Notes: generated from the letters alone by a model not told the origin. 64,000 nucleotides of DNA from Bacteroidales bacterium (GCA_025358455.1 JANYJP010000052.1:8643-72642); one strand, 5' to 3'. Positions 1 through 64,000 are shown, counted from the stretch's first letter. Numbers and translations are program-made.

Positions 1-93
1 CTTTTCCCCGTTTAACAAAGCCTTTTCTGCAATTTTTACGGCATTCTGTACGCCAAAGCAGAACCCCGATTGTTTATCAATTTCAACTATCAT
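1..93 (-). CDS. ispH: 4-hydroxy-3-methylbut-2-enyl diphosphate reductase, N-terminal part (runs off window)
   Basis: Hand translation MIVEIDKQSGFCFGVQNAVKIAEK has the IspH GFCxGV motif; overlaps the end of cmk, the usual cmk-ispH order. Not in the ORF track. Confidence 0.9.
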   Translation of the reverse strand, partial: MIVEIDKQSGFCFGVQNAVKIAEKALLNGEK

Positions 94-778
94 TCCTTTT
101 TTTTTCAATGATCTGTTTTATCCATACCATCTGTTCTCCTACTGTCATCCTGCTATTATCCAGTATTATTGCATCATCGGCTCTTCTCAGGGGGCTTATA
201 TCCCTGTTCTCATCAGCAATATCACGGGCAATGATAGTTCTTTTAATCTCCTCAAAATCAATAATAATTCCTCTTCCTTTCAATTCATCATGTCTTCTCC
301 TTGCCCTAATATCAACTGACGCTGTCATAAAGATCTTAATATCGGCATCAGGGAAAACGACCGTTCCGATATCTCTGCCATCCATAACAATACCTTTATA
401 AATACCAATCTGTCTTTGTAACTCCACCATACGTGTGCGTACTTCAGGTATCTGGCTTATCCTGCTTACATGAGCCGTTACTTCCATACTCCTTATTTCA
501 TTTTCAACATTTTCGGAGTTTAGAAATGTCTCATATTCATTTATATCCGGATTAAAAATAAAATCTATATTGATATTATTGAGTTCTTTCAGGATTCCAT
601 GAATATCCAAACCTGCGTTACCAATAAATTTCTCTCTCATACAAAAGAGAGTTACAGTACGGTACATTGCTCCGCTATCAATGAAAATGTAATTTAATTC
701 CTTGGCGACAGCTTTTGCAAAAGTGCTTTTTCCACACGAAGAATATCCGTCAATTGCTATAGTAAGCCTTTTTTCCAT
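83..778 (-). CDS. cmk: Cytidylate kinase
   Basis: IAIDGYSSCGKST P-loop, DSGAMYR, MDGRDIGTVVFP; start moved to the ATG at 778 (MEKRLTIAIDG). Confidence 0.95.
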   Translation of the reverse strand: MEKRLTIAIDGYSSCGKSTFAKAVAKELNYIFIDSGAMYRTVTLFCMREKFIGNAGLDIHGILKELNNINIDFIFNPDINEYETFLNSENVENEIRSMEVTAHVSRISQIPEVRTRMVELQRQIGIYKGIVMDGRDIGTVVFPDADIKIFMTASVDIRARRRHDELKGRGIIIDFEEIKRTIIARDIADENRDISPLRRADDAIILDNSRMTVGEQMVWIKQIIEKKRNDS

Positions 779-791
779 ATTTACCCTCTCA

Positions 792-941
792 CCCCCCAAA
801 TGGGGGCTTATTTTAAAATAATTTCTCGAACATTCATTTTTTCTACCCACCTGATATTAAATTAAATAACATCTTTTACAGAATCTCAATCTGTATTTCA
901 TCTAAGCCACCCCTGCCTACCGGCAGGCAGGCATTGGGGGG
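792..941. repeat. Pair of inverted REP-like arms with a 20-bp palindromic element inside the second arm
   Basis: CCCCCCAAATGGGGGCTT (792-809) is the near reverse complement of AAGCCACC/CATTGGGGGG (904-941), which is interrupted by CCTGCCTACCGGCAGGCAGG (912-931). Confidence 0.6.
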
Positions 942-991
942 TAAAAATCCTTACAAAGGTTATAAATAAACTAAAACATATCAAAGGTTAA

Positions 992-2026
992 TCAATTTCG
1001 CGATTTCTTATAAATATTATCAGGTCTTAAAATCAGCGATATATGAGTGGATGATCCGGCAAGATGATAAGTTGCCCTGCCAAGTTCAATGTCCATAACC
1101 GTTGTTTTTATACCGAAACCCCACGATAATCCAACGGTAGATACTTTTGAATCCACCTTTAACTCTCTTCTTCTCTGATAGTTATAGCCTGCGCTGAAAT
1201 AAAAGTTTTTATGAGGTATCAATTCAACTCCAATAACTGCATGCCTCAATAGATTCTCTGTAAATCCTGATGTTACCGGTTTATTTATTCCAGTGGTTGC
1301 AGGTGTTGTATATTGATAGGTAATATCAAATTTTTCCAGATGTTTCATTGTTAAGGAGAATCGGAATGGGGCATGTCCGAGCCTTTGTGAAACACCTGCC
1401 TGAATTTCAAAAGGCAGGTTCTGACGAGGCTCCCCTGCATATGTAGTAACCTGGTAACCAGCATTCTTAATTACAATACCTGCTGAAAAAAGTTTTGCAG
1501 AATTATGCCAGGAGGCACCTAAATCAAAAGCAATGCCGAACGAAGTATATTTTTCAAGATGCGAAAGTATGGGTTTGAAGTTTATACCGAATGTAAAAAG
1601 CGAATCAATCTCCCTTGAATATATCATTGAAAATGCATATTCTGCAGCAGTGAAATCGCCGGTTATAGCGCCTGAAGCGTTGGTTTCTGCAAAGGTTCCG
1701 TAATTGAGATATGTAAGTCCGGCAGCAAAATTACCAGTACCGGGATAGGATCGGGAGTACATAGCCAACCCAAAATTAATACCGGCAAAATAATTTACAT
1801 AATTTAAAGCAAGGGCTTTATTCATATCTGGATTCAGAAGAGCCGGATTATGATATGCCATATTCAGATCATTACCCTGCAACGATACATTCGTTCCTCC
1901 AAGAGATGATACGAGACCTGAATGTGTGAGGTTCAGAAATTCATAGACATTATCGCCGCCAGTTTGAGAAAATGAAGGCGAAATAAGAATACAGAAGAAG
2001 AGAAAAATAATAACCTTTTTTATCAT
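992..2026 (-). CDS. porQ: Type IX secretion system outer-membrane protein PorQ
   Basis: Signal peptide ending SFS-Q, then QTGGDNVYEFLNL...SLGG...NPALL, and GYNYQRRRELKV; PorV/PorQ-type barrel; porQ-cmk neighbourhood typical of Bacteroidota. Confidence 0.85.
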   Translation of the reverse strand: MIKKVIIFLFFCILISPSFSQTGGDNVYEFLNLTHSGLVSSLGGTNVSLQGNDLNMAYHNPALLNPDMNKALALNYVNYFAGINFGLAMYSRSYPGTGNFAAGLTYLNYGTFAETNASGAITGDFTAAEYAFSMIYSREIDSLFTFGINFKPILSHLEKYTSFGIAFDLGASWHNSAKLFSAGIVIKNAGYQVTTYAGEPRQNLPFEIQAGVSQRLGHAPFRFSLTMKHLEKFDITYQYTTPATTGINKPVTSGFTENLLRHAVIGVELIPHKNFYFSAGYNYQRRRELKVDSKVSTVGLSWGFGIKTTVMDIELGRATYHLAGSSTHISLILRPDNIYKKSRN

Positions 2027-2121
2027 AGTTGCCAATCCAAACCAAAGATAAAATGATTTATTTAAACAGAAACACCTTGAAGGTTAGTATTAATCAACCA
2101 GGCAAAAGTAACAGCATCAGG

Positions 2122-3051
2122 TCAGGCAGTTTTGCCGGTAAGTACAAGGGCTTCATCAATATTCGATTTTCTTCCGTTCATTTGCGACATAACCAGACCG
2201 GCAATTACGATAGCCATGCCAAGAATGTTCTGAAAGGTAAGTTTTTCATCGAGCAGAACAAATGAGAACAGGGCCGTGAAAACGGGAATACAATTTGAGA
2301 ATACATTTGCTTTTGTTATACCCATTTTACCGACAGAATACGCAAAAAGAATAAAGGCTCCGCATGATGCAAAAAAGGCCAGCTCTATTATCGGCTTAAA
2401 CATATTGAAGGTAAAAGGAGTACTGAAAAAATGATGGAAATCGAGAATTATAAAGAGGGGCAGAAAAAGAACGGCGCCGATCAGATTCTGAACACCGACA
2501 ATGAAAACCGGACTATAGTTTCCTATAAGCCGGCTAAGAGTCAGATTATATCCCACAGCAGTGATAACGGCAAGCAACAGGAAGCCCAATCCTTTTATAT
2601 TAAATGAGAGACTTCCATCTTTGTTCAAAATAAAAACAAGTACTCCAATAAAAGACAGTATGATCCCCCCGTAATTTATAGCCTTGAGTCTTTCCTTAAA
2701 GATCAGCCAGGCACCTATAGTTGCAACAACCGGTATTGTTGAGATTAACACCGAACATACTGTTGCTGATACATAAGTAAGTCCGAAACTCTCCCCGATA
2801 AAATAGAAGAAAGGTTCAAATAAGGCCAGCATCATAAAAAGTCTTCTGTCAGGCTTCTTTATTTTCACGAGGTTTTTTGTCGCAATCAGGAAAATGGCCA
2901 TGATAATAACTGAAAAAAGAAGCCTTATAAAAACTATTGTAAGCGGGTAAAAAGTTTTGTTTGCTTCCTTGAACCAGATGAATGAAAATGACCAGAATAT
3001 CATTGCCAGCACTACAGCACTATATGTCTTAACTTTAGAATTCAATTTCAT
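2122..3051 (-). CDS. DMT/EamA family transporter
   Basis: About 10 hydrophobic segments in two EamA-like repeats (IFWSFSF...IRLL; FKERL; LDEKL). Confidence 0.9.
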   Translation of the reverse strand: MKLNSKVKTYSAVVLAMIFWSFSFIWFKEANKTFYPLTIVFIRLLFSVIIMAIFLIATKNLVKIKKPDRRLFMMLALFEPFFYFIGESFGLTYVSATVCSVLISTIPVVATIGAWLIFKERLKAINYGGIILSFIGVLVFILNKDGSLSFNIKGLGFLLLAVITAVGYNLTLSRLIGNYSPVFIVGVQNLIGAVLFLPLFIILDFHHFFSTPFTFNMFKPIIELAFFASCGAFILFAYSVGKMGITKANVFSNCIPVFTALFSFVLLDEKLTFQNILGMAIVIAGLVMSQMNGRKSNIDEALVLTGKTA

Positions 3052-3257
3052 TAATTTAATTTGTCCGTGTTTTTCAGAGTTGCGAATTTAAATCTAATAA
3101 AAGTAATTGTAAGTGATAATTACTACATTTTTAAAATTAATTATTTCTTTCGACCACTCTTTTTTATTGGCTTTTTGACATTCATTAATGAACAGTAGCA
3201 AAGACAATTAAAATAATGGTTAGTTTCGAACATGCTATTAATATGATATATTTGAGA

Positions 3258-3288
3258 TTTGATAGTGAATCATAAATTATTATATTTG
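3258..3288 (+). promoter_or_regulatory. Bacteroidota primary-sigma promoter of etfB (-33 TTTG / -7 TATATTTG)
   Basis: TTTG at 3258-3261, 19-nt spacer, TATATTTG at 3281-3288; matches TTTG-N19-21-TAnnTTTG. Confidence 0.6.
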
Positions 3289-3369
3289 CCGCCTCAATGG
3301 TTGTAAAAACGCCATGATTATTCTATTAACCTGTTTAAGATAAGTTAAATAACTAATATCAAAGTTTAA

Positions 3370-4119
3370 ATGAAAATTCTGGTTTGTATCAGTAATGTTC
3401 CCGACACAACGACAAAAATTAAATTTGCCGAAGGAAATACCTCCATTGACACTACCGGTATTCAGTGGGTTATAAACCCATGGGACGAATTATCTCTTAC
3501 CCGTGCTCTTGAACTTAAAGATGATGCAACAAGTGGAGTAAAATCCGTAACTGTTGTGCATGTTGGTACTGCAAGCTCCGAACCAACAATCCGTAAAGCG
3601 CTTGCCATAGGCGCAGATGATGCTATAAGGGTAAATGCCGAATCGTCCGATGCATGGTTTGTTGCAGCCCAGATTGCTGAGGTGGCCAAAAAGGAACAGT
3701 TTGATATCATTATATGTGGAATTGAATCAAGTGATTTTAATGGCTCGGCAGTTGGAGGGATGATCTCTGAATTTCTTGGGATTCCTTCAGTTTCAGCTGT
3801 TTCAAGCCTTAAAATTGAAAATGGACAGCCTGTTATGACCCGCGAAATTGACGGTGGTAAAGAAGTTGTTAATGTTCAGGCTCCCTTTGTTGCAATAGTT
3901 CAGAAGGGTATTGCCAAAGAACCGCGGATTGCTGCAATGCGTGGAATAATGATGGCTAGAACAAAACCCGTTAAATTAATGGAACCGCTTGCAATTGAGC
4001 CGCTTACTCAGATCATTGAGTTTGAAAAACCAACTCCCAGGGCAGCTTGTAAATATATTGATGCAGATAATCCTGCGCAGCTTATTGATCTTTTGCAGAA
4101 TGAGGCAAAGGTTATCTGA
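3370..4119 (+). CDS. etfB: Electron transfer flavoprotein beta subunit
   Basis: MKILVCISNVPDT, INPWDE, ALAIGADDA, REIDGG, EPR motifs. Confidence 0.95.
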   Translation: MKILVCISNVPDTTTKIKFAEGNTSIDTTGIQWVINPWDELSLTRALELKDDATSGVKSVTVVHVGTASSEPTIRKALAIGADDAIRVNAESSDAWFVAAQIAEVAKKEQFDIIICGIESSDFNGSAVGGMISEFLGIPSVSAVSSLKIENGQPVMTREIDGGKEVVNVQAPFVAIVQKGIAKEPRIAAMRGIMMARTKPVKLMEPLAIEPLTQIIEFEKPTPRAACKYIDADNPAQLIDLLQNEAKVI

Positions 4120-4151
4120 TAATTAGTTAAAAAACAGTAAATCATTACAAT

Positions 4152-5120
4152 ATGTCAGTATTAGTATATACCGAGAATTGGGAAGGAAAATTCAAAAAAC
4201 TTTCTTTCGAGCTTGTCTCTTACGCTAGCGGAGTTGCTAAAATGCTTAACACAACTGTAACCGCGGTTTCAATAGGAAAGGTAGAAGATAATGAATTGAA
4301 AAGACTGGGGAATTGTGGTGCTAACAAAATTATCAATATAATTAATGATCAATTGATCACCCTTGATAATCAGGCTTATGCAAGTGTAATTTCTGACATT
4401 TCGAAAAAGGAAAATGCAACTGTTATTATTATTTCAAATAACAATACTGGTAAAGCAATTGCCCCGCGATTATCAGTGCGATTGAAGGCAGGCGTGGGTT
4501 CGGGTGTAAGCAGACTTCCATTAAATATAAATCCTTTCACGGTATACAAAAGAACTTATTCAGGCAACGCGTTTGCTCACCTGGTAATTAAATCAGATGT
4601 TAAAATACTAACTCTTGCCCAGAACTCTTTTGACCTGATCGAAACTGCAAATAATGCTTCAATTGAAAATTTGAATGTATCTGTTGACGGATCATTGGTT
4701 AAGACTTCGGTAAAGGATGTTCAGAAACAATCCGGTAAAATCCTTCTTACAGATGCAGATATAGTTGTTTCAGGAGGAAGGGGAATGAAATCTCCCGACA
4801 ACTGGCCGCCTCTGGTAGAGCTTGCAACATTACTTGGCGCAGCTACTGCATGCTCACGTCCGGTTTCTGATGAAGGATGGAGGCCTCACGAAGAGCATAC
4901 AGGACAAACGGGCAAAATCATAGCGCCAAACCTATATATTGCCGTTGGTATTTCAGGTGCAACACAACACCTTGCCGGTATCAGTTCATCGAAATTTATC
5001 GTTGCAATCAATAGCGATAAAGATGCCCCGATATTTCAGGCAGCTCAGTATGGTATTGTCGGCGACGCAATGAAAATTATTCCTAAACTGGTATCTGCTG
5101 TAAAAGAGATCAGGAAGTAA
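4152..5120 (+). CDS. etfA: Electron transfer flavoprotein alpha subunit
   Basis: [47 protein letters not shown]-binding motifs. Confidence 0.95.
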
Positions 5121-5137
5121 GAAACAGAGCTAAATCT

Positions 5138-6457
5138 ATGACGAAACAGATAATATTTGCAATAACGCTACTGCTGACATTAGGAGCCTTCGCTTATACA
5201 GTTAACAGGATTGTAAGCTTTTTCAGATTTACCAGACCGGCATTTCCTGTTAAAAATTTCGGAAAGAGATTCGGAGTAATGATGAATGTTGCTTTTGGAC
5301 AAACAAAAATATTCCGTAAACCCGTTATCGGATTTTTTCATGCACTGGTTTTCTGGGGTTTTTGCATAATCATTTTCGGAAGTCTTGAGATGCTGATTGA
5401 TGGACTAACCGGTACAGAAAGAGTTCTGAAGGCGCTTGGACCTGTATATAATATTATTATGGCTTCAGGCGATATCTTTGCCCTGCTTGTTGCAGTATCG
5501 ATAATTATTTTCCTGGCAAGAAGAATTTTCTTTCACATAAAAAGATTTGAAGGTATCGAGATGAATAAAATGACTCATATCGATGCAAATATTGCTCTTT
5601 CAATCATCCTGATTCTGATGATTTCACTACTTACAATGAATATCGGATATGTTAAATATAACTCACAGATAGGTGAGGCTACAGTAGGATTGTTTCCTGT
5701 GAGCTCATTGATTGCGGGTTTTATTACTGAAGGACAGGCAGAAAGTTTCAGTCTGATGTATCAGGCATCATGGTGGTGTCATATTCTGCTTATATTCCTG
5801 TTTGCCAACCTGTTGCCGTATTCAAAGCATTTCCATGTATTCATGTCGGTGCCAAATGTATTTCTATCAAGGCTTGATCCCCTCGGAAAACTTCCAAATA
5901 TGGACAGCATTACAAGAGAAGTAAAACTTATGCTTGACCCGAATGCAGCTTTTGCAGCGCAACCTTCTGATGCACCTGTAGAACGTTTTGGTGTAAAAGA
6001 CGCGGAAGATGCTTCCTGGAAAAACTATTTTGACTCCTTATCATGTACACAGTGCGGTCGCTGTACCTCTGTGTGCCCGGCAAATATCACTGGTAAGAAA
6101 TTGTCGCCAAGGAAAATTATGATGGACCTTCGTGCAAGGATGAAAGAGAAAGGGCCTCTGATGGTTAAAAACGGAAGGGATTTCAGTGACAACCGTTCTC
6201 TGCTGAGAGATTTTATTTCGGAGGAGGAAATATGGGCCTGTACAACATGCAATGCCTGCGCGAAAGAGTGTCCTATAAATATCAACCATCCGACTTTGAT
6301 TGTTGATATTCGCAGGTACCTCGTTATGGAAGAAGCTTCTGCTCCGGGTGAGATAAAAGCTATGTTTAATAATATTGAGAATAACGGCGCTCCCTGGCAA
6401 TACTCGGCTGAGGACAGGCTTAACTGGGCAAAAGAGTTAGACATTAATATGAAATAA
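5138..6457 (+). CDS. FadF/EMO-like oxidoreductase, membrane heme b + 2x[4Fe-4S] half
   Basis: Multiple TM helices with His (FHALVFWGF, WWCHILL, SKHFHVF), then CTQCGRCTSVCP and CTTCNACAKECP; follows etfBA. Confidence 0.85.
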   Translation: MTKQIIFAITLLLTLGAFAYTVNRIVSFFRFTRPAFPVKNFGKRFGVMMNVAFGQTKIFRKPVIGFFHALVFWGFCIIIFGSLEMLIDGLTGTERVLKALGPVYNIIMASGDIFALLVAVSIIIFLARRIFFHIKRFEGIEMNKMTHIDANIALSIILILMISLLTMNIGYVKYNSQIGEATVGLFPVSSLIAGFITEGQAESFSLMYQASWWCHILLIFLFANLLPYSKHFHVFMSVPNVFLSRLDPLGKLPNMDSITREVKLMLDPNAAFAAQPSDAPVERFGVKDAEDASWKNYFDSLSCTQCGRCTSVCPANITGKKLSPRKIMMDLRARMKEKGPLMVKNGRDFSDNRSLLRDFISEEEIWACTTCNACAKECPININHPTLIVDIRRYLVMEEASAPGEIKAMFNNIENNGAPWQYSAEDRLNWAKELDINMK

Positions 6458-6520
6458 CCCCCATCCCTCCCGACAGTTATCGGGACTTTCCCACCCTGGG
6501 GGGAAATCTGAAAGGGGGTA
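6456..6520. repeat. REP-like GC hairpin with a nested 18-bp palindrome
   Basis: TCCCGA-CAGTTA-TCGGGA (6468-6485) lies inside CCCCCATCCC/CTTTCCCACCCTGGGGGGAAA...AAAGGGGG. Confidence 0.55.
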
Positions 6521-6575
6521 ATTAATATCAGTTTAACTAATTAATTAGAAAAGCATCATAAAAGAATAGAGATAT

Positions 6576-7370
6576 ATGGAAACCCGGAAAATTGATGTCC
6601 CAGTTATGGCAGAACTCTTAGCGGGAGGAGAGAAGCCGGAATACCTGTTCTGGGTAGGTTGCGCCGGAGCATTTGATGACAGGTATAAGAAAGTAGTCAG
6701 GTCATTTGCAAAGATCCTCACACATTTAAATGTAAGTTATGCAGTTCTGGGAAAGGAAGAAACCTGTACCGGTGATCCCGCCAGACGTGCCGGAAACGAA
6801 ATGCTTTATCAGATGCAGGCACTGCAGGTAATTGAGATCTTCAAAAGGTATGAAGTGAAGAAGATAATCACAATATGTCCACATTGTTTCAATATTTTTA
6901 AAAATGAATATCCTGATCTGGGCGGCAAATATGAAGTGATAAATTATCTTCAGTTTCTGAACAGGAATATTGAGGGGGGAAAATTAAAAATTGATCCCCT
7001 CGGATTGAAAAATATATCTGTAACATATCACGATCCATGTTATCTCGGAAGGGCAAATGATGTTTATGATGAACCGCGTGCCATTCTGAAAAAGCTTACC
7101 GGGAACCTGGTCGAGATGCAAAGGAACAAAAGCTTTTCTTTATGTTGTGGAGCAGGAGGTGCGCAGATGTTTAAAGAGGCTGAGAAAGGTGACAAGGAAG
7201 TATTTATCGAGAGAACGGAAGACGCACTGAAGACGGATGCGAAAGTAATTGCAACCGCGTGTCCTTTCTGCATGACCATGCTGACAGATGGTCTGAAATA
7301 TAAAAACAAAGAGGAAGAAATAAAAAACCTTGATATTGCAGAATTGATAGCACAATCGCTGGAATTATAG
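6576..7370 (+). CDS. FadF/EMO-like oxidoreductase, CCG-domain Fe-S half
   Basis: YLFWVGC, ETCTGD, ICPHC, YHDPCYLGR, LCCGAGG, TACPFC (HdrB/HdrD-type CCG domains). Confidence 0.88.
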   Translation: METRKIDVPVMAELLAGGEKPEYLFWVGCAGAFDDRYKKVVRSFAKILTHLNVSYAVLGKEETCTGDPARRAGNEMLYQMQALQVIEIFKRYEVKKIITICPHCFNIFKNEYPDLGGKYEVINYLQFLNRNIEGGKLKIDPLGLKNISVTYHDPCYLGRANDVYDEPRAILKKLTGNLVEMQRNKSFSLCCGAGGAQMFKEAEKGDKEVFIERTEDALKTDAKVIATACPFCMTMLTDGLKYKNKEEEIKNLDIAELIAQSLEL

Positions 7371-7396
7371 ATTAATAGAAATAATTATCTGATACA

Positions 7397-9175
7397 ATGG
7401 AAAACAGTAAACTCTTGAAAAGCGGTGAATTTCTTGTTAGCGAAGTTGAATCGAAAGATATATTCATTCCTGAGGAATTTAACGAGGAACAGAGAATGAT
7501 TGCCCAGACATGCAGCGACTTTCTTGAAGCTGAGGTATATCCCAATCTTGAAAAGGTTGAGAAAAGCGACAGGGAGCTGATGAAAAGCATGCTGAAAAAG
7601 TCCGGTGAACTAGGATTAATGGGAATATCTATTCCCGAAGAGTTTGGAGGTTTCGGACAATCGTTTGTAACACAAATGCTTGTTGCTGAGACAACCGGTG
7701 CAGGATATTCATTTTCAGTTGCATACATGGCACATTGCGGCATCGGCACTTTACCGATAATGTACTATGGGAACAAATTTCAGAGAGAACATTATGTTAC
7801 GAAACTGGCATCAGGTGAATTTATCGGAGCGTATTGTCTTACTGAACCCGGTGCAGGAAGCGACGCAAATTCAGGAAAAACCAATGCAAAATTAAGTGAT
7901 GACGGGAAACACTATATTCTCAATGGTCAGAAAATGTGGATTACAAATGCCGGATTTGCTGATACACTTGTAGTTTTTGCCAAAATTGATACCGACAGGG
8001 TATTAAGCGCCTTTATAGTTGAAAGTAAATACGCTGGTGTTGTTATTGGTCCCGATGAACATAAAATGGGAATCAAAGGATCTTCAACAGCACAGATCTA
8101 TTTTAATGATGTAAGAGTTCCGGTTGAAAATATGCTTGGCAAAAGAGGTGAGGGCTTCAGGATTGCACTGAGCATTCTTCATATGGGCCGCCTGAAACTT
8201 GGAGCTAATGTCATTGGAGCCGGAAAGAAAGCAATTAATGATTCAGTAAAGTATGCTAACGAAAGGAAACAGTTTGGAGTTCTCATTTCAACCTTTGGCG
8301 CTCTGAAACATAAAATGGCAGAACAGGTAATCCGTCTTTTCGCTTCAGAATCAGCCGTATACAGAGTAAGCAGCGATATTGATACTCTTATGAAGAAGCT
8401 GACAGTTGATTGCGGAGACTATGGAAGAGCTTCAATCGAAGCTATCAGCCACTATGCTGTTGAGGCAGCAATTCTTAAAGTTGTGGGATCCGAAATGCTT
8501 GATTTTATTGCTGATGAGGCAGTTCAGATACATGGAGGTATGGGGTACTCTGCTGAAATGGCAGTTGAAAGGGGATACCGCGATTCGAGGATTAACAGAA
8601 TCTTTGAAGGAACAAATGAAATAAACCGCCTTCTTGTTGTTGACACTGCCATGAAACGCGCTATGAAAGGTGATTTTGATCTTTATGGTGAGGCGGAAAA
8701 ACTTTATACGGGTCTGAATAGTATTACTGATGGAAAAACTGCAGAAGAAAGTTTCTTCCGGGAGAAAACGAGATATACCAAAAACTTCAAGAAAGCTATA
8801 CTTATCTGTATTCATGGCGCGACCAAACGATTCGGGAAAGGTCTCATTAACGAACAGGAGGTTTTAAATAATATTGCTGAAATGATGATGGAAACTTATG
8901 TTTCTGAATCACTTGCACTCAGAGTCGAAAAAATGTCAGCAATTAAAGAAAATGTATCAGTCTATAAAGATATGCTTGACGTTAATATATCCGATACAGC
9001 GGGTATCGTCAGAAAATCTGCCCTGGAGGCAATCGGCTCATTCTCAACGCCTGAATCATGCCAGTCACTCATCAACGCAATTGAAAATCTTACCCGGGTG
9101 AAATGTGTAAATGTGAAAGATGCCAGAAGGCGAATCGCTGATAAACTAATTGAAGACAATAGTTACAAATTCTGA
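7397..9175 (+). CDS. Acyl-CoA dehydrogenase (long form, 592 aa)
   Basis: AYCLTEPGAGSD, NGQKMWITN, KMGIKGSST, RKQFG, QIHGGMGY, RIFEGTNEINR. Confidence 0.95.
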   Translation: MENSKLLKSGEFLVSEVESKDIFIPEEFNEEQRMIAQTCSDFLEAEVYPNLEKVEKSDRELMKSMLKKSGELGLMGISIPEEFGGFGQSFVTQMLVAETTGAGYSFSVAYMAHCGIGTLPIMYYGNKFQREHYVTKLASGEFIGAYCLTEPGAGSDANSGKTNAKLSDDGKHYILNGQKMWITNAGFADTLVVFAKIDTDRVLSAFIVESKYAGVVIGPDEHKMGIKGSSTAQIYFNDVRVPVENMLGKRGEGFRIALSILHMGRLKLGANVIGAGKKAINDSVKYANERKQFGVLISTFGALKHKMAEQVIRLFASESAVYRVSSDIDTLMKKLTVDCGDYGRASIEAISHYAVEAAILKVVGSEMLDFIADEAVQIHGGMGYSAEMAVERGYRDSRINRIFEGTNEINRLLVVDTAMKRAMKGDFDLYGEAEKLYTGLNSITDGKTAEESFFREKTRYTKNFKKAILICIHGATKRFGKGLINEQEVLNNIAEMMMETYVSESLALRVEKMSAIKENVSVYKDMLDVNISDTAGIVRKSALEAIGSFSTPESCQSLINAIENLTRVKCVNVKDARRRIADKLIEDNSYKF

Positions 9176-9195
9176 GTATCAGTATAAATAAAGGA

Positions 9196-9229
9196 ATAAA
9201 AAAATGGCTTCTCAGGAAGCCTTTTTTAT
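9196..9229 (+). terminator. Intrinsic terminator ending the etf/acyl-CoA dehydrogenase operon
   Basis: GGCTTC-TCAG-GAAGCC stem, A-tract before and T-tract after. Confidence 0.8.
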
Positions 9230-9352
9230 GCGGTAAAGCAGGATACCGGTTATGTACAGCTGTCCGGCTTGCCGGACGTACAAATAGTTCAGCGACTGAA
9301 TGATCGATGAATAAGATACCAGTTGGATCATTACCCTTTGTAAATTTGGACA

Positions 9353-9410
9353 AAAATATATATCATCCGGTTAAGTGACATAGATCAATTTTCAATGTGA
9401 TAAAGAGCAT
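9353..9410. promoter_or_regulatory. Three Crp/Fnr-type boxes at 22-bp spacing upstream of the cytochrome operon
   Basis: AAAAT-atat-ATCAT (9353), GTGAC-atag-ATCAA (9375), GTGAT-aaag-AGCAT (9397); compare the FNR consensus TTGAT-N4-ATCAA. Confidence 0.65.
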
Positions 9411-9464
9411 GGCATTGTAGTCAATTTTGTTGTTCATAAGGTCCTAATTATCATCGTAATCTGA

Positions 9465-9472
9465 TATCTTTG
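9465..9472 (+). promoter_or_regulatory. -7 promoter element of the cytochrome operon
   Basis: TATCTTTG (TAnnTTTG), 25 nt before the ATG at 9498. Confidence 0.6.
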
Positions 9473-9497
9473 TGAACAAATTAACACTAACAAAAAT

Positions 9498-9875
9498 ATG
9501 AATCAGAGAGTAAATAGGATCAGACAGATACTGGTTGCATTAGTAATGATAGCAGCAGTTGTAGGATTTTCTTCGTGTGAAAAGTATTCATATACTCCAC
9601 CTGCAGTTAATTCGAATACAACATGGCATTTTCAAACGGACATCCAGCCAATATTCAATTCTAATTGCGTTTCTTGTCATGGTGGCACTCAATCCCCAAA
9701 CCTGAGCAGCGGCAAATCTTTTGAAGCGCTTAAAAATGGCGGGTTTGTTAAGCTTCCAGCTGAAACGGGCAGACTCTATTTAAAAATGAACAGCTCCAGT
9801 CATATTTCAAGATCTACTGAGACAGACAGACTGAAAGTTCTATATTGGATTACTCAGGGAGCCCTCAATAATTAA
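9498..9875 (+). CDS. Monoheme c-type cytochrome lipoprotein
   Basis: Lipobox FSS-C; DIQPIF..NCVSCH..P.L and C-terminal WITQGA, similar to planctomycete-type cytochrome c domains. Confidence 0.8.
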   Translation: MNQRVNRIRQILVALVMIAAVVGFSSCEKYSYTPPAVNSNTTWHFQTDIQPIFNSNCVSCHGGTQSPNLSSGKSFEALKNGGFVKLPAETGRLYLKMNSSSHISRSTETDRLKVLYWITQGALNN

Positions 9876-9905
9876 AAATAACCAAACCAGATAAAACCGA
9901 TTGAT

Positions 9906-10769
9906 ATGAAAAAGATTTTTATCGTACTAACTCTATCATTATTTCTTCTTCCTGTATTTGCACAGGAAACAACTCCGACAGATGACGCATCCAAACCAGT
10001 AAGATTTACTTTTGGATCAACTACTTTAATAGATAATCAAACAGTTGCCACTCCTTACAAAGGTGGTCTGGAACTGGACATTCAACACCGGTTCAGCCTT
10101 ATTGAAAACTATCATAACCTTTTTGGTATTTATGGTTCAGCTAATACCAGAATAGGACTGGATTATGGTATTACAGACAGGTTGATGGTCGGTATCGCTA
10201 CAACAAAGGATTATAAACTTCAGGATATTCAGTGGAAGTATCTTATCCTTCAGCAAACTGAAGACAACAAGATGCCTGTTTCCGTTTCATATTATGGTAA
10301 CTTCGTTGCCGATCTGGAGAAAAGCGATGCATTCGGTCCATCCGATAGTTTTAAAAATATTCACAGGTTCTCTTATTTCACTCAGCTTATTGTTGCACGT
10401 AAATTAAGTGAAAAGATTTCTGTTCAGGTAGCACCATCAGTAGCTTATTTCAATTCTGTACCTATCAGTTCCGATTCTGTCGGCTACAAGAATCTTAACC
10501 TTGGTATTTCAGTAGGTGCCCGCGCAAATCTTTTTGGTTCACATTCACTTATACTTGAATATGACCAGTTACTCACTAAACAGAATATTGATATTCAGCC
10601 AAAACCAAATCTTGCACTCGGGTGGGAGATAAGTACTGCAACTCATTCTTTTCGCATATTTGCTTCAAACTATTCTCAGATAATCAATCAACGGAATCTT
10701 TTATTCAACACAAATGATTTCGCAAAAGGTAAGTATCTGATTGGTTTTAATATCACTGTAAGGTTTTAA
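9906..10769 (+). CDS. Outer-membrane beta-barrel, DUF5777-like
   Basis: Signal peptide (VFA-Q), IQHRF, FGIYG..RIGLDYGITDRL, EISTATHSF, C-terminal GFNITVRF ending in Phe. Confidence 0.75.
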   Translation: MKKIFIVLTLSLFLLPVFAQETTPTDDASKPVRFTFGSTTLIDNQTVATPYKGGLELDIQHRFSLIENYHNLFGIYGSANTRIGLDYGITDRLMVGIATTKDYKLQDIQWKYLILQQTEDNKMPVSVSYYGNFVADLEKSDAFGPSDSFKNIHRFSYFTQLIVARKLSEKISVQVAPSVAYFNSVPISSDSVGYKNLNLGISVGARANLFGSHSLILEYDQLLTKQNIDIQPKPNLALGWEISTATHSFRIFASNYSQIINQRNLLFNTNDFAKGKYLIGFNITVRF

Positions 10770-10788
10770 TTCAATTAAGTAATCTGGA

Positions 10789-11781
10789 ATGATGCTTTTT
10801 AAATGCCGGATCATTATCCTGGCAGCATTTATCTCTGTTAGTACTTTAGCCTCGGCCGGTATATTCCGGTCAAAAATTGAAGAAAATAAAACACAGGATT
10901 CAACATCCTTTGTTTCGCAATTTGCGGAGGATAATAACCGATGTTTTAAATGCCACGGTCAGGCGAGATATGAGTATACAAATGAAACTCTCGGAAAACA
11001 GGTAAAAGCTCTGATGTGTTCTGAAAGGATCGTGAACAAAGAAGACTTTTACAAATCAAATCATAAAACCTTCAGCTGTACTGATTGTCATTCTGAAGAA
11101 TATACAAAATTTCCTCACTCCGGGGACCTCAGGATGGAGCAAAAATTGATTTGCATAGATTGTCATGGGGGAGATGAGAAATTTGCTCAATATCATTTTG
11201 AGGAGATTGAGTCAGAATACAAAAAAAGCACCCATTTTAAAATGGAAGAAGATGGATTCTCCTGCTGGAAATGCCACAATCCACACTCCTATAAGATAAG
11301 CGTCAGAAATAGTACCAATCTTAAGGAAACAATTGCTTATGATAATGCGATCTGTCTGAACTGCCATTCCAACTACAGCCGTTTTCAGCTTCTAAGCGAT
11401 AAAGCGGAAATAAACATTATTCAAAAACACGACTGGCTTCCTAACCAGACTTCACATTTTGCTAATGTCCGTTGTATAGAATGCCACTCACAGATCAATA
11501 ATAATATTCCGGTATCACATCTTATTAAGCCCAAGGCAGAAGCAGTAAGGCATTGCAACGAATGTCATTCACAAAATTCGATCCTTATGGCATCTTTATA
11601 TAAATTTGAATCTAAAGAACAACGTCGTGACGGTTTTTTTAACGGGATAATATTAAATGCATCTTATGTGATAGGGGCAAACAGGAATGAATATCTTAAC
11701 CTTTTAAGCCTTGTTATATTTTTTGGCGTAGTTGTTGTAATAATAGTGCATATAGTATTCAGGATCAGGAAAAAATTGTAA
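10789..11781 (+). CDS. Heptaheme cytochrome c with C-terminal membrane anchor (CbcA-like)
   Basis: Seven CxxCH motifs (CFKCH, CTDCH, CIDCH, CWKCH, CLNCH, CIECH, CNECH), signal peptide, C-terminal TM helix containing a His. Confidence 0.9.
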   Translation: MMLFKCRIIILAAFISVSTLASAGIFRSKIEENKTQDSTSFVSQFAEDNNRCFKCHGQARYEYTNETLGKQVKALMCSERIVNKEDFYKSNHKTFSCTDCHSEEYTKFPHSGDLRMEQKLICIDCHGGDEKFAQYHFEEIESEYKKSTHFKMEEDGFSCWKCHNPHSYKISVRNSTNLKETIAYDNAICLNCHSNYSRFQLLSDKAEINIIQKHDWLPNQTSHFANVRCIECHSQINNNIPVSHLIKPKAEAVRHCNECHSQNSILMASLYKFESKEQRRDGFFNGIILNASYVIGANRNEYLNLLSLVIFFGVVVVIIVHIVFRIRKKL

Positions 11782-11802
11782 AACTACTTAAAGCAGATCG
11801 AG

Positions 11803-12420
11803 ATGTATCTTTACCCAAAATGGTTAAGAGCCTGGCATGTTCTAAACGCTGTATTATTTCTTATTCTTATCATTACCGGCTTAAGCATGCAGTATACTGA
11901 TAAAGAAAATGCCTCTTATATTGTGGGATTTTCAAAGGCTATAAAATGGCATAATTTTGCAGCTATAGTATTGATTATAAACTATGTAATATTTGTAATC
12001 GGCAATTTTCTAACAGCCAATGGGAAATACTATATGATCGGCAGGAAGAATTTTATATCCGATCTCATGAAGCAACTGAAATTCTATTCTTTTGGTATGT
12101 TTAAAGGTGAAAAGCATCCATTTCCGGTAACAGAAGAGCGTAAATTTAATCCCCTGCAAAAATTAACTTATGTACTTGCAATGTATGTTGCACTTCCTTT
12201 GCTGATCATATCAGGTATTGGTTTGCTTTTTCCGGAAATTACTATCAAAACAATATTTGGGGTAAGCGGACTTATTCTTACTGACATTTTGCATATTACA
12301 ATGGGCTTCTCACTTTCCATATTTATGATAATTCATATTTATACATGTACTCTGGGATCTAAACCAACATCTTTGTTCAGAGGAATAATAACAGGCTACC
12401 ACATAAGTGACGATCATTAG
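11803..12420 (+). CDS. Diheme cytochrome b, FdnI/PhsC type (CbcB-like)
   Basis: Four TM helices; RAWHVLNA, KWHNF, KFNPLQKL, ILHI...IHIY supply the His ligands. Confidence 0.9.
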   Translation: MYLYPKWLRAWHVLNAVLFLILIITGLSMQYTDKENASYIVGFSKAIKWHNFAAIVLIINYVIFVIGNFLTANGKYYMIGRKNFISDLMKQLKFYSFGMFKGEKHPFPVTEERKFNPLQKLTYVLAMYVALPLLIISGIGLLFPEITIKTIFGVSGLILTDILHITMGFSLSIFMIIHIYTCTLGSKPTSLFRGIITGYHISDDH

Positions 12421-12494
12421 TCAAATTTGTTTTCATGAGTCGTTTATTTGAACGAATTTTGCATAAAGTCTTAATAAATTTAAAATCAAGGATT

Positions 12495-12890
12495 ATGAAA
12501 ACTGTAAAATTACTTTTTATCGGATCAGTATTCATGTTACTGAGTGTCTCTTTGATTGCCCAGCCTAAGCCCTGGGTTGTTCCAGCAAACTTTAAAGCAA
12601 TGAAGAACCCTGTTGCAAAAAGTGATGCCAGCAATAAAGCCGGAATGGCTATTTTTAATAAGAACTGTGCTTCATGTCATGGGAAGGCAGGACTCGGTGA
12701 TGGCGTTAAAGCAAAATCACTTAAAGAGCCTATGAATGATTTTTCTAAAGCTGACTTCCAAAACCTGGCTGACGGTGATATTTTTTACAAAACCAAAACC
12801 GGAAGAGGCGACATGCCCAAATATGAAGGTAAACTAACCGATGACGATATCTGGAATGTTGTTAACTATGTAAGAACGTTCAAGAAATAA
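12495..12890 (+). CDS. Periplasmic monoheme cytochrome c
   Basis: Signal peptide (LIA-Q), CASCHG, GDMP distal Met, DIWNVVNYVR; start moved to 12495. Confidence 0.9.
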   Translation: MKTVKLLFIGSVFMLLSVSLIAQPKPWVVPANFKAMKNPVAKSDASNKAGMAIFNKNCASCHGKAGLGDGVKAKSLKEPMNDFSKADFQNLADGDIFYKTKTGRGDMPKYEGKLTDDDIWNVVNYVRTFKK

Positions 12891-13139
12891 TTGAGAATTT
12901 TTGATTCCTGTCCGGCCTTGTCCTCCGGGATCGAAGATTCGGATCATAAACCATTTCCTGTTCTCATCATATACCGGAGGCAGATATAAATTAATCTGAG
13001 CTTATGGGATTAAGATGAATTTTTTTTACTTTTCCCCATCAGATTGTCTGTTTTAGATAGATGACATATATTTCAGATTCCAGTTATGACAAGGAATCAC
13101 TAGGTTACTTATAAAGACCATCATGTATGTAATTTACCT

Positions 13140-13173
13140 AAAAAAAAGCTGAACTCAGAATGAGCTCAGCTTT
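13140..13173 (-). terminator. Intrinsic terminator of the hexaheme lipoprotein gene
   Basis: AGCTGAACTC-AGAAT-GAGCTCAGCT stem with an A-run on the left, giving a T-tract on the minus strand. Confidence 0.75.
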
Positions 13174-13195
13174 CAGATTTTATATTAATTAATTT

Positions 13196-14500
13196 CTAGT
13201 ATCCTGCAGCTGTCATAGCTTCAATGGAATTCTGAAGCAGAGCTTTTGAATACTTGTAGTTATGAATACCCAGGCTGAATTCTCTCAAACACATCTGGAA
13301 ATTGATCATTGAACCCATTGTTGCATTAAGTAATGTAGGGAATAACGGGAATGCACTATTGGCAGCTTTCTGAGCAGTTGTCCATGAACCGGCGGGTGCA
13401 GGGTTTCTCCATACGCCTCCGGGGTTTGTTGATGGGTCATACATATTGATATAACCATCAAAGTTTCCGGTTGTCAGGCCAGCCCATACGTTTGCTGTTG
13501 CGTCGGGCTCACTGTGAAGTATTGCTGTAGCGCCACCAACAGCATTTATTTTTGTGGCAAGAGTGTTCAGGAGTGTTTTTATCTCGTTCCTGGTAGTTAA
13601 CCAGTAGGTTGTTGAAGTTGCAGTGATAGGTGCTGTATGACATCCTGTGGTATTACAGCTGGTGAAATTGCCTTTTGCAGCAAATGTGTGACCACCGGCT
13701 TTCCCTGTTATTTCAGACATATGACATTCAGCGCATGATGCAACTGTTGTATGAATAGAATTTGCATAAGCTACTGAACCTGCAAACTGAATTCCACCCT
13801 GACCTGCAAAGACGGCACCAACTGTACCATAATGAACATGTGTTCTGTAGGATGGGATAACCTTATTCGGAGCGGCGTTCCCAACTGAACTGTCATAGAA
13901 AACAGTTGTCGGACTTGCAGCCAGAGCATCATAATCAACTACGTCGCCGTTTGATGTTGAGGTACTTGTTGTGAGAGGACGTGGCTGATGACATTTAATA
14001 CAAAGGTTGCTCGAAGCTCCATCCTGAGTAAGATTTATGGTTTTTGCGCCTTTCCACATTGTCATTGCAACCGGCGCTGTATTTGTAAATGGTTTAAAAT
14101 CATCTGCAGTATAGGTCGTATGCAAACTGCTGTGGCAGGTAAAGCAAGTAAGTGCACCCAATGTTTTAGAAGGAATAGATACATAGTTATTGGAATATTT
14201 ACCCGTGGTTGAATTTAATGTAAAAGTGGCAGGGATATTATTTGCACATACATATTTGAAAGCATCTGAAGTATGGCATGGAGTACAACCTGTATTCCCG
14301 GCTTCTTCTTCGGCAACTACTCCATAACTATGTTTGGAGAATTCAAATTCCACTGCTTTCTGGTCAACTACTGTCGGGCTATGACACTCTTTGCAAGTCT
14401 CATTCGCATCTTTCCCCGAAAGACCTCTTGGCCCTTCACAGGAAGTAAGAATGAAGCCTGAAACAGTTAAAAGAGATAATAATCTGATTAGGTTTTTCAT
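13196..14500 (-). CDS. Multiheme (5 CxxCH + 1 CX4CH) cytochrome c lipoprotein
   Basis: Lipobox LTS-C; CKECH, CTPCH, CFTCH, CIKCH, CAECH, CNTTGCH; C-terminal SLGIHN; start moved to 14500 (MKNLIR). Confidence 0.85.
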   Translation of the reverse strand: MKNLIRLLSLLTVSGFILTSCEGPRGLSGKDANETCKECHSPTVVDQKAVEFEFSKHSYGVVAEEEAGNTGCTPCHTSDAFKYVCANNIPATFTLNSTTGKYSNNYVSIPSKTLGALTCFTCHSSLHTTYTADDFKPFTNTAPVAMTMWKGAKTINLTQDGASSNLCIKCHQPRPLTTSTSTSNGDVVDYDALAASPTTVFYDSSVGNAAPNKVIPSYRTHVHYGTVGAVFAGQGGIQFAGSVAYANSIHTTVASCAECHMSEITGKAGGHTFAAKGNFTSCNTTGCHTAPITATSTTYWLTTRNEIKTLLNTLATKINAVGGATAILHSEPDATANVWAGLTTGNFDGYINMYDPSTNPGGVWRNPAPAGSWTTAQKAANSAFPLFPTLLNATMGSMINFQMCLREFSLGIHNYKYSKALLQNSIEAMTAAGY

Positions 14501-14592
14501 ATTAGGATTATTAGTTAAATTTTCGTTCTGCAATTTACTACAAACCTCTGTTATACGATTAACAGACCATATGCTATTTGCGATATTTAAAA

Positions 14593-14655
14593 TTGATAGA
14601 TATACCCCGTGCGTGTGACAAATATCAATTAATAGAATGATATTTGTTAGCTTTG
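14593..14655. promoter_or_regulatory. Three Crp/Fnr-type boxes at 22-bp spacing in the divergent promoter, overlapping the regulator's -7 element
   Basis: TTGAT-agat-ATACC (14593), GTGAC-aaat-ATCAA (14615), ATGAT-attt-GTTAG (14637); TAGCTTTG at 14648-14655. Confidence 0.65.
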
Positions 14656-14706
14656 TATTCTTTTAGCTTATTAAAATTCTATTTTTAAACCCTTTATAAA
14701 AAACAT

Positions 14707-15402
14707 ATGTCAGGCATAAATTTAATTGATAGCTGTGAGAAATGTTCCAGAAGATGGAAGAATTTCCAGCATCTTACAAAAAGTGAATTGCAGCTGATAA
14801 ATGATAACAGGTACGAAGCAACATTCAAACCAGGGGAGATAATGCTAAAGCAGGGATCACCAACCTCCAATGCATTGTTCCTGGCGAACGGGATGGCAAA
14901 AACATATGTAGAAGGTATAAACGGGAAGAACTTTATTATGGGCATAGCCTTACCAGGGAGACTTATAATGGGTCCGGGTGCTTACGTAAATTCGCGTCAC
15001 ACATATTCCGTGGCAGCGATTACATTTGTTCAAGCCTGTTTTATAAGTTTTGATATATTTAAGCAACTTGTAAGAACGAATGGTGCTTTTGCCGAGAGCC
15101 TGCTGGAAGATATCAGTGAGAAATCGCTGGGTTCACTAAACCAGCTGGTCAATCTGACACAAAAGAAAATGCCGGGAAGGCTCGCTGATGCGCTACTGTA
15201 TTTTTCAGGCGAAGTTTTCAACTCCGACAAATATGAAATGATTCTATCACGCCAGGAACTTGGTGAAATGACTAATATGGCCAAGGAATGTGTTGTTAGA
15301 ATACTAAAAGAGCTTGAAGATTCGGGAGTAATTTATTCTGATTCATCAAAAATAGAAATACGCGATAAAGAAAAACTTATTCAGATATCTGAAAAAGGCT
15401 AA
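14707..15402 (+). CDS. Crp/Fnr family transcriptional regulator
   Basis: cNMP-like domain, GRLADALL, HTH LSRQELGEMTNMAKECVVRIL; N-terminal CEKC. Confidence 0.92.
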   Translation: MSGINLIDSCEKCSRRWKNFQHLTKSELQLINDNRYEATFKPGEIMLKQGSPTSNALFLANGMAKTYVEGINGKNFIMGIALPGRLIMGPGAYVNSRHTYSVAAITFVQACFISFDIFKQLVRTNGAFAESLLEDISEKSLGSLNQLVNLTQKKMPGRLADALLYFSGEVFNSDKYEMILSRQELGEMTNMAKECVVRILKELEDSGVIYSDSSKIEIRDKEKLIQISEKG

Positions 15403-15464
15403 ATGAATATTGACGGGTTTTGGATTAATGACTGATAAATTAAATTATCAAACTAATTAGTGTT

Positions 15465-18191
15465 ATGAAATATTTAAAATTTCTGCTTTCCCCTGTTTTC
15501 ATGGGTGTTTTGTTCGTTTTATTTGCTCTCGCTATGGCTGTGGCTACTTTCATCGAAAACGATTTTGGATCAGCTGCTGCATACAACATGGTTTACAATT
15601 CACATTGGTTTGAGCTGATATTGTTACTTCTTGCGGTGAATCTTGTCGGACAGTTGATAATTTTCAAACTCTTTAAATTAACAAGGCTTCCGGGCGCCCT
15701 GTTCCACCTTTCATTTATTATCATGATCCTTGGTGCCTGTATAACAAGATACTTCGGATGGGAAGGCTCAATTCATATACGCGAAGGAGAGGAGCAAAAA
15801 GAATGTTACTCGAGTGAGAAATATATTGGATACACAATACAAAACACCGAAGGGAAGGTTTTATTCTCCGGCTCCCAGAAATATTCAATGACAGCCGTTT
15901 CAGCGGATAACTTTAAAAAGAAAGTCAGAATCAATGAAAAAGATTATGAACTGGTTCTGAGAAAGATAATTCCTAATACCTTGGCATCAGGTTCTGTAAA
16001 TCCCATGGAACAGCGTTCAATTGAGAATACTTTTGTATTTCAATTGAAAAGTGGCAACGAATCATCAACTATTAATCTGATCGACAGGGAATCGGAAAAG
16101 ATTTCAACAGGATCAGGCACCATTAACGGCGCAAAAGTTGAGATCAGTTACGGATCAAAAGTTACAATCCTTCCTTTCACAATCAGGTTGAACGATTTTA
16201 TTCTCGAAAGATATCCGGGATCTAACAGTCCGTCGAATTATAAAAGTGATGTAGTTCTGATCGATAAAAATATAAATATCGAAAAACCTTTCATGATTTT
16301 CATGAATAATATCCTGAAATATAAGGGATACCGCTTTTACCAATCGTCGTTCGACAGGGATGAAAAAGGAACAATTCTATCTGTTAATCATGATATGGCT
16401 GGTATGCTTGTTACATATACGGGATATGGTCTCCTGTTCATATTTATTATATTGTCACTGTTGAATAAGAATTCTGTATTTCATAATATTAATTCAGGCT
16501 ACTGGAAATCCGCTATCAGAAAATCAATTCCTGTTATTTTAGTACTTCTTTTATTATCAGGTTTCTCAACAGTAAACGGCCAGAAACTTATTCCGGATAA
16601 AACTGTTTCGGTGGAGTTTGGCAAAATTTTGGTTCAGGATCAGAAGGGAAGGACAAAACCCCTCTTTACACTTAGTAACGACATACTTAGAAAAGTTACA
16701 AGGGAAAATGAATTTGAAGGACTTAATTCGATGCAGGTATTCCTTGGTCTCTATCTCGATTTTAATAACTGGAGAGATGTACCATTAATAAGTATTTCAA
16801 ATAAAGACCTTCAGAGAAAACTTGGTATAACAGGTAAATATGCCTCGTTTTCTGATCTTGTAGATATCACCGGTAATGGCAGCTATAAAATTGCTGATGA
16901 GGTTAATACTGCATATTCTAAAGCTCCCGGAGCGAGATCCAAATTGGATAAGGAGGTTATGAAAATCGATGAACGCCTGAACATAGTCTTTATGATTTAT
17001 AAAGGAGATTTTCTGAAATTATTTCCTCTTAAGGATGGTACTCATAACTGGGGTTCTACGCAGGAAGCTCTTCAGCGGGCGGTAAGTAATGAAGATTCAC
17101 TATATCTGAAAAGTATAATTCCGGCCTTCACAGAAGCAGTTCAATCCACTAATATTGGGCGGGCCCGTCAGGTTACTGAATCGATAAGTAGTTATCAGAC
17201 AAGATTTTCAGAGTATTCACTTCCTTCAAAATCAAAAACAAACAGTGAACTTTTATATTATAAATTAAACATATTCGAAAAGCTATTCCCATTCTATGCA
17301 ACTGTTGGACTGATTATGCTTATCGGGTTAATTACAATGGTTATTAAGGGGAAAAAAGATAAGTCATTATTCGTAAAAATTCTGGGATGGCTTCTTTTTG
17401 CCGGATTTCTCTTCCATACTTTCGGGCTTGGTCTGCGGTGGTATGTTGCGGGCCATTCGCCAATGAGTAACGGGTATGAGTCGATGATATTTATTTCGTG
17501 GGTTACACTTTTAGCCGGATTCATTTTCAGCCGTAAATCTGCATTTGCTCTTTCTGCAACAGCTGTTCTGGCGTCAATGACTCTTATGGTTGCTCATCTC
17601 AGCTTTATGGATCCTGAGATCACTAACCTGGTGCCTGTACTGAAATCATACTGGCTTACCCTGCACGTGTCGGTCATTACAGGGAGCTACGGTTTTCTTG
17701 GTCTTGGTGCAATCCTCGGACTTATTATACTGATATTAATTTCGTTGTCAAATAATTCTAACCGTGAAAGAATTTCAGATACGATTGATGAATTAACCGT
17801 TATTAATTATAAAACACTGACTCTTGGCTTGTATTTACTGACAATAGGAACCTTCCTTGGTGCTGTGTGGGCAAATGAATCATGGGGAAGATACTGGGGA
17901 TGGGACCCGAAGGAAACATGGTCATTGATTACTATCATAATATATAGTATTGTAATACACTCAAGACTCATCCCGGGATTGAAGGACATATTTACGTTTA
18001 ACCTCCTGTCGCTGTTCGCGTTTTCAGGGGTTTTGATGACCTACTTCGGGGTTAACTATTATTTATCGGGTATGCATTCTTATGCCTCAGGCGATCCGGT
18101 ACCGGTACCATCATTTGTTTATATCGCGGTTATTGCTCTCGCGGCACTCTCATTGCTGGCGCATACAAAATACAGGAAGTTTGTAAAATGA
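15465..18191 (+). CDS. ccsA: System II cytochrome c biogenesis protein, fused CcsB-CcsA
   Basis: ResB-like N-part (ATFIE, FHLSF, GYRFYQSS) and WWD motif WANESWGRYWGWDPKETW; WLTLH; GMHSYA. Confidence 0.93.
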   Translation: MKYLKFLLSPVFMGVLFVLFALAMAVATFIENDFGSAAAYNMVYNSHWFELILLLLAVNLVGQLIIFKLFKLTRLPGALFHLSFIIMILGACITRYFGWEGSIHIREGEEQKECYSSEKYIGYTIQNTEGKVLFSGSQKYSMTAVSADNFKKKVRINEKDYELVLRKIIPNTLASGSVNPMEQRSIENTFVFQLKSGNESSTINLIDRESEKISTGSGTINGAKVEISYGSKVTILPFTIRLNDFILERYPGSNSPSNYKSDVVLIDKNINIEKPFMIFMNNILKYKGYRFYQSSFDRDEKGTILSVNHDMAGMLVTYTGYGLLFIFIILSLLNKNSVFHNINSGYWKSAIRKSIPVILVLLLLSGFSTVNGQKLIPDKTVSVEFGKILVQDQKGRTKPLFTLSNDILRKVTRENEFEGLNSMQVFLGLYLDFNNWRDVPLISISNKDLQRKLGITGKYASFSDLVDITGNGSYKIADEVNTAYSKAPGARSKLDKEVMKIDERLNIVFMIYKGDFLKLFPLKDGTHNWGSTQEALQRAVSNEDSLYLKSIIPAFTEAVQSTNIGRARQVTESISSYQTRFSEYSLPSKSKTNSELLYYKLNIFEKLFPFYATVGLIMLIGLITMVIKGKKDKSLFVKILGWLLFAGFLFHTFGLGLRWYVAGHSPMSNGYESMIFISWVTLLAGFIFSRKSAFALSATAVLASMTLMVAHLSFMDPEITNLVPVLKSYWLTLHVSVITGSYGFLGLGAILGLIILILISLSNNSNRERISDTIDELTVINYKTLTLGLYLLTIGTFLGAVWANESWGRYWGWDPKETWSLITIIIYSIVIHSRLIPGLKDIFTFNLLSLFAFSGVLMTYFGVNYYLSGMHSYASGDPVPVPSFVYIAVIALAALSLLAHTKYRKFVK

Positions 18192-18244
18192 AAGCAGGGA
18201 CAGGTCGAAAATAGGAGGGACAGGTCGCGACCTGTCCCTGCTTT
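18191..18244. terminator. Palindromic REP-like element, probable bidirectional terminator between ccsA and tRNA-His
   Basis: AAAGCAGGGACAGGTCG (18191-18207) pairs with CGACCTGTCCCTGCTTT (18228-18244); internal perfect palindrome AGGGACAGGTCGCGACCTGTCCCT (18216-18239). Confidence 0.7.
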
Positions 18245-18251
18245 GTATATT

Positions 18252-18329
18252 TGGGGTGGAAGATGGGGCTCGAACCCACGACCTTCGGAACCACAATCCG
18301 ACGTTCTAACCGACTGAACTACATCCACC
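18252..18329 (-). tRNA. tRNA-His (GTG)
   Basis: Reverse complement G-GTGGATGTAGTTCAGTCGGTTAGAACGTCGGATTGTGGTTCCGAAGGTCGTGGGTTCGAGCCCCATCTTCCACC-CCA: G-1, GTG anticodon, TTCGA loop, C73, encoded CCA. Confidence 0.97.
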
Positions 18330-18500
18330 GTTTCAGGAGTGCAAAATAAGGTCAAAATTTCTATTTCACAAAATTTTAATTTTATTTTTTCAGAATGTTG
18401 TCAATTACTATCTTTGAATGGTTCAAGGAAAAATGAACCCCAACATACAATTTATTCAATACAATCAAGTTATAAGGACTAGATAACGCAAGCCTGCCTT

Positions 18501-19850
18501 TTGAGAAAAATTAAATTAATCGACAATTATTCAGGACTTCAGCTTTTTCAGCTGATGAGGTTTATAATTTTCCTGATAATCAGTGTTGTTCTTACAAAAA
18601 GTCATCTTACCAGAGCTGATATAGGTCAGTGGGAGATGTTTCTGTTTATAGCCGGATTTCTCACATTTTTCTGGGTTACCGGTATAATCCAGGCCCTTCT
18701 TCCTCTCTACCACAGAAATATGACTTACCGGAAAATGGGTGATAATGGACCTGAAAAATCACCTGAAATATATAATACCTTTCTGCTTTTATGTTTTTTT
18801 AGTCTGCTTTTTTTCGCTTTCGGTCATTCAATAAAAGGTAATTTTTCTGTATTCCATAACACGGGTAATGTACCTTATATCAACCTTTTGCTGCTTTATA
18901 TACTTCTGAGCAGTCCGGTTTGTCTCATTGAATATATCTACCTTCTCAACAACAGATCGTACAGGATATTTCAGTATGGACTGTATACTTTCCTTGCCCA
19001 GCTGGTTATGATATTGGCACCGCTTTATTTTGGGAAAGACATTATCTGGTCAATATATGGGTTGATATTTATAAGTTGTGTCAGATGGGTTTGGCTTATT
19101 ATTTTGTTGCGGCGGTATACCCAGATGACTATTTCCTATGAGTTTATGAAAGAACATCTATACCTTGGACTGCCACTTATTTTGACCACACTTATCAGTG
19201 GCTCAGCTCAATATACAGATGGTATTATCGTTGCAGCTGTATTTCGGGACCCTGCAAAATTTGCTTTGTTCCGTTATGGGGCTAAAGAATTCCCTCTGGT
19301 ATTGATGCTTGCCAATGGATTGAGCAATGCTATGCTTCCCGAATTTTCCACCCGCACAAGGATGAAAGAGACGCTGGCAAAAATAAAAGCGAAATCAAAA
19401 AAACTGATGCATCTTTTATTTCCAACGACTATGGTGATTATGCTTTTTGCAAGGTGGTTCTATCCCAGACTTTTCAATTCTGATTTTGAGAAAAGCTCCG
19501 GAATCTTCCTGATATATGCATGTTTAATAATTCCAAGACTTGTATTTCCACAAACCATTTTAGTTGGAAGAAAAAAAACCAGGATTCCGCTTATTGCCGC
19601 TCTGCTTGAACTGGCGGTAAATATTCCTTTAAGTCTTTTAATGATCAAATGGGGTTACGGGTTGACTGGAATCGCCCTTGCAACTCTTGTTGTATATATT
19701 TTTAATAAAATTATCCTGGTAATGTATCTATGGTTTAAAATGAAGATAAAACCTTCAGAATATATTCCGCTGAAGATATATGCCGTATATTCGTTTCTGA
19801 TTGCTGTCCTGTTCATTCTTATTGACCACAAGATAATTGATATACATTAG
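18501..19850 (+). CDS. MOP-superfamily (Wzx/MATE-like) flippase
   Basis: About 12 TM segments, LGLPL...D..I....P..FA.FRYGAKE pattern; TTG start uncertain. Confidence 0.7.
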   Translation: MRKIKLIDNYSGLQLFQLMRFIIFLIISVVLTKSHLTRADIGQWEMFLFIAGFLTFFWVTGIIQALLPLYHRNMTYRKMGDNGPEKSPEIYNTFLLLCFFSLLFFAFGHSIKGNFSVFHNTGNVPYINLLLLYILLSSPVCLIEYIYLLNNRSYRIFQYGLYTFLAQLVMILAPLYFGKDIIWSIYGLIFISCVRWVWLIILLRRYTQMTISYEFMKEHLYLGLPLILTTLISGSAQYTDGIIVAAVFRDPAKFALFRYGAKEFPLVLMLANGLSNAMLPEFSTRTRMKETLAKIKAKSKKLMHLLFPTTMVIMLFARWFYPRLFNSDFEKSSGIFLIYACLIIPRLVFPQTILVGRKKTRIPLIAALLELAVNIPLSLLMIKWGYGLTGIALATLVVYIFNKIILVMYLWFKMKIKPSEYIPLKIYAVYSFLIAVLFILIDHKIIDIH

Positions 19851-19987
19851 GGTATCGGCGACAAGGCGGGTTCTCGTGCCTGATTCTTCAGCCTTCCGGA
19901 AGTAAAAATCTGACTATATTTGCATAGGTTAATCAAAGTAGTGACCGATAATAATGATAATAGGCTGTATTACAGATATTTAATTGC

Positions 19988-21214
19988 ATGCAGGTAATCG
20001 AAGTCAGGACTAATCAGGATAAAAAGGAATTTATAAATTTCCCGAAAGAATTATACAGAGGTGATCGTTATTGGGTTTGTCAGCTTGATTCGGAACTTGA
20101 ATCTGTTTTTGATCCTTCATTAAATCACACATTTTCTCACGGTGAAGCAATCAGATGGATTTTGAAAGATGATAACGGGTTTACTATAGGCAGATTAGCA
20201 GCATTCATCGACAGGATAAGATCTGCTGCAAATAACCAGCCTACAGGAGGGATGGGTTTTTTTGAGGTTACTGAGAGCCGGGAGGCTGCTTTCACATTGT
20301 TTAACACTGCAAAAGAATGGCTTAATGCACGTGGAATGCAGGCTATGGATGGCCCGATAAATTTTGGAGAAAATGATAATAACTGGGGTTTACTTGTAGA
20401 AGGTTTTGTTCAGCAGGGATTCGGAATACCATACCATAAAAAGTACTACAGGATTTTCTTTGAAGAGTATGGATTCAAAAACTATTTTGAGCAATACTCT
20501 TATCATCGTGAGGTAAGAGGGGCTGATAAAAAGATTGTTCAGTTTCCGGAACGCATAATGAAGATAGCGGAATGGCTGTCAGTACGACCAGGATATACCT
20601 TCCAGCATTTTGATTTCAGAAAAAAAGAAAAATTCGTGAAAGATATTGTGGAAGTCTATAACACAACCTGGTCGGTTTTCAAAGAAGATTTTACCCCTCT
20701 CGATCCAGTATTTCTTGAGGAATCGATTAAGAAGACAAAATCATTTGTTGATGAAGAACTTATCTGGTTTGCATATTATAATGATAAACCAATTGCATTC
20801 TTCATCCTTTATCCTGACCTGAATCAGATACTTAAGTATTTTGACGGGCGACTCACTCTTTGGAATATGGTAAGGTTTGTATATTTTAAAAAGACACATA
20901 AAATGACCAGGATGAGAGCTGTTGTCGGGGGCGTTCATCCTACATACCAGAACAGCGGGGTGGAATCGGCAATCTTTCTTCAGCTTTATAATGTACTTAA
21001 AAAGAAACCCTGGTTTAAAGAACTTGAATTATCGTGGGTCGGAGACTTCAATACAAAAATGATAGCAATCTATGAGGCTATCGGGGCAAAAAAGGTAAAA
21101 ACTCATGTAACTTACAGGTACTTCATTAATAATAAGCTGCCTTTTAAAAAATACAAAGATGAAATGGTTGAAAAACAAGTAGATAAGGGTGTCAATCCAT
21201 TACATGTTCAATAA
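19988..21214 (+). CDS. Tandem GNAT-fold (YghO-like) N-acyltransferase family protein
   Basis: FINFP..LY, GRLAAF, GFFE, MDGP, GVHPTYQNSG, ELSWV; function unknown. Confidence 0.65.
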   Translation: MQVIEVRTNQDKKEFINFPKELYRGDRYWVCQLDSELESVFDPSLNHTFSHGEAIRWILKDDNGFTIGRLAAFIDRIRSAANNQPTGGMGFFEVTESREAAFTLFNTAKEWLNARGMQAMDGPINFGENDNNWGLLVEGFVQQGFGIPYHKKYYRIFFEEYGFKNYFEQYSYHREVRGADKKIVQFPERIMKIAEWLSVRPGYTFQHFDFRKKEKFVKDIVEVYNTTWSVFKEDFTPLDPVFLEESIKKTKSFVDEELIWFAYYNDKPIAFFILYPDLNQILKYFDGRLTLWNMVRFVYFKKTHKMTRMRAVVGGVHPTYQNSGVESAIFLQLYNVLKKKPWFKELELSWVGDFNTKMIAIYEAIGAKKVKTHVTYRYFINNKLPFKKYKDEMVEKQVDKGVNPLHVQ

Positions 21215-21315
21215 TATCACAATTATTTTTGTATTTTGAATAATGTTAATTAATTTTGCAAACCCTAATTGGAGGGAATTTATAGTAGATTTATAAGGAC
21301 ATAAAATATAGAACA

Positions 21316-21579
21316 ATGAAAAATGGAATTCATCCGAGCAATTACAGATTTGTAGTATTTCAGGATATGTCGAACGGACAAGCCTTTCTGAGTAAATCAA
21401 CTGCACCATCCAGAGAGAACATTAAATGGGAGGATGGAAACGAATACCCTCTGATAAAACTTGAAATTTCAAATACATCTCATCCATTCTACACAGGTAA
21501 AATGAAGCTTGTTGATACTGCAGGTAGAGTAGATAAATATATGAACCGTTACAAGGATCATGTAGTTAAGAAGAAATAA
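21316..21579 (+). CDS. rpmE2: 50S ribosomal protein L31, type B
   Basis: [35 protein letters not shown]; no CxxC motifs. Confidence 0.96.
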
Positions 21580-21596
21580 ATCTGAATATATTTTCA

Positions 21597-21630
21597 ATAA
21601 AAAGCTTCCATTCGGGAGCTTTTTTTATTT
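21597..21630 (+). terminator. Intrinsic terminator after L31
   Basis: AAAAAGCTTCC-ATTC-GGGAGCTTTTTTT. Confidence 0.85.
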
Positions 21631-21642
21631 ATCTATTCTGGT

Positions 21643-21658
21643 TGGCACAATCATTGCA
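21643..21658 (+). promoter_or_regulatory. Sigma54-type -24/-12 promoter upstream of lon
   Basis: TGGCACA-ATCA-TTGCA matches TGGCACG-N4-TTGCW; a second, primary-sigma TAATTTTG lies at 21694-21701. Confidence 0.7.
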
Positions 21659-21712
21659 TAACACCCTTTCTGACCAATTGTAAAAATATTATGTAATTTT
21701 GGCACTCTTATT

Positions 21713-21800
21713 AAAAGACAAAAGGCAAAAGACAAAAGTCAGAGGCGTATAGCCGAAACCAGCCCCTCTTTGCAGAGAAGAGAGGGGCTGGGGGAGAGTT
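21713..21800. repeat. Heptamer array (AAAAGnC)x4 plus REP-like hairpin in the lon leader
   Basis: AAAAGAC AAAAGGC AAAAGAC AAAAGTC (21713-21740); CCAGCCCCTCT...AGAGGGGCTGG (21759-21791). Confidence 0.6.
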
Positions 21801-21843
21801 CATGAAGATATTAAAAGCAAATAAGCTAGGAGTAAATTACCAT

Positions 21844-24306
21844 ATGGAAAAGAAATTCAGGAAACCTGTCAGCGAGATATTCCTTCCGGATATTCTTGAT
21901 GGCGAGGGAGATATAATTCCGATAATTGCCGACGGAGATGATGGAGAACTTGAGGATGTTGATGTACCGGAAGCTATCCCAATACTCTCTCTGAGAAATA
22001 CTGTGTTATTTCCGGGTGTGGTTCTCCCAATTTCAATTGGTCGTCCAAAATCTATTCAACTTATAAAAGATGCATACCGTAATGACAAAATCGTTGGTAC
22101 GGTGGCACAGAAAGATCCGGACACTGAGAATCCGGAATATAAGGATCTTCATTCAATTGGCACTATAGGCCAGATAGTTAAGCTTCTCGAAATGCCCGAT
22201 GGATCTACAACGGCAATCATACAGGGACGCAAAAGGATGGTATTACAGGATCTTGTGTCAAACGATCCTTATTTCGTTGCCAGAATTAAAACACTGCCTG
22301 AATCAAAACCTGATATTTTAAGCAAGGATTTTGATGCTATCGTGGGATCACTTAAAGATCTGTCACTTAAGATTATAAAGATCAATCCGAATATTAGTCC
22401 TGAAGCTTCTTTTGCCATAAAGAATATTGAGAATAATACCTACCTTATAAATTTTATCTGCTCTAATACAGATATTAAGGTGCAGGATAAACAAAAACTC
22501 CTTGAAATGAATAGTCTCCGCGACAGGGGATTTATGCTTCTGGAGTTTCTTGTTCAGGAGATCCAGGTACTGGAATTAAAAAATGAATTGCAGTCAAAGG
22601 TCAAAAGCGACCTCGATCAGCAACAGCGTGAATTCCTTCTCCATCAGCAGATGAAGACCATCCAGAATGAACTGGGAGGTAACCCTGTTGAAAAGGAAAT
22701 TGAGGAGTACCTTAAAAAAGCTGAAACAAAAAAATGGAGCGATGATGTAAAAAAAGTATTTGATAAAGAACTTGATAAGCTTCATCGGCTTAACCCTGCT
22801 GCCGCTGAATATTCGGTGCAGGTAAATTATATTCAGACCCTGCTTGATCTTCCATGGAATTTTTATACCCAGGACAATCTTGATCTTAATAATGCACGGC
22901 GTGTACTCGATGGAGATCACTTTGGCCTTGATGAGGTTAAAGAGAGAATTCTTGAACACCTTGCTGTTCTTAAACTTAAAGGCGATCTTAAATCACCTAT
23001 TCTCTGCCTTTACGGCCCACCGGGAGTTGGAAAAACATCTCTTGGCAGATCAGTTGCTAAAGCCCTTGACAGAAAGTATGTCAGAATGTCACTTGGCGGT
23101 CTGCATGATGAGGCAGAAATAAGAGGACATAGAAAAACATATATAGGCGCTATGCCCGGACGAATAATTCAGAATCTGAAAAGAGCAGGCTCCTCAAACC
23201 CTGTTTTTATCCTGGATGAAATTGACAAAGTGGGACAGGATTTCAGAGGTGATCCCTCTTCTGCACTTTTGGAGGTACTTGATCCTGAACAGAACAGCAC
23301 TTTTTTCGACAATTTCCTCGAAATGGAATATGACCTGTCAAAAGTTCTGTTTATTGCCACCGCAAATAACCTGGCTACTATAAGTCCGGCTCTCAGAGAC
23401 AGAATGGAACTGATAGAAATTACCGGATACCTGGTTGAGGAAAAGCTTGAGATTGCAAAACAGCATCTGTTCCCAAAACAACTTGAAAACCATGGTGTAA
23501 GAAGCGATCAGATTACCATCGACAAAAAGGTAATGGAAGTTGTTATTGAAAAATATACAAGGGAATCGGGAGTCAGAGAATTGGATAAACGTCTGGCAAA
23601 AATTGTAAGGGTAGCTGCTAAGAATATTGCATCTGAGACAAAATATGATCCCGTACTTTCCCAAACAGTTCTTGGTGAGATACTTGGACCACCAAAATAT
23701 ACAAGAGACCTTTATTCGGGAAATGAACAGGCTGGTGTGGTCACAGGCCTTGCCTGGACAGTTGCGGGAGGAGAAATATTATTTGTGGAAACAAGTCTGA
23801 GCAAGGGAGTAGGTAAACTGACTCTTACAGGTAATCTTGGTGAGGTAATGAAAGAATCGGCCATTATTGCGCTTGAATATCTGAAATCGAACGCGGAAAT
23901 GCTTGATCTTCCGGATGATTTCTCAGAAAAATGGAATATCCATATACATGTTCCTGAAGGTGCTATCCCTAAAGACGGACCATCTGCCGGGGTGACAATG
24001 GCCACCTCCATAGCATCGGCGTTTACTCAGAGGAAAGTAAAAAAATACATGGCAATGACAGGTGAAATAACCTTAAGAGGGAAAGTACTTCCTGTTGGTG
24101 GTATAAAGGAAAAAATACTCGCGGCAAAACGTGCCAGTATTAAAGAAATTATTATTTCGGAGGATAACAGGAAGGATGTCGAAGATATCAAAGAAATATA
24201 TATACATGGATTAAGATTCCAATATGTCAAATCAATTATGGAAGTACTTGAATTGGCATTGCTCAAACAAAAGGTAAAGAATCCTAAAAAAATATCATTT
24301 GAATGA
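21844..24306 (+). CDS. lon: ATP-dependent Lon protease
   Basis: [10 protein letters not shown]-domain, [29 protein letters not shown] (Ser), GGIKEK (Lys); start probably 21844. Confidence 0.97.
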
Positions 24307-24800
24307 AGAAAATAGCTGTTTTCCCAGGATCATTTGACCCATTCACCATCGGACACGAAGCAATTGTAAGAAGAGCACTGAGCCTGTTTGATGAGATAAT
24401 TATAGCAGTGGGAGCTAATACTTTAAAAAAGAGCTTTTATCCCCTTGATACAAGGAAAGAGATGATTGGCAAAGCTTTCAAAGATGAGCCCAGGGTAATA
24501 GTAGATCATTATACAGGACTTACTGTTGATTTTTGCAAATTAAAGGGGGCGGGTTATCTTCTCCGCGGACTCAGAACATCTGCTGATTTTGAATTTGAAA
24601 GGGCTATCGGCCAGGTTAACAAATCGATGGCGCCGGAGATCGAATCTGTTTTTCTTCTTACAGCACCTGATCATTCATTTATAAACTCCACAATTGTGCG
24701 AGATATCATAATGAATGGAGGCGATGCTTCCAGGTTTGTGCCTGAAGGAATCAATATCAAAGATTATAAAGGAACTGAGGACCTGAGCTTCAAACTTTAA
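24303..24800 (+). CDS. coaD: Phosphopantetheine adenylyltransferase
   Basis: FPGSFDPFTIGH, LLRGLR..DFEFE. Confidence 0.97.
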   Translation: MKKIAVFPGSFDPFTIGHEAIVRRALSLFDEIIIAVGANTLKKSFYPLDTRKEMIGKAFKDEPRVIVDHYTGLTVDFCKLKGAGYLLRGLRTSADFEFERAIGQVNKSMAPEIESVFLLTAPDHSFINSTIVRDIIMNGGDASRFVPEGINIKDYKGTEDLSFKL

Positions 24801-25407
24801 GGACTGAACAATTAATAAGATCCATCAGGGACAGCCACGCGCTGCTTTTAATAGAATTTAATTCATCAGGGAAAAGCCATTCCACTTTCGTTATACCTTC
24901 TTCTGTCTGTGGTTCCATAATCATTTCCCCGTTATATGTCATCAGATACCAGTGTGTCATTTTAAGGTACGATATGCCTTCCCAACTGTATGTATGATAA
25001 CTTGGGCATATTGTTTTGACAATTGAATGCCCTGTAATTCCTGTCTCCTCACATACTTCTCTTAGAGCACAGGATTGTGGTTCTTCGCCTTCCTCTATAT
25101 GCCCCTTCGGCAGATCCAGCTTCCCTTTTTTTTCAATAAAAAGATACCTTCCTGATGTATGCCTGACCAACCCCCCTGCAGCACCAACTTCAGTAAAATA
25201 AATTCTGAAGATCTTCCAGAGATGTTTTATGTCAGTACCAAAAACATTTATTGAAGAAAGGCTTTTATCTGACTGGAAATTTGTTATTATTTTATAAAGT
25301 TCCTTTGTATCATAGAATTTATGGAATAAGCCGTATTTTTGTAACCTGTCAGGTTCAGGGCTTACCATTATGAATCTGTTTTCGAAATGAACTTTATAAG
25401 TTTCCAT
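24790..25407 (-). CDS. NUDIX hydrolase
   Basis: Nudix box LPKGHIEEGEEPQSCALREVCEETG. Confidence 0.9.
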   Translation of the reverse strand: METYKVHFENRFIMVSPEPDRLQKYGLFHKFYDTKELYKIITNFQSDKSLSSINVFGTDIKHLWKIFRIYFTEVGAAGGLVRHTSGRYLFIEKKGKLDLPKGHIEEGEEPQSCALREVCEETGITGHSIVKTICPSYHTYSWEGISYLKMTHWYLMTYNGEMIMEPQTEEGITKVEWLFPDELNSIKSSAWLSLMDLINCSVLKV

Positions 25408-26046
25408 ATGGAGAATAATGCAATAAAAACAGCTGAATTTCTTTTACAAATTAACGCAATTAAATTGCAACCGTCAAATCCATTTACATGGGCCTCGGGA
25501 TGGAAGTCACCGATTTATTGTGATAATCGCAAAACACTTTCATTTCCGGAAGTAAGATCATTTATCAGGGATTCATTCGCATTTATGATAAATGAACTCT
25601 ATCCCCAGGCAGATTTGATTGCCGGTGTTGCAACAGGTGCAATTGCACACGGAGCTCTTGCTGCTGATAAACTTGGATTGCCATTTATTTATGTAAGGTC
25701 AGGGGCGAAGGAACATGGTCTGGGAAACCAGATTGAAGGTTATTTTAAACCGGGTCAGAAAGTAGTGGTCATTGAGGATCTGATATCTACAGGTGGTAGT
25801 AGTCTGAGTGCTGTAAAGGCTTTAAGGGAAGCTGGTTGTACTGTTCTTGGAATGGTTGCCATATTTTCATACGAATTTAAAAAAGCTACAGATGCATTCT
25901 CCTCTGAAAATTGCGCATTGAATACACTGAGCAATTACAGTGTACTTATCGATACGGCTGTTAAAACTGGGTACATAGGGCAGGCTGAGGTGGATACATT
26001 AAAGAAATGGAGGGTTGATCCGGCAAATTGGGGGGTGCAAGGATAA
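25408..26046 (+). CDS. pyrE: Orotate phosphoribosyltransferase
   Basis: FTWASGWKSPIYCDNR, KEHG, VVIEDLISTGGS PRPP motif; start probably 25408. Confidence 0.96.
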   Translation: MENNAIKTAEFLLQINAIKLQPSNPFTWASGWKSPIYCDNRKTLSFPEVRSFIRDSFAFMINELYPQADLIAGVATGAIAHGALAADKLGLPFIYVRSGAKEHGLGNQIEGYFKPGQKVVVIEDLISTGGSSLSAVKALREAGCTVLGMVAIFSYEFKKATDAFSSENCALNTLSNYSVLIDTAVKTGYIGQAEVDTLKKWRVDPANWGVQG

Positions 26047-26081
26047 AAAGGAATTATTATTAAGAAGATAATATATTCAAT

Positions 26082-26513
26082 ATGAGTAATATATCCCATT
26101 TTGAGAGCAGGTCAGGAAGTATTACCTGCACAGCGGAGAAGGTATTTCCCTTTGTAACAAATATTAGAAATTTTGAAAGATTTATACCTGACGGGACTAT
26201 TAAGAACTGGCAGGCAGAAAGAGAATCGTGCACTTTCAGCGTATCAATGCTGGGAAGTGTCAGTCTCCGGGTAAGTCAAAAAGAAAAGTTTAATAAAGTT
26301 GTTTATAACGGTGATGCTCTGAAGAAAAATGACTTTGAACTTGTTCTTCACATTACAGACAATAATAATGCCCCTGCAGAAGTAAAGGTTGAACTAAATG
26401 CAGATCTTAATCCTATGATGAAAATGATAGCTGTTAAACCTATAAGACAGTTTCTGGAAATGTTAATAATTGAAATGGAAAAATTCAGAGATTGGGAAGA
26501 AACTAAAGAATAA
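26082..26513 (+). CDS. SRPBCC-like protein
   Basis: VF.FV.N.RNFERFIP and LNPMMKMIA.KP pattern; typical Bacteroidota pyrE neighbour. Confidence 0.7.
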   Translation: MSNISHFESRSGSITCTAEKVFPFVTNIRNFERFIPDGTIKNWQAERESCTFSVSMLGSVSLRVSQKEKFNKVVYNGDALKKNDFELVLHITDNNNAPAEVKVELNADLNPMMKMIAVKPIRQFLEMLIIEMEKFRDWEETKE

Positions 26514-27243
26514 ATTCAATCTCCTTAAAGGAATACTCACTCTTAACACCGGACTTTCTTTCAATCTGCAGCCTGCCATTATCTGTTACAGTTAATATCT
26601 TCCCTGAGTACACGCCATCCGTATCTCTGAAATTAAACCATTCATTCAGCCGATATAGTCTTGAAAGATAATCAGTCCTGATTAAATCAAAACACCCGGT
26701 TATAACTTGTTTATATCGATTATCCAGATCCGATGACAGCTGATTAAGGCAGACGGTAAGGTCATAAACCGTTCCGGTTAATAATTTCAAGGAAACCGGA
26801 TTAGGAGCATCACTTAAAAACCTGTCCTGGTTTACATTAAGTCCGATTCCCGTAATTGAATATTCAATCTGGTAACCCATGATGGAGTTTTCAATTAAAA
26901 TACCTGCTATTTTGTCATTGTTTACATAAATGTCATTGGGCCATTTTATTGAACATGTGCGGATATATCTGTTTAAAAAATCGCAAATTCCAAGAGACAT
27001 TGCCATAGAAATACTAAACTGATCGGAAGGACTGATCATTGAAGGCAAAAGTACAATGCTGATTAGCAAGTTCTTGCCATCTTCACTTTCCCAACTGTTC
27101 CCCTGATGTCCTTTTCCTGATGATTGGTAATTGGTATGGATAATTGTTCCTTCTTCGGGGATCTGGTTTTTCAAAAGCTGGCCTGCATATGTATTTGTCG
27201 ATGGCAGATTCCTAACAAAAATTAAATTTGAACCTATTATCAT
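26503..27243 (-). CDS. birA: Biotin--protein ligase (no HTH)
   Basis: STN, Q.SGKG.QGNSW.S, IKWPNDI...KIAGILIE; start moved to 27243. Confidence 0.93.
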   Translation of the reverse strand: MIIGSNLIFVRNLPSTNTYAGQLLKNQIPEEGTIIHTNYQSSGKGHQGNSWESEDGKNLLISIVLLPSMISPSDQFSISMAMSLGICDFLNRYIRTCSIKWPNDIYVNNDKIAGILIENSIMGYQIEYSITGIGLNVNQDRFLSDAPNPVSLKLLTGTVYDLTVCLNQLSSDLDNRYKQVITGCFDLIRTDYLSRLYRLNEWFNFRDTDGVYSGKILTVTDNGRLQIERKSGVKSEYSFKEIEFIL

Positions 27244-27399
27244 GATTGACAATAATATAGCTAATTGTATTCCATTTTTCCCATTGGTTTTTTCATTGTC
27301 GTTAAAGTTGGCATTGAAATTGCAAAAGGGGAATACGATAACAAAAATACAGATAAAAGTGGTACTTTTGCGACTTAATATCAAACTGATAAATTATTG

Positions 27400-27774
27400 A
27401 TGAAGAAGAAATCCGATGGAGCTGAAGTCCTTTTAGGGAACATAATAAAAGGTATATTTGAAAAGAAAGGGCAGAATGTTCTTAAAATTGATTTGAGAAA
27501 ACTTGAAAACAGAATTACAGATTATTTTGTTATATGTCATGCAGCTTCCGGAACACAGGTAAGTGCAATTTGCGATTCAGTTGAAGATACGGTGAGAAAA
27601 GAAACAGGAGAAAAGCCCTTGCATGTAGAGGGGCTTGACAATAGTTTCTGGGTTCTTTTGGATTATGGAAACGTAATCGTTCATATCTTCCTTGAAGAGT
27701 ATAGAAATTTTTACAGTCTGGAGTCACTCTGGTCAGATGCGGCAATTGAAGCCTTAGAAGATAAAATACAGTAA
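27400..27774 (+). CDS. rsfS: Ribosome silencing factor
   Basis: EKKG, DYFVIC, WVLLDYGNVIVHIF...R.FY.LE.LW. Confidence 0.96.
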   Translation: MKKKSDGAEVLLGNIIKGIFEKKGQNVLKIDLRKLENRITDYFVICHAASGTQVSAICDSVEDTVRKETGEKPLHVEGLDNSFWVLLDYGNVIVHIFLEEYRNFYSLESLWSDAAIEALEDKIQ

Positions 27775-27785
27775 GTTAAATATTT

Positions 27786-29933
27786 ATGGCAGAAAATACT
27801 AGTGAAAATCAGGGATCTGAGAAAAAACCCGATAAAATTCTAAAACCACGTTTTAATACCAATTGGATTTTTGCGATCCTGGCAGTTTCCGTAATTCTTT
27901 TTCAGTTATTTTATGGTGGGAAACCATCAGAAAAAGCCACTAAAAATGAAATAAAGGATATGATCACAAACCGCGACATTGATAAAATCGTGGTGGTCAA
28001 TAAGGAACAGGCAGAGATTTATCTTAAAAAAGAAGCTCTTGAGTCAGGAAGATATCCCAAACTACCAAAACAAGGGACAGGATTTGGTATTTCGGCACCA
28101 AAACCGAATTACACATATAATATAGGTGATGCAAGCAGTTTTGAACCTTTCATTCTGGAAGCTCAGAAAAGTGCAGGATATACTGATAAAGAACTTATTT
28201 ATCCGGATAATATTACGCGCAAAAACTATCTTATTGATGTACTTTCATGGTTACTGTTACCAGCGCTTTTAATAATCTTCTGGCTGTTTATGATGAAACG
28301 GATGTCAGGAGGTGGAGCAGGTGGTGCCGGAGGTATTTTCAGTGTTGGTAAGTCACGGGCCCAGATCTTTGACAAGGATACCAATGTAAAACTGAATTTC
28401 AGTGATGTGGCCGGACTGGAAGAAGCCAAGACTGAGGTTATGGAAATTGTTGATTTTCTTAAGAACCCCAAAAAATATACCCAGTTGGGAGGTAAAATTC
28501 CAAAAGGCGCTTTGCTTATAGGACCTCCCGGAACAGGAAAAACGATGCTTGCTAAAGCTGTTGCAGGTGAGGCAAATGTACCTTTCTTCTCTATTTCCGG
28601 ATCCGACTTTGTTGAAATGTTTGTGGGGGTAGGTGCTTCAAGGGTGAGAGATCTTTTCAAACAGGCTAAAGAAAAAGCCCCGTGTATTGTTTTTATTGAT
28701 GAGATAGATGCAGTCGGCCGGGCAAGGGGACGAAATGCAAATTTCGGTTCAAATGATGAAAGAGAGAATACGCTTAACCAGTTACTTACCGAAATGGACG
28801 GTTTTGGGACAAATATGGGTGTGATTATTCTTGCTGCCACCAACAGGGCTGATATTCTTGACAGGGCTCTTATGCGCGCAGGCAGGTTTGACCGACAGAT
28901 TCATGTTGAACTTCCTGATATTGTCGAGAGGGAAGCAATATTTAAGGTTCATCTTCGTCCGATAAAACTTGAAAAGAATTTTGATGTAGCCATTATGGCT
29001 AAGCAAACACCAGGGTTTTCGGGTGCTGATATTGCTAATGTATGTAACGAAGCGGCCCTGATAGCTGCAAGGAAAAATAAAACTGTTGTTGAAAAGCAGG
29101 ATTTTCTCGATGCTGTCGACCGTATCGTTGGTGGACTGGAGAGGAAGACAAAGATCATATCAGCCGGAGAAAAAAAGGCAATTGCGTATCACGAAGCAGG
29201 CCACGCTACTGTAAGCTGGTTACTCGAATATGCAAGCCCGCTTTTGAAAGTGACTATTATCCCTCGTGGACGGGCACTGGGAGCTGCATGGTATCTTCCG
29301 GAAGAAAGACAGCTTACTACACGCGAACAAATTATGGATGAATTGGCTTATGCACTGGGTGGCAGAGCTTCTGAAGAACTTGTTTTCGGGAAAATTTCAA
29401 CAGGGGCTTTAAGTGATCTTGAAAAGATTACCAAACAGGCTTATGCAATGGTCTCATTTTTTGGAATGAGCGATAAAGTGGGGAACGTTAGTTTTTATGA
29501 TTCATCAGGGCAGACTGATTTCGGATTTACCAAGCCATACAGCGAAAAGACAGCAGAACTTATTGACCAGGAGGTTAACCTGATAATTGCAGAATCATAT
29601 ATAAGGGCAAAGGAAGTTCTTAAAAGTAATATGAAGGGACTTACTGAGCTTGCAGAACTGCTGCTCGATAAAGAGGTAATTTTCAGCGAAGATCTCGAGA
29701 GAATCTTTGGTAAGAGAAAAGCCGATGTGTTGAAGGAAGAAAGGGAAGCTGAAGCAAAAAGCAAGGCACTGGCAGAATCCGCTGAACCAGTTAAAGAAGT
29801 TAAAAAGAGGAAAAAATCCGGCAAGTCACTTACCGCGAAGGCAAAAAGCAAATCAGATAATACTGAAACTGCCGCAAAAAATGTGACTTCAAAAAAAACT
29901 GTCAAAAAGTCAAAGTCAAAAGGTAAAGAATAA
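27786..29933 (+). CDS. ftsH: ATP-dependent zinc metalloprotease FtsH
   Basis: Two TM helices, [30 protein letters not shown]. Confidence 0.98.
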
Positions 29934-29944
29934 TAAACTGAATT

Positions 29945-30787
29945 TTGAACAATTTTTTCAGGCGAACCCTTACCGGAGTATGGATAGTAGTTTTCATCAT
30001 GGCAGGGTTCTGGCTTCATCCGGTTTCGTTTTTTCTTGCAGGAATGATATTGCTCATCGGTACACAGTATGAGTATTACCTGTTGATAAGGAGCACCGGT
30101 GTAAGACCTCAGATGATACCCGGAATAACCACCGGTATAGCAGCATATGTTATTTCAACGCTGATTGCCATGGGTGTTATTCCCAAAAACTCCTTCCTTA
30201 TTATTATTCCATTGATGATGATTATTATGGTTGTGGAGCTTTACAGGAAGCAGGACAAACCATTTGATTCTCTGGCACATACTTTTTTTGCAGTTTTTTA
30301 TACCGCAATCCCCTTTTCGATGTTCCCCTTCGCAGCATTTTCTCATTCAGGTCTAGAGTCAATACTTTCTCATAACAGCATAATCTTTTCACCGGGTATA
30401 ATCATTGGTTTTTTTCTCCTGATTTGGGCAAACGATACGGGTGCCTATCTGACTGGTATGTCTTTAGGAAGGCATAAGCTTTTTGAGCGTATCTCACCTA
30501 AAAAAACCTGGGAAGGTTTTATTGGCGGGATTATAATAGCGGTACTCGTAGCATGGCTGCTTTCAGGCTGGCTGGGCGTGGTTGATAAATGGCATTGGGT
30601 GATTATTTCTGTAATTATATCTGTGACGGGTACATATGGAGATCTTGTTGAATCAATGTTGAAAAGAAGCATTGGTGTCAAAGATTCAGGATCTATCATG
30701 CCAGGTCATGGAGGGTTTCTTGACAGGTTTGACAGTGTAATATTTTCCTTCCCTCCTGTATATCTTTTTATTTCAGTTTTTGGATGA
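29945..30787 (+). CDS. cdsA: Phosphatidate cytidylyltransferase
   Basis: DTGAY..G, ISPKKTWEG, GDLVESMLKR...KDSG..MPGHGGFLDRFDS. Confidence 0.95.
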   Translation: MNNFFRRTLTGVWIVVFIMAGFWLHPVSFFLAGMILLIGTQYEYYLLIRSTGVRPQMIPGITTGIAAYVISTLIAMGVIPKNSFLIIIPLMMIIMVVELYRKQDKPFDSLAHTFFAVFYTAIPFSMFPFAAFSHSGLESILSHNSIIFSPGIIIGFFLLIWANDTGAYLTGMSLGRHKLFERISPKKTWEGFIGGIIIAVLVAWLLSGWLGVVDKWHWVIISVIISVTGTYGDLVESMLKRSIGVKDSGSIMPGHGGFLDRFDSVIFSFPPVYLFISVFG

Positions 30788-30826
30788 TTGGCCGGACTTG
30801 ATTAGTTTTGTGCAAATTTTATAGAA

Positions 30827-31489
30827 ATGAGTATTCATATTCATAAAGAAGGGTATAAGATATTAGCTTTTGGATTTCTGGTACTGCTGATTCTTAATAT
30901 CGTCGTAAATATCATATGGGCTGATATTGAACTACTGAGATGGGCATTTATCATATGTTCATTAATGCTCTATGTTTTTCTTTTGTTTTTCTTCCGGTTA
31001 CCGGCGAGAAGCCTGGAAACTGATCCTGGTATTATTTATGCTCCTGCCGATGGCAAGGTGGTAGTAATTGAAGAGATAATGGAAAATGAATATTTCAGGG
31101 ATTTGCGCTTGCAGGTCTCAATTTTTATGTCACCTTTTAATATGCACAGTAACAGATATCCTGTTTCAGGGCGGGTCAAATATGTCTGCTACCATCACGG
31201 TCAGAATATGGTTGCCTGGCATCCTAAATCATCAGAGCTCAATGAAAGAAGTACAATTGTAATCGAGACTAAAGACGGAATAGAAATAATGGTCAGGCAG
31301 ATAGCCGGAGCTGTTGCACGGAGAATTGTGACCTATTCAAAAGAAAATCAGGAAGTTCTCCAGGGAGGTGAACTTGGTTTCATCAAATTCGGATCGAGAG
31401 TGGATATCTTTTTACCGGTAGGAACTGAAGTCGAGATTCCTATCCTGCAACAGGTGAAGGCAAACAAAACAATAATTGCCAAAATCTGA
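30827..31489 (+). CDS. psd: Phosphatidylserine decarboxylase proenzyme
   Basis: FFFR.P.R, APADGKVV, QIAG..ARRI, IKFGSRVD (GS self-cleavage site). Confidence 0.93.
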   Translation: MSIHIHKEGYKILAFGFLVLLILNIVVNIIWADIELLRWAFIICSLMLYVFLLFFFRLPARSLETDPGIIYAPADGKVVVIEEIMENEYFRDLRLQVSIFMSPFNMHSNRYPVSGRVKYVCYHHGQNMVAWHPKSSELNERSTIVIETKDGIEIMVRQIAGAVARRIVTYSKENQEVLQGGELGFIKFGSRVDIFLPVGTEVEIPILQQVKANKTIIAKI

Positions 31490-31505
31490 AAATAGGGATT
31501 AAAAT

Positions 31506-32750
31506 ATGAACAGAAAAGATGACAAAATTATAGATGTTACCCCTGATGTAAAATGGATCGGAGTACTTGATTATGATATCAGAACATTTGATATCGTCAT
31601 GAATACCAATTACGGCACAACATACAATTCTTATTTTATTAATGCGGAAAAAAAGGCAATAGTTGAAGTTGCCAAAGAAAAATTCAGCGAAATCTATCTG
31701 GCTAAGCTACGTGCAGTTACAGATCCTGCTGAGATACAGTATATAATTCTTGATCATACTGAACCTGATCATTCGGGAAGCCTCAGAATTCTTCTTGAAC
31801 TGGCGCCAAAAGCTACTGTCGTAGGAAGTGGCAATGCAATCAGATACCTTGAAGATATTGTTAATACACCATTTAAATCATTGGTTGTTAAAGATGGAGA
31901 CAAAATCGATCTTGGCAATAAAACCCTCAGGTTCATAGCAGCACCAAACCTGCACTGGCCTGATTCAATTTATACATTTCTCGAGGAAGATAAGGTTCTG
32001 TTCACCTGCGATTCATTCGGGGCACACTACTGTTCATCTGATATGTTCAGTGAATTCAATGAAGTATATACAGAAGCGTATAAATATTATTTTGATGTAA
32101 TTCTGAAACCTTTCAGCAGGTTTATGTTAAGAGCTATTGAAAGGATCAGGCCTTTTGAAATTGATTTTATCTGTACCGGACATGGGCCAATGCATCATGA
32201 AAATACTAAAACAGCTATAGATTTGTCCGAGAGGTACTCTAATGAGTATTTGAAGAATTCAACCCACGAAGGTCACTACAATATACTGATTGCTTATGTG
32301 TCAGCTTATGGTTACACGAGGGAAGCAGCAGAATTTATTGCCTCCGGGATTCTGGAAAGTAACGGAATTGTTGTGGATATAGTTGATATTGAGAATATTT
32401 CTTCTGAAGACCTGGAGTCGAAACTGATAAAAGCAGAAGGAATTATTGTAGGTTCTCCAACAATCAATCAGAATACCCTGTTGCCTGTATATAAGCTGTT
32501 TGCACATATTAACCCGTTAAGAGATAAGGGAAAACTCGGAGGTGCCTTCGGATCATTTGGCTGGAGCGGTGAGGCTCCGAAAATAGTACTTGAAAACTTG
32601 CGCCTTCTTAAACTTAAAATATTTGAGGAAACAGCATCCTTTAAGTTCTCTCCCGGGGGAAAGAAAGAGGAGATTCTGAAAGATTACGGCAGAAAGTTTA
32701 CTTCTAAATTTATGGAAGAATGTGGGCGAACAAAAAATCCCCGCATGTAA
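31506..32750 (+). CDS. fprA: Flavodiiron protein (FprA, O2/NO reductase)
   Basis: GTTYNSY, HTEPDHSG, LHWPD, CDSFG.H, GHG, and a flavodoxin domain (SAYGYT, GSPT, FGSFGWSGEA). Confidence 0.92.
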   Translation: MNRKDDKIIDVTPDVKWIGVLDYDIRTFDIVMNTNYGTTYNSYFINAEKKAIVEVAKEKFSEIYLAKLRAVTDPAEIQYIILDHTEPDHSGSLRILLELAPKATVVGSGNAIRYLEDIVNTPFKSLVVKDGDKIDLGNKTLRFIAAPNLHWPDSIYTFLEEDKVLFTCDSFGAHYCSSDMFSEFNEVYTEAYKYYFDVILKPFSRFMLRAIERIRPFEIDFICTGHGPMHHENTKTAIDLSERYSNEYLKNSTHEGHYNILIAYVSAYGYTREAAEFIASGILESNGIVVDIVDIENISSEDLESKLIKAEGIIVGSPTINQNTLLPVYKLFAHINPLRDKGKLGGAFGSFGWSGEAPKIVLENLRLLKLKIFEETASFKFSPGGKKEEILKDYGRKFTSKFMEECGRTKNPRM

Positions 32751-32869
32751 AATGGCCTGAAACTTCTTCAAATTTATTTTGGAGTTACTTTCACTGAACG
32801 CTTGGGAATCAAAATCCTAGTGAATTACAAAAAAATAAATTAGGTTTGTATTATGAAAGACCTGATTTA

Positions 32870-34048
32870 ATGAATGCAACATTAAGGAACATCCTCATAT
32901 TTTTTGGGATATTGCTTCTTTTGGCTTGTGTGTGGTATTTCCGGATTGTTGTTGTATATATTCTGGTATCAGGTGTATTATCAATTATTGGACGTCCCCT
33001 GGTTGACCTCTTTTCCAGAATCAGGATAAAGAAATGGTCCTTTCCCCGACCGCTGGGTGCTTTTCTTACCATTATTATCATATGGAGTTTTATCATCCTC
33101 TTTTTTGTAATATTTATTCCTCTTATCAGCACACAGATAAACTATTTTTCAACTATTGACAGTGAGAAAATTGTGCAACTTGTTGCCGGCCCTATAAATA
33201 AGGTTGAGAATCTGTTCAGGGCATTTAATAAAGAAATCACAAATGATCTTTCCATTCAGGATTATGTGGTAAAGAAGGTTTCCGGAGTGCTCAATATTAA
33301 TATGATACAAAATTTTATTGGCTACCTGATTGGAATTCTTGGTAATGTGATAGTTGCTATATTCTCAATAACATTTATTACGTTTTTTTTCCTGAAAGAT
33401 CACAGATTGTTTTTCGACTTGATATTAATGTGGGTACCGGATAAATATGTTGATAATGTTACAAGAGCATTGTATTCAATCAAAAAACTCCTAACAAGGT
33501 ATTTTATTGGAATTGTGATACAAAGCACGTGTATTATGATTCTTGTAACAATAGGTATGACTATAGCAGGTATCGATTTTCAACAGGCTCTGGTTATGGG
33601 ATTAATTCTTGGAATTCTAAATGTTATCCCGTATGTCGGCCCCTGGCTCGGATTACTTATAGCAATTATAATGGGAGTCGCTTCTCACATGAATCAGGAT
33701 TTTAATACCGTGGTTATACCTCTTGTAACCTATATGATAATCGTTGAAGGCATTACACATTTAATAGATAACCTGGTTTTTCAGCCGATTATATTCTCAA
33801 ACAGTGTCAGGGCTCATCCTCTGGAAATATTTATTGTTGTACTTGCCGCAGGATTTGCAGCAGGTATACCAGGAATGATATTAGGGATACCCGCATACAC
33901 TGTTTTGAGGGTTTTTGCGCATGAATTCTTTAATAACTTCAAAGCGGTACAGAAACTTACATCAAGCCTTTCACCTGAAAACATGCGAAGAAAACCCAGC
34001 TTTCACATAAGGGAAAATGAAGATGCCGGCAACGAAACTGATGCCTGA
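32870..34048 (+). CDS. AI-2E family transporter
   Basis: Hydrophobic; PLVD, LNVIPYVGP, QPIIF...HPL, GMILGIP. Confidence 0.88.
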   Translation: MNATLRNILIFFGILLLLACVWYFRIVVVYILVSGVLSIIGRPLVDLFSRIRIKKWSFPRPLGAFLTIIIIWSFIILFFVIFIPLISTQINYFSTIDSEKIVQLVAGPINKVENLFRAFNKEITNDLSIQDYVVKKVSGVLNINMIQNFIGYLIGILGNVIVAIFSITFITFFFLKDHRLFFDLILMWVPDKYVDNVTRALYSIKKLLTRYFIGIVIQSTCIMILVTIGMTIAGIDFQQALVMGLILGILNVIPYVGPWLGLLIAIIMGVASHMNQDFNTVVIPLVTYMIIVEGITHLIDNLVFQPIIFSNSVRAHPLEIFIVVLAAGFAAGIPGMILGIPAYTVLRVFAHEFFNNFKAVQKLTSSLSPENMRRKPSFHIRENEDAGNETDA

Positions 34049-34106
34049 CATTGAAGCTTATCCCGGCTTTCTGAGACTAATTACTAAAATGTTGCTTAGC
34101 GGATAA

Positions 34107-34343
34107 ATGAGAACTTCATTTCTATTAATAAACCGACTGTTCCACTTTTATTATGACGGATTCAGTAATATGTCAGAGTGGGGGAGGAAAGTCTGGATAA
34201 TAATCATAATCAAGCTTTTTATTATGTTTGCAATACTGAGGATCTTTTTTTTCCAGGATTTTCTTAATAAGAAATTTGATAATGATAAACAGAGAAGTGA
34301 ATATGTTATGAATCAAATAATTAACCTACCTGAAAAGCCATGA
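34107..34343 (+). CDS. DUF4492-like small membrane protein, coupled to cydA
   Basis: FYYDGF.NM..WG..WIII.IKLFIMFAIL.IFFF; ATGA overlap with cydA. Confidence 0.85.
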   Translation: MRTSFLLINRLFHFYYDGFSNMSEWGRKVWIIIIIKLFIMFAILRIFFFQDFLNKKFDNDKQRSEYVMNQIINLPEKP

Positions 34344-35896
34344 TTGATAATATTGATCTTACCCTGGTGGGCTGGTCGAGGGCACAATTTGCACTGACTG
34401 CAATATACCACTGGCTCTTTGTCCCTCTGACACTTGGTTTATCATTTATCCTTGCAATAATGGAGACCATATATTTTAGGACAGGGAAAGAAGAATGGAA
34501 GATGATTACCAGGTTCTGGATGACCCTTTTCGGGATAAACTTCGCTATTGGTATTGCCACAGGCATAATTCTCGAATTTGAATTTGGTGCCAACTGGTCA
34601 AATTATTCATGGTTTGTGGGTGATATTTTTGGAGCCCCTCTGGCTGTTGAAGGCATTCTTGCCTTTTTCCTTGAATCTACATTTGTTGCTGTAATGTTTT
34701 TCGGATGGAATAAAGTTAGCAGAAAGTTCCACCTGATATCTACCTGGCTTGTAGCTATAGGAGCCAGCCTTTCAGCTTTATGGATTCTTGTAGCAAATGC
34801 CTGGATGCAGAATCCTGTCGGGATGGCGTTTAATCCTGAAACGGCAAGGAATGAAATGGTCAGTTTTTGGGCTGTCCTTTTTAATCAGGTGGCCGTTGAT
34901 AAGTTCCTTCATACAATATCATCAGGTTTCCTTCTGGCATCAATGTTTGTATTGAGTATAAGTTCCTGGTTCCTGTTAAAAAAGAGAGAGGCACTCCTTG
35001 CAAAAAACAGCATACTTGTTGCCGGGATATTTGGGTTGATGTCTTCATTAATGGTTGCATATACCGGGGATCAATCAGCCCGGACAGTCTCAAGAGTCCA
35101 GCCGGTAAAATTTGCAGCAATGGAAGCTTTATTCGAAGGAAAGAGCAATGCCGGCCTTACTGCTTTCGGGATTCTGAAAAACTCAGATAAAATGATTGGA
35201 GAAAAAAACCAAAAAGAATTTGTTGTTAAAATTGAAATCCCGGGCTTACTTTCAGTTCTGACAGCCGGCGACAGAGATGCATATGTTCCAGGATTGGTTG
35301 ATCATATATCAGGTAATGCAAAGATAGGGATTATGTCAGTTCAGGAAAAAATGCAGAGGGGCGGGGTTGCAAGGAACACTCTTACAGATTACCTGAATGC
35401 AAAGAAACTTAATGTAACTGAACAGATAGAAAATATTAAAAATGTTTTCATAAGTAAAGATTTTCAGGAAAATTATTTCAAATATTTTGGATACTCTTCG
35501 ATTAAGAACCCCGAGGAAGTTATACCGAGTGTGCCAACTTCATTTTATTCCTTCCACCTGATGGTTATACTGGGGTTTCTCTTCATAATAATATTTGTAT
35601 TAGCCATAAATCAGTTGTTTCAGGGAACTATTGAGAAAGACAGATGGTTCTTGTGGATAGCATTTTTGTCACTTCCGCTACCTATTCTGGCCAGTGAACT
35701 CGGATGGATACTTACTGAAGTCGGACGTCAGCCATGGATAATTCAGAATCTGATGCCGGTGTCTGGTGGTGTTTCTAATATCAGTTCAGGGTCAGTAATT
35801 ACAACCTTTATTCTTTTCGCGGTGCTTTTCACAGTCTTGCTTATATCGGAAATCTCAATTATGGTTAAACAGATTAAAACAGGACCAAAACATTAG
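34340..35896 (+). CDS. cydA: Cytochrome bd oxidase subunit I
   Basis: SRAQFA...YHWLF, EFEFG.NW, NAWMQ.P, QP.KFAAME, E.GRQPW. Confidence 0.97.
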   Translation: MIDNIDLTLVGWSRAQFALTAIYHWLFVPLTLGLSFILAIMETIYFRTGKEEWKMITRFWMTLFGINFAIGIATGIILEFEFGANWSNYSWFVGDIFGAPLAVEGILAFFLESTFVAVMFFGWNKVSRKFHLISTWLVAIGASLSALWILVANAWMQNPVGMAFNPETARNEMVSFWAVLFNQVAVDKFLHTISSGFLLASMFVLSISSWFLLKKREALLAKNSILVAGIFGLMSSLMVAYTGDQSARTVSRVQPVKFAAMEALFEGKSNAGLTAFGILKNSDKMIGEKNQKEFVVKIEIPGLLSVLTAGDRDAYVPGLVDHISGNAKIGIMSVQEKMQRGGVARNTLTDYLNAKKLNVTEQIENIKNVFISKDFQENYFKYFGYSSIKNPEEVIPSVPTSFYSFHLMVILGFLFIIIFVLAINQLFQGTIEKDRWFLWIAFLSLPLPILASELGWILTEVGRQPWIIQNLMPVSGGVSNISSGSVITTFILFAVLFTVLLISEISIMVKQIKTGPKH

Positions 35897-35908
35897 GAGG
35901 ACAATAAG

Positions 35909-37039
35909 ATGACATTAATGATTTCGCATTTGTTACTTCAGCAATACTGGTGGATAATTGTTTCACTTCTGGCTAGTCTTCTTGTTTTCCTTATGTTCGT
36001 ACAAGGCGGACAATCCCTCATATTCACTCTTCCGCAAAAAGAATTTCAGAAGACATTGATAGTTAATGCAATGGGAAGAAAATGGGAGTTCACTTTTACC
36101 ACACTGGTAACATTCGGAGGAGCATTTTTTGCTTCATTCCCCCTTTTCTATTCCACCAGTTTTGGGGGAGCTTACTGGGTATGGATTGCTATATTATTCA
36201 GTTTTACCATACAGGCAGTAGCATATGAATTCAGGTCAAAGCCCGGTAATATTTTCGGAAAAAAGACTTTCGATATTTTTCTATTCTTAAATGGGTCACT
36301 CGGACCCTTTCTTATCGGCATTGCTGTTGCTACATTCTTTACAGGTGCGATGTTCAGCCTGAACTTGCAACATCAGGTAAAATGGGCAACCAGGTGGTAC
36401 GGTCTTGAAGCTCTGTTTAATATCCGGAACCTTGCGCTTGGATTTGCTGTTTTATTCCTTGCACGCGTAAATGGGTTATTATATATCATCAATACTATAG
36501 ATGATGAATCTCTTCTTACCCGATCAGTGAAGCGTTTAATTATTAATTCGGTTTTATTTCTTGTTTTCTTTCTGTTCTTTGTCGTTACATTGCTTATTTC
36601 AAAAGGTTTTGCTGCTGATCCGCTTACTGGCATAGTAACTACAGAGCAGTTTAAATACCTCCATAATTTTCTTGCGATGCCAATTGTATCGATCATGTTT
36701 CTGACAGGGGTGTTAAATGTGTTATTTGGGATCGGTGTTACAATATTTAAAGGCAGTTCAAGAGGAATATGGTTTGCAGGACCAGGAACAATTCTGACTG
36801 TTTTCACGCTGTTTCTGATAGCAGGATTTAACGGAACTTCATTTTATCCCTCGCTTTATGATCTTCAGAGTTCATTAACAATTATAAATGCATCCTCAAG
36901 CCTGTTCACCTTAAAAACAATGATGTATGTTTCATTCATATTACCAATTGTAATAGCGTATATCTGGTATGCATGGAGAGCTATCAATAACACTAAAATA
37001 ACTGAAGAGGAGATGAAATCGGATGGGCATAAGTATTAG
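35909..37039 (+). CDS. cydB: Cytochrome bd oxidase subunit II
   Basis: GRKWEFTFTTLVTFGGAFFASFP, AYEFR, SSLT..ASSS..TL. Confidence 0.96.
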   Translation: MTLMISHLLLQQYWWIIVSLLASLLVFLMFVQGGQSLIFTLPQKEFQKTLIVNAMGRKWEFTFTTLVTFGGAFFASFPLFYSTSFGGAYWVWIAILFSFTIQAVAYEFRSKPGNIFGKKTFDIFLFLNGSLGPFLIGIAVATFFTGAMFSLNLQHQVKWATRWYGLEALFNIRNLALGFAVLFLARVNGLLYIINTIDDESLLTRSVKRLIINSVLFLVFFLFFVVTLLISKGFAADPLTGIVTTEQFKYLHNFLAMPIVSIMFLTGVLNVLFGIGVTIFKGSSRGIWFAGPGTILTVFTLFLIAGFNGTSFYPSLYDLQSSLTIINASSSLFTLKTMMYVSFILPIVIAYIWYAWRAINNTKITEEEMKSDGHKY

Positions 37040-37068
37040 TTACCACACACACCAAACCACATACCAAT

Positions 37069-37156
37069 TGACATTTAGACAACAAGACATTTAGACATTT
37101 AGACAATTTGACAATTAGACATTCAGACATTCAGACATTCAGACATTCAGACAATA
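37069..37156 (+). repeat. Octamer tandem repeat, 11 units of (A/T)GACAnnn
   Basis: tgacattt agacaaca agacattt agacattt agacaatt tgacaatt (agacattc)x4 agacaata. Confidence 0.9.
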
Positions 37157-37160
37157 GGTT

Positions 37161-37277
37161 ATGTACTTAAGCGAAATTCTTCAATACCTCATCTGGCCCG
37201 CATTTATACTTTTAAGCTGGTTCGTAATAAAATTTGCTTTATCTGCTTACGAGAAAAAATTTCCCGAAAAGGAGTGA
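37161..37277 (+). CDS. 38-aa single-TM protein, candidate cytochrome bd small subunit (CydX/CydS-like)
   Basis: Hand translation MYLSEILQYLIWPAFILLSWFVIKFALSAYEKKFPEKE*; downstream of cydB on the same strand; too short for the ORF track. Confidence 0.7.
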   Translation: MYLSEILQYLIWPAFILLSWFVIKFALSAYEKKFPEKE

Positions 37278-37379
37278 GGGAATTAAGTTTTAGGATAGCG
37301 GATCCGGCGAAGCCAAATCCGTAATTCACCATTATTCAGGATTCAATACCGGGCTGAATTATTGCCCTTAGTAAATTGA

Positions 37380-38099
37380 TCAGAAGAGCAATGCCAAGCC
37401 TGAAGATATAAGGTAAAGTGGTATTATTAAGGGAACTCCACTGATTCCAAATACTGCAAAATCAATCAGAACCAATCCGGCCAGGATATATCTGCCCTCG
37501 TTCCCCTTAAATTTAAAATTCGAAATCTTAAGAGATAGCATTGGCATTCTGCTTACCATTAAATAAGATAAAACAATTGTAAGGATTATCAGTAAAACCG
37601 GCGAACCGGAAAATGCATTTAAAATCTCTGAATGTGAATAATGTCCGGCAATAACAACAGATATTACAGCAAGGGCATTTGCCGGTATAGGCATTCCCTT
37701 AAAAGTTGTAGACTGAGATGAATCGAGATTGAATATGGCAAGCCTGAAAGCACCGCAAACCGGCATTATTGCTGGTACGATAAGTATAAGTGTGATTATC
37801 AGGCTGCTCGAATCAGCTATTGCCGGAGCTGACAATACCAATGAATCATTTAGCAGACAGTAAATAATAAATGCAGGCGCTACTCCAAAGCTAACAACAT
37901 CAGCCAGACTGTCAAGTTCTTTACCCAGTGTGGAATACGCTTTTAGCAAGCGGGCAGAAAAACCATCAAGAAAATCGAAAACCATCGCGGCAAGTATCAG
38001 CCATGATGCTGTTAGTAAGTCCCCGTTGGCTGCAAATATAATTGCAACAAATCCTGAAACAAGATTAAGCGACGTTATAAAATTTGGAATATATTTCAT
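37380..38099 (-). CDS. pssA: CDP-diacylglycerol--serine O-phosphatidyltransferase
   Basis: IPNFITSLN, DFLDG..AR...GKELDSLAD.VSFGVAP, RLA.FN, F.GMP.P; start 38099. Confidence 0.92.
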   Translation of the reverse strand: MKYIPNFITSLNLVSGFVAIIFAANGDLLTASWLILAAMVFDFLDGFSARLLKAYSTLGKELDSLADVVSFGVAPAFIIYCLLNDSLVLSAPAIADSSSLIITLILIVPAIMPVCGAFRLAIFNLDSSQSTTFKGMPIPANALAVISVVIAGHYSHSEILNAFSGSPVLLIILTIVLSYLMVSRMPMLSLKISNFKFKGNEGRYILAGLVLIDFAVFGISGVPLIIPLYLISSGLALLF

Positions 38100-38344
38100 T
38101 ATGAAAAGCGTTATCAAATATTCTGCCGGGGAGTAAAATTAAGATAATTTCGGAATAAGGTTTAATTAAGGAACCCGGATTTTTGAACAGTGCATCTTCG
38201 GGGTGTTATTTTTCCTGCAAATCGAAGATAACAGGTAAAGTTTGTACGAAAGAATTTTTTTCCAATCCGGAGAGCCCGGAGAAAGGCTGAAGTGAAATTT
38301 TCGATCTTTTATTATTAGATTTGTAACAAATTACATATTTTTTG

Positions 38345-38797
38345 ATGATTGACTTTAACGGTATTAAGATTGCAGTCGATTTTGACGGCACTATTGTTGA
38401 ACATGAGTATCCTGAAATAGGGAAGGAAAAGCTATTTGCTTTCCAGACTTTAAAAGAACTTGATAAGATGGGGGCCAGGCTCATCCTGTGGACATTCCGT
38501 ACCGGTAAGGAGCTTGATGAATCTGTTGAATTCTGCAGAAAGAACGGAATCGAATTTTATGCTGTTAATAAAAACTACCCTGAAGAGATATTTGATGAAA
38601 CTGTAAGCCGGAAGATCAATGCTGATATTTATATAGATGACAAAAATATTGGTGGTTTTCCGGGATGGAGTGAAATCTGGCAGCTACTCAACCCCTTTGA
38701 AATTCAGCAACAGGAGATAGAAAAGAGAATTGCTTCAAATCGCGGGAATATTTTTAAAAGATTGTTTACTAAGAAAACCAGATCAAATGAAAACTGA
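38345..38797 (+). CDS. HAD-superfamily phosphatase (BT0820-like)
   Basis: IAVDFDGTIV, LILWT.R, RKI.ADIYIDD. Confidence 0.85.
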   Translation: MIDFNGIKIAVDFDGTIVEHEYPEIGKEKLFAFQTLKELDKMGARLILWTFRTGKELDESVEFCRKNGIEFYAVNKNYPEEIFDETVSRKINADIYIDDKNIGGFPGWSEIWQLLNPFEIQQQEIEKRIASNRGNIFKRLFTKKTRSNEN

Positions 38798-39908
38798 GTA
38801 TTCAAAGTATTTCATCTCCTTATGTATTATGTTTCTTCTGACATGGACATTATCCTGTTCAGGCAGAAGCGGGAAAAATGCGCAAACTGAGGGAAAAGTA
38901 AGTACGGTTTTAAACAATGCAATACCTGTTAAGCTAATTAAAATGGTTTCGCCTGAGGAGAATGCAGGCTTTAAACTCAAAGACCAGGTAAAATTAATTC
39001 TTTCGGTTGAAGACAATAAAAACCTGCCTGACTCAGTGCTTGTTTCCTTTGACGGCAAACCTGTAAAAACAATTAAATCAGAACCATGGGAATATATTAT
39101 ACCTTCTGGTTTCACTGTTACAACCGGTAGAAAATCCTTGAAGATTACTGCATTCAAATACGGCAACCCTCAGAATACTGTCACGAGGTTTATTATTGTT
39201 TATTCTGATGTGATTCCAAAAAAATACGGTTATAAAGTTATTCATACCTATCCCCACAGCAGAGATGCTTTCACTCAGGGACTGGTTTATGACGATGGTG
39301 TTTTATATGAAGGTACTGGCCAGGAGACAGGGTCAAGCCTCAGGGAGGTGGAACTCGAAACCGGCAAAGTAATACGGCAGCAAAATCTTGATGGTTCATT
39401 GTTTGGTGAAGGGATTGCTCTTTACAAGGACCGGATATACCAGGTGACATGGGAGAATAAGGTAGGATTCATTTATGAAAAATCGACATTCAAATTAATA
39501 AATAAGATCTATTATCCTACCCAGGGTTGGGGGCTTACAGCCATAAATGACAGGATCGTAATGAGTGATGGGACAAATATCCTCTATTTTTTTGAACCTG
39601 AGATGTTCACGGTTGTTTCTAGAATTGAAGTCTTCGATAACAAGGATAAGGTTGATTCCCTTAATGAGCTCGAGTACATAAATGGTGAAATTTGGGCTAA
39701 TATCTGGATGACGGACCGGATTGCACGAATAGACCCGGTTAGCGGTAAAGTTCTTGGCTATATTGATTTGAAAGGTATTTTGCCTTCGTCCGACAAAGGT
39801 CCTGATACTGATGTTTTAAACGGAATTGCTTACGATAACACAGGCAACAGAATATTTGTTACCGGTAAAAGATGGCCCAAACTTTTCGAAATTAAGATTA
39901 CTGAATAA
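38787..39908 (+). CDS. Glutaminyl-peptide cyclotransferase (beta-propeller type), lipoprotein
   Basis: Lipobox LS-C; YPH...FTQGL, FGEG, GWGL, MSDG, LNELEY, VLNGIA, VTGK.W; start moved to 38787. Confidence 0.92.
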   Translation: MKTEYSKYFISLCIMFLLTWTLSCSGRSGKNAQTEGKVSTVLNNAIPVKLIKMVSPEENAGFKLKDQVKLILSVEDNKNLPDSVLVSFDGKPVKTIKSEPWEYIIPSGFTVTTGRKSLKITAFKYGNPQNTVTRFIIVYSDVIPKKYGYKVIHTYPHSRDAFTQGLVYDDGVLYEGTGQETGSSLREVELETGKVIRQQNLDGSLFGEGIALYKDRIYQVTWENKVGFIYEKSTFKLINKIYYPTQGWGLTAINDRIVMSDGTNILYFFEPEMFTVVSRIEVFDNKDKVDSLNELEYINGEIWANIWMTDRIARIDPVSGKVLGYIDLKGILPSSDKGPDTDVLNGIAYDNTGNRIFVTGKRWPKLFEIKITE

Positions 39909-40851
39909 TTTTAGTGCCGTATACTATATTTATGCTTGCAGGAATAATATTGAATTCTGCCGGAGTATGGCCAAGTGATTCTCCATCTGCTTCAGTGTAA
40001 ATCAAAGAACCAGAACTGACTTTAATATTTTTGCACCTGTAACCATTTATTTTGGGATGGCTGAGAATTGTTCCATCATATAATATTTTCAGATTCCTCA
40101 TAATCTCGAATTTACCCATTCCACTTATTATTGTTACATCCAGTAATCCATCATCAGGGATGGCGTTGGGTGTCTGTCTCATTCCTCCCCCGCAGTATCT
40201 TCCATTTCCAATGTTGACTGAAAATACATTTGCTTTGATTTTCTCCCCATCAACAGTAATGTCCGCATTTGTATTTTTATAGGATAAGAGACTCATAAGC
40301 AGGTTATATAAATAGAGTAATTTACCGCTGCGTCCCTTATCCTTCTGAATATTAGTCCGGCGTACTACCACCGATTCAAATCCAAGTCCTGCAATATTTA
40401 TGAAATATCTCTCTTTCTTTTCTGAACCATCAAAATAGCTGACTAGTCCGACATCGTGGAACATTCGTTTATTTTCAACAATGATCCTGATTGCTTTCTC
40501 ATAATCAAGTGGAATTCCAAACATTCTTCCCCAATCATTGCCGGTACCAACAGGAATTAATGCGAGTGAAATATCTGTACCCTTGCAAATATTATTCAAA
40601 AAAACACCGTTTACAACTTCATTAAGAGTTCCATCACCACCAACAGTTATTATTTTCCGGAAGCCTTCTGAAATGCCTGTCAGAGTAAACTCTATCGCAT
40701 GACCTTTTCTTTCTGTAAACTTTACTATAGATGTTAATCCCTGCTGTTTAAGAAGAGAGGAAATGTTTTCCCAGTCTTTCTTCCCTTTTCCGTTTCCGGC
40801 ATTCGGGTTAACGATTACCAGCCATTCAGGGTGATCGGAATATTGGTTCAT
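39898..40851 (-). CDS. Diacylglycerol kinase family (YegS/DAGK) lipid kinase
   Basis: VNPNAGNG, GGDGTLNEV, GTGND, NGRYCGGG, DGE. Confidence 0.92.
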   Translation of the reverse strand: MNQYSDHPEWLVIVNPNAGNGKGKKDWENISSLLKQQGLTSIVKFTERKGHAIEFTLTGISEGFRKIITVGGDGTLNEVVNGVFLNNICKGTDISLALIPVGTGNDWGRMFGIPLDYEKAIRIIVENKRMFHDVGLVSYFDGSEKKERYFINIAGLGFESVVVRRTNIQKDKGRSGKLLYLYNLLMSLLSYKNTNADITVDGEKIKANVFSVNIGNGRYCGGGMRQTPNAIPDDGLLDVTIISGMGKFEIMRNLKILYDGTILSHPKINGYRCKNIKVSSGSLIYTEADGESLGHTPAEFNIIPASINIVYGTKIIQ

Positions 40852-41179
40852 ATGTCGGATTTGCATTTAGGCAGACAAAGATGGAAATAAATAGATTAAT
40901 TATTAATAATTCTATTTATTATCATATTAATGATCTCATTGTGAGCCATGATACAATCAAATTTGAGGTTGTTACAGAGAATTGGCAGAATGACTGTAAT
41001 AGTGATATGTATCATATTATCAGGACGATATGTTTTTAAAGAGAAATTATTTATTGTTAATAACGTGTTGAAAACCGTAAAAAAAATGTTTACAATTACA
41101 TCTTTTACTTCCGGTAGCAATAGTGCATAAATAGTAAATTTGAAGCTCAAAATGTAACTCATATTATTATAGAGACGAG

Positions 41180-41962
41180 ATGGGAAGGATTATAGCAATA
41201 GCAAATCAGAAAGGTGGAGTAGGAAAGACTACAACAGCAATAAATCTTGCAGCGAGTCTTGCAGCTCTTGAAAAAAAGGTGCTGATTGTTGATGGTGATC
41301 CACAGGCAAATGCAACATCGGGGATAGGAATTGATACACGACAGATAAGGAGTACAATATACGATTGCCTGATCGATGGTAAAGAACCGGTAGATGCATT
41401 AATGGCGTGTGGCGTGGAAAACCTTTCAATAATTCCATCAAATATAGATCTGGTAGGCGCTGAAATTGAGATGCTTGACAGGCCTGAGAGAGAAAAGATA
41501 CTTAAAGTAGTACTTAAAAAGATCGAGGGAGATTATGATTATATCCTGATTGATTGTTCTCCTTCACTGGGGCTGCTTACCGTTAATGCACTTACTGCAG
41601 CGCATTCTGTAATTATACCGGTTCAGTGTGAATATTTTGCTCTTGAAGGTCTTGGTAAGCTGCTGAATACAATAAAAATTATTCAGAATAACCTTAATCC
41701 GGAACTAGAGATCGAGGGATTTCTGTTAACAATGTATGATGCACGGTTAAGATTATCAAACCAGGTTGCTGATGAAGTTAATAAACACTTCCAGCAGATG
41801 GTATTTAAAACAATTATCCAGAGGAATGTTAAACTCTCTGAAGCCCCGAGTTTTGGTCAGCCAGCCATTCTTTATGATGTTGATTCAAGAGGTACCATCA
41901 ATTATCTTAATCTTGCAAAAGAGCTGATTGAGAAACAGTCTGAGAGAGAAAAGAAATTGTAA
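41180..41962 (+). CDS. parA: Chromosome partitioning ATPase ParA/Soj
   Basis: [43 protein letters not shown]. Confidence 0.97.
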
Positions 41963-41990
41963 CATAGAGTTTCAATTACCGGAAAAAGTT

Positions 41991-42884
41991 ATGAATATGA
42001 CAAAAAAATATGCGTTGGGAAGAGGTCTTGGTGCATTGATTGATGGTGTGGAGAAAGAAGTTCTTGAGAAAAAAGTTGAAGCCAACCTTGATATCTCTGT
42101 AGATTCAATAGAGGCTAATCCTTTTCAGCCAAGGACAAGCTTTGATGACAAGTCGCTTGAGGAACTTTCGGTATCAATAAAGAAACTTGGTATAGTTCAG
42201 CCACTTACAGTTCGTGAGGCTGGTCCCGGACATTATCAGCTAATAGCCGGAGAAAGACGACTCAGAGCAGCCCGTCTGGCGGGCCTCACTCATGTACCCG
42301 CATATGTCAGAACAGCTGATGATCAGGCTATGCTCGAATTGGCCCTGGTTGAAAATATTCAGCGTGAAGATCTCGATGCTGTTGAGGTAGCAATAAGTTT
42401 TCAGAGATTAATTGAGGAATGTAAACTCACACAGGAGCAATTGAGCGACAGGGTGGGCAAACAAAGGTCAACAGTTGCTAACTATCTCCGTCTGCTCAAA
42501 CTACCGGCCGAAATACAACTCGGAATAAAGAATAAGAACCTGATGATGGGGCACGCCCGGACCCTGGTAAATATTGATGATCCTAAGAAACAGATAAATA
42601 TCTATTATAAGATAATTGACGGGGAACTATCTGTTCGTCAGGCAGAAGACCTTGTAAGACAGCTTCAATCTGAAAAGACTAAAGATCCCGTAAAGGTAGA
42701 AAAGAAGAAAAAACTCAATGATGATTTTACACAATTGTCTGACCATTTAAATAAGATATTTTCAACTAAAGTTAACTTCAGGATAAACGAAAAAGGTCAG
42801 GGTAAAATAGTCATCGCATTTGAAAGCCCTGAAGAGATGGAGCGCATTTTAGGAGTATTTGATCGTCTTAACTCCTTAAAATAA
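41991..42884 (+). CDS. parB: Chromosome partitioning protein ParB/Spo0J
   Basis: LGRGLGAL, NPFQPR, AGERR.RA, ENIQREDL; start 41991 or 41997. Confidence 0.97.
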   Translation: MNMTKKYALGRGLGALIDGVEKEVLEKKVEANLDISVDSIEANPFQPRTSFDDKSLEELSVSIKKLGIVQPLTVREAGPGHYQLIAGERRLRAARLAGLTHVPAYVRTADDQAMLELALVENIQREDLDAVEVAISFQRLIEECKLTQEQLSDRVGKQRSTVANYLRLLKLPAEIQLGIKNKNLMMGHARTLVNIDDPKKQINIYYKIIDGELSVRQAEDLVRQLQSEKTKDPVKVEKKKKLNDDFTQLSDHLNKIFSTKVNFRINEKGQGKIVIAFESPEEMERILGVFDRLNSLK

Positions 42885-42940
42885 TTATCTTTATCGCGCC
42901 GTTACATTGACCGGGGCTTTAATGCCGGCTGATTTTTATA

Positions 42941-43561
42941 TTGAAGACAATTCAAAAAATACTGATTATACTGATACTGACGCTACTTTGTGTTGAACAA
43001 AATAGTATTGCGCAGGATTCACTTCCTGTTGCCAAACATGTCAAACATAAGTTTCAGCCAGACCCGCTTAAAGCTACCATGCTGGCAGTTGTTTTCCCTG
43101 GTCTCGGACAAATATATAACAGGTCATATTGGAAAATACCACTGGTATATGCAGGTTTTGGTGCGGTAATTTACACTGCCGGATTTAATGGGAAAAATTA
43201 TAATACCTATATGCAGGCTTACCAGGATTTTACAGATGCAAACCCGGCAACTGTCAGGTACATTAAATTAATTAAAGCTGATCCGGCCTCTTATGATCCT
43301 GTTGCACATCCTGAAACTTATTCTTCTTATAAGGACCAGATGATACGAATGGTCGATTATTATAAGAGATATCGGGATCTTTCGTATATTGGCATTTCTG
43401 TATGGTATCTTGTGTCGGTAATAGATGCAAATGTAGATGCGAGTCTTTTTAATTATGATATAGGTGATAATCTTGATGTTGCAATCCTTCCTGTACAAAT
43501 GTCTCTTCCCGGAGGGTACATGGGGACCGGAATAAGTGTGAGTTTGAAAATGACTTTTTAA
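42941..43561 (+). CDS. DUF5683-like membrane protein
   Basis: P.KA...A.VFPGLGQIYN..YWKIP and IDA.VDA; typical Bacteroidota parB neighbour. Confidence 0.75.
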   Translation: MKTIQKILIILILTLLCVEQNSIAQDSLPVAKHVKHKFQPDPLKATMLAVVFPGLGQIYNRSYWKIPLVYAGFGAVIYTAGFNGKNYNTYMQAYQDFTDANPATVRYIKLIKADPASYDPVAHPETYSSYKDQMIRMVDYYKRYRDLSYIGISVWYLVSVIDANVDASLFNYDIGDNLDVAILPVQMSLPGGYMGTGISVSLKMTF

Positions 43562-43575
43562 AAAATTAATTAATT

Positions 43576-45123
43576 ATGAGATTAAATGCAATACTGGTAA
43601 CTTTCTTATTCACCGTTCTAAGTGTAAATGCAGCCGCGGTTAATGACACTATTATAATCAGATCAGATAATAATATTGACAGGATTACCAATGATCTCGA
43701 CAGCCTGATAAGTACCTGGTATGTGAAATTGGCTATTAAAAATAATCTTGAGGTAAACGAGAACGACTCAATAGGATTAATATATCCTGATTCTGTATAT
43801 TCCAGCAGATTAAGCAAAATAAATTCCATAATAAGCTTACCTTTTAATAACATCATCAGGAACCATATTCATGTTTACACTGTCAGGCAGAGAGAAAAAT
43901 TCTGTGCAGTGCTTGGACTAAAGGATTATTACTTCCCTATGATAGAAGATGTGTTTGACGCTTATGGACTCCCGGCTGAATTAAAGTATATGGCAGTGAT
44001 TGAATCGGCACTTAATCCAAATGTAACCAACAGGAGATCAGGAGCTACAGGTATGTGGCAGTTCATGTACAGTACCGGACGGATGTACGGACTCACTATC
44101 AACTCGATTGTTGATGAGCGGAAAGATCCGTTAAAAGCGACACATGCGGCTGCTAAATATCTTAAGGATCTTTACAGTATTTATAATGACTGGGTACTGG
44201 TTATCGCTGCATACAATTGTGGTCCGGGGAATGTAAATAAGGCAATAAAAAGATCAGGAAATAAGAAAGATTACTGGGATATATACTACAGGCTTCCAAG
44301 GGAAACCAGAGGATACATACCGCAATATATTGCTGCAGCATATGCAGTTACTTATTCTGCCGAGCATAATTTAAAACCGTTGCAATTGAATATTCCTGTT
44401 GCAACCGACACGATAATGGTGAATAAAGACATTCATCTGAGTCAGATATCGGAAGTGATGAGAATTCCTTTGGGTGAACTTCGAGCCTTGAATCCACAAT
44501 ACAAGACAGGTCTGATTCCGGGTTCTTCAAAACCATACGCGTTAACCCTTCCAATGAACCATCTGGGAGATTTCATTGATCTGAATGATACAATAAGAAA
44601 CTATAAACCGGATGTTTATCTTAGCCGGGCAACAGTAATTGCAGACCCTACAAGATCTTCCTACCTTCCTGCTGAAGTAAAAGGTAAAACCAAACTTTTC
44701 TATACCGTGCAGGATGGTGATAATATGGGTTTTATCTCTGCCTGGTACCGGGTAGGATTATCTGACCTGAGGTATTGGAATAACATAAACCGGAATAGTA
44801 TAAGAGTAGGACAGCGACTGGTAATTTATGTTGAACCTTCAAAATCGGTATACTATTCAAACATAAGTACTATGTCGTTTGATGATAAACAAGCGATGGT
44901 GGGAAAGACTGTACCTGCCAATACTCAGACTATGCTGGCCAAGGCGCCGGTTGAATCAGAGGGTGAATTTGACACCTATACTGTGCAGCCTGGTGATACT
45001 ATCTGGGACATTGTTAAGATGTTCGATAATGTTACAACCAGTCAGGTCTTAACACTGAATAGTATATCCGATCCGGGGAAAATAAAGGTTGGGCAGAAGC
45101 TGAAGATCAGGAAGAAAAGCTGA
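43576..45123 (+). CDS. MltD-like lytic transglycosylase with two LysM domains
   Basis: IES (catalytic Glu), GMWQFM, AAYN.G, ETRGY; YTVQDGD and YTVQPGDT LysM repeats. Confidence 0.92.
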   Translation: MRLNAILVTFLFTVLSVNAAAVNDTIIIRSDNNIDRITNDLDSLISTWYVKLAIKNNLEVNENDSIGLIYPDSVYSSRLSKINSIISLPFNNIIRNHIHVYTVRQREKFCAVLGLKDYYFPMIEDVFDAYGLPAELKYMAVIESALNPNVTNRRSGATGMWQFMYSTGRMYGLTINSIVDERKDPLKATHAAAKYLKDLYSIYNDWVLVIAAYNCGPGNVNKAIKRSGNKKDYWDIYYRLPRETRGYIPQYIAAAYAVTYSAEHNLKPLQLNIPVATDTIMVNKDIHLSQISEVMRIPLGELRALNPQYKTGLIPGSSKPYALTLPMNHLGDFIDLNDTIRNYKPDVYLSRATVIADPTRSSYLPAEVKGKTKLFYTVQDGDNMGFISAWYRVGLSDLRYWNNINRNSIRVGQRLVIYVEPSKSVYYSNISTMSFDDKQAMVGKTVPANTQTMLAKAPVESEGEFDTYTVQPGDTIWDIVKMFDNVTTSQVLTLNSISDPGKIKVGQKLKIRKKS

Positions 45124-45137
45124 TTCTTTTCTAATAT

Positions 45138-48125
45138 ATGCGCCCTATAAGGTCATTTTTATTATTATTGATCTTTCTGTCCTGTTTTACTGGTCTTCAT
45201 TATATTATTCCAGCAAATCAACTCTTCCCGTCAATTTATGAATTCCTTCCTGCTGATCTTATAAATAGCTTATTATCAGATGATAAGGCTAATCAGGTTA
45301 AAGAAACTGAACTTCCCTGCGATTCTATAAAGATTCCGATTCCTGATATTATTGTCCCATTAGATTCGGTTAAATCGGATAGTACGGATATCCCGGTAGA
45401 CCCCATGAAAGGATTTCTGGATTCACTCAGATATTCCCACGGCCAGGTGCGGATTATGTATTATGGTGATTCACAGATTGAAGGCGACCGGATAACTTCA
45501 TATCTTCGTCAGACTTTACGAAAAAAACTGGGAGGAACCGGTCCCGGACTATTTCTGCCTCTGATGCCAGTAATGTATACTAATACAATCTGGCTTAAAT
45601 CGTCTTCCAACTGGAAAAGGTATAATTATCTTTCATTTAAAACAGGTGAATTATCACATCGTGAACTTGGTCCATTTATGACTATTTGCCGTTATTTACC
45701 TGAAAATGAAGTATCAGCAGTACCGGTAAAGGCTTTCGTGAGGATCAGACCAAGTAATATGGCTGACAGTTCCGCTTCTGAATATGATTTTTTAAGAGTA
45801 TTCTATGGGAACACAAACGGTTTAGTAAATTTTATAGTTAAAACAGATGAAAAAGAGGTATTTGCAGATGCTCTGAAAAGGGGTAAAGGTTTAAATGAGA
45901 TCAACTGCCCTATTAATCATGGAACATCTGTGTCGATTGAATTTACAGGGAATGTGAGTCCTGATATTTACGGTATAAGTATCGAAAGCCGTAAAGGTTT
46001 GATACTTGACAATATTCCTCAGCGTGGTAGTGCAGGACTGGAATTCACAATGGTTGACAGAAAAAACCTGACCGAATCATACAAAATACTTGCTCCTGAT
46101 TTATTTATTCTTCACTATGGTCTGAACATAGTAAAAAATGTCAGAGACGATTATTCATATTATCAAAAAGGATTGAGCCGGCAGCTTGCACTCCTTAAAA
46201 AGATTTCACCTGAAACCCGGATACTTGTAATAAGTCTGACTGATATGGCTGTAAAAGAGGGTGACAGTATTAAGCCGTATCGAAATATCCCTTCAATAAT
46301 TGAAGCTCAGAGAAAAGCTACACTTGCAGCCGGTGTTACTTTCTGGGATTCATATGATGCTATGGGAGGCGGATCTTCAATTATCAGATGGGAAGAAAAG
46401 AAAACACCTCTTGCCCAGAAAGATTTTGTTCACTTTACCTATTCTGGTGCAGATAGCCTTTCAAAAATGCTGGTTGATGCGATGTTTGAGCAGAAAGAAA
46501 AGGTTCCTGTTAACAGAATCGAAAATAGTATTAATTCAGACAGTGCAATTCAGAAACAACCTGTTTCAATTGTACAGTCAAGTGCTGAAATTGAGAAGCC
46601 CGGCCTGATAAGGTCTCTTTACACTTCAATTTTTAAATATGATCCGGCAAAACCTCTGATCTTTTCAACTGCTGCCTTTTGGCTTTTCTTCCTGGTAGTA
46701 CTGGCCGGATACAGCCTGATTTATAAGAAGCTGTTTATAAGGAATTTCTATCTCTTCCTGGTAAGTCTCTTTTTTTATTATAAGTCAGGTGGCCTGTTTC
46801 TGTTTCTTCTGATTTTTGTAACACTCATTGATTTTACCTGTGGATTACTTATCCACAATTCAGGTAAAAAATTCATGAAACGATTTTTTATTCTTCTTAG
46901 TGTAATTTCAAATCTGGGGATACTTGCCTATTTTAAATATGCCGGTTTTTTTGTGAACTCAATTAATGATCTTTTTGGAACTGACCTTCAGGTTCATGAT
47001 TTCCTTGCGGCTTTTTCTAATTTCCATTTTGGTACATCATTTAATATAAGTACTATCATTCTTCCGGTGGGGATCTCCTTCTTCACTTTTCAGTCACTTA
47101 GTTATACACTTGATATATACAGGAAAAAGATAGCACCGGTAAGGAACATCATCGATTTTGGTTTTTACGTATCTTTTTTTCCACAGTTGGTTGCCGGACC
47201 AATTGTTAGGGCTTCTGAGTTTATACCGCAGTTATATAATGAGTTCCATGTAGGTAAGAGAGAATTCAGTCATGCCATGTTCCTTATATCCAAAGGACTT
47301 ATAAAAAAGATAATTATTTCCGATTTTATAGCCACTAACTTCATCGATCGTGTATTTGACGCACCCTCAATCTATTCAGGATTTGAAAACCTGATGGCTG
47401 TTTATGGATATGGCCTTCAGATTTATTGTGATTTTTCAGGATATACTGATATCGCTATCGGTTTAGGATTGATACTTGGATTCAGGTTACCGGTTAATTT
47501 CAATTCACCATATAAGGCTGCAAGTATTTCAGATTTTTGGAAACGGTGGCATATTTCTCTTTCACGTTGGTTAAAAGATTATCTCTACATTCCCCTTGGA
47601 GGCAACAGAAAAGGTAGAACCCGTACATATGTTAATCTTTTAATCACTATGTTACTTGGAGGGTTATGGCATGGCGCAGACCTGAGGTTTATTATATGGG
47701 GATTTTTACATGGAGCAGGGTTGGTAATTAACAGGATATGGAATTCAATTTTTGGAGAAAGGCAAAGATGGGGTTGGATAGGCAAGTCGATCTCTGTTTT
47801 CATTACTTTCCAGTTTGTAAGCTTTGCCTGGATATTTTTCAGAGCTCCCGATATGGCAAGCGTTAAAATTATGCTAAGCCAGATTAGTGAAAATTTTTCA
47901 CCCGGTTCATATATGACTGTTCTCCCGGCATACAGCGGTGTCTTTCTGCTTATGGCTGTAGGGTATATAATTCATTTTCTTCCGGAAAGAATTAAAGAGT
48001 CATACAGGGGCCTGTTTATCAGGATCCCTCTCTTTGCACAACTTGTTGTTTTAATGATAATAGCAGTACTGCTTTTTCAGATGAGATCAACAGAAACGCT
48101 GCCGTTTATTTACTTCAGATTTTGA
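45138..48125 (+). CDS. Fused SGNH hydrolase-like + MBOAT O-acyltransferase
   Basis: N-part: GDSQ, RG, GLN, DFVH. C-part: LPVGISFFTFQ, FFPQLVAGP, DFSGY, FWKRWHISL, GLWHG, terminal FIYFRF. Confidence 0.88.
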   Translation: MRPIRSFLLLLIFLSCFTGLHYIIPANQLFPSIYEFLPADLINSLLSDDKANQVKETELPCDSIKIPIPDIIVPLDSVKSDSTDIPVDPMKGFLDSLRYSHGQVRIMYYGDSQIEGDRITSYLRQTLRKKLGGTGPGLFLPLMPVMYTNTIWLKSSSNWKRYNYLSFKTGELSHRELGPFMTICRYLPENEVSAVPVKAFVRIRPSNMADSSASEYDFLRVFYGNTNGLVNFIVKTDEKEVFADALKRGKGLNEINCPINHGTSVSIEFTGNVSPDIYGISIESRKGLILDNIPQRGSAGLEFTMVDRKNLTESYKILAPDLFILHYGLNIVKNVRDDYSYYQKGLSRQLALLKKISPETRILVISLTDMAVKEGDSIKPYRNIPSIIEAQRKATLAAGVTFWDSYDAMGGGSSIIRWEEKKTPLAQKDFVHFTYSGADSLSKMLVDAMFEQKEKVPVNRIENSINSDSAIQKQPVSIVQSSAEIEKPGLIRSLYTSIFKYDPAKPLIFSTAAFWLFFLVVLAGYSLIYKKLFIRNFYLFLVSLFFYYKSGGLFLFLLIFVTLIDFTCGLLIHNSGKKFMKRFFILLSVISNLGILAYFKYAGFFVNSINDLFGTDLQVHDFLAAFSNFHFGTSFNISTIILPVGISFFTFQSLSYTLDIYRKKIAPVRNIIDFGFYVSFFPQLVAGPIVRASEFIPQLYNEFHVGKREFSHAMFLISKGLIKKIIISDFIATNFIDRVFDAPSIYSGFENLMAVYGYGLQIYCDFSGYTDIAIGLGLILGFRLPVNFNSPYKAASISDFWKRWHISLSRWLKDYLYIPLGGNRKGRTRTYVNLLITMLLGGLWHGADLRFIIWGFLHGAGLVINRIWNSIFGERQRWGWIGKSISVFITFQFVSFAWIFFRAPDMASVKIMLSQISENFSPGSYMTVLPAYSGVFLLMAVGYIIHFLPERIKESYRGLFIRIPLFAQLVVLMIIAVLLFQMRSTETLPFIYFRF

Positions 48126-48171
48126 GTGCTCTCTACACCCAGATCTTTGCTTGTAAATTCACATCGCCACG

Positions 48172-49401
48172 TTACAGATATACGTCTGCGTTTGCAGCTC
48201 CTTTAACAAACGGCGCTATAGCCCTGTTATAGATACCTTGAACATAGGCAATCGCCATACCGTAATTTGTAACAGGCACTCCTGCTTTAACAGCTAAACT
48301 CAATCTGTTATTAAGTTGTTTTCTTGTGATCATGCAGCCACCACATTGTATAACAAGGGAGTAGTCAGTTACAGGTCGTGGTAATAGATCCAGCCCGGCT
48401 ACTACATCATATTCAATTTTTTTGCCTGTGAAGTTAGTTATCCACCTTGGGATCTTGGTTCTTCCAATGTCATCGCATGAAACATGATGTGTACATGACT
48501 CAAGAAGAAGTACCCTGTCGCCATCTTTTAGCTCAGATATTTTAGGTGTCCCCTTGAGGTAATTTTCGAAATCGCCTTTAAATCTGGCAAGCATAATGCT
48601 AAAGCTTGTAAGTGGAATATCTTTTGGAACAGAGGCATCCGCCTTCACAAACACCTGTGAATCAGTAATTGCAAGCACAGGTTTTATTTTTGTTTTCTTC
48701 AGGAAAGCGTCAACTTCCCTCTCTTTCAAAACGATTGCAATGGCTTCATTGTCGAGAATGTCTCTTATTGCCTGCACCTGAGGAAGGATTAAGCGTCCCT
48801 CGGGAGCTTCGATATCGATAGGAGTTATAAGGAGGACAATATCTCCATAGCTGATAAGATCTCCGAGTAGTTTTGCAGTTTTGTAGGAATGTTCAGGAAT
48901 TGTGTTCCGGACAAGGGAGATAAGCGCCTCATAATTTCGTTTATCAATAGAAGAAAACTCAAACAACTCACTACCGGTTATGGAAAAAACCTTATCCTTG
49001 AAATCCGATGTAGGCTCTTTGATATCTGATTTACTGTGAATTACAATAAATGGTATATCCTGAGAATGAAATTTCCTGATAAGTTCATCTTCATCATCTC
49101 CCCAGGAATTATTAGTTACGACCAGTAGGGCCAGATCGACTATGTCAAGTGTTCTTAAGGTCCTGTCCACTCTTTTTTGGCCAAGATCGCCAGAGTCGTC
49201 AATTCCGGCAGTATCGACAAGAATTACCGGACCAAACCCTGTGATCTCAAATGATTTCTTTACTGGATCTGTCGTAGTCCCGGCATGATCAGATACAATA
49301 GCAATATCCTGCCCCGCGAGGCAGTTTATAAGACTGCTCTTCCCGTTATTACGACGACCGTAAATGCCAATATGTGGTTTAGCCTCTCGTCCTTTTGTCA
49401 T
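48172..49401 (-). CDS. hydF: [FeFe]-hydrogenase H-cluster maturation GTPase
   Basis: GRRNNGKSS, GTTTDPV, DTAG, AP.GRLILPQ, ITDSQ, CTHH...QCGGC, TNYG. Confidence 0.95.
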   Translation of the reverse strand: MTKGREAKPHIGIYGRRNNGKSSLINCLAGQDIAIVSDHAGTTTDPVKKSFEITGFGPVILVDTAGIDDSGDLGQKRVDRTLRTLDIVDLALLVVTNNSWGDDEDELIRKFHSQDIPFIVIHSKSDIKEPTSDFKDKVFSITGSELFEFSSIDKRNYEALISLVRNTIPEHSYKTAKLLGDLISYGDIVLLITPIDIEAPEGRLILPQVQAIRDILDNEAIAIVLKEREVDAFLKKTKIKPVLAITDSQVFVKADASVPKDIPLTSFSIMLARFKGDFENYLKGTPKISELKDGDRVLLLESCTHHVSCDDIGRTKIPRWITNFTGKKIEYDVVAGLDLLPRPVTDYSLVIQCGGCMITRKQLNNRLSLAVKAGVPVTNYGMAIAYVQGIYNRAIAPFVKGAANADVYL

Positions 49402-49459
49402 ATTCTGAAGGAATTTGGTGCAAAATTAGCAAATATTAAACAGGAAAATCTGGAATTGG

Positions 49460-50896
49460 TTACAGATCATCGAGAGAAAACCCGAGCTTAAGCAGATTAC
49501 CGGGTTGAAGTATAGTTCTGAGTTTTGAGTCATCCAACACTTTCAGTATATTATTGGCTTCGAAGATATTGATCTTCTTTTCTTTCATAAGCAAAGATAT
49601 TTCAGCGGCCTTATGATAACCGATATGAGGACTTAAAGCTGTTGTAATGGATGGGCTGTTAATCAGTGCTTCATATCCGGCAGTTTCATCTATTTTCAGT
49701 CCGGCAAACAGATTATTCAATAAAGTAATATTGCAGGATATCAGGAGGTTAATACTTTCAATGATTGCATAACCAATTACCGGCAGGTATGCATTCAGTT
49801 CAAGTGAGCCTTGTCCGCAGAGTGAACTTATCAGAACATCATTTGAATAAATTTTATGAGCAGAGGAAATTATAAACTCAGGGATTACCGGATTAACCTT
49901 ACCAGGCATGATTGAACTTCCTACCTGCATTTCAGGTATTGAAATAGTTTTTTTACCAGCAAGATCAGAAGACATAATGCGCAGGTCGGAAGACATTTTT
50001 TCCAGATTAACAGCATGTGCTTTTAATGTGGCATGTATCTCCACCCATCTGTCGAGATTAGAAGTTGCATCGGAAAGATTTTCACCATGGGCAAGTGGCA
50101 ATCCTGTAAGATCGCGTAATTCCGGAACTACTTCCATAATGAAATACCGTGGGAGCGACAGACCCGTTCCGATAGCGCCACCGCCCAGATTAACCTGTTT
50201 AATCCGTTCAGAGCATTTTGAAACTCTCCACCAGTCGCGCGACAGAGCCTCATTATAAGTACTGAATAATAAACCGAATGATGAGGGTACAGCTTCCTGC
50301 ATCTGGGTATATCCCGGACGAAGTTTTTCCCTGTTTCCCGCTTCAAATTCTTCTACCTTCTGGCGGAGCATATTTATCTTCTCTTCAAGTGATTGAAGAA
50401 GTTTCATTACTGCAACTGTGAGAGCAGTAGGAATTACATCGTTGGTCGATTGATAGATGTTAGCATGTTCTGTGGGATCAATAAAATCATATTCACCGCA
50501 TTTGTGACCGGTCTTCAGCAGAGCTGAGTTTGTGATGATCTCATTGATGTTCATATTGATGCTGGTCCCGGCCCCTCCCTGAACAGCAGGAACAATGAAT
50601 TGATCAAAATGATTTCCCTCGGCAACTCCGGATGCAGCTTCAATCATTTCACCAATAAAATCATTCCTTATTATCTTATCAGGAAGGTCTTTCCCATATT
50701 TTTCAATAGCAGTTTTGCAGAATTTTTTGTAGGTATTATAGCAGGCAAGTTTGGTAATACCTACTGCCTTATACCATTCGATCGGGAATTGAGTATTCCC
50801 TGGAAAATTTTCTTTTGCCCTCACAGCATGAATACCATATAAAGCATCGGCTGGTATTTGTCTCTGGCCAAGACTGTCTTTTTCTATCCGGTACAT
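49460..50896 (-). CDS. aspA: Aspartate ammonia-lyase
   Basis: RIEKDSLG, QGGAGTSINMN.NE, QSTND, GSSIMPGKVNP; start moved to 50896. Confidence 0.88.
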   Translation of the reverse strand: MYRIEKDSLGQRQIPADALYGIHAVRAKENFPGNTQFPIEWYKAVGITKLACYNTYKKFCKTAIEKYGKDLPDKIIRNDFIGEMIEAASGVAEGNHFDQFIVPAVQGGAGTSINMNINEIITNSALLKTGHKCGEYDFIDPTEHANIYQSTNDVIPTALTVAVMKLLQSLEEKINMLRQKVEEFEAGNREKLRPGYTQMQEAVPSSFGLLFSTYNEALSRDWWRVSKCSERIKQVNLGGGAIGTGLSLPRYFIMEVVPELRDLTGLPLAHGENLSDATSNLDRWVEIHATLKAHAVNLEKMSSDLRIMSSDLAGKKTISIPEMQVGSSIMPGKVNPVIPEFIISSAHKIYSNDVLISSLCGQGSLELNAYLPVIGYAIIESINLLISCNITLLNNLFAGLKIDETAGYEALINSPSITTALSPHIGYHKAAEISLLMKEKKINIFEANNILKVLDDSKLRTILQPGNLLKLGFSLDDL

Positions 50897-51000
50897 AGGG
50901 TCGATATTTCTCTGTTTTTTCGCATCCTTCAACCTAAAGAGGGTATAAATCAATCTCAGAATGTGTGTCGCTTCGCGGGAGATGGGGGCATTCAAAAGAG

Positions 51001-52176
51001 TCAGATGTTGCTACCCGAAACGGGTTTTGCATATGCAACTACATCATTTCCGGTAATTTCACTCTGGCAAAGGATTATCAGTCTCTCAATAACATTTCTG
51101 AACTCTCTTATATTTCCTGTCCATTGTATTCTTTTGAGCTCATCTATTGCATCTTTCTTTATTATCTTTCTGCTCATGCCATATTCATTGCAGATCAGTG
51201 TGTTAAAATGTTCTGCCAGGAGGGGAATATCTTCAGTTCGTTCGTTAAGTGAAGGGACATGGATAAGGATTACACTCAGCCTGTGATACAAATCTTCTCT
51301 GAATCCATTCGTTTCAATCTCTTTTTTGATATTTTTATTTGTAGCAGTTATTACCCTTACATTCACATGAATATCTTTATCTGAGCCGACCCTTGTAATT
51401 TTATTTTCCTGAAGTGCCCTCAGTACTTTAGCCTGTGCTGACAGGCTCATGTCACCAATCTCATCAAGGAACAGAGTACCTCCATTAGCCTGTTCAAATT
51501 TGCCAATCCTCTGTTTAATAGCTGATGTGAATGACCCTTTTTCGTGACCAAAAAGCTCACTTTCAATAAGTTCAGATGGTATGGCAGCGCAATTTACCTC
51601 AACAAACGGGCCTTTTGCCCTGCTACTTTTTTCATGGATCTGATGTGCCACCAGCTCTTTTCCTGTTCCGTTTGCACCGGTAATAAGTACTCTTGCTTCA
51701 GTTGATGCAACCCTGTCGATCATACTTTTGACCTTCTCGATTGGTTCAGATTCACCAACAATCTCATACATCTTGCTGACCTTATTTTTAAGAACCTGAG
51801 TCTGTGTGATAAGAGTGGACTTATCCATAGCATTTCGGATCGTGATCAGGAGTCTGTTAAGGTCGAGGGGCTTTTCGAGAAAATCGTAAGCTCCTTTTTT
51901 TATTGCTTCAACGGCTGTATCGATATTACCGTGACCGGAGATCATAATAACAGGTGTATCATTTGAAGTCTCAGCTATTTTACCAAGAACTTCAATACCA
52001 TCCATCTTGGCCATCTTGATGTCGCAGAGAATTATATCGTATGAGTTGGCGGAAAACATCTCAAGGCCTTTTGGCCCATCTTCAGCGAGATCGACCTCAT
52101 ATTTCTCATACTCAAGAACCTCCTTCAGTGTATTCCGGATTGCCCTTTCGTCATCAATTACTAATATTTTAGACAT
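51001..52176 (-). CDS. NtrC/NtrX-like response regulator (REC + AAA+), no C-terminal HTH
   Basis: VIDDE, LCD (phospho-Asp), KP; GANGTGKE, ESELFGHEKGSFTSA, LDEIGD, WTGNIRE; ends shortly after sensor II. Confidence 0.92.
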   Translation of the reverse strand: MSKILVIDDERAIRNTLKEVLEYEKYEVDLAEDGPKGLEMFSANSYDIILCDIKMAKMDGIEVLGKIAETSNDTPVIMISGHGNIDTAVEAIKKGAYDFLEKPLDLNRLLITIRNAMDKSTLITQTQVLKNKVSKMYEIVGESEPIEKVKSMIDRVASTEARVLITGANGTGKELVAHQIHEKSSRAKGPFVEVNCAAIPSELIESELFGHEKGSFTSAIKQRIGKFEQANGGTLFLDEIGDMSLSAQAKVLRALQENKITRVGSDKDIHVNVRVITATNKNIKKEIETNGFREDLYHRLSVILIHVPSLNERTEDIPLLAEHFNTLICNEYGMSRKIIKKDAIDELKRIQWTGNIREFRNVIERLIILCQSEITGNDVVAYAKPVSGSNI

Positions 52177-52271
52177 TTACTTTTGTCTTTTACTTTCACC
52201 TTTTGTCTTTCACCTTTTTTCACCACGGATTACACGGAGATCGCGGATTTGCCCTGTGCCCTGTGCCTTTC
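52177..52271. repeat. Composite patch of degenerate 7- and 9-mer tandem repeats
   Basis: CTTTTGT/CTTTCAC heptamers, CACGGATTA/CACGGAGAT/CGCGGATTT nonamers, (GCCCTGT)x2. Confidence 0.65.
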
Positions 52272-52272
52272 T

Positions 52273-53631
52273 TTACCCACTGTATCTCAGCCACTTCCAC
52301 ATCTCTTTCCAGGAAGTCTTTTTGCCGTACATCAGGATTCCTGTACGATACACCTTTGCTGCCATCCATACAAATCCTGCAAATGTTACAAGCATTATTA
52401 TCATGGAAACAGCTATCTGCCAGTAAGGTACACCAAATGGAATGCGCGCCATCATAACAATAGGTGAGGTAAGGGGGATCATTGAGCACCAGAATGACAG
52501 AGAGCTCTCAGGGTTTTGCATAGTCCCCATCGCAACCATAAGTGCGAGTATTATTGGAATTGTTACCGGAAGCATGAATTGCTGCGTTTCAGTTTCATTA
52601 TCGACTGCGGAGCCGATTGCAGCAAAAACGGACGCGTACAAAAGATATCCTGTTATAAAATAAAAGATAAAACAGATTATTATCAGTACCCATGGCTGAT
52701 TCATAGCGCTGTCGAACAGCATGGAGAACTCAGCAAGTTTCGGAGAAACATCTGCCTGTTGTGTTGAAACAGCAACCGTCTGACTGCCTGACATTACGTT
52801 CTGAGGAACATTTTGAGTTATCTCAGTCATATCGGTTTTTGACAGCAGTGTAGTTTTAAGAACAGTAATAATGGCTACTGTAAGAAATATCCAGATAAGA
52901 AATTGAGTCAGCCCAACAAGAGCAATTCCAACAATTTTTCCCAGCATTAACTGAACCGGTTTGACTGAAGAAATTATTACTTCGACGACTCTGCTTGTTT
53001 TTTCCTCAATAACGCCTCTCATTACCTGGGCCCCAAAAATAAATACAAGCATATACATAAGGAAACCAAATATATATGCCAGGGCCATAGCTATCCCGGT
53101 GCTTGTCTTTTTTACTGCTCCTGTTGAATCTATATTGATAGTCTGTATGGAAACACTTGTCTCAATGTTTTTCATTATATCATCAAGATTATCGATTTTA
53201 TAGGCAAGTAACTTTTGCCTTTCAATCTCCTTTTTAAGAGAGTTCTCAATATGTTGCAGCAGACCAATCGGAGGCTGTTGTTTTGAGATAAGCTCAACAG
53301 CATTAGGAGTGTTTATCAGTTCAGGTGATATCCAGAGAATTCCATAGTAACCTGAATTTTCAAAAGATTTCTTCAGATCCTCTACTTTTGTATTTTCAAG
53401 GTATATAAATTCAGCATCTTTCGTGTTTGGAACAACACCTTTAAAAAGATCGGAGTTATCTTCAACCACGGCAATCTTTTTATGTTCACCACCCTGATTC
53501 ATCATAAATACAGTAGGCAGAATAAAAATTGCTGCCATAAGCAGAGGTGCAAGAACAGTCATGATGATAAATGATTTTTTTCTTACCCTTGTTACATATT
53601 CTCTTTTAATAATAACAGATATTTTGTTCAT
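52273..53631 (-). CDS. ABC-2 permease (NatB/YhaP-like)
   Basis: REY..RVR.KSF, V.EEK.SRV.EV.ISSV, GK, S.IP.TSP..M.AR. Confidence 0.9.
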   Translation of the reverse strand: MNKISVIIKREYVTRVRKKSFIIMTVLAPLLMAAIFILPTVFMMNQGGEHKKIAVVEDNSDLFKGVVPNTKDAEFIYLENTKVEDLKKSFENSGYYGILWISPELINTPNAVELISKQQPPIGLLQHIENSLKKEIERQKLLAYKIDNLDDIMKNIETSVSIQTINIDSTGAVKKTSTGIAMALAYIFGFLMYMLVFIFGAQVMRGVIEEKTSRVVEVIISSVKPVQLMLGKIVGIALVGLTQFLIWIFLTVAIITVLKTTLLSKTDMTEITQNVPQNVMSGSQTVAVSTQQADVSPKLAEFSMLFDSAMNQPWVLIIICFIFYFITGYLLYASVFAAIGSAVDNETETQQFMLPVTIPIILALMVAMGTMQNPESSLSFWCSMIPLTSPIVMMARIPFGVPYWQIAVSMIIMLVTFAGFVWMAAKVYRTGILMYGKKTSWKEMWKWLRYSG

Positions 53632-53662
53632 AATGTGAAGGTTTCGAAGTTACTTTCAGGTT

Positions 53663-54571
53663 TTAATTACGGGCTTCAATTACTCTTATAAAAATCTCAT
53701 TCATAGATGGGAGAGCAGGGTTAAAAGAGTTGATGTTCCCTGATTTCATCAAAGTCTGAAGAATTTCATTAGTATTAATAGTACCAGTTGTTTTAAGCCG
53801 GATAATACTTTTATTATTCTCCTGTTTCTGATTCAGTACATTGTAATGACCGTTACCTTCAATTTTTACGTCACCTTCATAAATCAGGTCATATTCGTTA
53901 GCTGCCCATTTACTGCGGATTTCATCAACACTCCCTTCAAGAATTGTTTTTGCCTTATCAATGAGGGTTATATTATCACAGAGTTCTTCCACAGATGCCA
54001 TGTTATGAGTTGAAAATATTATTGTGGCTCCTCTTTCTCGCAGAAAAAGTATCTCATTCTTAATAATATTGGCATTTAGCGGGTCAAATCCGGTGAAAGG
54101 CTCATCAAAAATCAGAAGTTTGGGTTCGTGAAGAATTGTAATAATAAACTGAACTTTCTGTTGCATTCCTTTTGATAACTCTTCCACTTTTTTCCCCCAC
54201 CAGTCGACAATATCAAGTTTTTTAAACCAGTATTTAAGCCTTTTCATTGCTTCAGCTTTGGAAAGTCCTTTTAGCTGGGCAAAATAAACGGCTTGTTCGC
54301 CAACCTTCATTTTTTTATACAAACCTCTTTCCTCAGGAAGATACCCGATAAACTGAACATCCTCCGGCATTAATTTCTTACCATCCAGGAATAATTCCCC
54401 GGTATCAGGTCCTGTTATCTGGTTAATGATCCTGATTAAAGTAGTTTTTCCTGCACCATTGGGTCCAAGTAATCCATAAATACATTGTTCCGGTACAGAA
54501 ATGCTTACGTTGTCGAGTGCCAGGTGGTTCGCGAATTGTTTTGTGATATTCTTTGCTTCAAAAAGTGGCAT
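53663..54571 (-). CDS. ABC transporter ATP-binding protein (NatA/YhaQ-like)
   Basis: GPNGAGKTT, YLPEERGLY, LSKGMQQK, DEPFTG.DP. Confidence 0.93.
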   Translation of the reverse strand: MPLFEAKNITKQFANHLALDNVSISVPEQCIYGLLGPNGAGKTTLIRIINQITGPDTGELFLDGKKLMPEDVQFIGYLPEERGLYKKMKVGEQAVYFAQLKGLSKAEAMKRLKYWFKKLDIVDWWGKKVEELSKGMQQKVQFIITILHEPKLLIFDEPFTGFDPLNANIIKNEILFLRERGATIIFSTHNMASVEELCDNITLIDKAKTILEGSVDEIRSKWAANEYDLIYEGDVKIEGNGHYNVLNQKQENNKSIIRLKTTGTINTNEILQTLMKSGNINSFNPALPSMNEIFIRVIEARN

Positions 54572-54739
54572 ATGGCATTAATTTTAAATATTTCTAAAGA
54601 CACGTAAATATATAGAAAAATCACCGTGATACTCTCCCGATTAATTGTTACAAGTTATACTTCTCTGTTTGATTTGTTGCAAGTTACTTGAAGCAGCCCA
54701 GTCCAGGCATGAGTGAACTCACCCTCATACCCGTCTATT

Positions 54740-55888
54740 CTATTCAAAATACCCTTTCATCCTTTCGAAAAAACCTTTATCGTTTTTATCAGGATTTGGT
54801 ATAAAAGATTCAGAATCCCTGAATTTCTCAATGATCTTAATCTCATCCTTGTTAACACTTTTTGGGATCCATACATTAACATTGACAAGAAGATCGCCTC
54901 TTCCGTAACCATTGACTTCCGGTAATCCTTTCCCTCTCAGTCGCAAAATTTTGCCCGGCTGAGTTCCCGGTTCTATCTTTATTTTTACATTAGTCTCAAC
55001 AGTAGGTACCTCAACATATGTGCCGAGAACTGCATCCGGTATACTTATAAACAGGTTATAGATTAGATCGTTACCTTCTCTTATCAGTTCAGTATGTTCC
55101 TCTTCATCAATAACAACAAGAAGATCTCCGTTTATTCCACCTCTTCTGGGAGCATTTCCTTTCCCTTCTACTGTCATCTGCATTCCTTTGCCAACGCCGG
55201 CTGGAATATTGATCTTGATTACATCTTCTTTCTGAACGATACCTTCACCATAGCAGGCAATACATTTCTTTGTAATGGACTTCCCCTCACCACCACATGA
55301 AGGACAGACAGAAGTTGTCTGCATCTGTCCAAGCATTGTATTTGTCAGCCTTGTAACGTGTCCGGAACCATGGCAGGTTGAACAGGTAGATAAGCTTGAT
55401 GCGTCAGCAGCCCCTGTTCCAGAGCATGTGGTGCAGGTATCGTATTTATTGACTTTGATTTTTTTCTCGGCCCCTGTTGCTATTTCCTGAAGGGTAAGTT
55501 TAACTTTCACACGGAGATTGCTTCCTTTATTGACTCTTCTGGCCCGTCTGCCTCCGCTGAAACCGCCGAACCCACCAAAAGCATCACCGAAAATATCCCC
55601 GAAAGATGAAAATATATCATCCATGGTCATGCCTGCGCCACCATAGTTGGTTGAAGAAGCACTTCCCATTCCTGCATGTCCGAACCGATCGTACCTTGCC
55701 TTTTTCTCTTCATTACTTAAAACTTCGTAAGCTTCAGCAGCTTCCTTGAAATTATCCTCGGACTTTTTGTCGCCCGGATTTTTATCAGGATGAAACTTTA
55801 AAGCTTGTTTTCTGTATGCTTTCTTAATCTCTTCTTTTGTTGCTTCCTTCGATACCCCAAGCACTTCATAATAATCTCTTTTTCCCAT
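54740..55888 (-). CDS. dnaJ: Chaperone DnaJ
   Basis: HPD J-domain, G/F-rich region, four CxxCxGxG repeats. Confidence 0.98.
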
Positions 55889-55944
55889 CCCTTGTAAATT
55901 TTTATTGCTTAAGCCACTATTCCCGCATTCCGGAAAAATACTTT

Positions 55945-56592
55945 TTATTCGCCAACTACAACTTTTGAAAACCTTAATACTTTATCATGCAGATAATAAC
56001 CCTTTAAAACAACATCAACAATTTTACCCTTTTGGTCATTATCATCAACGGGAACTTTTGCAACAGCTTCATGAAGATCAACATTGAAATTATTATTCAT
56101 AGCATCAATCTCCTTTATACCGTTCTGTTTGAGAAATTCACTGAATTTCGAATAGATTAACTCTATTCCGCTCTTCATCGCATCAAAATCAGCCGATATA
56201 TCTATATGCTGCAAGGCTCTTTCAAAATCATCCATAATCGGAATAATTTTTAATAACAGATTTTCTTCAGCATATTTTGATAAATCCATTTTTTCGCGCA
56301 GGGTCCTCTTTCTGTAATTATCAAATTCAGCAGAAAGACGGAGATATTTGTCCTGCATTTCTGCCAGTTTTTCTTCCGCGGCCCTCACTTCGCGGACAAC
56401 TTTGTCAGCGATAGGTCCCCCGTCTGATGGCTCATCTGATTCATCATTATTGGGGTCAACGGTAACTTGATAGTCGCCCTTCTCCCCTGATATGATTTCA
56501 GGTGAATCTGTATTTTCTTTATTATCAGTTGTTTTGTTATTATTTTTTAGTTTACTCTCTTCCTGGTTATGCATCTTTTTCTTCATCATCAC
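55945..56592 (-). CDS. grpE: Nucleotide exchange factor GrpE
   Basis: [26 protein letters not shown]....VLR..KVVV; exact start uncertain. Confidence 0.96.
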
Positions 56593-56622
56593 ACACTGTA
56601 TTTCAGTTTAATACCAATATTT

Positions 56623-56664
56623 AACAAAATACCTGCCAAGGGAGTGTTGAAGACATTTTGGCAG
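56623..56664 (-). promoter_or_regulatory. Possible sigma54-type promoter of grpE-dnaJ within a CTGCCA...TGGCAG inverted pair
   Basis: Minus strand TGGCAGG-TATT-TTGTT (56638-56623); the -12 C is replaced by T. Confidence 0.45.
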
Positions 56665-56670
56665 AGGTAG

Positions 56671-56757
56671 AATGACTGAGGTACTAAGTGACTCGAGGGA
56701 TTAAGTGACAATATCTGTATGTCCCTTAGTCTGTTGAGTCTCTGAGTCTCTTCGTCT
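56671..56757. repeat. Two inverted degenerate octamer arrays
   Basis: GACTGAGG/TACTAAGT/GACTCGAG... facing GTCCCTTA/GTCTGTTGA/GTCTCTGA/GTCTCTTC. Confidence 0.5.
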
Positions 56758-56797
56758 TCTCTTTTCGGTTAATTGATTTTCTTTTTTTGAATCGTTG

Positions 56798-58102
56798 TCA
56801 GATACGTTGAATGTCCGCCCCCAGCGCGTTAAGTCTGACATCAATATTCTCATAGCCTCTGTCGATCTGTTCAATATTATGAATAACACTCTTTCCTTCA
56901 GCAGAAAGGGCTGCAATAAGAAGTGCAACACCAGCCCTTATATCAGGTGATGACATAACAGTGCCTTTTAATCTGATCATTTTGTCCTGACCGATAACGG
57001 TTGCCCTATGAGGATCGCAAAGAATTATCTGAGCACCCATATCAATAAGTTTATCTACAAAAAAGAGGCGACTTTCAAACATTTTCTGATGTATCAGAAC
57101 TGCACCCTTGGCCTGAGTGGCAGTGACAAGGAACACACTTAATAAATCGGGCGTTAATCCTGGCCATATTGCATCAGCAATTGTCATTATTGATCCATCG
57201 ATAAAGGTCTCTATTTCATAATGTTCCTGATGAGGAATAAAAATATCATCACCTCTTCTTTCAAGCTTAATCCCAAGCCGGCGGAATGAGTCAGGAATAA
57301 TACCAAGACTGTCATACGATGTATTCTTAATAGTGATTTCCGATGCTGTCATCGCTGCCATGCCAATGAAAGATCCTATTTCTATCATGTCGGGAAGTAT
57401 GGTATGCGTACAACCGGTCAGGTTTTTCACCCCGTCGATAAAGAGAAGGTTTGAACTGATACCCTCAATTTTAGCTCCCATTGAAACCAGCATTCTGCAG
57501 AGTTGTTGGATATAAGGTTCACAGGCAGCATTATATATGGTTGTGCGTCCTTTTGCAAGTACAGCTGCCATGATAATATTTGCAGTTCCAGTAACTGAAG
57601 CTTCGTCAAGATGCAAATAAGCTCCGGTCAATGACGGGGCTTCAACCTTAAAGAACGGATCTGTGGAATCAAATTCAAATTTTGCCCCAAGTTTCTGAAA
57701 TCCAATAAAATGGGTATCTACTCTTCGCCGTCCAATCTTATCTCCGCCGGGTTTAGGTATGAAAGCTTTGCCAAACCTGGCAAGTAGCGGACCAACTATC
57801 ATAATCGATCCTCTTAAACTTGAACTTTGTGACCTGAATTCGCTGGTCTGAAGGTAATCAAGATTAACATTGACAGCTTCAAAATTTGTTATTGATTTTG
57901 ATACTCTGGAAACCTTAACGCCCATGCAGCCAATGAGTTCTATCAGATTGTTGACATCGCTTATGTCGGGAATATTTTTGATTGTAACTTTGCCGGAGGT
58001 AAGGAGAACTGCACATATTACCTGCAAAGCTTCATTTTTGGCACCTTGCGGGGTTATGTCTCCTCTAAGTGGTTTTCCGCCATTGACAATAAAAGTACCC
58101 AT
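56798..58102 (-). CDS. murA: UDP-N-acetylglucosamine 1-carboxyvinyltransferase (Asp-type active site)
   Basis: GAKN, LRGS...GPLLARFG, PGGDKIGRR, SVTGT.N, DIRAG, IDRGYE. Confidence 0.96.
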   Translation of the reverse strand: MGTFIVNGGKPLRGDITPQGAKNEALQVICAVLLTSGKVTIKNIPDISDVNNLIELIGCMGVKVSRVSKSITNFEAVNVNLDYLQTSEFRSQSSSLRGSIMIVGPLLARFGKAFIPKPGGDKIGRRRVDTHFIGFQKLGAKFEFDSTDPFFKVEAPSLTGAYLHLDEASVTGTANIIMAAVLAKGRTTIYNAACEPYIQQLCRMLVSMGAKIEGISSNLLFIDGVKNLTGCTHTILPDMIEIGSFIGMAAMTASEITIKNTSYDSLGIIPDSFRRLGIKLERRGDDIFIPHQEHYEIETFIDGSIMTIADAIWPGLTPDLLSVFLVTATQAKGAVLIHQKMFESRLFFVDKLIDMGAQIILCDPHRATVIGQDKMIRLKGTVMSSPDIRAGVALLIAALSAEGKSVIHNIEQIDRGYENIDVRLNALGADIQRI

Positions 58103-58746
58103 TAATGTCTGATATGTCCTTTTTTCTTATTGTAGGGTTTGTTCAGTTGTTTTCCGTGAGGTTTGCCCAGGGGTTTCCTTTTTACAGGGGGGATCAGCTC
58201 TCTTACTTCAAGTATTCTTACTCCATCGGTCATTTTCAGTTTCCCCCGGGATAATAATTTCATGTTTTCAATGATCACCTCATCTGCAACCTGGCCTCTG
58301 TTCCAGGTGATGTATGATTTTTTCATCTGATTAACTATCAGCGTTGTGAAGTACTCTTTTTCATCACCATCCTCCATTTCGGAAGCAGCGTCAATCATAA
58401 GTTCAATGATACGACCGTAGTGAAGAAATCTGATATTGCCCTGTTTGTAAGGTACCTGATTTGGTTTCTCAACAAACTTCGCCGGTTCAGGCACAGGATA
58501 GGGGGAATCGATATCCAGTTCAAAACTTGCTATCAGTGCAAGATGATCCCATAGTTTATGTTTAAAATCTCCAATATCGCGAAGATGAGGATTAAGATTG
58601 CCCATAATCGAAATTATAGTTTTTGCAGCACGGTTTCTTTCATCCCTGTTCTCAATGGTTTTAATATGATCAACCATTTTCTGAACATTTCTTCCATACT
58701 CAGGCAATGCCATCCTCTTCCTCTGTGTATTGTAATCGTAATTCAT
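58102..58746 (-). CDS. DUF4290-like protein
   Basis: YNT....LPEYGRNVQ.MV, HKLWDHL, LDIDSPYP; typical Bacteroidota gene upstream of murA. Confidence 0.85.
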   Translation of the reverse strand: MNYDYNTQRKRMALPEYGRNVQKMVDHIKTIENRDERNRAAKTIISIMGNLNPHLRDIGDFKHKLWDHLALIASFELDIDSPYPVPEPAKFVEKPNQVPYKQGNIRFLHYGRIIELMIDAASEMEDGDEKEYFTTLIVNQMKKSYITWNRGQVADEVIIENMKLLSRGKLKMTDGVRILEVRELIPPVKRKPLGKPHGKQLNKPYNKKKGHIRH

Positions 58747-58905
58747 CCTGCGCTATTTATTTTATGCAAAGCTAATAATTTAATGCTAATTTAAGAAAGT
58801 GAAGATAATAGCAGTCGGTATCAGAATATTTGTTTGACAATAAATATCGATATATTAATAATTGTAACAAATCAGTGCCTGGAGTTTGGAGTTCCAAGCT
58901 CCAGT

Positions 58906-60051
58906 TCACTTTAAGTACTGATTAGTTATATACTCTTTAATGCCTGTGTTTTGTTTATAAAGAAGCGACCTGGAATCATCAATAAACTTTTTCATCTGGA
59001 TGAATTCACCTGAAGTACCGAAGAACTCAGGTTTACCTTCAAACTCTGAACAGGGTAATATGAAAAATTTCTTTCTGTACTTTTCAATTGGAGTATATAC
59101 CCAGGTCAGATAATATCCTGCATCTGAAATTTTTATTGCATTACCGACTCTTGTAAGCTCAATTCTCACTATTGACCCACCGTCGGTTTTTGGTTTTCTC
59201 TGGTTTGAAATAAAATTGCCAAGAGAATATACTACAATACCATCTTTTCCTGCAGGCTGATCCTTAGCCCAGATCATTTTTTGCAGTACATGTGGATGAG
59301 ACCCTATTACCAGATCAACTCCCAATGAGAAAAAATAGTTTGCAAGGTCAGTCTGGCTTTTTGACGGAATTGTATCATATTCAGTACCCCAGTGAAGAAA
59401 TAATATAATAATATCAGCATTTTTAGCCCGGGCTTTACTGATATCACCCGTAATTAAATCTTTATCTAATGCATTGACAATAACCGGTTCCGGGACAACT
59501 ATTCCATTTGTACCATATGTATAATTAAGGAGGGCTATTGAAAAACCTTTCCTGTTTATCATTAACGGAGTGAGACTATCGCGGCAAGCTGAATTAAGAA
59601 ATGTACCGGTATGGGGTATCCCAATACTATCAAGTTTAAAAATAGTGCTTAATATACCTTTTTTACCTCTGTCAGCGGCATGATTATTCGCGTTGACAAA
59701 GTAATCTATTCCAGCATCCCGACAGGCAACTGCAAGTTCAGCGGGTGAACTGAACTGAGGGTAACCCGTATAAGGCGGTCCCCCAAGAGTTACCTCAAAA
59801 TTTGCAATAGCGATATCAGCTTCAGATAAAACAGGCTTTATATATTTAAAAACGTCATCATAATTAAAAGTATGTGTTTCCCTGTTTTCGGCGGACCAGA
59901 TCTGTTCATCATGTCCCATAATATCACCTATGAACAAAAGGGAAATTTTGTTCTCCTGGTTGTTTGGAATCTGACAGCCGGCAGAAAATGAAACAGAAAC
60001 AAAAACTAAAATTAATAACAGGCTTCTAAGATGAAAATCAGTTCGTCTCAT
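58906..60051 (-). CDS. CapA-family metallophosphatase-fold protein
   Basis: GDIM.H, NFE, ANNH..D.G, LHWG.EY, GSHPHV.Q, YSLGNF; start moved to 60051. Confidence 0.88.
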   Translation of the reverse strand: MRRTDFHLRSLLLILVFVSVSFSAGCQIPNNQENKISLLFIGDIMGHDEQIWSAENRETHTFNYDDVFKYIKPVLSEADIAIANFEVTLGGPPYTGYPQFSSPAELAVACRDAGIDYFVNANNHAADRGKKGILSTIFKLDSIGIPHTGTFLNSACRDSLTPLMINRKGFSIALLNYTYGTNGIVVPEPVIVNALDKDLITGDISKARAKNADIIILFLHWGTEYDTIPSKSQTDLANYFFSLGVDLVIGSHPHVLQKMIWAKDQPAGKDGIVVYSLGNFISNQRKPKTDGGSIVRIELTRVGNAIKISDAGYYLTWVYTPIEKYRKKFFILPCSEFEGKPEFFGTSGEFIQMKKFIDDSRSLLYKQNTGIKEYITNQYLK

Positions 60052-60221
60052 TGTTACAGTTTTAAACTTTTCTATTATGATTAATTCCAATTTGTAGATT
60101 TCAAAGATACATCTGTAAAAATTATTCCGTGTAGGCAAGTCCTTAAAATCTTAATAATTATTAACTTTGGCCGCTTTTTGTGTAAATTTAAGATTGGCAA
60201 TAACAATAAAAAAGTAGAATC

Positions 60222-62168
60222 ATGGAAGGGACGGGCAGGCATCTGGATATTAAGAAACTCTCTCTTGCTGGTGTGCTGGTTACCCTTGGAATAGTTTTTG
60301 GCGATCTCGGTACCAGCCCTCTTTATGTGATGAAGGCAATAATGAGAGCAGGGGGTGAATTTAATGAACTTCTTGTTTATGGGGCTTTGTCATGTATTTT
60401 CTGGACACTTACGCTGCAGACTACAACGAAGTATGTAATAATAGCTCTTCGGGCCGACAATAACGGTGAGGGTGGCATACTTGCCTTGTTTGCATTAATA
60501 AAAAAGAAATCTTCGTGGGCAGCTATTCTGACAATGATTGGAGCATCCGCATTGCTGGCTGATGGAGTTATTTCACCTGCTATTACTGTTACCTCTTCCA
60601 TAGAAGGGTTGAAGCTTTTCAATCCGGATATTCCGGTTGTTCTGGTGGTGCTTTTTATTTTTGCCATACTCTTCTTTATTCAGCAATTCGGAACCAATTT
60701 TATTGGTAGTTCATTTGGCCCGATGATGGTCATCTGGTTTTTAATGCTGGGAATCCTCGGCTTTTCAAATTTAATTCAGAATCCAGGTATTCTTCAGGCT
60801 ATTAACCCGGCCTATGCATTCCGGTTCCTGCATGAATATCCGGGCGGCTTCATTCTTCTTGGTGCGGTATTTCTCTGCACAACAGGAGCAGAGGCTCTTT
60901 ATGCCGATCTGGGTCATTGCGGTAAAGCAAATATAAGAGTTTCGTGGATTTTTGTGAAGATTGCTTTGCTGATTAACTATTTTGGTCAGGGTGCGTGGCT
61001 TATGGCAAATGGTTTTCCGGGTGAGGGTGTTAATCCATTTTTTGGGATAATGCCAAAATGGTTTTTATTACCCGGAATATTAATTGCTACAGCTGCTTCA
61101 ATTATTGCAAGTCAGGCCATTATAAGCGGATCTTTTACAATTGTCAAGGAGGCAGTTTCCCTTAATTTCTGGCCTAAGCTCAGGGTGTTAAATCCTACTT
61201 ATAACAGAGGACAGGTGTACATTCCATTCGTGAATGGATATCTGTGGCTGGCCTGCAGTATTGTAGTTATCATTTTCAAGGAGTCGGCCAATATGGGCGC
61301 AGCATATGGTTTGGCCATTACCATAACAGAATTGATGACTACATTCCTGCTAACATATTATTTATTTCAAAAAGGATTAAATCACCGGTTAGTATTGATA
61401 TTTTTCCTCGTTTATCTTACTATAGAAGGAAGCTTCCTGGTAGCTAACCTTCATAAATTTAATGATGGAGGATGGTTTACTTTACTTGTTACATCCATAT
61501 TTTTCATTATTATGTATGGTTGGTATTTTGGACGGAAATTGAAAAACAGATATGTAACCTTCACCTACCTGAGCAAGTACTATGAAATGTTTAAAGACCT
61601 GTCAAAGGATAATTCTGTTCCAAAGACTGCAACCAACCTTGTTTACATTATAAAGGCCAACAGGCATGACCAGGTTGAATCAAAAGTGATTTATTCAATA
61701 TTCAATAAACAACCCAAGCGGGCAGATACTTATTGGTTGCTGCATGTTAACGGGGTTGACGATCCAAACAGGTTTGAATATGAGGTAACCGAGATTATTC
61801 CAGGCATACTTATAAGAGTCGATTTTCATATTGGATTCAAGGTAGAACCAAAGATCAATCTTTATTTTAAAGAGGTTTTAGAGGATTTAATTGGATCAGG
61901 ACAAATAAAACTTGAAAGTAGTTATCCTTCTCTAAGGAAGCATTCTTTCCCTGCAGATTTCAGATACGTTTTGATTGACAGGATAATGCCCCGTGACTAC
62001 AAGCTTTCAAACAGTGAGAATTTAACTCTTACACTTCATAGCATGTCACGGTTACTATGCATTTCTGATATAAAAGCCCTGCAACTTGATGCCTCTAATA
62101 CTATTGAAGAACAGGTTCCTATTACAATTGATCAGCCTGTTCCCTTCAGAATAAAGCGCATACAATAA
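60222..62168 (+). CDS. kup: KUP/HAK/KT potassium transporter, copy 1
   Basis: LGIVFGDLGTSPLY, GEGG..AL, DGVI.PA, TGAEALYADLGH, AAYG. Confidence 0.96.
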   Translation: MEGTGRHLDIKKLSLAGVLVTLGIVFGDLGTSPLYVMKAIMRAGGEFNELLVYGALSCIFWTLTLQTTTKYVIIALRADNNGEGGILALFALIKKKSSWAAILTMIGASALLADGVISPAITVTSSIEGLKLFNPDIPVVLVVLFIFAILFFIQQFGTNFIGSSFGPMMVIWFLMLGILGFSNLIQNPGILQAINPAYAFRFLHEYPGGFILLGAVFLCTTGAEALYADLGHCGKANIRVSWIFVKIALLINYFGQGAWLMANGFPGEGVNPFFGIMPKWFLLPGILIATAASIIASQAIISGSFTIVKEAVSLNFWPKLRVLNPTYNRGQVYIPFVNGYLWLACSIVVIIFKESANMGAAYGLAITITELMTTFLLTYYLFQKGLNHRLVLIFFLVYLTIEGSFLVANLHKFNDGGWFTLLVTSIFFIIMYGWYFGRKLKNRYVTFTYLSKYYEMFKDLSKDNSVPKTATNLVYIIKANRHDQVESKVIYSIFNKQPKRADTYWLLHVNGVDDPNRFEYEVTEIIPGILIRVDFHIGFKVEPKINLYFKEVLEDLIGSGQIKLESSYPSLRKHSFPADFRYVLIDRIMPRDYKLSNSENLTLTLHSMSRLLCISDIKALQLDASNTIEEQVPITIDQPVPFRIKRIQ

Positions 62169-62242
62169 TACAGTAATGATATATTTTGATAAATAATTTT
62201 GCCGCTTCTTACCGGGAAACATCAGGATTTGAATAGTTAATA

Positions 62243-64000
62243 ATGAAAGAAACAAATCATCATATCAATATAAACAAGATCTCTGGCGCAGGGTTATTAG
62301 TTACGCTTGGTATTGTCTTTGGCGATATAGGAACTAGTCCCCTTTATACTGTAAAAGCGATCATTGGCAGTGCAAAAACTTTTAATGAACTCCTAATATA
62401 CGGTGCACTCTCCTGTATCTTCTGGACACTCACCCTTCAGACGACTATAAAATATGTTTTGATCACGCTTCAGGCTGACAATAAGGGTGAAGGAGGGATC
62501 TTCGCTCTTTTTGCTCTGATCAGGAGAAAATCAGCCTGGGCGGCAATTCTTACAATGATCGGCGGCGGAGCATTACTTGCAGACGGGGTAATAACTCCGG
62601 CAATAACGGTTACTTCATCAATTGAGGGATTGAAACTTATTAGTCCCGGGATCCCGGTCATCCCGATAGTTCTAATAATTTTTGTTGTTCTCTTTTTCAT
62701 GCAGCAGTTCGGGACAAATGTAGTTGGGGTAGCATTTGGACCTATGATGGTAGTATGGTTTTTAATGATTGGTACCCTTGGATTATCCCAGTTAATGATA
62801 CATCCTGATATTCTCAGGGCTCTCAGCCCTGTTTATGCTGTGCGTTTTTTGAGTGAGTACCCTGGTGCTTTCATACTTCTGGGTGCTGTCTTTCTCTGTA
62901 CCACAGGAGCTGAAGCGTTGTATTCTGATCTTGGTCATTGCGGACGGAAAAATATCAGGATATCATGGATTTTTGTTAAAACTGCACTGATCCTCAATTA
63001 TTTCGGTCAGGGTGCATGGCTTTTAACTAATTATAAAGCAGGCGTTGAGGTAATTCCTTTTTTTGCAATTATGCCAAAATGGTTTCTTCTTTCAGGAGTA
63101 CTAATTGCTACTGCAGCATCAGTTATTGCAAGTCAGGCGCTGATCAGCGGATCATTCACACTTTTAAGCGAAGCCGTTTCTCTTAACTTCTGGCCCAAAA
63201 TTAAGATAATTAATCCAACATTTGTCAGAGGTCAGGTTTACCTGCCATTCGTAAACTGGACCCTGTTTATAATGTGCAGTCTTGTAGTACTGTTCTTTAA
63301 GGAATCGTCAAATATGGAAGCTGCTTATGGCCTGGCTATCACTATCACAATGATAATGACCACACTACTTTTGTCATACTACCTTTATCAGAAAGGTGTT
63401 AATTACCGCTTTTCCATTTTATTATTATTAGTATTCCTTACGATTGAAGGTAGTTTTCTAATTTCAAATCTACATAAATTCAAATATGGAGGGTGGTTTA
63501 CCCTGCTTTTGGCTGCTCTTTATTTCCTTATCATGTTCAGCTGGTACTTCGGGCGAAAAATAAAAAACCGTCGTATCTCATTCTCCAAACTTGAGGGCTA
63601 TCTTGGAGCATTCAAAGACCTGAGGGTAGATAAAACTGTACCCAAGATTGCTACTAATCTTGTCTATATAATTAGAGCGAATAAACAGGACCAGGTCGAA
63701 TCAAAAGTCCTTTATTCGATCTTCAACAAACAACCAAAAAGAGCTGACAGATACTGGTTTCTGCATGTTGACAGGGTCGATGAACCCAATCGTTTTGATT
63801 ACAAGGTAAATCATATTATTCCAGGGGTTCTGATCAGAGTGGATTTCCATATAGGATTTAAAATTGATCCGAAAATTAACCTCTATTTCAAAGAGATCGT
63901 TGAAGATCTTGTGAAGTCAGGTGAGATAAAACTCGAGAGTAGTTATGATTCACTTAAAAAACATGGTTACCCGGGAGATTTTAAGTTTGTGCTTCTTGAA
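62243..64000 (+). CDS. kup: KUP/HAK/KT potassium transporter, copy 2 (runs off window)
   Basis: Hand translation MKETNHHININKISGAGLLVTLGIVFGDIGTSPLY...TGAEALYSDLGH; missing from the ORF track, consistent with no stop inside the window. Confidence 0.93.
   Translation, partial: MKETNHHININKISGAGLLVTLGIVFGDIGTSPLYTVKAIIGSAKTFNELLIYGALSCIFWTLTLQTTIKYVLITLQADNKGEGGIFALFALIRRKSAWAAILTMIGGGALLADGVITPAITVTSSIEGLKLISPGIPVIPIVLIIFVVLFFMQQFGTNVVGVAFGPMMVVWFLMIGTLGLSQLMIHPDILRALSPVYAVRFLSEYPGAFILLGAVFLCTTGAEALYSDLGHCGRKNIRISWIFVKTALILNYFGQGAWLLTNYKAGVEVIPFFAIMPKWFLLSGVLIATAASVIASQALISGSFTLLSEAVSLNFWPKIKIINPTFVRGQVYLPFVNWTLFIMCSLVVLFFKESSNMEAAYGLAITITMIMTTLLLSYYLYQKGVNYRFSILLLLVFLTIEGSFLISNLHKFKYGGWFTLLLAALYFLIMFSWYFGRKIKNRRISFSKLEGYLGAFKDLRVDKTVPKIATNLVYIIRANKQDQVESKVLYSIFNKQPKRADRYWFLHVDRVDEPNRFDYKVNHIIPGVLIRVDFHIGFKIDPKINLYFKEIVEDLVKSGEIKLESSYDSLKKHGYPGDFKFVLLE

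Follow-up and report, generated by a model that had tools for sequence, protein, structure and literature searches.

A conserved cytochrome module in a Bacteroidales genome, a probable path of respiratory electron transfer leading from the inner membrane to outer-membrane-anchored cytochromes

A gene block of about 15 kb (positions 3370–18191) in a 64,000-nucleotide stretch of a Bacteroidales genome (GCA_025358455.1, JANYJP010000052.1:8643-72642; hereafter the window) raised the question of whether one dedicated route leads electrons from acyl-CoA to the cell surface, as an initial annotation had proposed. Every gene named in that annotation was recovered, with matching coordinates (Table 1). 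Its count of 15 haem c motifs in four proteins was also reached when one CX4CH was counted with 14 CxxCH: one in the monohaem lipoprotein, seven in the heptahaem cytochrome, one in the soluble monohaem cytochrome c, and five CxxCH plus CNTTGCH in the hexahaem lipoprotein. A classical terminal reductase was absent from the block, as had been noted, with neither a CxxCK motif nor a molybdopterin domain detected in a motif and domain search of the block genes. One correction concerns orientation: the hexahaem gene and the cytochrome operon stand tail to tail, and crp is transcribed away from the hexahaem gene. As the best reading of this locus, to which we assign about even confidence, extracellular electron transfer is served not by the whole 15-kb block but by a smaller respiratory module preceded by FNR-type boxes.

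Table 1. Features of the gene block, with positions counted from the first nucleotide of the window.
Feature	Position	Strand	Evidence or remark
etfB, electron transfer flavoprotein beta subunit	3370..4119	+	PF01012, E 2.3e-32; outside core module
etfA, electron transfer flavoprotein alpha subunit	4152..5120	+	PF00766 and PF01012
EMO/FadF-like N-terminal half, membrane part and 4Fe-4S dicluster	5138..6457	+	Fer4 families
EMO/FadF-like C-terminal half, two CCG cysteine-rich domains	6576..7370	+	PF02754, E 5.9e-33, two stretches
FadE-type acyl-CoA dehydrogenase	7397..9175	+	NF058590, 701.6 bits (cut-off 600)
Terminator-like hairpin and T run, end of etf-fadE operon	9206..9229	+	
Candidate FNR-type box, GTGACATAGATCAA	9375..9388	.	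123 nt 5' of monohaem lipoprotein gene
Monohaem c lipoprotein, PSCyt1-like domain	9498..9875	+	One CxxCH
DUF5777 outer-membrane beta-barrel, 12 predicted strands	9906..10769	+	PF19089, E 7.8e-70
CbcA-like heptahaem cytochrome c, C-terminal membrane helix	10789..11781	+	Seven CxxCH
CbcB-like cytochrome b, quinol oxidase type	11803..12420	+	PF01292, E 1.4e-25
Soluble monohaem cytochrome c, Sec signal	12435..12890	+	PF13442 and PF00034; likely start 12495
Terminator-like hairpin 3' of hexahaem gene	13144..13174	-	14-pair stem and T run
Hexahaem lipoprotein, five CxxCH and one CX4CH	13196..14533	-	Likely start 14500
Candidate FNR-type box, GTGACAAATATCAA	14615..14628	.	Between hexahaem gene and crp
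Crp/Fnr-family regulator	14707..15402	+	PF13545 and PF00027
CcsBA, ResB-CcsA fusion, system II cytochrome c maturation	15465..18191	+	PF05140 and PF01578

A pattern search of species genomes gave 374 matches, 344 of which encoded a hexahaem relative. The best 80 loci were kept, and 45 of these, flanked on either side by 9 kb or more, were taken as full loci. The barrel, the heptahaem cytochrome and the cytochrome b were each encoded beside the hexahaem gene in 37/45 full loci, accompanied by the Crp regulator in 39, the monohaem lipoprotein in 35 and the soluble monohaem cytochrome c in 29. The initial annotation had named loss of the barrel from beside the cytochromes as an outcome that would speak against it; these counts show the opposite. 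Ten of the 45 loci had a one-strand, operon-like layout in the order crp, hexahaem, monohaem lipoprotein, barrel, heptahaem, cytochrome b. The true unit consists of six genes, encoding the hexahaem and monohaem lipoproteins, the barrel, the CbcA-like and CbcB-like proteins and the Crp/Fnr regulator.

Candidate FNR-type boxes (TTGAT-N4-ATCAA, at most two mismatches) preceded both transcription units, with GTGACATAGATCAA standing after the etf terminator and before the cytochrome operon. The box was found 5' of the hexahaem gene in 33/33, 15/17 and 26/29 loci of three layout classes (74/79 evaluable loci) and, mostly at −120 to −125, in the interval 250 to 30 nt 5' of the monohaem lipoprotein gene in 27/29 window-like loci, against a background of 599/3000 random 220-nt windows. 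Regulators of the window type have three conserved cysteines (Cys10, Cys13 and Cys111), where the 4Fe-4S cluster of an FNR-type oxygen sensor needs four; those of the other layout have a Cys-rich N terminus. The cytochrome genes, barrel included, thus form a genuine, conserved and co-regulated module, whose probable role is to carry electrons of respiration out of the inner membrane to cytochromes anchored in the outer one.

The fatty-acid oxidation genes were only loosely linked to this module. Next to etfBA and the FadE-type dehydrogenase, the block encodes the domain set of an EMO/FadF ETF:menaquinone oxidoreductase (membrane domain, 4Fe-4S dicluster and two CCG domains), but these domains are divided between two ORFs lying 118 nt apart, an arrangement retained by most relatives. 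The first ORF (5138–6457) contains four hydrophobic segments, and the second (6576–7370) matched the C-terminal parts of TfrB and LdhH. Two haems b are a published feature of EMO/FadF (PMC8805022). A hairpin at 9206–9221 followed by a T run, lying within the terminator annotated at 9196–9229, separates the etf-EMO-fadE operon from the cytochrome operon. Since it ends in its own terminator, the former is a separate transcription unit, whose only tie to the module is the menaquinone pool. If acyl-CoA oxidation, ETF/EMO, CbcBA and a porin–cytochrome complex instead formed one dedicated conduit to the surface, this would account for the encoding of every part and for the position of fadE 211–1725 nt from the monohaem lipoprotein gene in 20/25 window-like loci. 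We nevertheless regard such a conduit as highly improbable. The FNR-type box follows the terminator between the operons, and the initial proposal of neighbourhood conservation, which held for the barrel, heptahaem and cytochrome b genes, depended on layout for the etf-EMO genes: the etf-EMO-fadE operon was adjacent in 20/25 window-like layouts versus 0/10 one-strand layouts. Furthermore, the menaquinone pool can receive electrons from any dehydrogenase, and the oxygen reductases in the genome are alternative sinks. In syntrophs, EMO is described as reversible and also serves enoyl-CoA reduction, so electrons might flow through etf-EMO in either direction.

On the inner-membrane side of the module, the comparison with Geobacter CbcBA made in the initial annotation was borne out in architecture. 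CbcBA is an inner-membrane bc-type menaquinol oxidase used with low-potential extracellular acceptors; Joshi et al. give it precisely the features set out below and report homologous clusters in Bacteroidetes. Like CbcA of Geobacter sulfurreducens, the heptahaem cytochrome combines seven CxxCH motifs (47/47 aligned relatives) with a single C-terminal hydrophobic segment (residues 305–323), in which His321 was also kept in 47/47 at a position that could ligate haem b. Its gene is likewise directly 5' of that of a small PF01292 cytochrome b scoring as thiosulfate-reductase-like (PhsC-like NF011582, 178 bits, below the cut-off of 204). The hydrophobic segments of this cytochrome b group into about four helices, as in HydC/FdnI-type proteins, and a dihaem protein is predicted. 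Its His12, His50, His164 and His178 were kept in at least 98% of 45 sequences, whereas CbcB is described with three histidines. The regulatory setting differs as well, with a Crp/Fnr neighbour and the conserved TTGAT-N4-ATCAA box here in place of the sigma-54 and BccR of Geobacter. The outer-membrane genes linked here are unlisted in the accessible part of the Geobacter cbcBA operon description. We use CbcA-like and CbcB-like in an architectural sense and, as regards homology to GSU0593/GSU0594, rely on the published Bacteroidetes homologues. Those homologues are already in print; we found no description of the outer-membrane part.

The DUF5777 barrel was modelled with 12 strands in 287 aa (AlphaFold2 pLDDT 83.1). 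The MtrB barrel has about 26 strands and that of Cyc2 about 16. With Shewanella MtrCAB and Geobacter Pcc, the locus shares a barrel encoded together with an outer-membrane multihaem lipoprotein near a periplasmic electron supply. It differs in the predicted strand number, in the lack of an MtrA-like periplasmic decahaem insert and in the barrel's neighbour, a monohaem lipoprotein of 125 aa. As modelled, the barrel is too small for an MtrB-type porin and could not enclose a multihaem protein; an MtrCAB-type sheathing barrel was ruled out, no MtrA-like gene being encoded in the block, and the porin–cytochrome analogy of the initial annotation was not sustained. Foldseek placed small outer-membrane (substrate) channels nearest to the barrel model. 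Two histidines of the barrel are invariant. In the monohaem lipoprotein, the lipobox Cys27 and the haem motif were invariant in 28/28 sequences, and the distal-ligand column held His, or Met in four of these 28. A prediction of the barrel with its lipoproteins had been suggested; the complex with the monohaem lipoprotein reached an ipSAE of 0.42 versus 0.00 for the best of three controls, with at least 93% contact agreement between runs and a partner pLDDT of at least 82. This was classed as 'weak support'. The mark was reached by 58/80 solved complexes and 2/110 mismatches; the passing scores up to 0.60 included just 7 of those 80 complexes, together with both passing mismatches.

DUF5777 barrels were frequently encoded near small cytochromes. 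The second DUF5777 site in the same genome also adjoined a small cytochrome c, 19/30 other DUF5777 loci had a CxxCH ORF within 1.5 kb, and the combination occurred in 127/301 Bacteroidota genomes, including families that are possibly aerobic, so that its presence does not by itself point to metal reduction. Like Cyc2 of iron oxidisers, the pair combines one haem c domain with a modest outer-membrane barrel; in contrast to Cyc2, it is encoded by two genes, the cytochrome is a lipoprotein, the barrel has 12 strands and electrons would be expected to flow in the opposite direction. Cyc2 proper was ruled out on the separate genes: no relative of greater length was found at E ≤ 0.001, and none of the 150 matches listed was a fused cytochrome–barrel (frames of 270–384 aa, and one tandem-barrel frame of 607 aa). 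If the monohaem lipoprotein and barrel acted as a split Cyc2, electrons could instead be taken up from Fe(II), a cathode or a partner cell, as the juxtaposition of the two genes and a weak PccH match (18.7 bits, below the cut-off of 24.4) might suggest. We give electron uptake scarcely any credence: the PccH match spans only 25 residues around the haem motif, the barrel is unfused in all 150 matches listed, and an FNR-type box with a quinol-oxidase-type cytochrome b would better fit an anaerobic outlet.

Translation of the hexahaem lipoprotein probably starts from the ATG at 14500, since MKNL, encoded there, is the N terminus of most relatives. With an invariant lipobox Cys32 and six haem sites, it has the make-up of an outer-membrane multihaem lipoprotein, and a short Gly-X-Y linker of only three triplets follows the lipobox Cys. 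CNTTGCH was invariant in 27/27 relatives. Identity among the 119 relatives listed, the window's own protein excluded, was 64–75%, and many polar residues outside the haem motifs were invariant (e.g., CHQPRP and PSYRxHVHYG). Conservation this high would be more typical of an enzyme than of a cytochrome that transfers electrons at the surface. The rival view is that the protein is a distant enzyme of the NrfA/octahaem family, attached to the outer membrane on its periplasmic side and reducing a soluble acceptor in the periplasm, with CbcBA and the monohaem cytochromes feeding it and the 12-strand barrel, whose nearest folds are small substrate channels, admitting a small substrate. We consider this periplasmic reductase fairly unlikely. 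Some relatives passed the NrfA cut-off of PF02335 (24.1 bits) with 28.1, 26.6 and 25.9 bits, but the window protein reached 19.7 bits, and the genome contained no PF02335 match at E ≤ 0.001. With no CxxCK motif and a score below the cut-off, the window protein was rejected as an NrfA. Its best PDB profile matches, all non-significant, included 6i5b (E 0.27), octahaem nitrite reductase (E 0.41) and NrfA (E 0.66), its AlphaFold2 model was poor (pLDDT 50.5), and the model had no Foldseek match at E ≤ 0.001. The similarity to NrfA, octahaem nitrite reductase and OcwA is a weak profile similarity over the last haems and C-terminal helices; the protein differs from them in its six haems, including one CX4CH site, and in being a lipoprotein with a Gly-X-Y linker. 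The 6i5b protein is presumably a terminal reductase located at the surface and built on an NrfA-like core; if so, resemblance to NrfA cannot decide between the periplasmic and the surface reading. Seven invariant histidines outside the haem motifs are available for six haems, all of which could therefore be bis-His, which argues against an enzyme. In relatives of 642, 647 and 911 aa, Pfam-matched collagen repeats precede the cytochrome domain (Gly-X-Y tracts at about residues 143–470 of the 911-aa protein, read by eye). These long-stalk relatives are not lipoproteins. Given the width of the periplasm, long collagen stalks are hard to reconcile with a periplasmic enzyme, and they hint at surface exposure.

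For extracellular electron transfer, we propose that the CbcB-like dihaem cytochrome b would oxidise menaquinol in the inner membrane and in turn reduce the CbcA-like cytochrome, which is anchored in the membrane and would hold its seven haems in the periplasm. The soluble monohaem cytochrome c would probably help onward transfer to the two cytochrome lipoproteins associated with the small DUF5777 barrel. From the hexahaem lipoprotein, the last carrier of the chain, electrons would most likely leave for an acceptor on the surface or beyond it, for example Fe(III), Mn(IV) or humic quinones. In line with this, Labilibaculum (Bacteroidetes) has been described as reducing Fe(III) and, in one strain, Mn(IV) with glucose present, by genes that were unknown. 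More tentatively, and with some doubt, the barrel and the PSCyt1-like monohaem lipoprotein may constitute a new minimal outer-membrane conduit, a split counterpart of Cyc2 linking CbcBA to a surface hexahaem cytochrome. Such a conduit might make use of the two barrel histidines, and the stalk in some hexahaem relatives would presumably be trimeric. If it exists, it would supply the genes so far missing for the 'fermentative-type' Fe(III)/Mn(IV) reduction of Bacteroidota.

The organism had been described as nominally fermentative. Its genome contained four matches to haem-copper oxidase subunit I and two to cytochrome bd, one of them inside the window, and the organism is therefore not merely fermentative. 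CcsBA is not specific to the block. It contained ResB and CcsA domains and matched TIGR03144 with 198 bits (cut-off 187.6). It was the only PF01578 match in the genome and is therefore general maturation machinery.

As a gene set, a conserved path linking the quinol pool with the outer membrane was well supported. The observation in the initial annotation held and its reading was right in part; the porin-cytochrome analogy and the fatty-acid operon, which it had included as a component, did not stand. All genes it had named were recovered with an ORF listing and family scans, as were its 15 haem c motifs (14 CxxCH and one CX4CH). The block was made up of two operons on the plus strand and a single gene on the minus strand, beyond which lay crp and ccsBA.

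Features of the block and its surroundings (positions in the window)
Feature	Position	Strand	Remark
etfB, etfA, two-ORF EMO/FadF-like Fe-S protein, fadE	3370-9175	+	operon 1
Spacer between the EMO halves	6458-6575		118 nt
Terminator-like hairpin	9206-9221		between the two plus-strand operons
FNR-type 14-mer	9375		ahead of operon 2
Monohaem lipoprotein, DUF5777 barrel, heptahaem cytochrome, cytochrome b, monohaem c	9498-12890	+	operon 2
DUF5777 barrel	9906-10769	+	in operon 2
Terminator-like hairpin	13144-13174		3' of the hexahaem gene
Multihaem (hexahaem) lipoprotein	13196-14533	-	then crp and ccsBA
FNR-type 14-mer	14615		ahead of the hexahaem gene
tRNA-His (GTG)	18252-18328	-	just past ccsBA
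Cytochrome bd oxidase subunit I	~34373-35887		43015-44529 on the full contig (G000:C66)

The EMO/FadF-like protein, a putative ETF:menaquinone oxidoreductase, was also encoded as two ORFs in relatives, either abutting or with gaps of approximately 50–150 nt. Because the relatives contained the same two pieces, the two-ORF form is natural. The spacer between the halves contained a C/G-rich inverted repeat and carried several small deletions in the contig of a related strain. The tRNA-His gene past ccsBA accounted for a spike in depth where the read-covered stretch ends. Contigs with 90–99% likeness to parts of the genes for the monohaem lipoprotein, barrel, heptahaem cytochrome, monohaem c and hexahaem lipoprotein were present in two libraries of a single study that are recorded as metatranscriptomic. 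One of these contigs spanned 9875/9906 and another 10769/10789; contigs from RNA libraries are not proof of transcription, and uncovered parts carry no meaning in this comparison.

With each species represented by one genome, scanning yielded 374 pattern matches, of which 344 encoded a relative of the hexahaem protein. The best 80 loci were kept and originated mostly from Bacteroidales MAGs, with some from Prolixibacteraceae, Lentimicrobiaceae and Tangfeifania.

Matches to window proteins in the best 80 loci (tblastn, coverage of at least 40%; many loci are incomplete at their ends)
Gene	Matching loci (of 80)	Matching loci among those with ≥9 kb on each side (of 45)
crp	60	39
barrel	53	37
heptahaem	51	37
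cytochrome b	51	37
monohaem lipoprotein	47	35
monohaem c	40	29
ccsBA	38	26
fadE	23	20

The layout of the window, with the hexahaem gene on the opposite strand, was found in 25 of the 45 loci flanked by at least 9 kb on either side. Ten others had crp, the hexahaem gene, the monohaem lipoprotein gene, barrel, heptahaem gene and cytochrome b gene on one strand, and in the remaining 10 the layout was partial or partners were absent (five had no partner within 10 kb). The fadE gene adjoined the module in 20/25 window-like loci and in 0/10 one-strand loci; with its own terminator-like hairpin, the etf-EMO-fadE operon is a neighbour and not a part of the module. Since EMO is described as reversible in syntrophs (PMC8805022), the direction of electron flow at the EMO end is not fixed. 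Many window-like relatives contained three additional genes between cytochrome b and monohaem c (e.g. locus L012, 12323-15523). One product was an NrfC-like Fe-S protein of 320 aa, another an NrfD-like membrane protein of 435 aa, and the third, of 297 aa, belonged to no family. In the window these genes were absent, and the gap measured 15 nt.

The heptahaem protein and cytochrome b fitted the architecture published for the inner-membrane pair CbcBA of Geobacter, a match at the level of described features. All 47 aligned heptahaem proteins contained seven CxxCH motifs and an invariant histidine in the C-terminal membrane helix; CbcA is described as a cytochrome with seven haems whose C-terminal membrane domain donates a histidine (Joshi et al., bioRxiv 10.1101/2021.04.15.440034). 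In cytochrome b, His12, His50, His164 and His178 were kept in at least 98% of 45 sequences, and the best NCBIfam match was the thiosulfate reductase cytochrome b subunit (178 bits, under the cut-off of 204). For CbcB, the same source describes four helices and two haems, with a thiosulfate-reductase-like annotation as the usual one, and it reports homologous clusters in Bacteroidetes. PDB sequence searches with cytochrome b and the heptahaem protein gave no significant match. The inner-membrane part of the module is already in print, and the type of regulator differs from that of Geobacter CbcBA.

An FNR-type 14-mer preceded both transcription units of the module, and these were the only two matches to the 14-mer pattern in the 64-kb window. 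With two mismatches to TTGAT-N4-ATCAA allowed, a box was present up to 300 nt upstream of the hexahaem gene in 33/33 window-like, 15/17 one-strand and 26/29 unclassified loci, against a background of 599 in 3000 random 220-nt windows that would be somewhat higher for 300 nt. In the stretch from 250 to 30 nt before the monohaem lipoprotein gene, a box was present in 27/29 window-like loci, most at −120 to −125, compared with only 4/13 one-strand loci, where this gene is operon-internal. The adjoining regulator belonged to the Crp/Fnr family and had three conserved cysteines; regulators of the one-strand layout had a cysteine-rich N terminus. From these sequence features we infer that the module would be under anaerobic or redox control by the adjacent Crp/Fnr protein via the putative boxes. 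A sigma-70 promoter scan remained at chance level (19 found, 23.0 expected).

The confident model of the DUF5777 (PF19089) barrel (pLDDT 83.1) had 12 strands. Its Foldseek matches with the highest TM-scores were a COG4313 channel (TMq 0.52), FapF (0.52), NanC (0.50) and Tsx (0.44), which we take to be small 12-stranded channels. As modelled, the barrel cannot sheathe a multihaem protein, and the analogy to porin-cytochrome complexes fails on this predicted size. Fused barrel forms of greater length were searched for and not found. If the DUF5777 part conducts electrons across the membrane, its barrel would be far smaller than that of any known conduit. Complex prediction of the barrel with the monohaem lipoprotein gave an ipSAE of 0.42 versus 0.00 for the best control, lending weak support to a complex (this mark was reached by 58/80 solved complexes and 2/110 mismatches; 7/80 and both passing mismatches lay at or below 0.60). 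The distal-ligand column of the monohaem lipoprotein contained histidine, or methionine in 4 of 28 sequences. His61 and His247 of the barrel were invariant in 29/29 relatives and kept in a 31%-identical paralogue.

DUF5777 was detected in 127 of 301 sampled Bacteroidota genomes, a CxxCH ORF lay within 1.5 kb in 19/30 further DUF5777 loci, and the genome of the window contained a second copy (contig C119; locus L090, 6930-10307). The pairing of the barrel with a small cytochrome c is therefore general and not particular to the CbcBA context. The C119 cassette encoded, in order, a 339-aa protein, a 128-aa monohaem c, the DUF5777 barrel, a YceI-like protein and a tRNA_anti-like OB protein. The 339-aa protein contained three PSCyt1-like cytochrome domains of the same type as the monohaem c's, two of them with CX4CH sites. 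In another genome (G001, contig C7, 132016-133659), two tandem DUF5777 barrels occurred in a single open frame of 607 aa.

The hexahaem family is rare, with members in 2/301 sampled Bacteroidia genomes including that of the window (E ≤ 1e-20). By number of proteins it is large: of 8000 scored, 1284 reached E ≤ 0.001, and in a profile search across 1.84 billion representatives 744 relatives passed this threshold. The 119 listed relatives, the window's own protein excluded, had 64–75% identity to it, and their source names, where given, were all 'hypothetical protein'. The clusters of 10 distant relatives carried no names that indicate a function, and Atlas look-ups gave only generically named cytochrome clusters. 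The protein had six invariant haem sites, seven further invariant histidines and long invariant polar stretches; the CX4CH site was invariant in 27/27 aligned relatives. By sequence, the seven histidines would be enough for six bis-His haems. The AlphaFold2 model was poor (pLDDT 50.5; below 50 over residues 29–205 and part of the remaining haem region). Foldseek with this model gave 13 matches, none at E ≤ 0.001, and a PDB profile search gave six hits, all with E of at least 0.074.

The hexahaem protein could alternatively be a periplasmic reductase. Some relatives exceeded the Pfam NrfA cut-off, but the window protein did not; it contained no CxxCK motif, and the genome had no NrfA match at E ≤ 0.001. 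A Gly-X-Y linker followed the lipobox cysteine, with three triplets in the window protein and up to approximately eight in close relatives. Relatives of 579–911 aa had a signal peptide and then a domain of approximately 140 aa at the start, which in the 642-, 647- and 911-aa proteins was separated from the cytochrome domain by Pfam-matched collagen repeats. In the 911-aa relative, Gly-X-Y tracts, read by eye, extended across approximately residues 143–470. A stalk of this length would not fit the dimensions of the periplasm, so it indirectly favours a surface location of the cytochrome head; the stalked relatives are, however, not lipoproteins. Extracellular electron transfer, with electrons passing from menaquinol through the CbcBA-like pair to outer-membrane cytochromes, is the best but unproven reading of the module's function.

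Sediments, soils and digesters contain abundant fermenting Bacteroidota. Iron and manganese reduction is known from some isolates, and the module would supply a testable gene set for this trait. Labilibaculum reduces Fe(III), and one strain also Mn(IV), with glucose present; the responsible genes are described as unknown (PMC5760507), and the genus is therefore a physiological test bed. Joining a CbcBA-type quinol oxidase to outer-membrane cytochromes, the FNR-box module would be a marker for metagenomes. Literature searches found no earlier description of its outer-membrane part, supplementary files aside, and PMC7914226 contained nothing on this cytochrome cluster. This part uses DUF5777, which no paper found in a literature search mentioned, and a cytochrome family whose members are named only as hypothetical proteins.

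The genome (3.42 Mb, 95.7% complete) contained four family-search matches to haem-copper oxidase subunit I, two to cytochrome bd, one of them in the window, and two to molybdopterin enzymes, located elsewhere. CcsBA was the only PF01578 gene found and therefore serves all cytochromes of the genome. Seven further ORFs contained two or more CxxCH motifs. A six-haem ORF on contig C13 showed no relationship to the hexahaem lipoprotein (best E 0.17); it was located approximately 10 kb from an oxidase gene, and after it came two ORFs, of 990 and 458 aa, together resembling alternative complex III by size. Contigs C131 and C84 (loci L002, 5001-6536, and L007, 5001-6530) encoded two proteins in which a NapC/NirT tetrahaem quinol dehydrogenase domain was fused to an FGE-sulfatase (SUMF1-like) domain.
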